DNA of 64,000 bases from Octopus sinensis (Eukaryota). Positions 1 to 64,000 of the stretch are shown here, one piece after another; positions within the stretch are counted from its first letter, which is position 1, and each line of letters begins with the position of its first letter. The notes under the pieces were generated by a model. The model saw only the letters and a program-made list of their open reading frames with translations. It did not search any database and was not told the DNA's origin. The stretch spans positions 25,544,001 to 25,608,000 of the forward strand of contig NC_043004.1 in NCBI RefSeq assembly GCF_006345805.1, written 5' to 3'. The position numbers were made by a program, and so were the translations under genes.

Positions 1-113
1 TGTTCATGTTCAAAAAGTTTTAGACTGTTCAATAAATGTTTATCCTCTTCGGCCCATGACCTAAAGTGTGCTTTCAGATTTGGCTCCCTGTGCGATTGAG
101 TTTGACACCCCTG
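1..113. mobile_element. End of a hAT (Buster/Charlie-like) DNA transposon or MITE
   Basis: Ends ...GAGTTTGACACCCCTG (reverse complement CAGGGGTGTCAAACTC, a Charlie/Buster-type TIR), followed by CTATAAAG, an nnnTAnnn 8-mer. The other end lies outside the window. Confidence 0.5.
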
Positions 114-119
114 CTATAA

Positions 120-255
120 AGGCTACAAGACATGACATAGACAGTTACAATGGAAACTATGAAGCTGTGACCGACAGGAAGAAACACAGCTGATGTTCTG
201 ATTGTGTCTGCACATTGGAATCCATCCAACAGCTGATAAATAAGGCCTTGGCTAT
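120..255 (+). mobile_element. maT/DD37D-like Tc1 transposase 5' fragment
   Basis: Alignable by eye with 25930-26050 and 50570-50610, which belong to the maT-like elements below. Confidence 0.45.
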
Positions 256-464
256 GTGAAACTACTGGAAGGAAAAGAAAACACAATATCCCATCCAGCA
301 GTAACTCTCACCAGCCAGAGTTTGACCAGCCTTCATCCGGTATCTTGGGGAAATTTTGAACCTGGGTTCTCATTTCTAAGGTATTTTTCGATGTTGTTGT
401 TGTTATCATCATCATTATTATTATTACTTGGTGCATGTTATTAATACGTCCAATTGGATTCAGG

Positions 465-590
465 ACATCCGTATACATGAAGCTGACCTTCACTGGACGA
501 TACCTCAACTTCAATTCCCACCATCCATACAGGGTAAAGAGAGGGATTGCTCAGTGCCTAAAACATTGAGCAAAGAATATAAGTAGCGAT
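465..590 (+). mobile_element. Penelope-like element reverse transcriptase C-terminal fragment
   Basis: Translates TSVYMKLTFTGRYLNFNSHHPYRVKRGIAQCLKH*AKNISS, matching the PLE motif SVYRKPT-T-RYL-F-SHHP--K. Confidence 0.7.
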
Positions 591-634
591 CGTGGTTCCG
601 GGTTCAGTCTCATTTATACTGTCTAATATAATCA

Positions 635-965
635 AACAGGCATGGCTGTGTAGTAAGAATTTTGCTTCCTATCCACATTGTTTTGGGTTCAGTCCCACTT
701 AGGCAGGTGTCTTTTGCTATAGCCTTGGGCTGACCAAAGCTTTGTAAGTGGATTTGGTACATGGAAACTGAAGGAAGCCAGTCACTTATGATCATCATCA
801 TCATCATCATTTAATGAGCGTTGTCCATGCTGGCATGGGTATTCCCAACCACTGATTGATAACCAGTGTCGGTGTATTTATGTCCCCATAACTTAACAGT
901 TTGGCAAAAGAGACCAATAGAATAAGTACCAGGGCTGCAGTCTAATAACTGAAACAAATAAAAGA
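635..965 (+). mobile_element. tRNA-derived SINE family A, degenerate and interrupted by a (CAT)n/RTE tail snippet
   Basis: Head GGCATGGCTGTGTAGTAAG...GGGTTCAGTCCCAC; body and tail match the full copies at 6117-6532 and 20260-20673. Confidence 0.65.
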
Positions 966-2717
966 TAAAAGATCAAATTAGTTTTTAAAATACAATTTAC
1001 TCCATATGAAAGAAAAATTTTTCACATCAAAAACATATTTTTCATGTAAAATGCATATTTTTTGCATAATATAATACACCACTTTTGTCGCTCAAGGTAT
1101 AAAGCCATTTTGTATTATTCAGGGTTGTCTACAAAATTTACAAACCACTTAACAATTGTTAATTTAAAAGCAAATAGTTATTATATTAAAATTCAACTTT
1201 TTCATCATTCAAATGCATAAAACTATTTCTTACATTTTATCACATTTTTCCAGTCCCAAACCATTCTTGTATGACTATATTTTCTCCCTGTTTAGGTATT
1301 GAAATCGAATTTTGGGATTTAGCCCCCACCACTCACTGAAATTAGTAATTTTTATTAAAACATGTCCTTTTAACTATTTAAGAGTTCTTTCTTTAGTTTT
1401 TCATGATTTACTTGACAAACCCATTACCACCACCATTGCCATGTTCTTTCAAACAACAATTTTGGCTAACACCTTTGACCATATTTTGTAGCTCAATAGT
1501 TCTACCACTCTTTGACATGCTTATATAATCAAAAAAGCACTGCAGCACTCATGACTTTGGATACATTCTACATGCTCAGAATTGTTGAAGTATTGTATAA
1601 ATTAACTGCCAACATAAATTACTTATGGTATTTGTTATATCCTTCAAAAATACCATGCTTTCCAAAATTCTCTAACACTGTAACTGACTTGCCTATGAAC
1701 CCTTTCCTCTTTATGGCTCTTTTATTGTTCACTTTCTATTTTGTATTTTATTCTGTTATTGTACATCTACTTATAGCTTTCATTGCTGTCTTTCTTTACT
1801 TGATTTATGACTGCTTTCTGTCTTCTCTTTTGCCTTTTGTGACATGTTGTAGGGCTCCTGAGCACTGTATACTATAAATTCATTATCATATAATTAATTG
1901 ACTGGTTCTTGCCAAAACTCACCACAATTAATTAATTTGGAGCTTGGCTTTAACAAGTCAGACTTCAAACTAATTAAATGTGGTGTGCATTGGCAAGATT
2001 CAGTTCATAAAATTGGCAAATCTAGACAGGTTTGTTGGATGTGGTGGGATGTGAGAGGCAATGTCCTGGACAGAGTCCTTCATTGGGGAAAGATATCTTT
2101 GAGGCTTTTACTGGTTTAAGTCCTTCAGTGTGGCCATACAGTAGCACTACAAGTGTTTTATTCTCTTATAAATTTCATTTATTGGACTACAGCCATACTG
2201 GGACACAACATTTGATGTAGTGCCCCAACATGGCTATATTTATTTTATCAGTCTCTGTTTATCCTGTCACTAAATTACAGGACATAAAGGAACATAACAT
2301 AAACAAGACCTGCATTTAGACAAGTAAAAGCATAAGCACACATACAAACATATAAGTAAACAAATACACACTACACAAGCACAATAAATACACATTAAAC
2401 ATGCAACACACATTCACAAACCACACACACACCACACATACACACACTACACACACATACACACCAGACACCCACTACACACACACACCACATATAGATA
2501 TACATACTACACACACATACTCCCCAGACAAACATGTACACACACACACACGCTCACACACACACTCAATCTATAAAAATATTTAATATAGAGATGTTAG
2601 GTATACTTCTCTTCATTTAGAATTGAGAATTTACACAGCTGCTACTCTGAAATTTTGTTTGTAGCCAAAATCTACATAGCTTCTACTCAGAGCTTTCTGA
2701 TGTAGCCAATATTCACA

Positions 2718-3632
2718 TATGCGGTGGTATCAAAGAATTCCTGGACTAGTTATGTTTAATAAAAAAGAACTTATTTACCTAAGTTTTAACATCATCTCCT
2801 TCAAAATAGTCACTTTGCACAGTAATACGGCAGTCCCAGCTTTCCTGCCATTTTTGGAATCTGGCTTGGAAGTCATTTTCCATAAACAAGTCAAGTACTT
2901 TCTGTGATTTACTCTTGACCTTAACAACAATTTTAAAACAGCAACCTTTGAGCTGCATTTTCATCTTGGGGAAGAGAAGAAGACTGCTGGTGCTAAATCT
3001 AGTGAATAGGGCGGGTGTGGAAGCAACACCATGTTGTTTTTGGTGAGAAACTCATGAATGAAGAGAGCTTGATGACAGGGTACATTTTTATCATGAACAA
3101 TCCAATTCTTTACGCTCCACAGATTTGGTTGCTTTCAATGCATGTCCTCCCTCAAATGTTTCAAAATGTCAGTGATTATCCTCTGACGATCCTCATGTGC
3201 AAGCAGATGAATTTTCTTCACATTTCCAGGCTGATGCTCATAGCAAGTTTTCCAGATCTTTTATCATATTCCAGGGATGTCCTGCTTTTGAAGCAGCTGT
3301 ACCACTCAAAACATTGCATACAGCCCATTGCCTTGTTGCTGTAAGCTTGCTGAAGCATGCTCAATGTCTCTGTAGCAGACTTTCCAAATTTAATGCAAAA
3401 GTTCACATTGGCTCTTTGTTCCAACTTCCTGTCCGTGACAAAAAATGGCAGACTACAGCATATGCATGATCACAAAAACTCAAATTTCACAACTTGCAAT
3501 GTAAGCACAGTGATGTCGCTCAGCACCCTGCCTCGTAAAGGTCAATGCTAGCTCTCACTGCACATGCAACCGTGTGCTGCCATCTGTTGGTGCTACATAA
3601 CTAGTGTGGGAACTTTTTGATACCATCTTGTA
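2718..3632 (-). mobile_element. Internally deleted mariner element
   Basis: About 33-bp imperfect TIRs (TATGCGGTGGTATCAAAGAATTCCTGGACTAGTT / AACTAGTGTGGGAACTTTTTGATACCATCTTGTA) with TA ends. HTH N-terminus EQRANVNFCIKFGKSATET (3218-3424) and C-terminus FQKWQESW...YFEGD (2779-2964); catalytic core missing. Confidence 0.85.
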
Positions 3633-3984
3633 GCTACTACAGGCAAGTTTCATACCAGTGACACCATTGATTTTACTTATTTATCTAACTGAAACTAACA
3701 CTAAGAACTTCTCTTTCATCTAATCTTGGAGTGCACCTGTCTACACCTGAATCATCATGAACTTTCACCTTCTGGATCTTTCTAGGTTTCCTGCTGTATT
3801 TCTATATATAGTTATATATTTATCTTCAATACAAAATAAGTTATGAAATGATATAATACCATGAGACTGCCTGTTCATAAATTGTTTGATTATACCTACA
3901 TCAGCTCAACCAATACATTACCTATACCCAGCTCTTATTCATGTGGATCTTGCATCACTATACTTAACATCAGAATTTAGGCAA

Positions 3985-4175
3985 TTTGTTCAATAAAATC
4001 GTCATTGGCTTCAACCATGGCCTCCTGATGACTTTAGAATCTCCTGCAACTCTTCTGGATAGTCTCTTTGTTTAAGTTGGTGAATGCTGCCATAATCCTT
4101 GCCTTCAGTTCATCTTTGGTATTGCATGGAGTTTTGTTGGTCTCTCACTCAACTGCTCCCTTAGAGATTACCCTG
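3985..4175 (-). mobile_element. maT/DD37D-like transposase 3' fragment
   Basis: Minus strand reads NTKDELKARIMAAFTNLNKETIQKSCRRF...EANDDFIE*, near-identical to the C-terminus at 58480-58662. Confidence 0.75.
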
Positions 4176-4177
4176 AA

Positions 4178-5198
4178 ATTGGAAAAACAAAATGAACATT
4201 ATCAATTTCACATGCTTTTATATTTTAAAAATGCAAGAAAGTGGCAGAATCCTGCAGGAAGATATTCCCTGTGAATGGAAAGGATACTATTACAGAACAT
4301 GTGTCAAGTGGTTTTCAAGATTTCAATAAGGAAATTTTTTGGTTCAATATGCATTTTGCTCTGGCTGGCCAACTGAGATTAACAGTGACACTAACATCTG
4401 TTACATGACCAGGATGATCTAGATATTCTCCAAATATCCAAATTAAGTGTTGAAAAACCATCTGCATCAACTCAGATACATTAGCAAGCTCAATGTGAGG
4501 GTCCTACATCAATTGAATGTGGATAACCTTGCCCAACAAATTTCCATCTGTGATTCAATGTAGAAACATAAAGAAAATTACCCTCTTCTGAAGAGAATGG
4601 TGACAGGGGATGGTGAACTGGTAAGAGAATGGTGAAGTGCAAGCAGTCATGGGAGAAGTGCAGTAAATCACTGCAAACAACCTCAAGAGCAGGACTTCAC
4701 TTGAAAAAGGTTATGCCTTCAATTTGGTGGATTGGAAGGGTTTTGTCTTTTATGAGCTTCTTTCCACAGACAGATCTGTCAACTTGGATATTTACAACCA
4801 GCTGGACAAAAATTAAATGCAGCAATCCACCAGAAGTGTCCAGTGCTTGCTAATCATAAAGGCATTGTCTTTTATCCTGACAATGCCAGACTGCACAGTT
4901 CTTTACAGATGCAGCAGAAGATACTGGGATTTGGCTGGGAAGTTTTGCTGCACTCTCCATATTTGCATAACGTTGTGCTTTCAGACTTGCACCTGTTTCA
5001 GTCTCTTAAAAATTTATTGAATGGACAAACCTTCCATTAAAGACAGGTAACACTTTGAGCAAGGAATAATGGATCTACCCACAAGATGACAGTAGATACT
5101 TGAATGAAACAGTAATTATAAATTGCTTTTTGTTTAAAACGTGTCTTATTTTCACTTAATAAAAAAAAAACTGAATGGACTTTTTAGCCAACTCAATA
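4178..5198 (+). mobile_element. Decayed mariner (mellifera-like) element
   Basis: Frameshifted remnants EHYQFHMLLYF, ISICDS, LKRMVTGD, KKVMPSIWW, FYPDNARLH, LHSPY..SDLHLFQSL; 3' TIR-like ACTTTTTAGCCAACTCAATA. Confidence 0.8.
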
Positions 5199-5732
5199 TA
5201 TATCCCTGCTCCTGTTTATTGTACACACACACACACACACACACATAAAAACAAAGCTGTTTAACTATACGTGTCTCTCCTACCAGCAGTTAGTCATCAT
5301 TTGTACGATGTACAAAGACATAGGTTGAAGCTGCTGTAATTGTTTAGTGACCAATATCACAGCTTGTTGAGTCATAGCTGCTCTTGTCAACTTGCTATTG
5401 ATTTTAGTTCAAATATAATCAGTTTATTAACATATGAGTGTGTGCGTGTGTGTGTGTGCGCACGTGTGCATGTGCTTGTATATATATTAATACATATTGC
5501 CTCATTCATTCAAACTCAGCTATTCTTTAAAATAATACTTTCTTGTTTGTTCTGCCCTTGAAACGACTAACCTTGATTCTTGGCTGCATGTACATAACAT
5601 ATTTCATACTTTTCTCTGAAATAATTCTTTCTTGTTTGCTCTACCCCTTAAAATGGCCGATTAATTCATCAAATAACTTCCAAATAGCAATCTTTCTCTC
5701 TAAAATAACAATCCCTTCCCTTGTTTCTTGAC

Positions 5733-5767
<35 letters not shown>

Positions 5768-6116
5768 TTCGAACTGTTCACTAAAATACTTTCGTCCCTA
5801 TCTGTATCTCTCTTATTTCTTGCTTCAGTGGCTACTCCCTGCTATTTCTCTTCTAGCTTAGGGCAAAGTCTGCCATCTTTGCCATTTCTAGCTGTACCCT
5901 CCACACCTGTCCCTCCCCCCTCTAACTCAGACTTTTGTTAGCTTATTCCATGTGTTTGGCTGATTGATGACTCTTGAAAATATGCAGAGCTAAGCTAAGA
6001 ATTTCTCTTGTTTTTTAATCGCCTTATTCATTGAAACTCATCTATTCTCTAAAATAATTCTTTCTTGTCTGTTGTGCACCTAAAATGACTAACTTTGTTT
6101 CTTGGCTACATGTATA

Positions 6117-6532
6117 CTCTTTTTCTTTTTACTCTTTTACTTGTTTCAGTCATTTGACTGCGGCCATGCTGGAGCACCGCCTTTAGTCGAGCAAATCGAC
6201 CCCGGGACTTATTCTTTGTAAGCCCAGTACTTATTCTATCAGTCTCTTTTGCCGAACCGCTAAGTTACGGGGACGTAAACACACCAGCATCAGTTGTCAA
6301 GCAATGCTAGGGGAACAAACACAGACACACAAACATATTCACACACCCTTATATATATATACATATATACGATGGGCTTCTTTCAGTTTCCGTCTACCAA
6401 ATCCACTCACAAGGCATTGGTCGGCCCGGGGCTATAGCAGAAGACACGTGCCCAAGATGCCACGCAGTGGGACTGAACCCGGAACCATGTGGTTGGTTAG
6501 CAAGCTACTTACCAAACAGCCACTCCTGCACC
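6117..6532 (-). mobile_element. Full-length tRNA-derived SINE family A
   Basis: tRNA-like head, CORE-like CTTGGGCA motif and (TTTTAC)-type tail. Flanked by TGTATA (6111-6116 / 6533-6538), splitting a local repeat unit seen intact at about 5580. Confidence 0.85.
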
Positions 6533-6656
6533 TGTATATAACATATTTCATACTTTTCTCAAAAATAATTCTTTTTCGTGTCCATGGTTGCATCCACCCT
6601 TTCCCACCCCTGCCACCAATACCAGAAATCTCTCTTACCTGACATCCATCATCATT

Positions 6657-6689
<33 letters not shown>

Positions 6690-6839
6690 TTACCTGACAT
6701 CCAGTTACCGTTCCCCTCTCTCATCTGATATTGGTAATCTTGCCACCCTTTCCTTTGTCTCCCACCCACCATCCCTGGACTAACTAAACCAGATAGCAGC
6801 CCACTTACTCTCTCTCTCTCTCTCTCTTTACTTTTATAT

Positions 6840-7090
6840 CTGCAGCATCAGTAATGCTTACACCCACAATGCTCATAACACTTATATTTACAACACCCCA
6901 TGATAGATCGTTAGCCACTACACACATTTTTTCTCTCCTTGTTTTTTCTGTGTACCTTTCAATAGAAGAGCGTAGGCTCGAAACGTAAAAGACTTTTTCT
7001 ATTCCTGAGCATTATACTAATACATCTGTTTGTTTTGTACACCACCTCTCTTCGTCTTTTGTTTTTTTTGTAAACTTTCCCTATATATAT
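6840..7090 (+). mobile_element. Penelope-like element terminal (pLTR/3') region with a hammerhead-like motif
   Basis: Contains GAAGAGCGTAGGCTCGAAACGT, the kind of stem-GAAAC motif found in PLE terminal repeats. No ORF. Confidence 0.45.
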
Positions 7091-7112
7091 ATATATATAC
7101 ACACATACACAC

Positions 7113-7144
<32 letters not shown>

Positions 7145-7165
7145 CGCCCTGCTACACACCAGTAT

Positions 7166-8215
7166 CATTCGTGATCTACTTTTTGCAGGTGATGCTGCAC
7201 TTGTAGTGACATCTTCAGAGGAAGCTGAGGAACTTCTAGATCAGTTTTCTACTCCATGTAAAGCCTTTGGTTTGGCCATCAGTATAAAGAAGACAGAAGT
7301 AATCCACTAATCTTGCTCTACTCCTAAACAGATTCATGGTGTCAAGCAGAAGCTACCGGTTCACAATTTTCCTGATACTCCTATACAGGTTGATGGGAAA
7401 AACCTAAATTATGTGAAGTCATTTACACATCTTAGTAGTAAAGTGAATTTGAGCACTTCCCTTGATGATGAAATTGTCAACCCTCTTGCAAAGGCAGTCA
7501 ACACATTTGGCAAAATTCTGTCATCACCTATGGAATGAAAGGGGCATCAAACTTGATGCCAAAGTACAGGTCTATAAAGCAGCCATTCTTACTACTCTTG
7601 TGTATGGTTCAGAATCGTGGATACCCCATAGATGACGCATTAACCAACTAGACATCTTCTACAAAGACTGTCTGAGGATAATCTGCAGTTATTCACTAAA
7701 AGACAAAGATTCTAATGCCAACTTGTATAGCAAGCATAAGATTGGTGGAATTGAGAGTTTCCTTATACAATCATAATTGCCAGGTCATCAGAATGAGTGA
7801 TGAAAGAATACCCAAAGTCCTCATGTATGGCCAGCTTGAGAGTGGACACAGGAATGTTGGTCGACCATGCCCCAGATATAAGCACAAGCTGAAGAGTAAT
7901 CTCTTAGTGATGATGATAGCTCACAACACCTTTGAGTGAACAAAGGTACGACCAAAATGGAAATTGCTGTGTCAAAATGGTAATTAAAAACTTTGTTGCA
8001 ACCAGCATTAACAGGCTTTAGGATGCAAGGCAAAGGAGAAAAGTGGCTGCAAATATATCATCAACACTGACCTGTAATCCCCATAATTGCAACGTTTGTG
8101 GCCTTGTTTGCAAATTGGTGGCGGGACTTAAATGTCACATTCAACATAAGCATTATGACTGACAAAGAAAGAGTATGTTGGAGCTTCATACATCGGAATT
8201 GATGAGAGAGTCCCT
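7166..8215 (+). mobile_element. RTE (BovB-like) LINE 3' half, decayed
   Basis: IRDLLFAGDAALV (degenerate ADD motif), FGLAISIKKTEV, LVYGSESW, MYGQLESGHRNVGRPCPRYKHKLK, and a C-terminal CxxC..H..H remnant. Confidence 0.8.
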
Positions 8216-8230
8216 TATATATATATATAT

Positions 8231-8717
8231 ATGAGTTGAGTGAGAAAAACCTTTTGGATCGCATTTCCATCTGTGATTCGCTTTATAAACGGAATGAAAA
8301 CGCACCTTTTTTAACGCAAATTGTGACAGGTGATGAGAAATGGATTATCTACCGAAATGTTCAGAGAAAGTGATCCTGGAGTAAGCGACATAAGCCACCC
8401 TTAGCCACCCCAAAAGTGGGTCTTCACCCTAAAAAAGTCTTGCTTTGTGTCTGGTGGGATTGGAAAGGAATTCTGTACTATGAACTTCTCCCAAGTAACC
8501 AGACAATTAATTCTGAGAAATACTGCACACAACTGGACGAGTTAAAAGCAGCAATTCAAGAGAAACGTCCAGAATTGGCCAACAGGAAGGGTGTTGTTTT
8601 CCATCATGATAATGCAAGACAGCGCGTTTCTTTGGGAACCAGACAAAAATTGCTGCAGCTCGGCTGGGATGTGTTACCCCAGCCACCAACCATATTCACC
8701 AGATATTGCTCCTTTGG
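8231..8717 (+). mobile_element. Mariner transposase fragment (catalytic region)
   Basis: IVTGDEKW, LHPKKVLLCVWWDWKGILYYELL, FHHDNAR, PYSPDIAP; bounded by (TA)n on both sides. Confidence 0.9.
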
Positions 8718-8722
8718 ATACA

Positions 8723-8784
<62 letters not shown>

Positions 8785-10042
8785 GCATATATATACATAC
8801 AAAAATACCATGTTGTTGATGTTGAAATTCCAATGAAGGAGCCTTGGATCTAGGTTACAAAACCAGCCCTTTCTCTATTGGCAAAAAATCTTGAAGTAAA
8901 ACTGAACAATGACATACATATGCACACATAATAGGCTTCTTTAAGCTTCTGTATATCAAATCCACACGTAAGGCTTTGCTCAACCCACTGCTATAACAGA
9001 AGACACTTGCCTAAGATACCACAAAGTGGGACGAACCTAAAACCATGTTGCTGGGAAGCAAACTGCTTACCACACAACAAAATAATTATGAAATAATATC
9101 AAAGCCAATTTAGTTTCCATTTCTGTTCATGAAATTGTGAGACAGAACTAGGGCAAAATCTACTTAAACTGATAGTATAATCATTGATAGGGGTTAATCT
9201 AGGGATCAACAACTTAATCTACAAGAGGAGGGAACAAGAATTGGCATGAGAGGTCTGGCTTAATGCTATTTCTTTATTGTAGCTGATTAAGCTGGAATAA
9301 GATAAAATTGTATTATCTTTAATTCGCCAGCAGCTTTATGGGTTTTGGAAGATAATGCACCACTACAGTGAGAGCTGAACAATGACAACAACCACAGCAT
9401 CATCATCACCATAACAACAACAACAACAGCAACAGTAGCAGCCATCTAAGAAGAGATTGTTATCAGACAGACAGACATATTTGTGTGTTTAGTGTTAATA
9501 ACTTCTTAAATGAAAGGTAGAGTTTAACATTTCACATGACACAGAACAGTATATGGCAGAAATAGTAAAGCACCACACAAAATGCAGAATCTAAAAATGT
9601 GTAACACCAAAAATACTTTGTGGTATTACACATCTTTAGATTCTACACTCAAATCTCACTGGCACTAATTTTATTTTCCATCCCTTTAAGATCTATAAAA
9701 TAAGAATCAATCAAGTCTTGAGCTAGGGGACAAGTTAATCAGTGATACCCTTCTCTGTCTTTGTAGTTAAAACTATGAACTCAGCGTATGAAACTGAAAC
9801 AGCATTAAATTAAAGTAGCCATCTGTGTATGATCCGTAACATATACACACTGTTTTCCTTCAATGACATGCTATGTTAAAAATACAATATATATTTGAGT
9901 GAAGGAAACCAAAATGCATCTGACATGCCCAGGACTTGTCACAAGGGCAAAGTTTGTCTTAATCTATGTATTGAGTTGTTACTACAGCATGTCTAGGAAG
10001 AGGCAAAAAGCACAGTACTATATATATGTCAGTAGTACATAT

Positions 10043-11100
10043 ATTGGGTTGTCCGGAAAGTTTGTGCCGATTTTGAAAGGAAAGAAAAAGGTCAATAAAT
10101 ACTTGCCATTACATTTGTAATCAACCAAATATAAACCATTTTGTTGCACAATGCGTCTCCATCTTTCCTTTAACTTGAAAATACCCTCTTTCCAGAATTG
10201 AGGTGGTTTCATGGCAAAGAATTCATCAAGGTATCTTTTTATGAACTCAGCGTATGAAACTGAAACAGCATTAAATTAAAGTAGCCATCTGTGTACGATA
10301 CTTAACATATATACACTGTTTTCCTTCAATGACATGCTATGTTAAAAATACAATATATATTTGAGTGAAGGAAACCAAAATGCATCTGACATGCCCAGGA
10401 CTTGTCACAAGGGCAATGATATAATTGCATTTATTAACACAGATGATGTAATTAAACTAAGTGAAAATTAGTGGTGTCATTGATAACTTTTTCCTTACCT
10501 CAATGATGCCGGTGACATATATCAAAAGTCCCCTTATAGAACTATATTCATAAAAAAGTGTAAAACTATATTATCACTCTCAAATTTGAGAAACACTCAT
10601 AACTTTTTTCTTTTAAAACTTCATTGTATGAGATTGATACCATGAAATTCCTCGAATTGAGCTCTATCATTTAAGCTTAATTAAAAAAGAGAAGGGTATC
10701 ACTGATTAACTTGGGATTGAAATTTTTACCATTAAGACGATTCTGCAGAGACCTGAATAAGTGGAAATCCAAAGAAGCAATATCTGGTGAATATGGTGGC
10801 TGGGATAACACATCCCAGCCAAGCTGCAGCAATTTTTGTCTGGTTCCCAAAGAAACGTGCGGTCTTGCATTATCATGATGGAAAACAACACCCTTCCTGT
10901 TGGCCAATTCTGGACATTTCTCTTGAATTGCTGCTTTTAACTCGTCCAGTTGTGTGCAGTATTTCTCAGAATTAATTGTCTGGTTACTTGGGAGAAGTTC
11001 ATAGTACAGAATTCCTTTCCAATCCCACCAGACACAAAGCAAGACTTTTTAGAGTGAAGACCCACTTTTGGGGTGGCTAAGGGTGGTTTATGTCGCTTAC
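10043..11100 (-). mobile_element. Mariner 3' half split by an unrelated block of about 475 bp
   Basis: TIR TATTGGGTTGTCCGGAAAG at 10043; C-terminus KPPQFWKEGIFKLKERW (10110-10240); catalytic part VWWDWKG...HHDNARPH...PYSPDIASLDFHLFRSLQN (10716-11100). Confidence 0.85.
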
Positions 11101-11486
11101 ATGCGGTCTTGCATTATCATGATGGAAAATATTATCAATTGGCTAGTAGAAAACCGCCTGGAAGGTGGTCTTTCTGCTAGTAGATATAATAGAGTTCTTT
11201 CAGTTTCCGTCTACCAAATCCACTCTTTTATTTATACAATTTTTTCATTTCATGTTTATTTCATTCATTGTTTGCAATGTTCTCTCTCTTTCTCTCTCTC
11301 TCTCTCTCACAGATAAAATAATAACAGATAAAATAATGAAAGCAACATTTACTAAGCAAATGAGCCCTATTATACAAAGAAATAATTAGACGTAAAATAT
11401 CATAAAAATTATTAGAATATGTGAAAATATTATCAATTGGCTAGTAGAAAACCGCCTGGCGGGTGGTCTTTCTGCTAGTAGATATA

Positions 11487-11645
11487 ATAGAGTTCTTTCA
11501 GTTTCGGTCTACCAAATCCACTCACAAGGCTTTGATTGGTCCAAGGATATAGTAGAAGACACTTGCCCAAGATGCCATGCAATGGAAGTGAACCCAGAAC
11601 CATGTGGTTGGGAAGCAAACCTCTTACCACACAGCCATGCCTGCT
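11487..11645 (-). mobile_element. SINE family A head (3'-truncated)
   Basis: Matches the 5' 160 bp of the full SINE A copies. Confidence 0.75.
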
Positions 11646-12060
11646 GACTGGAATATAATAAGAGAGATTTATGCATGTATGTGTGTTTATATGCTTGTGT
11701 GTTGTATGTATGTGTGCATAGGGGATGCTATGTAATAAGTGAGGGATTCTCTTACTGTTGGACAATAAATATAAACTCCATGAACCATCAACTTTCTTAA
11801 GGTATTTTCCCTTTCTTCTTTCTTTCTTTCTTTATACAGATAAGGAAATAATTTATTGTCAAACGCAGGATAATGCTAATAATATAGCATGAACAGGATA
11901 AACTACCCATATATTGCAGAAAAATTTATCAAAAGCCAACTACATAGTTCTGCATTTGAGAATAAATTATTTCTTTATCTGTATCTGTATCTTTCATTAC
12001 ATCTCAACGCTTCTAAAGCCAACTTTGTTTGTTTACTTTCATCCAAAGTTGAATTTATTT

Positions 12061-12476
12061 AATCCGTTCGTGTCCGTTGCCAGCCTCGGCTGGCCCCCGT
12101 GCCGGTGACACGTAAAAGCACCATCCGTTTGTGTCCGTTGCCAGCATCGCCTGGCCCCATGCCGGTGACACGTAAAAGCACCATCCGTTCGTGGCCGTTT
12201 GCCAGCCTCGCCTGGCCCCGTGCCGGTGACACGTAAAAGCACCATCCGTTCGTGGCCGTTTGCCAGCTCTGTCTGGCACCTGTGCAGGTGGCACGTAAAA
12301 AGCACCCACTACACTCGCGGAGTGGTTGGCGTTAGGAAGGGCATCCAGCCATAGAAACACTGCCAGATCTGACTGGGCCTGACGAAGCCTTCCAGCTTCA
12401 CAGACCCCAGTTGAGCCGTCCAACCCATGCTAGCATGGAAAGCGGACGCTAAATGATGATGATGATGATGATGATG
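12061..12476 (+). mobile_element. RTE LINE 3' UTR fragment with about 4 tandem 59-60-bp units and (ATG)n tail
   Basis: Matches the 3' UTR of the RT-bearing copy at 43262-46037; ends GCTAGCATGGAAAGCGGACGCTAAA(TGA)n. Confidence 0.85.
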
Positions 12477-12834
12477 TTTGTCCACAGTTTTGCAGTAAAA
12501 CATGAAATCTACTGATTTACTTCACCTGATACTTAAATATAAATATTTTCTTTATATTTATTTTCCACGTAATGTCTTCAATGAACTGCTTTGTTAATTG
12601 ATAATCAGCCATTATTGGTTTCCTTAGAAACAACATTCACAAATGCTGGAAATAAAGAATCTAGATAAATACTTCTCACACATTCACTATTTTGTGGGAC
12701 TGAAAGATTAGTCAGTATAATGAGCTTATTAATGATTCCTTTTACTATCCTTCCTCATGTGTGTGTGTGTGCATGTAAGCTATAAACACACAAGCGGTGT
12801 AGTGCGAAAATAGGAAGATTATCAGAGAAGGTAG

Positions 12835-13635
12835 TATTTGTTTGTGAAAGAAGCACAAAAGCCATAAGAACTGCAGACACTCGGGAAATACTGGAGAAAA
12901 TTCAGAGAACTTTTACTTTGGTTGGCAACCAAAAGCTTCTCTCTCCAAGTGAAAGGAAGATTATATGATGCATATATACAAACAGCAATTCTACATGAGA
13001 GTGAGACATGGGCCCTGAATACAGAGAACATACGAAGACTAGAGAGGAATGAAGCTAGTATGCTCTGCTGGATGTGTAATGTAAGTGTACATGTTCAATA
13101 GAGTGCTAGTGTAATGAGAGAGAGGTTAGGTATAAGAGGAATTGCATGCAATGTGCAAGTGAGAAGACCGTGCTTGTTTGGTCATATGATGCAGATGAAT
13201 GCCAACAGCTTCATAAAGAGCCAATCTCTCAAATTAGATGGAACACGTGAGAGTGGGAGACCCAGGAAGATATGGGACAAAATACTGAAGGAAGACCTTA
13301 GGATGCTGAACTTTTCAGGTGAGATGACAAAGGACTGAGATACCTGGAACTTTGCTGTACTCAAGAAGACCTGTCCTGCACAGCAGAAGTGTTAAGGTGG
13401 CTCACCCTGGTGAAGAGAATTGGCCTGCAAGAGCACTGTACTGGTTCTATGTAAAAGCACTCTTGTGGTGCCACATTGAAAGTACCCAGCTCACATTGTA
13501 AAGTGTTTAGCATTTGGAAGAGCATCCAGCTGTAGAAACATGCCACATCAGACTGGAGACTGGTGCAGCTCTGGTCAAACCATCTGATCCATCTGAGCAT
13601 GGAAAATGGACATTAAATGATGATGATGATGATGA
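12835..13635 (+). mobile_element. Older RTE LINE 3' fragment (RT C-terminus, UTR, (GAT)n tail)
   Basis: KGRLYDAY...ILHESETWAL, RERLGIRGI..NVQVRR, GRPRKIWDKILKEDLR; same family as the 44 kb copy but more diverged. Confidence 0.8.
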
Positions 13636-13874
13636 TATATATATTGATATTGATATATAAGGGTAAGATCCAGGGATCCAAGTGTAAAAAGTTTGTAAGC
13701 TTCAAGTAGTCTGTGATGGGTATATAAAAAAATGTGGACAATGTACAATCAGAAGCAATGACGATTTATTGGCATTGGAGTTTACACACTTTGTCCCATG
13801 TCAAAGTTATGAGGAAATTTGATAATTTGAAAGTTTCTGTATAGCTCACAGTTAGCAACTAAAGTTGCTATGAA

Positions 13875-14200
13875 TCATCATCATCATCATCATCATCATC
13901 GTTTAACGTCCGCTTTCCATGCTAGCATGGGTTGGACAGTTCAACTGGGGTCTGGGGAGCCCGAAGGCTGCACCAGGCCAGTCAGATCTGGCAGTGTTTC
14001 TACAGCTGGATGCCCTTCCTAATGCCAACCACTCCGAGAGTGTAGTGGGTGATTTTATGTGCCACCGACACAGGTGCCAGACGAGGCTGGCGAACGGCCA
14101 CGATCGTATGGTGTTTGTCACGTGCCCACAGCACGGAGGCCAGTCGATGCGGTACTGGCTATGGCCACGTTCGGATGGTTTTCTTGATGTTCATCTATTT
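13875..14200 (-). mobile_element. RTE LINE 3' UTR fragment
   Basis: (CAT)n followed by GTTTAACGTCCGCTTTCCATGCTAGCATGGG..., the reverse complement of the RTE tail. Confidence 0.85.
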
Positions 14201-14664
14201 TGATTTGGTTTGAGGTAGTGGAACAGGTAAAATCCAGGCTACATATATTTCTTAGCTAGCTGATCCTTTAATGAGGGCTACTCAACTTAGCTAATAATCA
14301 TCAGACCGAGAAGGTTATATTCCAAGTTAACCCACTGCAGATGTGAGCTGAAGCTAATAGCAAAGCTGGAAAAACAGAATAAAAAAAGCAAATGCTTGAA
14401 GAAATAGAACAGTCAAGAAGTAAGAAAGGAAAAGATGAAGTCAAATATATGGGAGTAGGAATCATATAAGGTTGATAAGACTGAAAAAAATGGAGAGGAG
14501 GAAGACAGGGTGGGGAGATAGGAGCAGATAGTTGTTGTTGTTAAGGGAAAGGAATGGTTGCCTTAACTGGAATGGATAAAGATAGAGACTAGTTGAGCCC
14601 AAGGTACTGAATTCATAACAGAAAGGCTGGTACCGCTGGTCATCATCTACATCACAGTATACAT

Positions 14665-15146
14665 CAAAATCAAAATCAAACCAAATCAAATCAGATATCA
14701 GAAAGCAGAACCAGAATCGAAGTCGATCAACATCAATGGAAATTGCAGCTGCGATACCAGTGCCAGTGACAAGTAAGCAAACCATCCGATCATGGCTGTT
14801 GCCAGTGCCGCCCCGACTGGTCTCCGTGCTGGTGGCACATAAAAAAGCACCATCTGTTCGTGGCTTTTGCCAGCCTCGCCTGGCCCCCGTGCCAGTGGCA
14901 CATAAAAAGCACCATCTGTCCGTGGCCGTTTGCCAGCTCCGTCTGGCACCTGTGCCGGTGGCACGTAAAAAGCACCCCCTACACTCTCGGAGTGGTTGGC
15001 ATTAGGAAGGGCATCCAGCCGTAGAAACACTGCCAGATCAGACTGGGCCTGATGCAGCCTTCTGGCTTCACAGACCCCAGTTGAACCGTCCAACCCATGC
15101 TAGCATAGAAAGCGGACGCTAAATGATGATGATGATGATGATGATG
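14665..15146 (+). mobile_element. RTE LINE 3' UTR fragment with about 3 tandem units
   Basis: Same UTR sequence and (ATG)n tail as the other copies. Confidence 0.85.
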
Positions 15147-15149
15147 ACT

Positions 15150-15780
15150 ACTTACAAAATAGTGTGTGTATATAATTATATGTGTGTGAGTGTGTGTATT
15201 GTGTGGATGTGTGTGTGTATATACATATACCTGTGCATGACTGTGTGTGTATTATGTGGATGAATGTGTGAATACATATATCTGTGCATGAGTGTGTGTG
15301 TGTGTGTGTGTATGTGTGTGTACATGATAGAAAGTGCACGTGTGTGTATGTGTATGTGCATGAGTGTAAGTTTGTATGTATTTGTATTTGACTTTTAATA
15401 TTGGAGGAGGGGGTGTCATGTTTGTATTTTCCTGCTAATTTTTTTTTCATTTCCTAGATCTTCACTGCCTGTATAATACAGAGTGAGGTTGGAGTAATTG
15501 TAGAATTGTAGCACCTGCTGAGTAAGCAAAGTTTTCACCTATGTTTGTATGTGTGCGTGCGTGCATGCATACATACATGTGTGCGCACATGTATGTGCAT
15601 GTATGTGTATGTATGTGTATGTGTGTGAATGTGTGTGCCTTTATAGTTGAATGTATGTATGTATATATGTATGTGTATGTGTCTGTGTGTGTATATGTGT
15701 GTATGTGATTGTGTACATGTGTGTGTATAAATATGTATATGTGCATATATACATGTGTATGTGTGCACACTTTTACTAGC
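15150..15780. repeat. Degenerate (TG/TA)-rich simple-repeat field
   Basis: Long TGTGTA/TGTATG runs that explain the His/Thr-rich pseudo-ORFs here. Confidence 0.9.
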
Positions 15781-16035
15781 ATGACACTCAGCCAAAACTC
15801 ATTAGCCTATATCTGTCATTAAAATACACATCCAACAGGTTTAATCTGTGTTAATCCATATTAATAAAGATTATCTACCGAAACGGAAATTATTAATCCA
15901 TTTGTATACACAAGAGGAAGTTGAAGCACTTTTGATAAAGTTTAACACGGTACTTTGTTACAGGTGTTTACATTAACAATGTTTAGAAAATTAATTTTCT
16001 GGATGCAGATTACATGGAAATGGGGAGGGCTGACT

Positions 16036-16151
16036 GAAAGGTCATGTCATGACCTTTCTTAAAGGCCAATGAGATTGGACCAGGTGCCATACAGTCAGAA
16101 ATATCTTCTTAGTCACGTATTTCAACAACCATAATTGGTCAGCTATGACCT
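16036..16151. promoter_or_regulatory. Candidate nuclear-receptor element cluster (IR5 of AAAGGTCA, CCAAT palindrome, IR4-like)
   Basis: GAAAGGTCATG-T-CATGACCTTTC (16036-16058), CCAAT-GAG-ATTGG (16066-16078) and GGTCA-GCTA-TGACCT (16137-16151) in sequence I could not assign to any repeat. Motif evidence only. Confidence 0.3.
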
Positions 16152-17054
16152 ACTTTATTTTGTTGTAAAATTAATAATGTAAATTTAATTGTTTTTTAAC
16201 TTTGAAATTATCATGGTGGATTGATAACCCATTAATGGATAGCTCTAATCATTAAATATGAATCAGCTGAAAATAATTATGGCACTAATTAATACAATTA
16301 ATTAAAACTGATTTTATACATTTGTGCAAAGGAACATGTGTTCAGTTTCAAAATGGTAGCAGCAATAGCAGCAGTAGTTGTAGTTGATGGTCTCAACCTT
16401 AATAAATGACTGGTGCATAGTTTATGGCTCCAAAAGTAATAAAAGAGGTTTTAAAGTGAGTTTTAAACTATAGTGCATGGCACTATGTCAAAGGTTTTCT
16501 CCAAGTCAACAACTGCTACATGAAGTAGCTTGGGTCTTACTTAAAACTTCCTCTGTTGATGTCTCATTAAGAGTAGGTATTAGTGCTACCCTATCTTAAC
16601 ACAAACTTGAACTGCTTCTTATCTCAACTAATTTTTTTCCTAATTAGGCTTAGTTGTGCTCTATGTTTTACTGTTGATTTCATCACCTGTTCCATCTATC
16701 TAATGTTTCTTCAGCAAATCCTTTCTACAAAATCTCCTTTGCTCTTGTAGTAGTTAATGAATATATTGATACATCAGTCATTGAGAATAACCCCTCTGGT
16801 ACTACCTTACAGATTATTTGACTGACATGCACTTGTTACACTTCATTAGATATTTTCAATATCTCAATGACTATCCCTTACAGTCCAGCTGATTTTGTTA
16901 AAGGATTCTTTGACTAGGTAACTGTATAGTTTAATAGCCGCTTCCTCTGTTGGGTCTACTTGATCACCCCTCTCTTACTTGATCTGTCGGTCTTTTTCTC
17001 TCCCTCTCTCTCATTTTCACTCACCTTCCTCTCTCTTACTCCCTCTTTGTGTAT

Positions 17055-17216
17055 AGGTGTGGGTATGGTTGTGTGGTTAAGAAGCTCACTTTGCAACCGC
17101 ATGGCTTTAGGTCCAGTCTCACTGTATGATACCTTGGAAATGTGACTTCTACCATAGCCCTGAGGTGATCAGTGTCTTGTGAGAAAATTTGGTAGATGGA
17201 AACTGCATGAAATTCC

Positions 17217-17257
<41 letters not shown>

Positions 17258-17745
17258 ATGTGTATGTGTGTGTGCATGCGCGTGTGTGCATGCGTGCATG
17301 TGTGTGTGTTAGTGTTTGTGTATGTCTACAACCCTCACCACCATTTGACAAGTGGTGTTGGTTTGTTTGGTGAGCTGGCAGAACCGTTAGCACTCCGGAT
17401 GAAATGCGTAGCTGTATTTCGTCTGCCGTTATGTTCTGAGTTCAAATTCCGCCAAGGTCGACTTTGCCTTTCATCCTTTCGGGGTCAATAAATTAAGTAC
17501 CAGTTACGCACTGGGGTCGATGTAATCGACTTAATCCATTTGTCTGTCCTTGTTTGTCCCCTCTGTGTTTAGCCTCTTGTGGGTAGTAAAAGAAATAGGT
17601 TTGTTTAAGTCTCCATAACTTAGCAGTTTCAGCAAGGAGACCAACAGAATAATTTCTGGGATTGATCTATTTCACTAAGTCATTCGAGGCAGTGCCCCAA
17701 CATGACTGCAGTCAAATGACTGAAACAAGCAAAAGATAAAAGGTA
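17055..17745 (+). mobile_element. Degenerate SINE family A interrupted by a (TG)n tract and a younger SINE
   Basis: Head at about 17055-17215; 3' part resumes at 17598 after the nested insertion. Confidence 0.7.
17369..17597 (+). mobile_element. SINE family B (Meta/MESC-like central domain) nested in SINE A
   Basis: GGTGAGCTGGCAGAA head and central GCCTTTCATCCTTTCGGGGTC..TAAA..AGTACCAG; 9-bp TSD GGTTTGTTT (17360-17368 / 17598-17606). Confidence 0.85.
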
Positions 17746-17879
17746 AAAGAAATATCTATTTCTTTTTCTTTCTGTCTGTCTGTCTGTCTGTCTCTTTCTG
17801 TTAATTTCCTCATTCACTAACCTCTCATGGTAGCATTTCAATGCCTCTTTCTTTTTGAGGTCAGTGAGGGCAAATACCT

Positions 17880-18115
17880 ATTTCTTTACTACCCACAAGG
17901 GGCTAAACACAGAGGGGACAAACAAGGACAGACAAACGGATTAAGTCGATTATATCGACCCCAGTGCGTAACTGGTACTTAATTTATCGACCCCAAAAGG
18001 ATGAAAGGCAAAGTCGACCTCAGCCGAATTTGAACTCGGAATGTAACAGCAGACGAAATACAGATACGTATTTCGCCCGGCGTGCTAACGTTTCAACCAG
18101 CTCGCCGCCTTAAAG
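17880..18115 (-). mobile_element. SINE family B
   Basis: Reverse complement of 17369-17597; 17-bp TSD AGTGAGGGCAAATACCT (17863-17879 / 18116-18132). Confidence 0.9.
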
Positions 18116-18878
18116 AGTGAGGGCAAATACCTCACTATCATTACATACACACTGATATCCTGGCTCCTTCTTACCCACTGCTTTATTACAGTGGATTACA
18201 TCCTTTATCTTCACATCACTTAACATTCACAAACCTCTTACTTTGGGCTTCCCTCCATACTACATCCAACTACCTGATAATGTTTGTTCTTCCCCTCTTT
18301 CTTTCATTCCATTCCAGTCTGGTCTTTAGCTTTATGACACTTAACTGTACCACTACACTACTTTTCATCTGGAGGATACTCTGCTGTGGAGCTCCAGATC
18401 TAGCTTGAGGCTCACAGCTAAGGGCTCTTGTAAAAATTCTCCTCTATGTTATGGGTTCTTGTCTTATTTCTTGTCAATGATAATTCTCCTTTCTTGTTAT
18501 AAGTCCCTATCTCTCACTCTTTTGTAAGTGCCCCACCTGACTCTCCCTCCTTGATATGTGCCCTTCGATCTCCCACTTCTTGTTATAGCCCCTATACCTC
18601 TCCTTCTTTGTTATAGGTCCCTATCTCTTCCTCCATATTATAACCTCTATCATTCCTTCCTTGTCATAGGTCCCTACTTCTCACTCCTAGGTATATGTCC
18701 AGTTCTCTCTCTTTCTCCCCCCTCTCTCTCTGTTATAGCTCTCTATTTCTTACAGTCCCTTATCTCTTACTACTTGTTATACATATAATCTATGGCTTTT
18801 TTGATCCAACATTTGGCTAAATGATTTTTAACATCCATACTTGCCTTCTGCAAATTGTCTTGTCATCAATCCCATCTC

Positions 18879-19300
18879 GGATCTTTTTGGTTTGAGTGGC
18901 AGTTTTTTCTAGCGGTGTCATATGAAATTGTCACCCATAATTATGACCCTAGTATCAATCTATTGCATTTCAATCTCTTTTAGGGTTAGGGTTAGTTAGG
19001 GTTAGGTGGGGTATCTTTTTTTCTTCACAAATGTAAATAAACCCAATCTGTTTCTTAAACGAGGGACATATTCCTACGGCACAGAATGTTTTTTTTACCT
19101 CAATAGACGTCAGTGATTGGTTGAAATTGCAGAAATTGAAGGAAAAAAAAACAACAAATATCTTACAAACAATAGAATTTTCTCAATAAAGCCAAGCGAA
19201 AAAGATGTTTTATAAACACATTCTACCAGTATAAGAAGTTAAAAATTTTTTAGTTACCTAGAAATTATGTTAAAACCTGCCATTCAAACCGAAAAGATCC
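18879..19300. mobile_element. MITE with about 28-bp TIRs and internal TTAGGG repeats
   Basis: GGATCTTTTTGGTTTGAGTGGCAG... / ...CTGCCATTCAAACCGAAAAGATCC; flanks CCCATCTC / TCCATCCC (6/8 match, possible 8-bp TSD). Confidence 0.8.
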
Positions 19301-19304
19301 TCCA

Positions 19305-19620
19305 TCCCTATTAACTCTGGTGTACCCTAGGGCTTAATTTTGTCCATCCCCTCTCTTCCTTGACCCCACATCCAACAACATGCACACTTATGCAATTGAT
19401 AAATACCTTTTATTCTACCTCTGACTTTTTTAACCCTGCATCATTCACACACAACTTTAAGTACCACACATAAAATCAACATTGTCTCTAGAGACAGAGG
19501 TATCAAGAACATCCACCAGCGGAACCAATGTTGTCTCTTTGAAAAATAACAACAACAAATCAATCTGGCTTTCTATTGTGTAGTAAACTCTCTGACAGAC
19601 GTTCTTGCTGACTGACTGTC
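19305..19620 (+). mobile_element. Highly decayed CR1/L2-like RT remnant
   Basis: TCTGGTGTACCCTAGGGC resembles SGVPQGS; the downstream CACACTTATGCAATTGAT resembles H-YADD. Confidence 0.35.
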
Positions 19621-20259
19621 TAGTATATTCTCTGAATCTCTTCCACTATTTTCGTCACTTATACACACACTTATGCACCCGCATTCACAAAAAATCACAT
19701 GCACACACACTCCTCAATACATTTTCTCTCAGTAGCCTATCTTCTCTCATCCCCCACTGTCTCTCTCTACACCCTCTCCATCCCTCCCTTCCATCCATCT
19801 GTTCTTTCTCCTTCTTTCCTCTACACCTTAACCCTCTTTCCCTCCCTCCCTCTTTTTCTCTCTCTGTTTCTCTCTGACTCATTTGCTTCAGATGCCATGG
19901 TTGTCCATAGCAACAAGTTTATTCCTCATTGATTCCTGATTGATTGTATTTCTCCATAGCGTGGAGTACTGGGCTGGAGTGACTATCTTTTTCGTTTTAT
20001 TTAATTGCAGAAGTAAGTTGGAAATTTTTTATTTTTATAATTATTTAAACATTTTTTGATGGATGTGGATGGTGGTGGTGGTGGTGGTGATGGTGGTATT
20101 GTCCACTTACCTCAGGGGCAAAAGTACTGTTATGAGTTCATAAACTGTACAAGTCATGGTGGAAGAGGAGATACAGGATGTGGGACCACTTGCGTATATG
20201 ATGTTTTCCTTTCATGGCTGATAACATTGAAGGGTCAGTAATAAGGACCTGTTGATATT

Positions 20260-20673
20260 TACTCTTACTCTTACTCTTTTACTTGTTTCAGTCATCTGAC
20301 TGCGGCCATGGCGGAGCACTGCCTTTAGTCGAGCAAATCGACCCTGGGACTTATTCTTTGTAAGCCCAGTACTTATTCTATCGGTCTCTTTTGCCGAACC
20401 GCTAAGTGACGGGGACGTAAACACACCAGCATCGGTTGTCAAGCATTGCTAGGGGGACAAACACGGACACACAAACACATACACACATACATATATATAT
20501 ACATATATACGACAGGCTTCTTTCAGTTTCCGTCTACCAAATCCACTCACAAGGCATTGGTCGGCCCGGGGCAATAGCAGAAGACACTTGCCCAAGATGC
20601 CACGCAGTAGGAATGAACCTGGAACCATGTGGTTGGTTAGCAAGCTACTTACCACACAGCCACTCCTGCGCCT
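20260..20673 (-). mobile_element. Full-length SINE family A
   Basis: Near-identical to 6117-6532. Confidence 0.9.
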
Positions 20674-21260
20674 ATATATATATGTTTCAGGTAAAATATC
20701 ATTATCACCATCGTCATCACAATTATCATAACCACTACCATTACTGTCATTACCATCATTATCACCACCATTACCCTCATGATCATTCACATCAGCATCA
20801 CCACCATCATCACCATCAACCTCACCATTATTATTGTCGATTAACGGAAACACAAGGGTGTCACACTTGTAGTTTCTCAGTGCAAATCCCAATGAAATAA
20901 GCTTTGTCTTTGATATCTATGAGCTCAATGGAAGAAGTGAAGTACCAGTAATTCACTGGTATCACTAAACTTAATAGACTATAATCTTATTTCCAGTATC
21001 ATAGATTGTTATCAAATCAGCATCTGTTAGTTAAATTGAATGCCAACATCCGAAGCATGAACTGATAAAAAAAGATACTGGTAATCTTTTGGTTGATTGT
21101 GAGTTAAATAGTCATTTACAACATATACAGATAAAACAGTCTTTATCTTGTTTAAATTTATTTTGTCATTACAATAATCAGGCACCCATTTTAATGGAGA
21201 TTACTTTTATTACAAATTTAGTCTGTAGGAAAAATCCATGCTCGTGGTTTTTACAGGGTT

Positions 21261-21630
21261 TCCAAGACCAATGACCTCTGTAGGAAGGAGCTCTCTCCAT
21301 TATTATCTTTAGTCTTCCAATACCAATGACATTTGTCAGAAGGCGCTGTCTCCATAACATTCACATGTCCTCCAAGGCCAATAAGTTCTGTTGGATGAGC
21401 CCGTTTCCATGATCTTACAGGTCATAATGACCTACACAGTTGCTCCAAATCAGTGAGATCTATAAGAAGGGCTTGCTCCTATGCCCTTCACAGATCTTCC
21501 AAAATCCATAATGTCTGTAAGAATGGGAAGTTCCCATGACCTTTACTGATTGTCCAAGACCAGAGAAGTCTTTAGAAAGGGTCTCTCCTCCTGACCCAAC
21601 AGTTACTCCAACACCAGTGAAGCTTATGCA
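21261..21630. repeat. Degenerate 54-55-bp tandem repeat (about 6.5 units), one unit with an 18-bp insert forming a perfect ERE palindrome
   Basis: TCCAA anchors at 21261, 21316, 21371, 21444, 21498, 21553 and 21607 (spacings 55, 55, 73, 54, 55, 54); AGGTCA-TAA-TGACCT at 21419-21433. Confidence 0.8.
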
Positions 21631-21751
21631 GCGGTTTTAGGGGTTCCTGAGAGAACAGGACCCTTGGTTGCTTCTTGACCTCAGGTTGTCTGTGATGAAC
21701 ACAGAATTTCTTACCTCTCACCACATGAATATGTAGCTAAACAATTCTTAG

Positions 21752-21806
21752 CCCCAAACAACATACATATATGACTCTTCACTGGTAATGAGTGATGCAG
21801 CCTCAG
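21752..21806 (+). CDS. Candidate micro-exon of an unidentified host gene (PQTTYIYDSSLVMSDAAS)
   Basis: AATTCTTAG| acceptor, CAG|GTATGT donor, open frame, phase-compatible with 28849-28882. No recognised homology. Confidence 0.2.
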
Positions 21807-22364
21807 GTATGTAACTTTTGTGAGCAATGTAATGTTTAGGTATGAATGCAATGTACATGTATAAATAAATGGTCTAATAAAAAAATCAAAAATGGACTTG
21901 GTTTTATATGAGAAGCAACACACAGCTAAATTCAGCCAAACAAAATAATCTTCCATTTTGTAACCAAGCTACAATGTTATAATCTTCCATTTTGTAACCA
22001 AGTTACAATGTTATTGAACTCTTGGTTTGTCTTGTAAGTATAAGACAAGCTCTTACATCTGACATACAAACATCAACATGATAGTCAAATAAGTCATTGA
22101 AAAGTTTTGCATCTCATGTATATTAGAACTTGTAGTTTTGTACTTTGGACAGACAGGTTAAGTTCTATCCTTTGGTGATTGGCCTATGTCTGGTATGACA
22201 ATACCACTGTAGTGCATACATTACTACAAACACTTATTGTATACCTTCATTGACTGATCCATCCAGTCCTTCAACACAGAATAAACCCCAAAACATAAAA
22301 TATGACCAGATAGTGATGCCCTATAAGTGCAAAAACATTCCATTCAAGACAATGGATCCATAAT

Positions 22365-22745
22365 TATAGCACTCTGTTGGTTATGATGATGAGGGTTCCA
22401 GTCGATCCAATCAACGGAACAGTCTGCTTGTGAAATTAACGGGCAAGTGGCTGAGCACTCCACAGACACAAGTGCCCTTAACGTAGTTCTCAAGGAGATT
22501 CAGTGTGACACAGAGTGTGACAAGGCTGGCCCTTTGAAATACAGATACAATAGAAACAGGAAGAAAGAGTGAGAGAAAGTTGTGGTGAAAGAATACTACA
22601 GGGTTCATCACCATCTCCTGCAGGAGCCTCATGGAGCTTTAGGTGTTTTCACTCAATAAACACTCACAACGCCTGGTCCAGGAACCGAAACTGCGATCCT
22701 ATGATCGTAGGTCTGCTGCCCTAACCATTGGGCCATTGCGTCTCC
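22365..22745 (-). mobile_element. tRNA-derived SINE family C
   Basis: Minus-strand head TGGAGACGCAATGGCCCAATGGTTAGGGC...GTTTCGGTTCC (A/B-box-like); 13-bp TSD ATGGATCCATAAT (22352-22364 / 22746-22758). Confidence 0.8.
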
Positions 22746-22873
22746 ATGGATCCATAATAACCACTTAAAAGAATAGCCTATATGCCCAAACCTTTGTTTC
22801 TTTACCAACTACCGTCAATAGCTTTAACAAGGGAACATAATTAAATCTATATCACCCACCAATTAATATTTGT

Positions 22874-23092
22874 TGGGAGAAGGCAGTGAGATGGCAGAAT
22901 CATTAGCACGCAAGGCAAAATGCTTAGCAGCATTCCATCTGTCTTTACGTTCTGAGTTCAAAATCCACCAAGGTCAACTTTGCCTTTCATCCTTTCAGGG
23001 TCAATAAAATAAGTATCAGTCAAGTATTGGGGTTGATGTAATCAACTTATCCCAACTCCCGAACTTACTGGTCTTGGGCCAAAATTTGAAAC
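22874..23092 (+). mobile_element. SINE family B-related variant (different 3' tail)
   Basis: Same head and central domain as family B; 10-bp TSD TAATATTTGT (22864-22873 / 23093-23102). Confidence 0.8.
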
Positions 23093-23304
23093 TAATATTT
23101 GTAAGGGGGAAAATAATTGTTTTTAAAAATGTTTTTTCTTTTTAACACCAATTAGACATAGTTATTTCTACAAATGAATTTTTTAACCAAATGGTAGATT
23201 AAAATATATGGCATTTTATATGATTGTCATAGTAGCAAATTTGCAGTGAGATCCACTTGTGCATGTATACAGTGACAGTTACGTATATGTGTGTATGTGT
23301 GTGT

Positions 23305-23346
<42 letters not shown>

Positions 23347-23474
23347 ATGCACGATATAGAAATAGGGAGAAGAAAGAATTTCATTAACAGATTGTTATAT
23401 GGATAAATGGATGATGGCTGGGATAAAATGTAAGGACTAGAAAAAAGAATGAGTCAGAGGTATATTGGATAGGG

Positions 23475-23520
<46 letters not shown>

Positions 23521-23874
23521 CACAGATGGAGAGAGAGTGGAGAGAGGAAGGAAAGGAGAAGGTAGGAAGGAGGTAGAGAATAGGAAGGAGAGAAAAAGAG
23601 AGTGAAGAAGGGAGAGAGAGAGGGACTGGACAAGGGAAAGAGAGTGGGTAAGTGAGAGAGAGAGATGGAGGAGACATTAGTATGGGATAATACAAGCAAT
23701 TTTAACAAGCAGCAAAAATAACATCAAACAACAATAATAACAATAACAGCAACAATATTAACAGCATCAGCAGAAATAACAACAACCACAATTACAGCAT
23801 TAACAACAACCACAACAATACCAACAATAACAACAAAAACAACAATATCAATAAGACCTCATTATAATAATAAT

Positions 23875-24165
23875 GATTTCAAATTTTGGCACAAGGCCAG
23901 TAATTTCAGGGAGGGATAAATCAATTACATTGACCCCAGTGTTCAGCTGGTACTTACTTTATTGATCCTGAAAGGATGAAAAGCAAAATCAACTTCGGCA
24001 GGATTTGAACTCAAAATGTAAAGACATGAAAAGCCACGAAGCATTTTGTGCCGCATGCTAACAATTCTACCAGCTCACCACTTCCCTAATATAAATATTT
24101 TCAAATTTTGGCATAAGGCCAGCAACCTCAGGGAAGGGTATAAGTCAATTACATCAACCCTCAAT
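23875..24165 (-). mobile_element. SINE family B-related variant plus a partial tail duplicate
   Basis: Reverse complement of the 22874 type; the tail ATTTCAAATTTTGGCA(C/T)AAGGCCAG occurs twice (about 23876 and 24098). Confidence 0.7.
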
Positions 24166-24662
24166 ATGAATATTGCTATGTCTTTGACAGTGCATGGAGA
24201 TTTACATATTTGGCTACATGCATGCTTTACATGTGTGCCTACATGTGTGGCTACATGTGTGGCTACATGTATTACCTGTTATTTGTCTGTATGGAAACAG
24301 TGAGTCAGAGGGCAGCAACTGTAGTTTGCATGTGTGGCTAGTTTAACTGTGTAGCTTCATGTATGGCTACATGTGTGGCTACATTATTACCTGTTATTTG
24401 TTTGTCTGGAAACAGCTGATGCCTCTCTTCTTGTTCTCAAACAGGAAAATACAAAAAAAAGCTGTTGGTGTTTTCGTTTTTACTCTCCTTGGCTCCAAAA
24501 TGAATGGCTGGTGTTTGGCGGCTGGAAGGAGAAAAGAATTAACAAATGTATCCAAAGATAGGATATAAAATGATTAAAAAGCATAGCCTTCAGTAAATTG
24601 ACAGTATCAATACTAATCAAGAACTGATAGTAATAAATTATGATTTTCATTATTGGGTTGGT

Positions 24663-25291
24663 ATTATATACACTTACAGGTCATAATGACCTACACAGTT
24701 GCTCCAAATCAGTGAGATCTATAAGAAGGGCTTGCTCCTATGCCCTTCACAGATCTTCCAAAATCCATAATGTCTGTAAGAATGGGCAGTTCCCATTATA
24801 TACACTTACAGGTCATAATGACCTACACAGTTGCTCCAAACCAGTGAGATCTATAAGAAGGGCTTGCTCCTATGCCCTTCACATCTTCCAAAACCCATAA
24901 TGTCTGTAAGAATGCGCAGTTCCCATTATATACACTTACAGGTCATAATGACCTACACAGTTGCTCCAAATCAGTGAGATCTATAAGAAGGGCTTGCTCC
25001 TATGCCCTTCACAGATCTTCCAAAACCCATAATGTCTGTAAGAATGGGCAGTTTCCATTATATACACTTACAGGTCATAATGACCTACACAGGTCATAAT
25101 GACCTCCAAATCAGTGAGATCTATAAGAAGGACTTGCTCCTATGCCCTTCACAGATCTTCCAAAATCCATAATGTCTGTAAGAATGGGAAGTTCCCATGA
25201 CCTTTACCGATTCTCCAAGACCTGAGAAGTCTTTAGAAAGGGTCTCTCCTCCTGACCCAACAGTTACTCCAACACCAGTGAAGCTTATGCA
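24663..25291. repeat. 132-bp tandem array (4 units) derived from 21414-21630, carrying five perfect AGGTCAnnnTGACCT palindromes
   Basis: Unit spacings 132, 130, 132; palindromes at 24678, 24810, 24940, 25072 and 25091; the last unit runs on into sequence matching 21533-21630. Confidence 0.95.
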
Positions 25292-25849
25292 GTTAATATT
25301 ATATTTGATCAGTTACAATTCTATGGCAGGATGGCAAATTGTGCCAAGGAAAAAATACTGGGTTTAGTGGTTAGTATGAGTTCTGGAAGGAGGTTGGACG
25401 CAATATGGTTGATGGGAAGAGAAGGGATGAGATGAAAGAGCCAGAATGAAGATATCCGTAGATTGGCCTGATGTGAGAAATAGAGGCAATTGTTGTTGTG
25501 GTAGAAAAGACTGAGAAAGGAGAAATGTTGTGGGCCAGAGGGTGGAGTGTTGATCAGTGACTCAATGGCACGTGACATTTTTGTGCATATTGTCTTGAAT
25601 GTCAGATATGAGAACAGTACACCAGTAAAGGCCTCATCTGAGCATTGTAAGAGGTTAGTAATCAGACCAGGAGAGCTGCACAACTTATGGATTCACAGTA
25701 TAATAATATTTTCATTATATGTTTATTTCATGTTGTGAAAGGTGGGAAAATTACATGTTCATGGTGAATGAACGATTTCTTTTAAGCCAGGGCTGAGCAG
25801 CATTCAAGAAACTTGGACTGAAAGCCATCTGAATGTTAGAAAAGAGTTA

Positions 25850-26520
25850 ACTTGTATTGTGATAATTTGTGCCAGATATCAAAATCTCAACATCACGACT
25901 ACTGCACAATGCTCTGTGAACACTGTAAAGGCTGTATGACATGACATGGACAGCTGAAACAGAGACTATGAAGCCATGGTCAGCAAGAAGGGACACAGCA
26001 GGCATTTTGACTGCATCCATATGCAGGAATTCATCCAACAACTGCCGGACATGGTGATGGAAAAGCTGAGCAAGGGAATCCAGGCTTTGGCAAGAGTAAT
26101 GGGCACTGGAGTCATACCCATGAACCTGGCCTTAAATGAGGACTTTTGCTACCACTCATACAAGAGGTGCAAGGGACAAATTCTGACATCCAAGGCCAAG
26201 GAGAACCTCTTGATGAAGACAAAGAAGCTCTTGAACAAGATGAGGCATCCTGTTGAGCTGAGGATGATCTGGTTCTTTCAGATGAAAAGAACTTCTGCCA
26301 GGACCAGTCGCACAGCACTCAGAACAGCTGGTGGCTTGTCTACAATCTATGTGATATCCCCCGTATCATGAAAACCTAGTTACCCCAAAACTGTGATGGT
26401 TTTTGGTTGTTTCTCCAGTAACAATAATGTCATGTTACCCCACATTTTTGAACAGGGACTTAGGCTCAATTCAGATGGTTATGTGAAGCTGCTGGAGACA
26501 GTGATCAATCTCTAGTTACC
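25850..26520 (+). mobile_element. maT/DD37D-like Tc1 transposase remnant
   Basis: LLMKTKKLLNKMRHPVELRMIWFF(S)DEKNFCQD, then KTVMVFGCFSSNNNVMLPHIFEQGLRLNSDGYVKLLETV. Confidence 0.8.
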
Positions 26521-26633
26521 CCACCAGAAATAATACTGGAAACAACACCAATTATACCTAAGGTGTTACCCCAGATATCCTCTTCCTCTGGCTGAAACCA
26601 GTAAAAGAAAAATAAAAGAAATATGTATGTGTG

Positions 26634-26726
<93 letters not shown>

Positions 26727-27089
26727 TACACATATAAGGTATCATACTCTGCAACCCCAAACCCTGCAGATACCTTTACTTGGACTAATAAGTATGAACT
26801 AAACGATGCAAAATTAGTAGATCCCCTGATACTTAATAAGCTATATCTAAATACCATTGTTTTTGACCCACAACATTGTATGTCCCCTGTTGTTCTCTAA
26901 TACCTGTAACATGATCATTAATTCAATGGCAAATGCATGGTGTGCACTGGTCCAAACCATGAATGGTAAGCAAAAAAAATCGATGAAACATTAGCTACAT
27001 GAAGACACTGTTAACACCCACCTAACTTCTCTGTCTAATATGCATCAAAACAGAAAGGGTAGCAGGGTGAGGGTTGGATTTTAGCACAC

Positions 27090-27510
27090 CCTATACCAAC
27101 ACCTCAATGTCTGGAAGCTGAGTAAAGTCTGTACATTCTTTTACATATTCCGTGAGCAACATATTATCTACAGAAGCAAATATTACTCTATGTAGCAACA
27201 AATCTTGGGCAGGACTTAAAGTCTAAGAATATGGTGATGTAACATCTCAGAAAATCATAAAAGGAATTTCTTGTATGCAGGGGTTAAGGCTGTGTTACCA
27301 TATGGCTCTTCCACATGGAGATCAACCAAAAGACTCTAAAATCTATGTTGGACGGTACCCACTCATGTATATTAAATGCCATTTTGAATGTCTTAGAGAA
27401 AGCCCTGCCAAACAGTGAGTCTACAATACATTTCCAAAAGTATCAGGTACAATTACAGGAAGAAGCAGTCACTTTGCTGGACATCTCATTATGGTTTGTT
27501 TCACAATAAA
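27090..27510 (+). mobile_element. Decayed LINE RT C-terminal remnant
   Basis: VLPYGSSTW and KSMLDGTHSCILNAILNV resemble LLYG-ETW...LDG-YTRMLR-ILN. Confidence 0.4.
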
Positions 27511-27829
27511 ACAATTTGTTTTCAGGTCTCACATTATTTATTAGCATTATAGCATATTTCACCAAAACAGAAACTGGCAGATATACATGAGAAGCAGGGG
27601 CATATGTATATAAAAGGCATACAGGTATACTGACACAGACAGACAGACAGGCAGATAAACAGACATAAAGATAGACTGACAGGCGGACATATAGTGAGAC
27701 TGACAGGCAGACGGACTAATAAACAAACAGAGAGAGACAGACAGAAAGATATAGAGACAAACAGACAGATAGATAAGCCGATATAGAAACAGGAAGACAA
27801 ATGATAAATGCCTGCCTAGCTGTCTGTCT

Positions 27830-28835
27830 CTCTGCCCTTCCTTGTCTGCCTGTTGTCTCTTTTCCTTTTATTTATTCACCTTAATCTCGCATTCTCTGTC
27901 CTCTTTCTTTCTCTTTTATTTCCTTCCCTTTCTCTTACACACTTTTTCATTCCCTCATTTTCTCGTTCAATGCTCTCCTATCTGTCTTTTTCATACACCT
28001 CGTCCTTCCTCTCACTTCACCCTTCTCTACTCTTCTAAATCTCTGCATTATAATACCGTAGATCGATCCCCCCACTTTCCTTTATTGGTTTTCTTTCATA
28101 GTCTCTCTCTCTCTCTTTCTCTCTCTCATCTCCTGTTATACCAAAATATTTCAATACATTAAATCTTCTCTCTCATTCTGTTAGCTTCTCTTCCTCCATA
28201 TTTTATATATTTCTCTTACATTTCCCTCTCTATATCTAGATATATCTTTCTCTCTCACCTCTTCTCTCACTTCTTTTTACTCTTTCCAATTGCCGTTATC
28301 TTCCTCACCTTAGTCATTTTCTCTGTCTATCCCTCTTACTCTGCCTCTAATTTCTTTCACTTCTCCTTTTTTACTTCTCCATTTGCCATCTCCCTATTTT
28401 CTTTTATTCAATGCATCCTCCTCTCCACTTCTCTCTCCCTGTTTCTACGTTTTATTGCTTACCCTCTCTCACTCAATATTTTCATAACTTTTTCCGCTCC
28501 GAATCATTTTTGTTCTCCCTCAATTTCATTACCTTCATATTCTCTCTCCATCTCCATCTCCCTCTCCCTCTTTCTCTCTCAGTCTCTTACTCTCTCTTCC
28601 TCTCCCTGCCCCGTCTCACTCTTACTCCCTCTATTTTCATTTCTCCCTCTTCCTAAACCAATCTCTGTGTTTTTTTTCTTTTCCTTCTCCATTTCCCCCC
28701 ATTCACTTTTCACCTCTTTATCTCTCTTTGCTATCTTTCTCCGCCTTACTCCCCTTTCTCTCCTCTCTGTCTGTCTGGCTCTCTTCTTAATACTGCACCA
28801 CTGCCTCCCTCCTCCCCCTCCTCATTTCCCACTAC
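27830..28835 (+). repeat. About 1-kb pyrimidine-rich (CT) low-complexity tract
   Basis: Almost continuous C/T on the plus strand; gives spurious Ser/Leu/Phe ORFs. Confidence 0.85.
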
Positions 28836-28848
28836 AACTGCCCCACAG

Positions 28849-28882
28849 ATTCTGCTGTCGCTAGGATTTTACTGTCAAACCT
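28849..28882 (+). CDS. Candidate 34-nt micro-exon ((D)SAVARILLSN(L))
   Basis: CCCCACAG| acceptor after the pyrimidine tract, |GTGAGT donor, open frame. No recognised homology. Confidence 0.22.
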
Positions 28883-29933
28883 GTGAGTTTCTCTTTTTCC
28901 ATTTTTACATCGTCTCACCTGATTTTGTTTCGGTTTGCATTGAACAAATATATTGTCTTTCGTTTCTAATCAAATGATAACTACTTTTTAAACAACAAAT
29001 AATAATCCTTTCTACTACTGGCACAAGACACGAAATTTTCGGGAAAGGGGCTAGTCGATTACATCGATCCCAGTACTCAACTGGTACTTTATTTTATCTA
29101 TCCTGAAGAGATGAAAAGCAAAGCTGACACCGGCGGAATAATAATAATAACAATCTTATTGTATACACGGCTAATTTGATACCTTAAACGCACCATTCAC
29201 GCATACGTCGCAGGATGTGTGAGAGGGGATGTACAGCTACCACACACGCACATAATGTCGTTGTCACCAATCCTCTGTGGCCAGAAATGATTGTCCATCA
29301 GATATAACTTCTGCGGACCCCTAGTTATGTCAGGACAGTGCATGGTTCACAAGTTCAGTGACAAATACGGGACCCCGAGAGATGTGCTGTTTTGGTCACT
29401 CCACACCCTCTTCTCACATTTAATGTATAAGTTATTTGATTTGTTTCACGTCCAAAGTGTTAACTTCATCACCAATCAGCCTGTCTCTTCTTGTGTTTGT
29501 TATATTCTCCTATAATTCCTACTCGTATATATTGATATCACCCTTTTACAAATATAAACCTTCTAGATACATCTTTTAATCTCTCCTTCTGTCCCCCTTG
29601 CATGTGCTTTCATTCATTTAGCTGGGAGTAGATTAACCAGTTGTTAAGCCACCGAGGGCATGCCACCTAGACTTTAAGACCAACCCAACGATGTTGTATA
29701 ATCTTGCATTTCTATGCGGCAAATGTGGCTTTACTCAAGCTAGCAATCTGCTCTTTTTTGTTCTGCCCTTGGGTGTCCATGAATCTTCTCCAAACATGTC
29801 TATTTTCGACATGTCACCTGTAACAGGTCCAGTGTCAGAGACTGAATAAGACTGCCGTTCATATTCCGTACATTTAGTTCTCCCGTATTACCGTCTGTAT
29901 ACACCCGCCGTTCGGAGTGTGCGCGCGCGCGTG

Positions 29934-29964
<31 letters not shown>

Positions 29965-30601
29965 GGTGTGAATAATTTATGGTATATAATGATGGCATTG
30001 ATTCTGTCTTGTTGCCATCTCTTTTCATTTATTATGTCCATTGAAAAGCCGTAATTAAAACAACACCTTCACCTCATCTTATTTTTTGTTTCCATTTATG
30101 TTGATGTAAAAGTGCAAGTGATACATCTATGTATGTGTCTATGTTTTTGTCTGTCCTTATGTGTTGATATATGTATGGTATATGTGTGTCACCGTTTATG
30201 TGTCGATATATATATGCATATGCATGCATATATACGTATATATGTGCTTGTGCATAGTTTGTGGAATGTGTGTGTGTGTGTGTTTGTCAGTTACATAAAC
30301 GACTTTGTTTCCGTGACGTATACACCCCATACCCGTCATACATACACACACACACACACACATTCACTGCTCCATCTATTTAAATGTAGAGAAATGAATT
30401 ATATGAAATACATCAGGAGTATTGTCGTATTGACGAGGACCGGGTACTTAGATTTGTGATACCCCAATGATGACAATTGAGCCTGTTGTTTCCTTCTGCT
30501 ATCAACATCATCACTGATAACAGATTCACGTTATGCATCATAAGAAGTAGACATTGCAGCTTGACGCTACTCAGCTTCCTTCATCAACTCTAATGAATGC
30601 A

Positions 30602-30663
<62 letters not shown>

Positions 30664-31104
30664 CAGCGATTATTTGATATAAGCCGTGCCGAATCTGTAA
30701 ATAATAATAATATTTTATAAGCTTAAAGCTTATGAGCGATCACCGCGCATTGATTAAGGTAAATTAGTCTAATATTGGGACATTTAAGCCCTCGCCGAAA
30801 AAAAAGTAGGGTTTGCCGTACGCCTGTATATGTATGAATGTATATGTATGTGTGTACGCATATATACACATATGTATGCATGTATTTATAAACACATACA
30901 GATATTTTTAGCAGTTTTTATATCGAAAATTATTGCGGCTATCACTGGAAGAAATAGTTAAATGCTATGAGACAACACTGCAGCAAAAGCAGCAGCAGTA
31001 TATGAACTCATGAGTCACTAGTTTACACTCCAGTACCTTATCCACTTGATCAGTTTTGCACCACCACCCACACACTTATTATACGTGTGTGTGTGCGTAT
31101 GTAT

Positions 31105-31141
<37 letters not shown>

Positions 31142-31695
31142 AGACATGCTTGTATAGAAATGTAGACAACTTATTTTCTGTATTCCCCACCCGCTTTACT
31201 GGTTCACCCCTGGGTTACCCCATCCATCCTTACATATGGTAAGAAACATGTCATCTTGTATAAAGCACTGTTTTAATCGTTTCTTTATTGGTCTCCAGAG
31301 CCGTTATAATAATATTCATTTGTAACCAGCTTTATGTTAATTAAATATAGATGTCAATGAAATCAACTTCAAAGGGATTAAATCTAGCAAAAGACTGTGA
31401 ATAATTTTTCAGTTTTCCCCATTAAAATTCTTCCCTGCGCCCCACCCCTGGAGGGAAATTTTTCCCTGGCTAGGAATTTCAAAAGTAGAAGACATAGAAA
31501 TAACAAAACATCGTAATATATATGTGTGTGTGTGTGTGTGTGTTAGAAATGGGAAAGACCGGTTTATGGGATTACCTTAGGTTTCCCGTCCATAAAGGGT
31601 TTAGTTTTATGGCGTATCGTCAGGTCCCAAAAAACCTGTGTGCTGCTTCTTTCGGATTTATGTTTTCTACAAACAATATATATATATATATATAT

Positions 31696-32070
31696 AGACG
31701 CAGGATTGGCTATGTAGTAAGTAGCTTGCTTACCAACCACACAGTTCCGGGTTCAGTCCCACTGCTTTCACCTTGGGCAAGTGTCTTCTGCTATAGCCTC
31801 AAGCCGACCAAAACCTTGTGAGTGGATTTGGTAGATGGAAACTAAAAGAAGCCCGTCGTATATATATGTGTGTGTGTGTGTTTGTCTCCGCATCATTGCT
31901 TGGCAACTGATGTTCGTGTGTTTATGTTCCCATAACTCAGCAGTTTGGCAGAAGAGACCAATAGAATAAGTACTAGGCTTATAAAGAATAAGTTCTGAGG
32001 TTGATTTATTCGACTAAAGGCTGTGCTCTAGCATGGGTGCAGTCAAATGACTGAAACGAATAAAAGAATA
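31696..32070 (+). mobile_element. SINE family A
   Basis: Head, CORE-like motif and tail as in the other copies. Confidence 0.85.
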
Positions 32071-33744
32071 TGTGTGTGTGTCTATATATGTATATTGACA
32101 CAGCTCAGTACGACCCCAAAACCTGATATTGCCCGTTGGCATTATTAGGCTGTAACCGGCATAATAAAATAGAAGCTTTTGTATGCTTATTCAAAACGTT
32201 TCCCTGTAAATGAACTTAAGGGTGTGTGTCTGTATGACAAATGCACAAACATATGGTGGCATAATAAAGTGTTGAGTATCGTTACTGAGGCCCTAAAACA
32301 ACCATACAACAGCATCAATACAATGGGAATCAAAGCCAATTTGGTGTTTTCCACAAAGAAAATGAGAAACGACAATGTAGGAATGTAAACAAAGAGAAGC
32401 TGAGATCTAGACTTGTGTGTAGTGCTAATGACTGGAAGGTACAGTGAAATCTAAAGTGTTCATGTTTCCATGCCATATAACAGTAACAACAGCATCCTTA
32501 CTTTATAGGCTGGTTTGACTGAGAAAGTACAGCAACTTGGATTTGAGTTTGTGGATCTTAGATTATCAGGAATTTGGAAGATGTCCAAAAGGAATTTTCA
32601 TGTGATAACATGATAATAGTTTGAATCACTATTAAATACCACTGACTGTTTTAATATCTACAACTTTTTCTGCTGTTTTGAAATTATTTGAAGAATGGTT
32701 TAGATTTGTCACTAATAAACATTGACATAGAGTACACACAATCCAAAGTACCTGACTTTCCAGGCTAACTGGGACATTAATGTATAGTTTTTCTTGGCCT
32801 TGGTCTGAATAAATGTAGATGATGGTAATAACAACTTTTGAAAGGGATCATAGTAATTTCCATTCAATCCTGTCTAACTGACCTTAACATTGTAGGTATT
32901 AATGAGATTATTTAAATTTGTATATCAGTATGAAATGTTCTATTAGAGATAGAAAGTTTCTAGTTCTGTGTATGTCTACACATGTTGAAAATTAATTTAA
33001 ACCAGGTTACCATCTTTCTAATTTTTCTGGGATTTAGAAGTGATGCTCTTTGGATACTGGCCTTTTACTATAATCACTTCATGCACACAGACTATTGTAG
33101 CAGAGTGTGATTCTGTTAAAAATGTCCTTAGCAATGGCTTAGAGATTCAACTGATTAGAGCTTCAGGAATTTTAAGTATGGCTCAGTTGGTTAGAATTTT
33201 TGTGTGTGCACACACACATTCTGTACCCATATTGTTTTCTGCAGGGGTAGTATTTGCCCCTGTGAATAAATCTAGCATTATGCCCAAGTATCATTAAGTT
33301 AGTGCTAATAATGTTTAAATGAAACTACTTGATTAATCCTATTCCTTTCTAAATTTATCTATGGCGTAAAAATTCATGATGTTTGAGATTACTAAGTCAT
33401 CATCACTAACCAGTATGGAACTATGTGGTGTGTTGTGCTTTCTATAGGTTAATGAAACAATCCTAAAGGATGGAATATACACCATACTTCAATGGGTCTA
33501 CAAGCTATGCCTAAAACTGAAAGATCCAGATATTAAGACATCCAGTGATATCACTGTATAGGATAGCTGAGATATTATCAGGTTATCATCACTGGAAAAA
33601 AATCCTTTTGGACAATTTCCAAATACCTGAGAATCGAGAACCTACTAACTCAAATATGAGGCAAACAAATTCCATCGATACAGAGCAGCCACTCTTTGGC
33701 AATGATGTAATGTTTGGAGCAGACTTATTTATGACAAAAAGTGG

Positions 33745-36375
33745 GTCAACATGGCCAACATACCCTGTCTTGCACCCGACTGTGCCACGAGTTGGCCTGC
33801 AAACACCCTAGTGGAGGTACTGGCCTGCCTCATCGATCTTCATAGTGCCACTGCCCATCGGACAGCTGTGCAACTAGCCACCCCTGTGAAAGTCTCACCT
33901 GAGAAGGTCCACTGCTCTGTCATCTCTGTAGCTAGAACTAGCGAGGAGTCGGCTTACTTTGAGAAGAGATGGTTAGACTATAAACAAGCCACTTGTCTTA
34001 TGGGTAACGATGTCTTGCAGCTTCTTGAATGTTGTGATGAGACCCTTTGAAAACATCTCACATGGATGTTCGGTGTGCTGGCCTCCAGCAATGAATGAAC
34101 AGTCCTCTGTCACATTAAGTTCCTGGCTGTCCACAAATAAAATGTTATGGTTGCTCATGTGCAGCCACAAAAGAGGCACCAGGACTGGTGCATCTGTTGT
34201 GTCTTCAAGGGCAGGCAGGTCTCTGCAACTTCAAGGTGGAATGCCTCTCAGATGCCTACCATGCCATGATTGATTACAGCGATGTCATAGTTCTCAGTGC
34301 TCTTGTATGTAAGTTGGAGGACAAGGAGATCCATCTTAATATCCTGAGTGACTCCAAGCAGACATTACCCTGGAAGAAGCCCTGAGGTATGTTGAAGCAA
34401 AAATAAGTGAAAAATGCTCAGCCAGCCGGCTCATGGGCCACAGCACCATCTCAACCATTGCAGCCTTCAGCTCATATAGGCTCAAGGAGTGGTACCACCT
34501 GGTCAATAAATCCAGTGACCCCTGTGATACATCTGCCTCTACCCCCTGCAGTCACTGTGGAAAACATGGCTATAGACATCATGTACAGGAATGCATGAGG
34601 AAATGCGCAACCTACAACCACAAGTACACTATGTATGACATCCTGCATCACCATGAGAGTGTCTGCAGCCAACAACACCATCCCCAGCGGCAGGCTCAAA
34701 CCAACACAGCTGACACAGAAGACCACACATCTGCAATATTCAACAGCGTATGCTTTGTGGTTTACCTCCCTGACAAATCCACTTCCCAAGCAATAATTCT
34801 TGACCACCATGTGTATAATGAACACTGCAATGCCTGGGTGAAATGCTTTTCTGACCCCCATCTCTTCGTCACTACATTCATTCAAGCCAACCCAGCTGAT
34901 GCGAAGGCATTGGGTTTCCCCACTTCTCTTTCACAACTGACTGCAGCTATCCATCACAATGCTATGGCAGACACTGGATGTCAGTCATGCCTGGCAGGGA
35001 CAAGTCTCTTATCCAAACTGGGCCTGGACCAGCACCACCTTATACTGGTCAACATGAAAATGACTACTGCTAAGAGCAGCACCATAGATATCATCAGTGC
35101 CCTAACCTTATACGTATCCGGGACTGTTCCATCCTCTGCGAAGTGCATGACCTGTCAAATCATCTACATAAATCCTTCAACTGACAAACTTTTCCGCTCC
35201 AAGCAAGCTTGTGTCACCCTCAAGATGATTCTTCCCCATGATTGGAGAAAGCTGTGGGAATGTTGGCATACTGCTGGAAACATCTCTTGCAGTGACAACT
35301 CAGAATGTATGCGACTGCTCCCTGCAACAAATACCATCCCCTCCTCCCACTTCACTACACTTCCCAGCCACTGAGGAGAACTGTGGTTGCCTGGAGAAGT
35401 GGCTGTTAGAATACTACAGCTCAGCGCATTCAATGTCTGTGAACATCAGCAACTCCTCCAAGATGTCTGGTCTATCAATCCGCTTGATAGAGGACCCCAA
35501 TGCTAAACTAGTCGCCCATCATATGCCCATATCAGTGAAAGTAGGTCTTGACTGTGTCATTCAACTTGGAATTATTGAGCTTGTCTCCATTGGTACACCT
35601 GTCACCTGGACGAAGTCTAGAAAACCTTGATGGACTGTTGATCCTCAGCCCCTCAACTAACATACAGTCCACGAGATGCATCATACCCAATCCTTGTTCT
35701 ACCAAGCCCACTCTGTACGGGCTCACACCTGAAAAACTGTCTTCGATGCTGCAGAATTGCCTTTGATGAGAAGGACTGCCACCTAACCAGCTTCATCACG
35801 CCCTGGGACTGCTTCCGCTATTGCGTTGCACCACAGGAATATTTCACTTCAGGGGATCGCTACAGCTGATAGTTTGACAAAATTGTCTCAAGCACCACCC
35901 AAGAAAATGAAGTGCATCAACAGCACTTAGGTGTGGTTGAACACCATTGAGGAAGCATTCTTTGAGACAGTCCAATGGCTTGACATCTGCAGTTTCAGCA
36001 GCATCATTCTGAATCCCACCAAGTTCAATTTTGCCCAAACTACTGTCGAATTTGCTGGGTTTGAGATCACCCCCTACCACAGTGTGACCTTGTGCTGGAT
36101 ATCTCAAGGCAATCTGTAACTTTCTCACCCCTACGAATATCACCGACATCTGCAGCTGGTTCGGTCTGATCAACCAATTCCCCTATGCATTTGCTTCTGC
36201 TGAACGAATGTTGCCACTCTGGGAACTCCTGAAGCCAGGTACTTGGTTTGTATGGCCAAACCAGCTGAATAGACTCTTTGAGAAATCCAAATCAATCATC
36301 ATCAACGAGATCTAAAGAGGTGTGGAGATCTTTAACAAAACCAAGCCAACTTGCCTTGCCACTGACTGGAGCATA
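33745..36375 (+). mobile_element. Gypsy LTR retrotransposon internal region (gag-protease-RT-start of RNase H), decayed
   Basis: Gag RWLDYKQAT...LQLLECCDETL; protease AMADTGCQSCLAG; RT FITPW, NPTKFNFAQTTVEFAGFEIT; RNase H start LATDWS. Many stops and frameshifts; integrase absent. Confidence 0.85.
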
Positions 36376-36469
36376 CTTATTTTTGCCACAAAGAAGCCTG
36401 ACAACTCTTTGCTTCAATTTACGTAGATAAAATGTTAGTGAAAGCAATAAAGTGTTGGTGTAGGCTGTC

Positions 36470-37190
36470 CGACAGTGTGGTGTGAGACAGTGTCAGCTGC
36501 TGCATGGCAACCGCTTGATACATGAATGATGCTGAAGTTATACCATAGGGTTTTTTTCTTTCAGGTTGTGCAATTGCGAGTCCTGGATGCTGTCCGGGCA
36601 GCAATTACTAAATACTTTCAAAAGATGTTTGTGGTCAACTGCGACAATGAGATTGGTGCAACCAAGGGTGAAGTGGCATGCTTTGTCCAATGCATTGGTA
36701 ACTACCAGTGCTTCGCCCTCCACTGGTGCATAACGAGATTCTGCTGCCAAAGTGAAGCAACTCTCAACCATGGTGATGTTCCAGCCAGATTTGCAACAAA
36801 AAGGGTGGGGTGGGAAAAAGGCATTTTTGGAACCCTCAGAAGCCAATGCTGTCTTTGTTCCAGTCAGTGGCAAGGCAAGTAGGTCTGGTTTTGCCAAAGA
36901 TTTCCACACTTCTTTGGTCTCATTGATGATGATTGATTTGAATTCCTCAAAGAGTCTATTCAGCTGGTCTGTCCATACAAACCAAGTGCTTGACTGTGAG
37001 GGTGCCATTCAATTGCAGGCTGAGCAGTGTTCCCACATTTCAATAATGCCCAGCCAGAAGATGGATGTCTCTGTTCTGAAAGATATTTGTGTCATACCTG
37101 ATGCAGCTGGTCCCCCATCCAGCAATCGCCCTATTTGTTGCTCCGCCAGACTGACAAAGACTGACACAAAAGTCTGATGCACAACTGACA
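36470..37190 (-). mobile_element. Second, inverted Gypsy fragment (RT connection-RNase H)
   Basis: ORF 36538-37008: WTDQLNRLFEEFK...ESRYAPVEGEAL...LGCTNLIVAVDHKHLLKVF. Confidence 0.85.
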
Positions 37191-38139
37191 CATTGCCCCT
37201 TGATCCTCACACCATCAATATTAACTGTCTCTCACACTAATTATTCCATTTTCTTTAACCATTTATTACATATTATCAGTCTTCTTTGCTTCCCTCCAAA
37301 GACTTGGGGAAGGCATAGAGTATTACAACAAAACACACATGTATTATCATTTATTACATTACATTCAATTAGCCATACATTATTCATTTCAGGTACACAT
37401 TTCAGATATACTGAAGACCCTTTTTGTCATAAATATGTCTGACAACTCTTTGCTTCAATCTACATAAATAAAGTGTTGATGAAAGCAAAGAGTTGTCAGA
37501 CTTATTTAAAAAATCCAGTGATATCACTAAAACTGTATAACTGAGATATTATCAGGCTATCATTACTGGAAAAAAATCCTTTTGGACAATTTCCAAATAC
37601 CTGAGAATCCAGACCCTACTAACTCAAATACAAAGCAGACAAATTCCATTGATACAGAGCAGCCACCCTTTGACAATAATGTAATGTTTGGACCAGGTGT
37701 CCTTCCTTATTCCATAGCAAAAACAACATCTTGAATCTCCAATATTTTAGTCAAACAACCTTCCTGACAAATGAGATTGAAAATGAAAGTGACTATTAAT
37801 CCTTATCCTGTTTCACCTCATATTTTCAACATCTCAGTAATATCCCTGACAATTCAGTTACTTTCCTTACCTTAATATCTTTAATCAAAATTTGACTGCA
37901 TAGTTGTCAACTTCTGCAGCTAGTCCTTCTGTTGGATCTACCTGGAGTTGAACCTCTGTTTTTCATGTATTCTCATTTGCTAACCTCTTGTAATATTTCT
38001 AATCATTGACAAGTGAATTATATACACTTTTCCATGAACACTTTTTTTCCGTTGAAGTTTTGATTAGGACATGATATATCCATATTAATGCAGGGTACTC
38101 AGTTTTCCTGAATTTCATTCATAGGTACAGTTGTACTAG

Positions 38140-38815
38140 TTAGGTCCCTTTCTAAGATTGGACAAAAGAGAGGAAGGAGTCTAGTTGTTTACAGGAGAGT
38201 GAGGTCACACCAATACAGTCATCAATATAGCGACCGTATAGTTCAGGAGTAGGATCAGTGAATCTTGAAAATATTTGGGCCACAGTATAGTCAGCAAACA
38301 GGTTCACATAGTTGGGGCCCTGTTCATAAAACTCCCCTGTGAACAAGAAGCAGTTGAAGGAGTGTGGACGTGTCAGATTGGGGGTTGGGTCGAAGGTCTA
38401 GGAAGTGTTTGAGGGCAAGAAGTCCTTCATTGTGTGGGATCTTGATATCAAAAGTCTATATATAGACTTTTGATATCAAGAATGAAGAGAAGTTTAGAGG
38501 ACCCAGGAGGGAAGGAGAAAGAGCTGAAAAGTTGAAGAGCATGGTTAGTGTCCTGGATGTGTGAGGGGAGGGAAGCCATTAAGGAGGGGGGGCAAAGACA
38601 TGGTTGAGGTATTTTGAGATGAGTTCCGTGGAGCGGTTACAGGCGGAGGTGATGGGGTGGCCAGAGTTGTTGGGCTTGTGGATTTTTGGAAGCAAGTAAA
38701 TAGTGGGAGTGTGAAGAGTGTGGACAATGGGGTTGGAGGCAGTGAGAGGAAGACAGGAGGAGAAGATGAGATCATGGACAGTCTGTTAGTAGCTAGGTAT
38801 GGGGTTGAAGGGCAG
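38140..38815 (-). mobile_element. Penelope-like element RT fragment
   Basis: YLLPKIHKPNN-GHPI-SAC, LFILDIKSLY, IPHNEG-LAL and PELYGRYIDDCIG. Confidence 0.85.
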
Positions 38816-38854
38816 AGAGCAATATATGTCTATATATATGTGTGTGTGTGTGTT

Positions 38855-39648
38855 GAGTTTGTGCCAGGGAAAAGCACCACTGATGATATATTTCTGGTAA
38901 GACAGCTGCAGGAGAAATACCTAGCCAAAGATAAGCCCCTGTACCTGGCTTTCATTGACATGGAGAAACCCTTTGACAGGGTCCCCGGATCCCTTATGTA
39001 GTGGTCAGTGAGGAAACTAGGGATAGATGAATGGTTAGGGTGAGTTGTGCTAGCCATGTACAGGGACGCTGTCAGTAAGGTGAGGGTTGGCAACGAGTAC
39101 AATGAAGAATTCTGGGTAGAGGTAGGGGTCCACCAAGGTTCCGTCCTCAGCCCCTTCCTATTTATCATAGTCCTCCAGGCAATAACAGAGGAATTCAAGA
39201 CAGGATTCCCCTGGGAACTCCTCTATGTTGACAACCTTGCTCTAATTGCCGAGTCACTATCAGAACTAGAGGAGAAGATTCAAGTGTGGAAACAAGGATT
39301 AGAATCGAAGGGCCTTATAGTCAACCTAGCTAAAACCAAAGTCCTAATAAGTAGGAAGGCAGGTAAACCATAAATCCCTTCAGGTAGATGGCCCTGCTTG
39401 ATCTGTAGAAAAGGCATAGGTAGAAATACTATAAGATGTACCCAGTGTAAGCTATGGACACATAAAAGGTGCAGCAACATCAAAGGAAGGCTAACTGGGA
39501 GGATAGATTTTGTACGTGGCAGATGCTCAGGAGCAATAAATAACACTGAAAATGTGCAGAGAACAACTTCTGCCACATTCCAGGGGAAAAACTAGAAGTA
39601 GTTGATAGCTTCCATTACCTAGTTGACCTAGTCAGTAGCAGGGGAGGG
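38855..39648 (+). mobile_element. RTE LINE RT fragment
   Basis: FVPGKSTTDDIFLVRQLQEKYLAKDKPLYLAFIDMEK, GVHQGSVLSP, LLYVDNLAL (degenerate YADD). Confidence 0.9.
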
Positions 39649-39980
39649 TACACACATATCTTATTGTTGTATGTTGTGGTAAAAAGTGACTTGGACATGA
39701 AAGGGCTTCAATTGGTATGTGTTTGAAATGTAAGTGAATTTCGATGGTTGGGGATTGCATTTATTTGAGTGTATCATCTGTTAAAGTGTTTTTGTTGTTT
39801 TTCAATTGTAATTGATGTACGATTGAATAGTTAACACGCAGACTCATAATATATAGACATTTGAATAAATTTTTACAATCCAGCCGTGCTTTCACACAGA
39901 ATTTTATATTTTTCTAAACTATGACCCTGAAGTTACTTTACATATGAGGAAAGTGTCATTATGTAAATAGGAAAAATATC

Positions 39981-40517
39981 CTGAGGCAAGTGAGGATCAG
40001 AATCGAAATCGATCAATGGAAATTGCAGATGTGTTACCAGTGCCGGTGGCATGTCGAAACTCTACTTGTGAAGACCTGTTGAGGCAAGTGAGGATCAGAA
40101 TCGAAATCGATCAATGGAAATTGCAGATGTGTTACCAGTGCCGGTGGCATGTAAGAGAACCTTCCGTTTCGCAACCGTTGTCAGCACCACCCCGACTGGC
40201 CTCGTGCCGATGGCACGTAAAAAGCACCATCCGTTCGTGTCCGTTGCCAGCCTCACCTGGCCCTCGTGCCGGTGGCACATAAAAAGCACCATCCGTTCGT
40301 GGCCGTTTGCCAGCTCTATCTGGCACCTGTGCGGGTGGCACGTAAAAAGCACCCACTACACTCACGGAGTGGTTGGCGTTAGGAAGGGCATCCAGCCGTA
40401 GAAACACTGCCAGATTTTGACTGGGCCTGATGCAGCCTTCTGGCTTCACAGACCCCAGTAGAACTGTCCAACCCATGCTAGCATGGAAAACGGACGCTAA
40501 ACGATGATGATGATGAT
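39981..40517 (+). mobile_element. RTE LINE 3' UTR with a 99-bp 5' tandem duplication
   Basis: TGAGGCAAGTGAGGATCAGAATCG... occurs at about 39981 and 40080; ends in a (GAT)n tail. Confidence 0.85.
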
Positions 40518-40555
40518 ATATATTAGTCAAAACAATTTCTTGGCCTTTCTCGAAT

Positions 40556-42546
40556 GGTGATTTTTACGTGCCACCAGCATGGAAGCCAGTTTGTTGCTCT
40601 GGCAACAATCACACTTGTATGGTACTCTTAGTGCTCCACTAGCACAGATGCCAGTCATCGAATTTGGTTTCGATTTTGATTTCGATTGCCTCAACAGGTC
40701 TTCGCAAGCAGAGTTTAGTGTCCAATGAAGGAAAGGTACGCATAAGTGGGCTGGTTAAACTTATGGTCTCACTTGTGCTTGCCGAGGCTTCTCAAGCACA
40801 GCATATTTCCAAAGGTCCCGGTCACTAGTCATTGCCTCAGTGAGGCCCAATTTTCGAAGGTCATGCTTCACCACCTCATCCCAGGTCTTCCTGGGTTTAC
40901 CACTTCCACAAGTTCCCACAACCGCTAGTGTGTGGCACTTTTCTACACAGCTATCCACATCCATTCTCGCCACATGGCCATACCAGTGCAGTCATCTCTC
41001 TTGCACACCACATCTGATGCTTCTTAGGTCCAACTTTTCTCTCAACGTACTAACACTCTGTTGAGTATGCACACTGACATTACACATCCATTGGAGCATA
41101 CTGGCTTCATTCCTTCTGAGCTTACGCATGTCCTCAGCAGTCATGGCCCATGTTTCACTGCCATGTAGCATGGCTGTTCGTACACATGCATCATAGTCTA
41201 CCTTTTACTCTGTGTGAGAGGCCCTTTGTCACCAGCAGAGGTAAGAGCTCTCTGTACTTAGCCTAGGCTATTCTTATTCTAGTAGTCACATTTTCAGCAC
41301 ATTCTCCCCTGTTACTGACTAGGTCACCTAGATAACGGAAGCTATCAACTACTTCTAGTTTTTCTCCCTGGAATGTGGTGGAAGTTGTTCTCTGCACATT
41401 TTCAGTGTTTATTGCTCCTTTGCATCTGCCACATACAAAACCTATTTTCCCAGTTAGCCTTCCATAGCTTACACCGAGTACATCTTATAGAGTTTCTACC
41501 TACTCCTTTTTTACAGATCGAGCAGGGCCTTCCTACTTATTAGGACTTTGGTTTTAGCTAGGTTGACTCTAAAGCCTTTCAATTCTAATCCTTGTTTCCA
41601 CACTTGAAACTCCTCCTCTAGTTCTGATAGTGACTCAGCAATTAGAGCAAGGTCGTCAGCAAAGAGGCGCTCCCAGGGGCATCCTGCCTTGAATTCCTCC
41701 GTTATTGCCTGGAGGACTATGATAAATAGGAGGGGGCTAAGGATGGAACCTTGGTGGACCCCTACCTCTACCCAGAATTCTCCATTGTACTCGTTGCCAA
41801 CCTTCACCTTACTGACAGCGTTCCTGTACATGGCTTGCATAGCCCTCACTAAGCATTCATCTATCCCTGGTTTCCTCATTGACCACCAGATAAGGGATTG
41901 GGGGACCCTGTTAAAGGCTTCCTCCATGTCAACAAAAGCCAGATACAGACGTTTATGTTTGGCTAGGCATTTCTCCTGCAGCTGTCTTACCAGAAATATA
42001 TCATCAGTGGTGCTTCTCCCTCGCAGAAACCCAAACATCTCATCTAAACTGACTCTATCCCTAATTAGTTGGGCTATAACCCTCTCCATGACCTTCATTA
42101 CCTGATCCAACAACTTGATACTTCTGTAATTATTTGTATCTAAAGCATCACCTTTACCTTTGTAGCAGTTGACTATTATGCTGCTACACCAATCATTGGG
42201 AATGACTCCTTCGTGTATCACCTGGTTGACTATATGGGTGACTTGGCTATAGCCGACACTGCCAAATATTTTGAGCATCTCTGCAGTAATTCCTGATGGA
42301 CCGGGAGCATTCCCTGTCTTCATACTCTTAATTGCTTTATCTACCAAGGTACTGTCAACTCGGATAGCTGGTCCCTCTGTTGGGTCAACATTCAGCAGAC
42401 TCTCTTTCTCCCATTCATTTTCTTTATTCAGCAACCTTTCATAGTGGTGTCTCCAAACCTGTCTCTTTGCAGCTTAGTTTAATGCAAGTGAACCATCATC
42501 CATGCAGACACATTTCTCTCTTACAACATCACGATTCTCTCTCATA
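40556..42546 (-). mobile_element. 5'- and 3'-truncated RTE LINE with small internal deletions
   Basis: ORF 41511-42434 RT (LLFADD-type ERLFADDLAL), colinear with the 44 kb copy. Confidence 0.9.
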
Positions 42547-42573
42547 CATGTATCTCATATATATACATATATC

Positions 42574-42630
<57 letters not shown>

Positions 42631-43261
42631 ATATACATATACATATCGCTACTTATAATTAAAAATTTTTCTACCCTTCATTCTTAGCCCTATTATCTCC
42701 CCTACATTGTTATTTTCAGTTTACTACATCTAATTAAACCTCTGACGTTCTTTTTAATATTTATAGCCAAAGCAAGTATTTACTATCTAAATTAGTAATA
42801 TTAACAATTAATTTCCTATTTTTGCATTTTATTACCTTATATTTAATACATACAGATGAATATTAGTTCTTACACTAACACAACTCCATTTTACGTAGCT
42901 CTTGTTTTCTTTACATTCTAGCAGCCACCTATTACTACATTCTCTAGTGTCATCTCATTCTCATGCACAATTTTTTAGATACATAACACATCTAATATTG
43001 TTTATAACTGTCAGGTCATATTCTAATTCAAACATAACTATGCTTTTCCATTGGATATTTCTATAAAACTTCCTTACATACATGACTTATTTGGAGTTTG
43101 GATTACTTATCTACTTTTCTGTAGAGGGAACGTCTCACAAAACCTTTTTCACTTATATTTTCAAATAACCATTAGTTGCCTTAGTTGGTACTTCGTGCCA
43201 AGCTTTTGTTATTTTTTTTTTCATGTCAAGTACCGATGCACAACCTTTTCAGTGAACTGGT

Positions 43262-46037
43262 TCATCATCATCATCATTTAGCATCTGCTTTCCATGCTAG
43301 CATGGGTCGGATGGTTCAACTGGGGTCTGGGAAGCCAGAAAGCTGCACCAGGCCCAGTCTGATCTGGCAATGTTTCTACGGCTGGATGCCCTTCCTAACG
43401 CCAACCACTCCGTGAGTGTAGTGGGTGCTTTTTATGTGCCACCGGCACAGGTGCCAGACGGGACTGGCAAACGACCACGGTCGAATGGTGCTTTTTACGT
43501 GCCACCAGCATGGGGGCCAGGCAAGGCTGGCAATGGCCATGATTGGATGGTACTTTTTACGTGCCACTGGCACGGGGGCCAGGCAAGGCTGGCAAACGGC
43601 CACGGTCAAATGGTGCTTTTTACGTGCCACCTGCATGGGGGCCAGGCGAGACTGGCAACGGCCACGATCGGATGGTGCTTTTTACGTGCCACCGGCCGGG
43701 GGCCAGGCAAGGCTGGCAACAGCCACGATCGGATGGTTCGCTTATGTGCCACCGGCACTGGTATTACAGCTACAATTTCCATTGATGTTGATCGATTTTA
43801 ATTTTGATTTTGATTTCCACTTGCCTCAACAGGTCTTCACAAGTAGAGTTTTGTGTCCCAAGAAGGAAAGGTATGCATAAGTGGACTGGCTACATCCAGG
43901 TAGAGGCCAAGGGTTATGGTCTCACTTGTCCTGCCGGGTCTTCTCACGCACAGTATACCTCCATAAGTCTCGATCTCTAGCCATTTCCTCGGTGAGACCT
44001 AAAGTTCGGAGGTCGTGCTTCACCACCTCGTCCCAGGTTTTCCTGGGTCTACCTCTTCCACAGGTTCTCTCAACCTCTAGGGTGTGGCACTTTTTTACAC
44101 AGCTATCTTCAGCCATTCTTGTCACATGACCATACCAGCGCAAACGTCTCTCTTGCACACTACAACTGATGCTTCTTAGGTCCAACTTTTCTCTCAAGGT
44201 ACTTACACTCTGTCGATTATGAACACTGACATTACACATCCATACTGGTTTCATTTCTTGCGAGCTTACGCATATCCTCAGCAGTCACAGCCCATGTTTC
44301 ACTACCATGTAGCATGGCTGTTCGTACACATGCATCATACAGTCTGCCTTTTACTCTGAGCGAGAGGCCTTTTGTTACCAGCAGAGGTAAGAGCTCTCTG
44401 AACTTTGCCCAGGCTATTCTTACTCTAGCAGTTACACTTTCAGCACACCCACCCCTGCTACTGACTTGGTCACCTAGGTAATGGAAGCTATCAACTATTT
44501 CTAGTTTTTCTCCCTGGAATGTGGTGGAAGTTGGTCTCTGCGCATTTTCAGTGTTTATTGCTCCTGAGCATCTGCCACATACAAAAACTATTTTCCTAGT
44601 TAGCCTTCCTTTGACATTGCTGCACCTCTTATGTGTCCATAACTTACACTTGGTGCATTTTATAGAGTTTCTACCTACTCCTTTTCTACAGATCGAGCAG
44701 GGCCATCTACCTGAAGGCGTTTGTGAAATGTCTACCTTCCTACTTATTAGGACTTTGGTTTTAGCTAGGTTGACTCTAAGGCCCTTCGATTCTAATCCTT
44801 GCTTCCACACCTGAAACTTCTCCTCCAGTTCTGATTGTGACTCAGCAATTAGAGCAAGGTCATCAGCATAGAGGAGCTCCCAGAGGCATCCTGTCTTGAA
44901 TTCCTCCGTTATTGCCTGGAGGACTATGATAAATAGGAGGGGGCTGAGGACTGAACCTTGGTGGACCCCAACCTCTACCCGGAATTCTTCACTGTACTCG
45001 TTGCCAACCCTCACCTTACTGGCAGTGTCCCTGTACATGGCTCGCACAGCTCTCACTAACCATTTATCAATCCCTAGTTTCCTCATTGACCACCAGATAA
45101 GGGATCGGGAGACCCTGTCGAAGGCTTTCTCCATGTCAACAAAAGCTAGGTATAGGTATTTCTCCTGCAGCTGTCTTACCAGGAATATAGCATCAGTAAT
45201 ACTTTTCCCTGGCACGAACCCAAACTGCATCTCATCTAAACTAACTCTCTCTCTAATTAGTTGGGCTATAACCCTCTCCGTAACCTTCATTACCTGATCC
45301 AGCAGCTTGATACTCCTGTAGTTATTTGTATCTAGGGCGTCACCTTTACCTTTGTTGCAGTTGACTATTATGCTGCTACACCAGTCATTGGGAATGACTC
45401 CTTCGTGTATCACCTGGTTAACTATACGGGTGACTAGGCTATAGCCGACACTACCAGATATTTTGAGCATCTCTGCAGTAATTCCTGATGGGCCTGGGGC
45501 TTTCCCTGTCTTCATGCTACTAATTGCCCTAACTACCATAGAACTGTCATCTCGGTTAGCTGTTGGGTCGACATTCGGCAGACTCTCTTTCTCCCATTCA
45601 TTTTCTTTATTCAGCAACCTTTCATAGTGGTGTCTCCAAACCTCTCTCTTTTCAGCCTCTATTAGCGCAAGTGAACCATCATCCATGCGAACACATTTCT
45701 CTCCTACCACATCACGATTCTCTCTCACACACTTTCTTGCAACACGAAATACCTCAAGTCTTTTATCCTCACGGCGCAGAACATTGGCAAATTTTTTCTT
45801 ATCTGCTTCCCCTCTGGCTAAATACACCTGCCTCCTAGCTTCCCTTCTAGCAGTCTGATACACTTCCCTGCTATCACCGTTCTTCCAGTCCTTCCAAGCC
45901 TTTTTCTTTTGTCTAATAGCCCTGTCAACAATATTGTTCCGCCACCACGTTATTTTGGGTCTTGAGGGGACTTTGCATCAACCACAGATCTGGTCAGTGG
46001 CTCTCAGCAGGTTGTCCCTTAGAGACTTCCAGTTGTC
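43262..46037 (-). mobile_element. 5'-truncated RTE LINE, youngest copy, with 3' UTR VNTR and (ATG)n tail
   Basis: Long RT ORF, frameshifted C-terminus (43922-44254), about 5 tandem UTR units, and a tail at 43262-43277. Confidence 0.95.
44232..45863 (-). CDS. RTE-clade reverse transcriptase (543 aa, no endonuclease domain; pseudogene)
   Basis: KAPGPSG, KGKGDA..NNYRSIKLL, AFVDMEKAFDRV, GVHQGSVLSPLLF, LLYADD, PHD-like CxxC motifs, LHGSETW. Confidence 0.9.
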   Translation of the reverse strand: MYQTARREARRQVYLARGEADKKKFANVLRREDKRLEVFRVARKCVRENRDVVGEKCVRMDDGSLALIEAEKREVWRHHYERLLNKENEWEKESLPNVDPTANRDDSSMVVRAISSMKTGKAPGPSGITAEMLKISGSVGYSLVTRIVNQVIHEGVIPNDWCSSIIVNCNKGKGDALDTNNYRSIKLLDQVMKVTERVIAQLIRERVSLDEMQFGFVPGKSITDAIFLVRQLQEKYLYLAFVDMEKAFDRVSRSLIWWSMRKLGIDKWLVRAVRAMYRDTASKVRVGNEYSEEFRVEVGVHQGSVLSPLLFIIVLQAITEEFKTGCLWELLYADDLALIAESQSELEEKFQVWKQGLESKGLRVNLAKTKVLISRKVDISQTPSGRWPCSICRKGVGRNSIKCTKCKLWTHKRCSNVKGRLTRKIVFVCGRCSGAINTENAQRPTSTTFQGEKLEIVDSFHYLGDQVSSRGGCAESVTARVRIAWAKFRELLPLLVTKGLSLRVKGRLYDACVRTAMLHGSETWAVTAEDMRKLARNETSMDV

Positions 46038-47039
46038 GTAATTTTGTGCTTTTGATAAGTATATTTTTCTAATGTTACTTGGGGAGAGATCTGTATCGTA
46101 ACTTATTTCATGCTTCTCCTTAAGTTCATTAGCTATCCTAATTATGTTGTTGATTTCATGGTCGCAAACTTGTGCAAGATTGTTACTGGTCTTTTTCCTC
46201 TGCTGTGGTTGCTGTCTTAATACGTGTTTCACATGACATCAGTACCAATCTGTGACCACAGTCACCAATCCTTGCTTGGGAAGTATAACATGTCTACTGC
46301 TCCATTGATGTTGAAGTTTCCTGTAATACTGAGTAGCTTGCGAGTTCAAATATCTGTCCCATTTAGTTCAGAAGGCCAAACATAGGCATGAAGACAGGCA
46401 CTGTAAAGGTATTGGAGCTAATATGCTTGTTGTAAGCTGAGAGTTCAAATGACCATATTGTTTTTACTTTCTTAAGGTATTCATTTATTTCTTCTTCTTA
46501 TTGATTACGCCATCATAGCCGAGAGTCACCTGTCCAAAATGTTTGTAACTTTCCCCAAAGAACAGATGCTGTACTTCTAGGTTGTTTATTTATGTTTTAT
46601 ATACGTATGCTTGTATATGTGTATGTGTGTGTGTGTATATATATATGTTTGTGTGTATGTATGTTATTTAATAACAGCTTCATTCAACTCCATATCACAT
46701 AAAGCTTTGTGGAGTCATGGGACAAACCTATTTCATCAGATATTTAGAAAAAAGTTATGAGATGTGAAAGAAATTCAAGATGGCTTCTAGATGTTAGATC
46801 TTTGATCAACTCAGTTTATGTGGTATTATCACTGCAATAGTGACATCAGTCCTTTCCTTTTTTCTTAGACCTATGTGCTCAAACAGGATTTTGGCAGATA
46901 GCTGTTGCCACTATGCCTGTAAGCTAGAGTAAAGTGTATTCAGTGACATCAGTTCATTGCATTTGATACCGCACATAGAAGGGTTGGGTGTTGTCGGTTA
47001 GTAGCAGATAATTATTTACACTATTGAAACATATTTTCA

Positions 47040-49064
47040 CAGTCTGTGACAACATCAAGGGTGCTTATGAAACTTGTTAAAAACTTTAGCACAAGCTCTG
47101 ATGTTGCATGATACAGCTAAAACTGAGGGGTTTTTGAGAGCACAATTCTGGCAAAGGTATGATAATGTATTGCTACAACATTTTGACCATTTGCTAGAAA
47201 TATAAGGTAAAAGAAAAGAAAGTTTGGATTTACTTTTAATCATCATTATCAGAGTCCTCAGTAATGCTTTCCTTGTCATCAGAGAAGCCACTAGAACCCA
47301 TATCCTCATCTGAATCATCTCCATTTTCCCCATCAGCATCTTCCATAGACTTGATGTGTTCTCATAGTCTTCTCAGATTCCTATTTGCTTTATCAATGCA
47401 TCCTTGAACAGTATTTGCTTTCAGATGATTAAAAGCACCTCTCAAATGTTGAACTATATTTTTGAATGTAGTGTCAGTTGCGTACTGCTTACCAACCCCT
47501 CCTTTTACAACAGCCCAGACAGTCTCAGTTGGTTGCAAATCCGAGTAATGCGGTGGTGAATATATTACTTCATATCTTTCATTTTGAGCCATTCTTGCAA
47601 TAACAGGAATTAAATTATCTTGGATACATGGATGCAGTTTATCCCATAACATAGCCTTCGTGTCACTACTATTAAGACCAATTAAATATTTTGTATACAC
47701 TTCTTGTAATGTTTTCATGTCATTCTTTCTCAGTATATTTTCAGGTAACTTTTTATGGTACTTGGCATTGTCCATCACAATAAGGGCATTGGATATATTT
47801 CTCCCTTTCAAAAACTGTAATAGCTGTCTCATCCATTTGACAAAGTATTCATGATCAAACATGTCATGGTAATCCTTCAGTTGTTTCTTTTCCCTTTCAA
47901 AGATATCATGCATATCCATCAGTAATCAAGCCCGTTGTTCATCCAATCCTTGATACTATGATCGGCATCTGTAATTTCAGCAATGAAATAATATCATTGT
48001 CCTTTGTGGCATGCAATAGTTGTAAGGTCTTGCTCACCATTTGGGTTGTATAATGATTTCTTGTGTCGACAGTAGTTCTTGTGAATGTAGCTTTCATCTA
48101 TATGAATAATCCTCTGACTTTTCTTTTCATTTACTTTCATCATTCACTTGGCATATTGGTCATGCATGAGCAAAATGTGTTTCTTCAGGTGGTAGATTTT
48201 ACTTTTTCTCCTTCCTCATTTGTATCCCTTGCACACAAGAAATCTTTGAACTCATCATTCTTTGATGTTTTGTTCAAACGATCCGAAGTCATGAAACCCT
48301 TGCTTACAAAAGAAAATCCAGTACGTCCTTCACCACAGTTCATGTCCTTGTTACTCTTCTTTCTCTAACAAATTCTTGCAATCCAGTGGTAACATATCAG
48401 TAACTGGGAATTACTCCTGGTTTTGCATTTCAATTTCCTGCGACAACTTTTGTGTTTACTGTATTTTCTTGTATGTATTCTTTCCATATGTTCTTCACAT
48501 CATAGCATCTTCTCATCATAGCATCTTCGCAATTCTTTTGCTGATGTTTGGAGTTTTGACTTTCTGACCAGTCCCCACTTTCTTTTGCTTCTCTTCATGC
48601 TCATGTTGAAGATAATTTTGTAATAGTAGAATGTTCAAATGCTTGGCTGTACTCAAGATATGAGAACAATTAGCTTTTTCAAAAGATGTAACTGCATCCA
48701 ACATCTCTTTACCAACAGTAAATGCTCCCCTTCCCAACGTCATTTTCTTCAATTCTTCTCCACCTTGGCATAATATTTGTACGGGAATCTGGTTTCTCAT
48801 GCAGTTTCTTCACTTGTTCTGTAGAGAGAGTGTTAGGACAATACATTTATACATACTTCGTCATACATTCTTAACAAACATGCATTAACATACCAAAACA
48901 TTTCTATTCTTAAATGTAATTAAAAATCCCTACAGAGAGGAAAAATAATTTATCAGGATATGAAATTTGCGGCAAGTTCCCTTGCTTTCAAGGGTGTTTA
49001 GGGCCTGGGAAATGATTAGTCGGTAGGGAAAATTTAAAAGTACTCTTGATGCTGTTGTGGACTG
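47040..49064 (-). mobile_element. IS630-Tc1-mariner element with a long D-E spacer (DD81E; Sailor/DD82E-like), decayed
   Basis: First D in IDESY (about 48090), second in IVMDNAKYH, E in SDLQPTETVW, with 81 residues between the last two. N-terminus LNILLLQNY...ISKRIAKML (48516-48800). Imperfect TIRs CAGTCTGTGACAACATCAAG / CTTGATGCTGTTGTGGACTG (15/20). Confidence 0.7.
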
Positions 49065-49369
49065 GCAATCAAACAAACAGATTTTCTTATGTAGACCCCT
49101 TTTTGGTGAATCATCTGTGTCAGTCATTTCAACTAGATTAGAATCTAATGTTGTGTCGCTATGCAGCCACCTTCATTTTCACCTCAAGCCTTCACACCCA
49201 TGAGGTAATTTGGTTTCCATCTCAACGTCTGTAACCATCCACCCTTTTACCTTTATTCCTGATGTTTTTCCTGTTCTTCCTTCATCTTTTCTGTATTTAA
49301 ACTCCCCTACAATCAGAACCTCCGGTGCCCCACCCACTTCTTTCATACCTTAACCTTCATCTGCTAGCA

Positions 49370-49600
49370 CAAAGGCTCTCACCTCTGGGACACAACCTTA
49401 CTAGTACCAGTAACACAAGAAAAACACCCAGTACACACTGTAAAATAGTTGGCATTAGGAAGGACATCCAGCCATAGAAACCATTCCAAAGCAGACACTG
49501 GAGCACAATGCAGTCATGAGATCCATTGGATGCTGTTGAACCATCTGGTCCATGCCAGCATAGAACATGGACGTTAAATGATGATGACGACGATGATTGT
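49370..49600 (+). mobile_element. Old RTE-type 3' UTR fragment
   Basis: GTTGGCATTAGGAAGGACATCCAGCC...ACATGGACGTTAAATGATGATG tail. Confidence 0.65.
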
Positions 49601-49616
49601 GTGTTAACCTTTCAAG

Positions 49617-49667
49617 GTCAGCTGCACTGCAACAATATGTCATCCATTCACTAAACCATTTGATAAG
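49617..49667 (+). CDS. Candidate 51-nt micro-exon (SAALQQYVIHSLNHLI)
   Basis: CCTTTCAAG| acceptor, AAG|GTATGG donor, length divisible by 3, phase-compatible with 28849-28882. No recognised homology. Confidence 0.25.
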
Positions 49668-50358
49668 GTATGGCACTAATTTGTTCGATAATCTACCACT
49701 GTATTCTAATGTCTTTCAGTGGTGCCATCCAGATGATATATAGCCCCAGATTATCATCTAGATGATGACCTGGTGCTATATTGTTAAATATTCTTCATTG
49801 AAACAATGAACCATTAATTGCCATGTAAAAACAAACCATTCCTCACTAATAAAAGCATGATCCACTGCTTCAACTATTTATAGATTCATTCACTAGATTT
49901 GGAAAATATTTTGCATTCTGTTATATTAAATGAGTTGCCATGATGACATTTAATATCTGATCTCTTGTCCTGTGTGTGTTTATGTATGTTTCTACAAATG
50001 GCAGGAGATTGTGGGGGTGAGTTTGTGTGAGCGTGTCTTTTTTAGATACACGCCCTGAGTGTACATGTTCAAATATATCTATATGTATACCTGTGTTTTT
50101 ATATGTCTGTGTATCTATATCTGTCTATATGTGCATATGTATATGTTCTAACACTTGTTTAAGGCACTATGTTCCTCTTACTTTATGGTTTTAATCTTCC
50201 TGAACTGATTGTCGTCTTCCATGAAGAAACAATGGAAGATTGCATTTGGTGGAGATGAAATACAAACAGAAGTATAACTCTTGTGAACTGATACAGCTCC
50301 ACCATAAAATACTACTTATGGCATCAATAACGCTTGTCATCATACAGATATTTATATA

Positions 50359-51221
50359 CAGGATGTTCAGGCTAAATTTGTCTCCTTTTTTCAGGATCTT
50401 GATGTATTGGTGAATTGTCAATGGCATTGGAGAGCATAAAGATTAAGATTGTAGTTGAGAAAAAGTTAACTGATATGAAGATTGGAAGCCATCTATATAT
50501 ATATTGGAAAGAGTTGCATGTATCATGATGATTCGCACTAGGTATCAAAATACCAACATTACAACTGCTGCTCAATGATCTATGAACACTGTAAAGGCTG
50601 CAAGACATGACAAGACATCATAAAAACCAAGTTCCTCCAAACCAGGTGTGTCTTCTGTGAGGATGATGTCATGCCACCCCATATCTTTGAACAGAGCCTT
50701 AAGCTCAATTCAGCCAGCTATGTAAAGCTGCTAGAGACTGTGTTCAAACCCAGGTTAGAGAGGGTTACTATTGGAAAGCCATGTGTGTGTGACAGCAGGA
50801 GTTGATGCTAGAGTCAGAATTTCTATAACTTCACTAGTTCTAATTTCTGGCCTCCTTATTCCCCTTATTCCTCCTTATTCCCCTGATTTTAACCCCCTAG
50901 ATTTCTGTGTGTAAAGCATGGTTGCAAAAGACACCAACCATTCTGTCTGCATCACCAAGGCCAAGCTGGTGGCCAAGATCAAGAAGATATTTGAAGATCT
51001 TCTCAGAAAGAGTGAGCAACACAGGTGCCAGGTTCTGGAGCTGTCTTGAGGTTGTGATGAAAGCTGATGGAAGCTACTTTGAGCAAACTGGTATATCCCA
51101 ACCATTATCTAGTTCATATTAAAATTTTTCTTTTAAAATACTTTTATTTTTGGGTGGGATGTTGTGTTTTGCTTTGCTTTTATGCAAGCTATCAAATTTT
51201 CAAATTTAACCTGAACCTCTG
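50359..51221 (+). mobile_element. Internally deleted maT/DD37D-like element
   Basis: TA|CAGGATGTTCAGGCTAAATTT ... AAATTTAACCTGAACCTCTG|TA TIRs with TA TSD; remnants HIFEQSLKLNSASYVKLLETV, PDFNPLDF, FWSCLEVVMKADGSYFE. Confidence 0.85.
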
Positions 51222-51520
51222 TATATTCTCACACATATAAACTCACATACACATGTATAAATATGGGGACACATTGATACAAACATACATGATATCTATT
51301 CATATATCTATAGAGTTATTTTGTCATGAGGCTGATATTCCTGTTTGTGTGTTGGTGTGTGTTATAGATACACCTCATCTAGGCCGTCCCATAGATATAA
51401 TTGTATCTAAATACTTATATACATACATAGTTATATACAAATGTATGTGTGTGTGTATGTATATATATATCTATATATATATATATCATGCTAGCACGGA
51501 AAACAGACATTAAACAATGA

Positions 51521-51570
<50 letters not shown>

Positions 51571-51934
51571 GCATGCATACATATCATCATCATTATATCT
51601 GCTTATATACATATGGGGTCAGCAGATGAGATCCAGAGGTTCTCAATATAGAAAACAGTGCTCAAATGATTTGAACTTACACTCTGAAACCACTTCACTC
51701 TGAAAGACCATAAACCCAACTTCTCCACCAAACTTTCCATTAGACTGATCTTTCCCACTAAATTAGACTTGAATTAGCAAATGCATAATTGACTGAAACC
51801 TATCTCTAGTTAGGAGTAAGGTTAAACTTACACTTTGTAATTGTATTGGGGATGTCATCACATGGTTCCACTCCATTCCTGATCATCATCATCATCATCA
51901 TCATCGTTTAACGTCTGCTTTCCATGCTAGCATA

Positions 51935-52400
51935 AAATTAATAGGCAACCACTTTGCACATTCACACAAATACCATAAGATCTTCAACAGAAACACTGTT
52001 AAAGTTAGCTGTCCACTAAATAATAACTGTCTGGAAAAAGAACTTATATACAAGGCCAAAATCATGGATTCCAATGGAGTAACAAAGATGTACATCAGAA
52101 TGACGGGCAACTCATTCAAGGAAATATACAACACCTGATGTTATTCAGGGACAAAAATGTGACATCCCTATGCAATATGATATGGACATTGAAAGAAGGT
52201 GTAAGCAACCCACAAATAACATGGAGCATTATTGCTAAAGCCAGAAAATACAGGGGACAGGGTACCATATATGAGCTTTGTATCACTGAAATACTATATA
52301 TCATCCAGTCAACAGTTAACATCTAAAATATTAGGGATGAAACCATCTCTCCCTGCATACACAAGCAATGTTTTACGCTCTAACATCTCAAAGAGGAATC
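51935..52400 (+). mobile_element. Penelope-like GIY-YIG endonuclease remnant
   Basis: CPLNNNCLEKELIYKA...MYIRMTGNSFKE and TSLCNMIWTLKE...ITWSII.KA..Y...LCITE. Confidence 0.75.
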
Positions 52401-52919
52401 ATCACTCACTCTGCCAATCCCACAAGGATAATTTCTTTTCCTGCACAAGAACATTGAATATATACAAAACACGAACTTCACACATGGATGATACATGCTC
52501 CCACCCACCAATGAACTCCCTCAGCACACAAACATACAAACATCACATATACTCAGAATATAATGTAATATAATATAATGTAATTTAATATAATATTATA
52601 TAATGCACAGTCTGTTTTTCCTAAAAGTCAAACTCAAGGGAGATAATCACTCAAAAGGTGTCATCCAAGAATAACATACCTTGATTTCTTTATGAGACAT
52701 TTTTGTGAATTCCCGAGATCTTTTGTGTTTTCATCCAAAATGGAGATGAACCACACCCCTTTATGTGATTGGCTGGAAAAATTATTATTGTGTATTATTA
52801 TTGTGTATGGTTGCCTCAATACACAAATAAAGAAATTTTATCTGAAGTGTGATGTTGAGCATTCTTTCTAATTGTTCAACATTTACATGTATAATGTGTG
52901 TGTGTGTGTGTGTGTGTAT

Positions 52920-53085
52920 ACCACCTGCACTGACATTTAATCCTCATACTTGCAACATCCATGGGCTTCTTTGCAAATTGTTGACAGGACTCAAATGTCA
53001 CATTCAACATAAGCATTATGACTGGCAAAGAAAATGTAGGTTGTCAGATCCTCATACGTCATGACTGACAAGAGAGTCCATCATG
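52920..53085 (+). mobile_element. 3' end of the RTE-BovB-like LINE family seen at 7166-8215
   Basis: Shares TTTGCAAATTG..GGACT.AAATGTCACATTCAACATAAGCATTATGACTG with 8105-8165. Confidence 0.7.
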
Positions 53086-53277
53086 TATGTGTTTATATAG
53101 GTATATATGATTTATTCCTTTTTGTTTTCATTGCCCAAATCCATCCTATAATCTTTGGGGGGCCTTGGGCTACAGCGATAAAAACTTGCCCAAGGTGCCA
53201 TGCTGCAAGTCTTCATTTTAGAACCACATGGTTGGGAAGTGAGTTTTTTAAACACTCATCCATACACATTATACTTA

Positions 53278-53677
53278 GGAGTGGCTGTGTGCTAAGTAGC
53301 TTGCTTACCAACCGCATGGTCTCGGGTTCAGTCTCACTGCATGGTACCTTGGGCAAGTGTTTTCTACTATAGCTTTGGGCCAACTAAAGCCTTGTGAGTA
53401 GATTTGGTAGATGGAAACTGAAAGATGCCTGTTGTATATGTATATATATATTTATATGTATGTGTGTGTATATGTTTGTGTGTCTGTTTGTCCCTCCAAC
53501 ATCGCTTGACAACCGATGCTAGTGTGTTTATGTCCCCGTAACTTAGCAGTTCGGTAAAAGACCGATAGAATAAGTACTAGGCTTACAAAGAATAAGCTCT
53601 GGGGTTGGCTTGCTCTACCAAAGGCAGTGCTCCAGCATGGCCGCAATCAAATGACTGAAACAAGTAAAAGAGTAAAA
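53278..53677 (+). mobile_element. SINE family A
   Basis: Full head-to-tail match; an inverted head remnant lies just upstream (about 53165-53245). Confidence 0.85.
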
Positions 53678-54804
53678 ATGTGTTCATTATGATTGTAATA
53701 CACACTTAGACACATGCCCAAATAAACCTAATGCACAAATTTCTACATGTTTTATATTGCTTCTGCATATATTCGCATGACCAATTTATAAAGCTTCATG
53801 TATACATGTGTATAGATGTATATATTATTAAAGATTTATCTCTCAGTCTGTTCTGATTGAACAAATCTATGAACAAAGGAGTTCCTGCCATGACCCTCCC
53901 ATCTGCTTTGTATATATAGGAACATTATTCAATGTGCACTTTCTTTCTTAATAGTGGTAGTATCATTGTAAATAGCTGCTATTTCTAGCATAAGTACAAT
54001 CCTGTAGTTGATCATTTGTACGTTATTTTAATATTTCTATGTGTGTGTGTGTGTAGTTATGCACACACACTCACACATATACAGACAGATTGATTGATAA
54101 ATAGATGTTATGCTAAAATCTCAATTAGATCATCTAGCTGCCAGTGAACAGAGTCACATGCTACTGATGCAGTTCTGTTACAGTAAATACCACCTCACCT
54201 CTTCACACATCCTCCTATTACATCCACTTTCTACAACTGCAGTACCCCAACAACTGCTGCTGTTTCTAATGCTGCTACTATTACTGCTTCTATCTCTAGC
54301 ATCAAAATACTGTTTTCTGTTTATCTTGCTCTCTCTCACTTTGTTCCTACTCAAATACAGTCTTACTCTTCACAAGACAGTGAAGAAACTGGTATGTAGT
54401 CACTTGACCTTTTAGATATAGTAACCAAATCTCCTTCAAATCCCTCCCTCACTACTGCCATCAAACAAGGTCTCATTGTTTTATGTTGTCTTAAATATAC
54501 AAAACAATGAAATAGTCACTACTGGAATGTATGAGATGAATAATGACCACCTTGGACCTAAACTATTGCTGTGGCTGCTGTTTGTCAAACACTATTATAT
54601 ACCACTTCTACCATCTACATCTTGATCTTCACTCCTATTTTACTCCCTTACTTTCTTCACATTTATATTTCTCCCCACTTTTCCTCCACATCACACCATA
54701 TACATACACATACAGACATATGTATGTATGTGTGTGTGTGTATGTATGTCTGTCTGTCTGTATGAATGAATGCATGCATGCATGCGTGTATATGTATATA
54801 TACA

Positions 54805-55016
54805 CTGAACACCTTTTTGATCTTCATGTGTCTAACACACGTGGACATGCCTACAAAGTCAGAAAACAACACAGCTCCCATGACTTTCGGAAACATTTTT
54901 TCACGCTCAGAGTTGCTGAAGCATGGAACAAACTGCTTGTGTCAGTTGTTGACTGCCATGACACTGCATCCTTTAAGGCCCTCATGCTTTCCGAAATCCG
55001 CCGAAACTACACCTGA
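54805..55016 (+). mobile_element. CR1/L2-clade LINE 3' end
   Basis: TRGHAYKVRKQHSSHDFRKHFFTLRVAEAWNKL, the typical TRGH..K...FF..RV...WN.LP terminus. Confidence 0.8.
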
Positions 55017-55316
55017 TTATACATATACTTTAGATGAGTTGTAGTGCATTTGAGCACTGTACACAATGTTTTATTATTATTTTTTTTTATATCATCATCA
55101 TCATTATTTAACATCTGTTGTCCATGCTGGCATGGGTTGGATGGTTTGACTGAGGCTGGTAACCTGAGAAGCTGCACCAGATCCAGTCTGATTTGGCAAG
55201 GTTTCTACAACTGGATGCCCTTCCTAATGATAACTACTATGAGAATGTAATGAGTGCTTTTACATACCACTGGCAAGTATGCCAGTTACATGACACCAGC
55301 ATCAGCCACATTTATA

Positions 55317-55831
55317 TCTATATATATATAAAACTGTAGTTGTGTGAGTGTCTGTCCCCTTCGATTTAGATTCCTAACTACTCCCACATTTTGCGGTGCA
55401 GTTTAACCAAATTCGGGTATCTTATAGTCGTGATTCATATCGAGCCCGTCTGGGTATTAGCGCGCGTCTACGATGAGTCTACGATTTTAAAAATAATTTA
55501 ACATAATTTTTTATTCCATTTTAATGCATAATTTTTCGTGTGTCGATGGCGGCGGAGTTGGCGTCCATGGTCACACCTGCACCTGTTTGCTTCTCCCCCT
55601 TCTTCCCTCCCTCATGAAGCTGTGGGGAAGGGAGTGTAAGGAAATTAACGTCGTAAAGCGTTGTCAAGGAGACCAGCGTTCTTTTAGAACAACAACTTCA
55701 TGGCTTGAAGGCACCAAAACAGAAATGGCTAAGAAAGCCCGAATTGGCATCTATAAGGGAAGTAACTCTCTAAAAATGCTTATATAGTTATTTCCCTTAC
55801 AAACCCGAGCAACGCCGGGCGATACTGCTAG
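55317..55831 (+). mobile_element. Non-autonomous Helitron family A
   Basis: A|TC 5' end, 3' hairpin CCCGAGCAACGCCGGG followed by CTAG|T, no TSD. Confidence 0.85.
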
Positions 55832-56104
55832 TATACAATAAAACAGGAAATTGGAAAAAATTTTTTAGTATTATTTATTCACCAAAGATTTTCTTCTAAT
55901 CTCCTGTTTTGGTATATAACTACTCTACAAAGACTTTTCCTGTCTTTTTCAACTTTTATATGCACTCCTCATAAATACAACATCTACATACAGTTTTGAA
56001 GAACTGGAATCTGCAGATGTACTTCAACAGGATACATATTGCATTATAACCCTATCTACATACTGTGTGTGTGTGTGTGTGTGTGTGCATAAATATGTGT
56101 ATGT

Positions 56105-56530
56105 TTTATCTTTTACTTGTTTCAGTCATGAATCTGCAACTATGCTTGGGCACCACCATTAAGAATTTTAGTCAAATGAATCGACCCCAGTACTTCTCTT
56201 TCTCTTAAGCCTGGTACTTATTTTATTGCTTTCTTTTGCTGAACTGTTTAGTTATAGGGATGTAAACATACCAACACCTGCTGTCAACTAGTGGTGGGTA
56301 TCAAACATTGTTACAAAGACACACATGTGCACCAACACACATATACATGCATGTATATATATACACCCACATACGATAGGCTTCTTTCAATTTCTATCTA
56401 CCTCATCTACTTGCAAGGCTTCGGTCAACCTGGAGCTAGAGCAGAAGACACTTGTCCCAGGTGCCATGCAGTGGGACTGAACCTGGAACCATGTGGTTAG
56501 TAAGCAAACTTCTTACCACACAGCTACACA
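56105..56530 (-). mobile_element. Degenerate SINE family A
   Basis: Tail TTTTACTTGTTTCAGTCA and head match the family. Confidence 0.7.
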
Positions 56531-56543
56531 CACATATACATAC

Positions 56544-56622
<79 letters not shown>

Positions 56623-57019
56623 ATATATGTACATACTTACATATATATGTATATATACATGCATATATGGGTACAGGATGTCAAAAAAAGTGAACAAAAT
56701 GAAAACCGAGAACATACAAAAACAAAAACATGGTAAACGAACTTTTTTCGGACAACAAAAGAAGCAAATAGAGAAACGAGACAGGCAACATAAAGAACAA
56801 TCCCTTCATCAGTTGTCCCCTCTTTTATATACTCCACGTTTCGAAGGTTGGGACAAGTTTATTGATGAAAACAAGCTTTGGTGATATTGTCGAACTCATG
56901 AAATAACACAACACTTTTATTTTATTTTATTTTCCTGATCTTCATGACTCTGACAAACACTGCCATTTTATCAGGAATCCCTTTGTACTCTCTGTTAGTA
57001 ATCTGCAAGACAATTTTAT

Positions 57020-58079
57020 TTAGCGATCTGGAAACAATTTATTTCAAGCTCAGTTCATTAATTTAGTCAATGATGGGGGTGCAAAATGCTTTTTCCATGG
57101 AATGTGCTGTTTTGACTTTTGGATTGAAATGGCACAGTCATATCCTGATGTTGCAAAGATAGCTCTTAGAGTATTGATGCCATTTCCAACCACCTCTGAA
57201 TGTGAGGCCACATTTTCCACTCGCCTTGCCATCAAAATGAATTAACGAAATTGACGGGATGTCATACTAGAAATGAGGGTTGCCCTCTCCAAAACAGCCA
57301 AACATAAAAGAGTTGGTTACTGCAAAGCAGGGGCATCCATCACACTGAACTTTGCTCTGAATAAAATAAAGGATGATCTGCATTTGTAAATAAATAATTT
57401 ATTATATAATTTTTTTTGTTATCATGTTATGTATCAGGGATTCAGGAAAAGGAATGGCAAACATTCAGGAAGGAGCAGAAGACAGTTCTAAAATTGTGGT
57501 CCAATTGGCAGAAACTTCTGTACATTTTTGGATGCTATTGCAATTCTTCTCCTGAAAATAGCTAAATTGATTGAAATGTACCTTTTGGATAATGAATATG
57601 AGGAATGATCTGCCAGTGGGGAGGAATAGCATCCCAAAATATGGAGAATGTTGAAGGTGATACCAAAGGCTCAAGAACCATTGTTATGTACATGTATCTA
57701 CTGTAGTTTTTGGTGTATGACCTATGGTTTCTGGTTGCTAAATGGGCATAAATGTGTCTTACACAATTGTTAACACAGGATGCTTGAGATATTTTTGGAC
57801 TGTTTTCATTTCTAATTTGTTTTGTAACCAATTGATCAACTGATTCCCCATATTTTCATGCATATTTATTGTATCCCTGTGGAGTGTTGCGTGGATCAAG
57901 TTGTAGTTTTCAGGGTTGTGGGTCTATGGGCAGTGCAGTTCATAGTCCAGAAATTATGGTACAAGAATGTGTCATTTTTTCCAAGTTAATTATCCTGCAT
58001 TTTATAGGAGACTGTGAATCATTGAAAAACTGTAAAGGAACTGGCTTGTAAAATTTTTTGAAAAGTTTGAGAACCACTG
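57020..58079 (+). mobile_element. hAT (Buster/Charlie-like) transposon 3' end
   Basis: Dimerisation-domain remnant FWIEMAQSYPDVAKIALRVLMPFPTTSECEATFS...GHPSH*; terminal GTTTGAGAACCACTG followed by CAATAAAC (nnnTAnnn). Confidence 0.8.
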
Positions 58080-58181
58080 CAATAAACACACACAGACAGA
58101 TATACCCCAAAAGCTACTCACATACACTTACTGAAATCTTTAACCTGTTGTGTTAGGAGGAAGTATATATACATATATGTA

Positions 58182-59234
58182 CAGGGTACAGTGAATAAAC
58201 TGTTGTCTAAATTACACAAAATGAAAACAGAAGACTATTGAGCCTTATTTGATAACCAGTTGATCTAGTTGATCTAGCAAGTGGGGCCTCATATCAGTGA
58301 GGGAGGCCAGTGCGCATTAATGCTGTTGAGAGGTTGGCTCTGAAATGGCACACATTTTCTCCTGATGACCGCATACACTTGCTGGCTTCCAATATGTTGA
58401 GCTCTCGTCCGGTAGCACTTGCATGTGCAAGATGTTTGCAAAACATCAGAAAAATATCTTGAAATACTAGAAAATAAATTTATTCAATAAAATCGCCATT
58501 GGCTTCAACCACAGCCTCCTGACAACTTTGGAATCTCCTGCAACTCTTCTGGACAGTCTTCTTGTTTAAGTTGGTGAATGTTGCCATAATCCTTGTCTTC
58601 AGTTCATCTTTGGTGTTATAGGGTGTTACAGGGAGACTCTTTCTCAACTGTGCCTCACACAATAATCAAGAAGGTTGCAATCTGGGGAGTTAGGTGGCCA
58701 CATGTTAGGGGTGATGTGGTTGCAGAAATTGTCTGACAGCCATGACTGAATTCTCCTGCATGTGTGGCATGATGCAGAATCCTGATATAAGGTCTTCCAG
58801 CAGCCACCCTCTTGACCCAGGGCAGCACTACCTCCTCTAGGCACTTGATGTAAGCCTCCATGTGAGTGTGAGGCTGTGTGGGAAGACGAATGGAAGCATA
58901 ATGTTACCATCACTAGTGATCACTCCAAACACCTTGATGTTGACTGGATGTTTGATTTTTTATCTCTCTTGGTACATCTCCACAAATTACACTGTTCTCA
59001 GATTGACACCCAAACACTCTGAAATGTTCGTATTGGAGCTTCCAGCATGAATGCCAAGCAGTACAGCATGTTTCCAAGTTTCTGGCAGAGTGAATTGCAT
59101 CATGATGCTGGTTTTCTCATAGACTGTGCCCAACTGATTCTACTGTACTGTGTAGTCACCAAAATCAAAAAACAACCAATGTGCATGCATGAAATAAAGA
59201 ATATAAAATGGCAAAAATTTACCCTCGCAGCCTG
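58182..59234 (-). mobile_element. Internally deleted maT/DD37D-like element
   Basis: TA|CAGG...CCTG|TA imperfect TIRs; WPPNSPDCNLLDY and NTKDELKTRIMATF...VEANGDFIE*. Confidence 0.8.
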
Positions 59235-59244
59235 TATATATATA

Positions 59245-59985
59245 TCTCTTATTATAAAAGGCAGATTTTATCTGCCTCTCTTTGTCTCTTATAGAAATCT
59301 ACAATATAGCATTTCTTCAATTACAATTTACCTAGCATTTTTAAGAGTAAAATACATCGGGTCGTGCCAGGTACAGTTTTTCAAATTTCACCCCCAATTA
59401 AGCAAAATTTCGAGAAAACTCACATTGTGGTGTGTAAGTGAAGTGCTTTTCTTAGTGTGGGCTACAGCACACACACACACACACAAATGGAGCAAAATGC
59501 TTCACTCATGCTATCACCCTAATTTCTCCTCCTTTCTCTTTGCAAGTGTGCAACGATTAAAGTGAAAGTATTTATATAAAACGAGAGAAGTGTACCTTAA
59601 ACCACTACTCAAAAAAAAAAAAACACAGCAAACAAACAAATAAATACATAACGATTTACTCCTCACACAATTTCCTCAATTAGAGTTTACCTATGATTTT
59701 TCAAAGTACCTCCATTCGGTCATGGCATACAAAATTTCTTTCAATTTCACCCCCATTTCAGAAAAAATTCGAGAAAACTAAATATTTTACCATTTCACTC
59801 TTTCACTCTGCATATTACTCCCACTTCCTCTTTACACACATAGACACGCAAATATATAAATAAAATTGTAAGCTAACGTGTGTGTGTGTGTGTGTGAGGG
59901 TGCGTGTGTGTCTGTTGTCTGTGTGTGCGTGTGTGTGAGTGTGTGACAGGGATGAGCCAGTCAGACTGGTCATCCTTTTTGCTAG
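59245..59985 (+). mobile_element. Non-autonomous Helitron family B
   Basis: A|TCTCTTATTATAAA 5' end with an AGGCAGAT-TTT-ATCTGCCT hairpin; 3' hairpin GGATGAGCCAGTCAGACTGGTCATCC then CTAG (followed by A rather than T). Confidence 0.65.
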
Positions 59986-60299
59986 AAGATCACCTATGGT
60001 CTTTTATGCTACACCACTGGTTTTCTGTTCATATTAATCAAATTAATATTCACAACAAGAAGGACTATTCATTATAATACATCAGTTCCACACATTTACC
60101 CTGGTTCCATTTCGGACAACTGCACAAACATTTGCCATTTCACACATGTATGTAAACAAATTCCTTTCTTAAAAATTTCAATTCATTTTCTTTTTCAATT
60201 CATACAAAGTTTTTTAGGACGAATATAAGATCTAAAGTATATCCAAGTAGCAGAAAGATCACCCAAAAGTGTATATAGATATTTAAATGTATTTATATA

Positions 60300-60689
60300 C
60301 TAGCAGTATCGCCCGGCGTTGCTCGGGTTTGTAGAGAGTTATAGCATTTTTAGAGAGTTATAGCCAAAAAATAGGAAAAAAATGCATTAAAAATGGAAAA
60401 AAAATTAAGGTAAATTTCTTTTTAAATCGTTGACACATCGTAGATATTTTTAGAGAGTTACTTCCCTTATATAATAGCGAAAAAAATGCATTAAAATGGA
60501 AAAATATGATGGTAAATTTTTTTTAAATCGTAGACTCATCGTAGACGCGCGCTAATACCCAGAAGGGCTCGATATGACTCACGACTATAAGATACCCGGT
60601 TTTGGTTACACTGCACCGCAAAATGTGGGAGTAGTTAGGAATCTAAATCGTAGGAGACAGACACACAACTTCACTCTTATATATAAAGA
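60300..60689 (-). mobile_element. Non-autonomous Helitron family A
   Basis: Reverse complement of the 55317 copy (shorter), with A|TC and CTAG|T termini. Confidence 0.85.
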
Positions 60690-60800
60690 TATAAGTCACG
60701 TAGTTTATACACATACTTTGTTATATACACATTCTTAAAAGAAAATGTTATTTTGAATACAACGTTTATAAAGAATAAAATATTTTTTGGTTTTTCTTAA

Positions 60801-61455
60801 CCCTTTCGTTACTATATTTCTGACCAAAATACACCCCTTATGTGTTTCAATTAATTTCTAACGTAATCATAAATTTAGTCTGGTTTCATTACAACAATAA
60901 CTTTTTTATTTATGAATATATTAATCTGATTTTGGAAGATAATTTAGTGAAATGTTCTCAACCAATTCTATACTATAATTTTTGTCACAAAGTGACTCTA
61001 ATTGCAGGTAGATACAGGTAAATTCAACAATATATAAAATTATTAAAATTTTGTTCAAACATCGCTATAGAAAATGGGTTATTAGCTAATATTCAATTGG
61101 GTATACAACAAAATTTTACGATAGAATTTGTTATTCTGGGTAACTTTCTGATACCCATAATAATATTTATGGCAAAATAGGCCTTAATTTCATTTAAGGT
61201 TGTGGGAAATAACAAACTATCCTTTCTTTCGTTTTGTTTACGTTTAGCGTAACGTTTCGTTTCCACCGTAATGATTTCAAATGGGCTCATTCGAAAAAGT
61301 AAATAGAAATAGTTTAAGGCTTTACTCTTCTGGGAAAGTCTGTGGCTTGGTGCAGTTTCTTCAGAAAAATCACCGAAAGAAACAGTTTTTAAATTTTCAC
61401 TCCATTCAGGTACCAATTCAGTTTCTTAATCGCTGTCGGATTCACTGTTTTCACT
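60801..61455 (-). mobile_element. piggyBac-like element 3' part with a transposase N-terminal fragment
   Basis: TTAA|CCCTTTCGTTAC end; ORF 61093-61416 ALNYFYLLF...IITVETKRYA...TTLNEIKAYFAINIIMGIRKLP (PGBD/DDE_Tnp_1_7 N-terminus). Confidence 0.75.
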
Positions 61456-61773
61456 TTAATAGCTGCCAACTTGCAAAGACAAAGGAGGAGAAGGGTGATA
61501 GCGTCAGTGAAACAGTTCACTCCCTTTGTGTGTGTGTGCGTTTGCGTGTGGTGTAAGCCACACTAAGAAAAACATTTGACATATACACCAGAATGTGAGT
61601 TTTCTGTAAATTTTGCTTAATTGGGGTTGAAATTTTAAAAAGTGGACCTGGCACGACCCGATGCATTCTACTCTTAAAAATGCTAGGTAAATTGTAATTG
61701 AAGAAATCCTATATTGTAGATTTCTATAAGATACAAAGGGAGGCAGATAAAATCTGCCTTTTATAATAAGAGA
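61452..61773 (-). mobile_element. Helitron family B 5' fragment
   Basis: Reverse complement of the first 300 bp of 59245-59985. Confidence 0.75.
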
Positions 61774-61916
61774 TTCATATATACACAGATGTATGTATAA
61801 TGTGTGTGTATATATTTCCATAGACGTAACCATTCACTCCGCACAAAGTTTTTTTAGGACGAAAATAAGATCTAAAGTTATCTCTAAGTAGCAGAAAGAT
61901 CGCCCAAAAGTGTATA

Positions 61917-62190
61917 TCTCTTATTATAAACGGCAGATTTTATCTGCCTCCCTTTGTCACTTATAGAAATCTACAATATAGGATTTCTTCAATTACAATT
62001 TACCTAGCATTTTAAAGAGTAGAATGCATCGGGTCATGCCAGGTCCAGTTTTTAAAATTTAAACTCCAATTAAGCAAAATTTACAGAAAACTCACATTCT
62101 GGTGTGTATGTCAAATGCTTTTCTTAGTCTGGTTTACAGCACACACAAACGCACACACACAGTGTGCAACGAATAAAATGAAACTAATTC
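61917..62190 (+). mobile_element. Helitron family B 5' fragment
   Basis: A|TCTCTTATTATAAACGGCAGATTTTATCTGCC..., head-to-head with 61452-61773. Confidence 0.75.
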
Positions 62191-62440
62191 ACTGTGTGTG
62201 TTGACAGGTAGACAATAGAATGCGATGGCAATGGCGATGTAATATTTGTTTCTGTCTATCACGCTGATAGATACATGAGTAAAATGTATGGCAAGCTAAG
62301 AGATAAGAGTGAGTGAAAATGTTCTTGGAAGAGAGTAAATAGCAACAGAGTGATTTGAGGAAGACTAAACTGAAAGTATGAAACAGTGTTTATGTATAAA
62401 CAGACGACACTTATATATAGTTATGTATGCATCTGTTTAA

Positions 62441-62766
62441 CCCTTTCGTTACCAAACTGCCCGAATTTACCTATTCATATTTAAATGAAAATATCAGAGT
62501 AAATCTCTTTAGTACATTCGTGAAAATACGTATTATACTTCGTAAACACTTCAAATACAGTTTTGTACAAAAATCGAAGTGTAATTTTAATTCCGTGAAT
62601 TATGGGAGATTTTTTTCCGAAATTTGTTCCTATTGTGTTTTCAAAATTTGTAATTCTGACAAAAAATGGATACGAATTTCATTATATCAAGCAGCGAGTC
62701 AGAATTCGAAGGATTTTCTACTGAAGACCTTCATAAATCTAACTCTATGACTGAAAAAAAAAAGCA
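62441..62766 (+). mobile_element. piggyBac-like element 5' end with transposase start
   Basis: TTAA|CCCTTTCGTTAC, the same terminus as 60801; ATG at 62666 gives MDTNFIISSSESEFEGFSTEDL (acidic piggyBac-type N-terminus); cut off by a Helitron. Confidence 0.65.
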
Positions 62767-63167
62767 TCTTTATATAAGAGTGAAGTTGTGTGTCTGTCTC
62801 CTACGATTTAGATTCGTAACTACTCCCACATTTTGCGGTGCAGTTTAACCAAAAGCGGGTATCTTATAGTCGTGATTCATATCGAGCCTTTCTGGGTATT
62901 AGCGCGCGTCTACGATGATCTATCTAACGATTTAAAAAAAATTTACCATCATATTTTTCCATTTTAATGCATTTTTTTCGCTATTATATAAGGGAAGTAA
63001 CTCACTTAAAATATCTACGATGTGTCAACGATTTAAAAAAAAAATTTACCTTAATTTTTTTTCAATTTTTAATGCATTTTTTTGCTATTTTTTTGGCTAT
63101 AACTCTCTAAAAATGCTTATATAGTTATTTCCCTTACAACCCGAGCAACGCCGGGCGATACTGCTAG
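62767..63167 (+). mobile_element. Non-autonomous Helitron family A
   Basis: A|TC ... CCCGAGCAACGCCGGG ... CTAG|T. Confidence 0.85.
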
Positions 63168-63446
63168 TAGATATATAAATGTATTTATATATTCATCTAT
63201 GCACACATGTATGTATAACGTGTGTGTATATATTTCCATAGAGGTAACCATTCACTCCATACAAAGTTTTTTATGACGAAAATAAGATCTAAAGTTATCT
63301 CTAAGAAACAGAAAGATCGCCCAAAAGTGTATATAGATATTTAAATGTATTTATATTCATCTATACACACTTGTATGTATAATGTGCGTGTATATATTTC
63401 CATAGAGGTAACCAATCAATCCATGCAAAGTTTTTTAGGACGAAAA

Positions 63447-64000
63447 TCTTTATATATAAAAGAAAGTTGTGTGTGTCTACTCCGATTTAGATTCCTAACT
63501 ACTCCCACATTTTGCGATGCAGTTTAACCAAAACCGGGTATCTTATAGTCGTGATTCATATCGACCCCTTCTGGGTATTAGCGCGCGTCTACGATGAGTC
63601 TACTACGATTTTACAAATAATTTACCATCATTTTTTTCCATTTTAATGCATATTTTTTTAATTAAGGGAAGTAACTCTCAAAGTTCACACCAATATGCGT
63701 GCTCATATGCGACGTAATATCACATCAGCAGCATTTCCTCACACCCTCCTTGCACTTGGCGAAGGCAAAATACCAGGGGATGAAAATGGTAATATTGCCA
63801 TCGATTCCATTTGTACCATTGTTAAGACGCCTTCTGATCTCAGAGATGCAGTGTTCCCAGATCTACAAGCTAATTATCAGAATATGGATTGGATTGGCAA
63901 AAAGGCTATACTGGCCCCGAGGAATAAACTGTTCACCATATTAATGATGAAATGCTAAAACTCATTCCTGGGGAAGTCTATGTATATCAGTCTATCGATA
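63447..64000 (+). mobile_element. Helitron family A 5' end joined to a PIF1-type Helitron helicase fragment
   Basis: First 230 bp or so match family A; then TNMRAH...LLALGEGK...VFPDLQANYQNMDWIGKKAILAPRN (frameshift) INDEMLKLIPGEVYVYQSID. Confidence 0.8.

What the first reader, a model, noticed from the sequence alone, without database searches (positions are those of the whole stretch)
24663..25291. Tandemly amplified array of perfect estrogen-response-element palindromes
Seen: four 130-132-bp units each carry AGGTCA-TAA-TGACCT, and in the last unit the palindrome is duplicated 19 bp apart. That gives five perfect copies (24678, 24810, 24940, 25072, 25091) in about 430 bp, plus a sixth in the donor locus (21419). 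Units differ elsewhere (point changes, a 2-bp deletion) while the palindrome is unchanged. Established: AGGTCAnnnTGACCT is the consensus ERE, and molluscan ER orthologues, including Octopus ER, bind EREs and activate transcription constitutively without estradiol. Inference: a natural multimerised ER/ERR enhancer built by local duplication and tandem expansion, possibly varying in copy number between individuals. Caveat: all copies descend from one event and the array is young, so their identity is weak evidence of selection. A rough independent-base estimate puts one chance hit at about 10^-3 per 64 kb, but fold-back repair makes palindromes more often than that.
Basis: partly seen in the sequence, partly recalled or inferred. 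Interest (0 to 1): 0.75.

Follow-up and report, generated by a model that had tools for sequence, protein, structure and literature searches.

The report
Young minisatellite carrying ERE-like palindromes
A short piece of an old repeat was copied 3 kb downstream and then tandemly amplified, multiplying a sequence that matches the consensus oestrogen-receptor binding site; the structure is real, but nothing shows it is more than an ordinary by-product of local duplication.

Summary
A 132-bp-period array (24663-25198, four units, then a 94-bp tail to 25292) carries five exact AGGTCATAATGACCT palindromes. A sixth sits at 21419 in a 98-99% identical source segment (21414-21631).

The source lies inside an old, decayed ~55-bp-period minisatellite (21257-21657). 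The palindrome sits in 18-19 extra nucleotides found only in sub-unit u3. Its right arm is a native sub-repeat motif. The copied 218 bp starts and ends inside that periodic structure, so the copy went from donor to array. A 10-bp leader plus 122 bp were then amplified four times, and a microhomology slip in unit 4 made the fifth palindrome.

About nine mutational events fall in the 122 shared columns and none hits the palindrome, which has a chance probability of about 0.3. That is no sign of selection. Half-sites are not enriched in the window. No host exon, structured RNA or open reading frame was detected nearby, and the surroundings are SINE, LINE and microsatellite debris with several other young tandem duplications. 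The unit is not dispersed within the window.

Most likely this is a neutral young minisatellite with a passenger ERE motif. ER binding is biochemically plausible but untested. Published work on one mollusc argues against ERR binding. Interest is low.

The parts
21257..21657 (+). Old, decayed minisatellite of about 55-bp sub-units u1-u7 (starts 21257, 21312, 21367, 21440, 21494, 21549, 21603). Consensus TCTTCCAAnACCAATGAnGTCTGTAnGAAGG..CCATGAnnTTnACAG.
   Evidence: Anchor spacing 55, 55, 73, 54, 55, 54. Alignment A2. The nhmmer profile hits only this region and the array.
21367..21439 (+). Sub-unit u3, the only over-long unit (73 nt). The extra 18-19 nt create the palindrome.
   Evidence: The right arm aligns in register with the sub-repeat 3' motif, and the left-arm context resembles the reverse complement of the u5 5' motif.
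21414..21631 (+). Donor segment of 218 bp (last 26 nt of u3, u4, u5, u6, first 29 nt of u7) that was copied downstream.
   Evidence: BLAST, nhmmer and alignment give 98-99% identity to the array, with both ends internal to the periodic structure.
21419..21433 (.). Original AGGTCA-TAA-TGACCT palindrome (7-nt arms AGGTCAT/ATGACCT around a central A).
24663..24672 (+). 10-bp leader ATTATATACA, absent from the donor and repeated at the head of every unit. It is target-site or filler sequence that was captured into the amplified unit.
   Evidence: Alignment A1.
24663..24794 (+). Array unit 1 (132 bp). Differs from the donor at 1 of 122 shared positions.
24795..24924 (+). Array unit 2 (130 bp). Has a 2-bp AG deletion and three point changes.
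24925..25056 (+). Array unit 3 (132 bp).
25057..25198 (+). Array unit 4 (142 bp). Keeps the donor state A at alignment column 156, so it is probably the original copy. It contains the slip that made the fifth palindrome.
25093..25105 (+). 13 nt GTCATAATGACCT replacing TTGCT after the second ACAG. This is a template slip with microhomologies ACAG and CT, and it created the palindrome at 25091.
   Evidence: Read directly from alignment A1 and the sequence.
25199..25292 (+). Unamplified 94-bp tail of the copied segment (end of u5, u6, first half of u7). Homology with the donor stops at ...GCTTATGCAG.
24678..24692 (.). Palindrome copy in unit 1.
24810..24824 (.). Palindrome copy in unit 2.
24940..24954 (.). 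Palindrome copy in unit 3.
25072..25086 (.). Palindrome copy in unit 4 (first).
25091..25105 (.). Palindrome copy in unit 4 (second, from the slip). The two adjacent copies can pair into a 14-bp hairpin.
   Evidence: z = -4.4.
25298..25304 (+). ATTATAT, identical to 24663-24669. A possible 7-bp target-site duplication flanking the inserted copy, but it may be chance in AT-rich DNA.
   Evidence: Read from the sequence. Not tested statistically.
25184..25198 (.). Second perfect palindrome of the copied segment, ATGGGAA-G-TTCCCAT (also at 21523-21537). It is degraded in units 1-3.

Best explanation
This is a young, probably neutral minisatellite produced by a nested series of local duplication events, and the ERE-like palindrome is a passenger. 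Step 1 (shown): the region 21257-21657 is an old, decayed tandem array of about 55-bp sub-units. Step 2 (shown as anatomy, mechanism inferred): sub-unit u3 gained 18-19 extra nucleotides. These placed an AGGTCAT next to the sub-repeat's native ATGACCT motif and made AGGTCAT-A-ATGACCT. The cause was an inverted template switch or a direct slip. Step 3 (shown): 218 bp from inside this array (21414-21631) were copied in direct orientation about 3.2 kb downstream. Step 4 (shown): a 132-bp block, made of a 10-bp leader and the first 122 bp of the copy, was amplified to four head-to-tail units with a 2-bp AT microhomology at the junction, as expected for replication slippage or unequal exchange. Step 5 (shown): a microhomology-mediated slip in unit 4 duplicated the palindrome 19 bp away. 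The sequence would very probably bind a steroid-receptor-type DNA-binding domain in vitro because it is a perfect consensus site. Nothing indicates that it was built or kept for that purpose, or that it regulates a gene.
For: Array and palindromes. Donor-array homology of 98-99% with sharp ends at 21414/21631. The 55-bp periodicity, with u3 the only 73-nt unit. TGACCT recurs on the + strand at 21272, 21428, 21537 and 21676, so it is a native motif, and AGGTCA on the + strand occurs only at 21419. Both ends of the copied piece lie inside the donor's periodic structure. About nine events in 122 columns with none in the 15-nt palindrome gives P = 0.27-0.31 by chance. A second perfect palindrome in the same unit took three of those events. 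Half-sites are not enriched, 42 against 38.7 +/- 7.4. Other young tandem duplications lie nearby (34 bp x2 at 21945, 24226/24342, and 12-bp arrays). An independent 21-nt palindrome on the same core lies at 16037. Perfect 6-3-6 palindromes in general are about twice the Markov expectation in this window. No ORF, Pfam domain, Rfam family or tRNA lies at or around the loci. The neighbourhood is TE and microsatellite debris.
Against: Neutrality is inferred from the absence of any signal, not demonstrated. The array is too young for conservation tests to have power in either direction. Five perfect consensus EREs within 430 bp is the design of a strong synthetic reporter, so incidental ER recruitment cannot be excluded. 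No other genome, population sample or chromatin data could be consulted: the two metagenome scans and four exact-protein look-ups found nothing, and the protein collection holds no close relative of this genome. The mechanism of the 218-bp ectopic copy is not resolved.
Confidence: 0.75

Rival explanations
1. The array is a functional, newly born ER-dependent enhancer. The mollusc ER is a constitutive activator, binds the five perfect EREs cooperatively and raises transcription of a nearby gene, and unit number tunes the output.
For: The sites are perfect consensus IR3 AGGTCA palindromes. Mollusc ERs activate constitutively and a mollusc ER DBD binds the consensus ERE (PMC3886901 and PMC3778743). 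In human, EREs inside repeats, including microsatellites, can be bound and contribute to enhancer activity (PMC2853111).
Against: There is no excess conservation, no recognisable host exon within several kb and none seen in the window, and the context is repeat-dense. The spacer TAA is not the C(A/T)G type enriched at bound vertebrate sites, and only 2.2% of perfect human core EREs were occupied in MCF7 cells. The mollusc ERR tested did not bind the ERE. CpG o/e is very low (0.08, but only 2 CpGs).
Confidence: 0.1
2. The unit is part of a dispersed transposable element or satellite family. The two loci are then independent insertions or array members, not a local donor-copy pair.
For: Both loci share the same right-hand boundary (...GCTTATGCAG) with unrelated flanks. 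A possible 7-bp ATTATAT duplication flanks the array copy. The window does contain a TE-borne tandem repeat, the 62-bp arrays in LINE 3' tails.
Against: A profile of the sub-repeat and the 218-bp segment hit only these two loci in 64 kb, while real SINE and LINE families have 5 to 9 or more copies there. The shared boundary falls in the middle of sub-unit u7, and the donor's periodicity continues past it. There is no TE protein, TIR or LTR around either locus. No related ORF exists in the protein collection, but this is weak evidence because the genome is not represented there.
Confidence: 0.07
3. The copy number, or the whole array, is an assembly artefact.
For: Tandem repeats of about 130 bp at 94-99% identity are prone to mis-assembly. 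The 2-bp deletion in unit 2 could be a read error.
Against: Each unit carries its own substitutions, and units share nested derived states (column 156 C in units 1-3, column 133 C in units 2-3), as expected of real sequential duplications. This cannot be tested without reads.
Confidence: 0.05
4. The repeat encodes something: a repetitive peptide, or a cluster of hairpin RNAs such as microRNA precursors.
For: The 132-bp period is a multiple of three. The units fold slightly better than shuffles (z about -2, and -4.4 for unit 4).
Against: All six frames are interrupted at both loci. Units of 130 and 142 bp break any frame, and the sub-repeat period is 54-55 bp. There are no Pfam hits and no homologue among 5.8 billion proteins. 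The hairpins are only 6-13 bp, with no stem of about 22 bp. Rfam finds nothing.
Confidence: 0.03

Closest known systems
Minisatellites / VNTRs formed by replication slippage or unequal exchange
   Same: Head-to-tail units of about 130 bp, 87-98% identity between units (94% matches by TRF), unit-specific variants, a 2-bp microhomology at the unit junction, further slippage inside a unit, and location in repeat-rich non-coding DNA.
   Different: The amplified unit is itself a recent ectopic copy of part of an older, finer-period (55 bp) minisatellite, which gives three nested levels of repetition. Copy-number polymorphism, the usual hallmark, could not be checked.
Repeat-borne oestrogen response elements in vertebrates (Alu, MIR and microsatellite EREs; Mason et al. 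2010, PMC2853111)
   Same: A consensus or near-consensus ERE is carried and multiplied by repetitive DNA rather than arising at a promoter.
   Different: Those elements were identified by ER occupancy and, for some, by reporter assays. Here there is only sequence. They spread by transposition, whereas this one spread by local tandem duplication. The spacer is TAA rather than the C(A/T)G enriched at bound sites.
Synthetic multimerised ERE reporters (for example 3xERE constructs) and the paired EREs of vitellogenin genes (from my own knowledge)
   Same: Several perfect IR3 AGGTCA palindromes lie close together, an arrangement known to give cooperative ER-dependent activation in vertebrate assays.
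   Different: The spacing here is 130-132 bp (and once 19 bp), not tens of bp. No promoter or gene is nearby, and activity is untested.
Microhomology-mediated template switching and templated insertions (MMBIR, FoSTeS or polymerase-theta-type repair; from my own knowledge)
   Same: The unit-4 event replaced 5 nt with 13 nt copied from 19 bp upstream, bounded by the microhomologies ACAG and CT. A 218-bp piece was copied from 3.2 kb away, and short perfect palindromes have arisen nearby.
   Different: The mechanism is inferred from junction sequences only. The junctions of the 218-bp copy show no clear microhomology.

Membership tests
Consensus oestrogen response element (sequence motif) | Two AGGTCA half-sites in inverted orientation | tested here: met
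   Six exact AGGTCAnnnTGACCT sites.
Consensus oestrogen response element (sequence motif) | A spacer of exactly 3 bp (IR3) | tested here: met
   The spacer is TAA in all six. The palindrome at 16039 is IR5 and does not qualify.
Functional ER-dependent enhancer | ER occupancy and accessible chromatin in vivo | not testable with these tools
   No chromatin or binding data are available.
Functional ER-dependent enhancer | Palindrome-dependent transcriptional activation | not testable with these tools
   This requires reporter assays.
Functional ER-dependent enhancer | The motif is conserved beyond neutral expectation | tested here: inconclusive
   0 of about 9 events fall in 15 of 122 columns, P = 0.27-0.31. 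The array is too young for the test to have power, and no orthologous sequences could be obtained.
Functional ER-dependent enhancer | A target gene within reach | tested here: inconclusive
   No non-TE Pfam domain in ten selected ORFs of at least 110 aa across the window, or in ORFs of at least 50 aa between 17 and 30.5 kb. Short exons and genes beyond 64 kb would be missed.
Functional ER-dependent enhancer | Spacer of the C(A/T)G type enriched at bona fide vertebrate ER sites | tested here: not met
   The spacer is TAA. The criterion comes from PMC2853111, is a vertebrate tendency only, and is not an absolute requirement.
Minisatellite / VNTR | Head-to-tail units of 10 to a few hundred bp with high identity | tested here: met
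   TRF period 132, 4.0 copies, 94% matches, and alignment A1.
Minisatellite / VNTR | Unit variants consistent with stepwise duplication | tested here: met
   Nested shared states at A1 columns 133 and 156, plus private changes.
Minisatellite / VNTR | Copy number varies between individuals | not testable with these tools
   No reads or other individuals are available.
Dispersed TE-internal tandem repeat | Many dispersed copies | tested here: not met
   Only the two loci are hit in 64 kb by BLAST and nhmmer, whereas SINE and LINE families have 5 to 9 or more copies. A genome-wide count was not possible.
Dispersed TE-internal tandem repeat | Association with TE termini or coding regions | tested here: not met
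   No TIR or LTR and no TE domain at or beside the loci. The copy boundaries fall inside sub-units.
microRNA / hairpin RNA cluster | One hairpin of about 60 nt or more per unit with a stem of about 22 bp, or a match to a known RNA family | tested here: not met
   The stems are 6-13 bp. Rfam gives no hit.
Coding tandem repeat | An open frame maintained across units | tested here: not met
   Stops occur in all six frames. Unit lengths of 130 and 142 bp shift the frame. No Pfam hit or homologue.

The most novel reading that the evidence does not exclude
A minisatellite has just created a natural 5x perfect-ERE platform in a mollusc whose ER is a ligand-independent activator. If it is accessible, it would act as a constitutive enhancer tuned by copy number, caught at birth, with unit number varying between individuals and altering expression of a neighbouring gene. 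It would be the first in-genome ER target described in a mollusc.
Probability: 0.07. Interest if true: 0.6.

Novelty: new member of a known kind. Interest (0 to 1): 0.2.

Why it matters
If the array did recruit the mollusc ER, it would give a concrete genomic target for a receptor whose in vivo binding sites are unknown; PMC3778743 states this ignorance explicitly. It would also be an example of enhancer birth by tandem duplication. As the evidence stands, its main value is as a cautionary case. A perfect match to a well-known motif, multiplied by a duplication, looks highly non-random in shuffle tests but represents a single mutational origin riding on an ordinary minisatellite. The locus is also a tidy illustration of nested slippage and template-switch events and of how short palindromes arise from repeat motifs.

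Tried and rejected
1. Coding exon or pseudo-exon. The donor's periodicity and splice-like GTAAGT after the palindrome on the minus strand suggested a repeat-protein exon. I rejected this because there are stops in all frames, no Pfam hit in six frames, and a period of 54-55 bp.

2. Retrieving the locus from other assemblies. Exact look-ups of four window ORFs found nothing on record. A search of the array ORF against 5.8 billion proteins gave no hit.

3. Species check. A search with the intact LINE ORF gave best hits of 50-59% identity, none named as a cephalopod. The octopus origin is therefore unverified, and the null results in item 2 are weak evidence.

4. Two metagenome DNA scans, one with a palindrome-containing 21-mer and one with a palindrome-free 28-mer, gave 0 hits.

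5. Literature string searches for the palindrome and for the SINE core gave 0 papers.

6. MicroRNA or hairpin array. Only short stems are present.

7. Rfam and tRNA scans of the window found nothing.

8. Empty-site reconstruction from other copies of the flanks was not possible, because the flanks are unique in the window.

I replaced them with X-spaced ORF concatenations.

10. Origin of the left arm. An inverted copy of the u5 5' motif is the best match (14/17), but 34 of 500 shuffles score as well, so this stays unresolved.

Full report
**1. The observation**

The described sequence is there. Tandem Repeats Finder reports one array at 24663-25198 with period 132, 4.0 copies, 94% matches and score 917. 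AGGTCATAATGACCT occurs exactly at 21419, 24678, 24810, 24940, 25072 and 25091. Allowing up to two mismatches finds no further sites, only the minus-strand readings of the same six (12 rows), against 0.23 +/- 0.49 matches expected in dinucleotide shuffles. With any spacer and one mismatch allowed, these six are the only ERE-type sites in the 64 kb.

Aligning the units (A1) gives unit lengths of 132, 130, 132 and 142 bp, followed by a 94-bp unamplified tail. Homology to the upstream locus ends at 25292.

From base composition, one perfect ERE is expected 2.8e-3 times per 64 kb. That is about 108 per 2.5 Gb of sequence with this composition. A single occurrence is therefore rare per window but expected many times in a large genome. 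The six copies are one origin multiplied by duplication.

**2. Anatomy and history**

- **The donor is an old minisatellite.** The upstream locus is not a plain unique sequence. CCAA-type anchors recur at 21261, 21316, 21371, 21444, 21498, 21553 and 21607, giving spacings of 55, 55, 73, 54, 55 and 54. Aligning the sub-units u1-u7 gives a shared consensus, TCTTCCAAnACCAATGAnGTCTGTAnGAAGG..CCATGAnnTTnACAG (A2). This is an old, decayed minisatellite with a period of about 55 bp. TRF no longer detects it.
- **The palindrome sits in the one over-long sub-unit.** Only u3 is 73 nt, and the palindrome lies in its extra 18-19 nt.
- **The right arm is native to the repeat.** TGACCT recurs on the + strand at 21272 (u1), 21428 (u3), 21537 (u5) and 21676 (u8). 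AGGTCA on the + strand occurs only at 21419. The right arm aligns in register with the 3' end of the sub-repeat (11/13 to u4).
- **The origin of the left arm is unresolved.** Its context, TCTTACAGGTCATAATG, matches the reverse complement of the u5 5' motif best (14/17), but 34 of 500 shuffles score as well. An inverted template switch is mildly favoured over a direct slip.
- **The copy went from donor to array.** The segment shared with the array is 21414-21631: the last 26 nt of u3, then u4, u5 and u6, and the first 29 nt of u7. Both ends lie inside the donor's periodic structure, which fixes the direction as donor to array and argues against a shared transposon terminus.
- **The array was then amplified.** At the array, a 10-bp leader (ATTATATACA) absent from the donor heads every unit. 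Amplification therefore followed the insertion and used a 132-bp block with a 2-bp AT microhomology at its junction.
- **Unit 4 is probably the original copy.** Alignment column 156 is A in the donor and in unit 4 but C in units 1-3. Column 133 is C in units 2 and 3 only.
- **A slip in unit 4 made the fifth palindrome.** ACAG|TTGCT|CC became ACAG|GTCATAATGACCT|CC, a templated slip bounded by the microhomologies ACAG and CT.
- **A possible target-site duplication.** ATTATAT occurs at 24663-24669 and at 25298-25304. This may be chance in AT-rich DNA.

**3. Tests bearing on function**

- **Conservation.** Ten variable columns, about nine events, fall in the 122 columns shared by the donor and the four units, and none falls in the 15-nt palindrome. 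The chance probability of this is 0.27-0.31. A second perfect palindrome in the same unit, ATGGGAA-G-TTCCCAT, took three of the nine events. Neither count departs significantly from uniform expectation.
- **Motif density.** AGGTCA half-sites number 42 in the window against 38.7 +/- 7.4 expected, even with the array included.
- **Palindromes in general.** Perfect 6-3-6 palindromes are about twice as frequent as in Markov simulations: 49 against 22 overall, and 21 against 5.9 for arms with at least 3 G/C, before removing duplicated copies. An independent 21-nt palindrome on the same core, AAAGGTCATG-T-CATGACCTTT (IR5), lies at 16037-16057. Short palindromes evidently arise readily here.
- **Coding or RNA function.** All frames are closed. 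There is no Pfam hit in six frames, no homologue of the array ORF, no Rfam family and no tRNA. The hairpins are only 6-13 bp. Units give z of about 0 to -2 (three of the four folds of units 1-2 near -2). Unit 4 gives z = -4.4 because its two palindromes pair with each other.
- **Genomic context.**
  - The 3 kb between donor and array holds SINE copies, (TG)n, (GA)n and (AAC)n tracts and 12-bp minisatellites.
  - Other young tandem duplications lie alongside: 34 bp x2.1 at 21945, and 24226-24300 against 24342-24415.
  - The wider window contains mariner, LINE and LTR-type fragments.
  - I found no non-TE Pfam domain in ten selected ORFs of at least 110 aa across the window, or in non-low-complexity ORFs of at least 50 aa between 17 and 30.5 kb. 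Short exons would escape this test.
  - CpG o/e is 0.35 for the window and 0.08 for the array.
- **Dispersed-family test.** BLAST and an nhmmer profile of u1-u7 hit only 21257-21651 and 24698-25302; the next best hit has E = 0.36. A neighbouring SINE has at least nine copies in the window. The 62-bp arrays belong to the 3' tails of a LINE present in about five copies. The unit therefore behaves as locally duplicated unique sequence.

**4. External evidence**

I could not obtain related sequence from elsewhere:

- Four exact-protein look-ups found nothing.
- One large protein search found nothing.
- Two metagenome scans found nothing.
- The window's intact LINE ORF has no relative above 59% identity over its full length. 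The collections therefore do not cover this genome, and these nulls are weak.

The octopus attribution could not be verified. A SINE core that I recall from memory as typical of octopus occurs eight times, but the literature search did not corroborate it.

- Mollusc ER LBDs, including that of Octopus vulgaris, are constitutive activators (PMC3886901).
- The Marisa cornuarietis ER DBD binds GGTCAnnnTGACC (PMC3778743).
- The same paper reports that the mollusc ERR did not bind the ERE, and that nothing is known about EREs in mollusc genomes.
- In human MCF7 cells only 51 of 2,310 perfect core EREs (2.2%) were ER-occupied.
- In that study bound sites favour a C(A/T)G spacer, and about a third of bound EREs lie in repeats, including microsatellites (PMC2853111).

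**5. Interpretation**

The best-supported account is a neutral, young minisatellite built by nested slippage and template-switch events, with an ERE-like palindrome as a passenger (confidence about 0.75). The site would very probably bind an ER-type DBD in vitro. That is a property of the sequence and not evidence of a regulatory role.

The rivals are:

- a real ER-driven enhancer (about 0.10);
- a dispersed TE or satellite family (about 0.07);
- an assembly artefact (about 0.05);
- a coding or RNA function (about 0.03).

**6. Comparison with what is known, and novelty**

The object meets the sequence definition of a consensus ERE and the structural definition of a minisatellite. Every testable criterion for a functional enhancer was either not met or inconclusive, and the decisive criteria cannot be tested with these tools.

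The closest known cases are repeat-borne EREs in vertebrates. The differences are that those were defined by receptor occupancy and spread by transposition. I rate this a new member of a known kind, with low interest (0.2).

The most novel reading not excluded is a copy-number-tunable constitutive ER platform caught at birth, which I give a probability of about 0.07.

Noticed in passing
window 16037-16057: An independent 21-nt perfect palindrome, AAAGGTCATG-T-CATGACCTTT, lies in unique sequence. Its AGGTCA half-sites are spaced as IR5, not IR3. ATGACCTAC, the same 9-mer as in u3, lies about 100 bp downstream at 16146-16154.
   Followed up: partly
window 21523-21537 and 25184-25198: A second perfect 7-1-7 palindrome, ATGGGAA-G-TTCCCAT, contains a kB-like GGGAAGTTCC. 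It is intact in the donor and in unit 4 but degraded in units 1-3 by three of the roughly nine substitutions in the array.
   Followed up: partly
window 12062-12476, 13879-14179, 14701-15146, 40057-40530, 43262-43851: The 62-bp tandem arrays are the 3' tails of a LINE family and occur in both orientations. They are a true TE-borne dispersed tandem repeat within the same window.
   Followed up: partly
window 43922-45863 (-), 40657-42548, 38853-39649: A LINE has an apparently intact 543-aa ORF (RVT_1 plus a weak, sub-threshold PHD-finger match) and an adjacent 110-aa ORF. Two further degraded copies are 84-87% identical. The nearest database relatives are only 50-59% identical over the full length.
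   Followed up: partly
window 8381-8719 (+) and 10767-11100 (-): Two mariner-type transposase fragments (Pfam Transposase_1) are 96% identical to each other and lie in inverted orientation about 2 kb apart.
   Followed up: partly
window 20260-20689 and at least 9 other sites (e.g. 6115-6550, 53277-53675, 31686-32070): An abundant SINE-like family is followed by microsatellites. Its core GGCAYCTTGGGCAAGTGTCTT occurs 8 times against 0 expected. ARAGORN and Rfam recognise no tRNA-like head.
   Followed up: partly
window 21945-22014; 24226-24300 / 24342-24415; 24228-24270; 24348-24384: Several other young local tandem duplications lie beside the two loci: 34 bp x2.1 at 97%, a pair about 116 bp apart at 88%, and 12-bp arrays. 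The neighbourhood appears prone to slippage.
   Followed up: no
window 34433-37177: This region has higher GC and overlapping ORFs on both strands, including an RT_RNaseH match (36538-37008, minus strand). It is probably a degraded LTR retroelement.
   Followed up: no
window 25816-26499 vs 50480-50738: The 131-aa ORF just right of the array (25976-26371) has no Pfam hit. Its flanks match a second locus at about 50.5 kb (77-78%), which suggests another decayed repeat.
   Followed up: no
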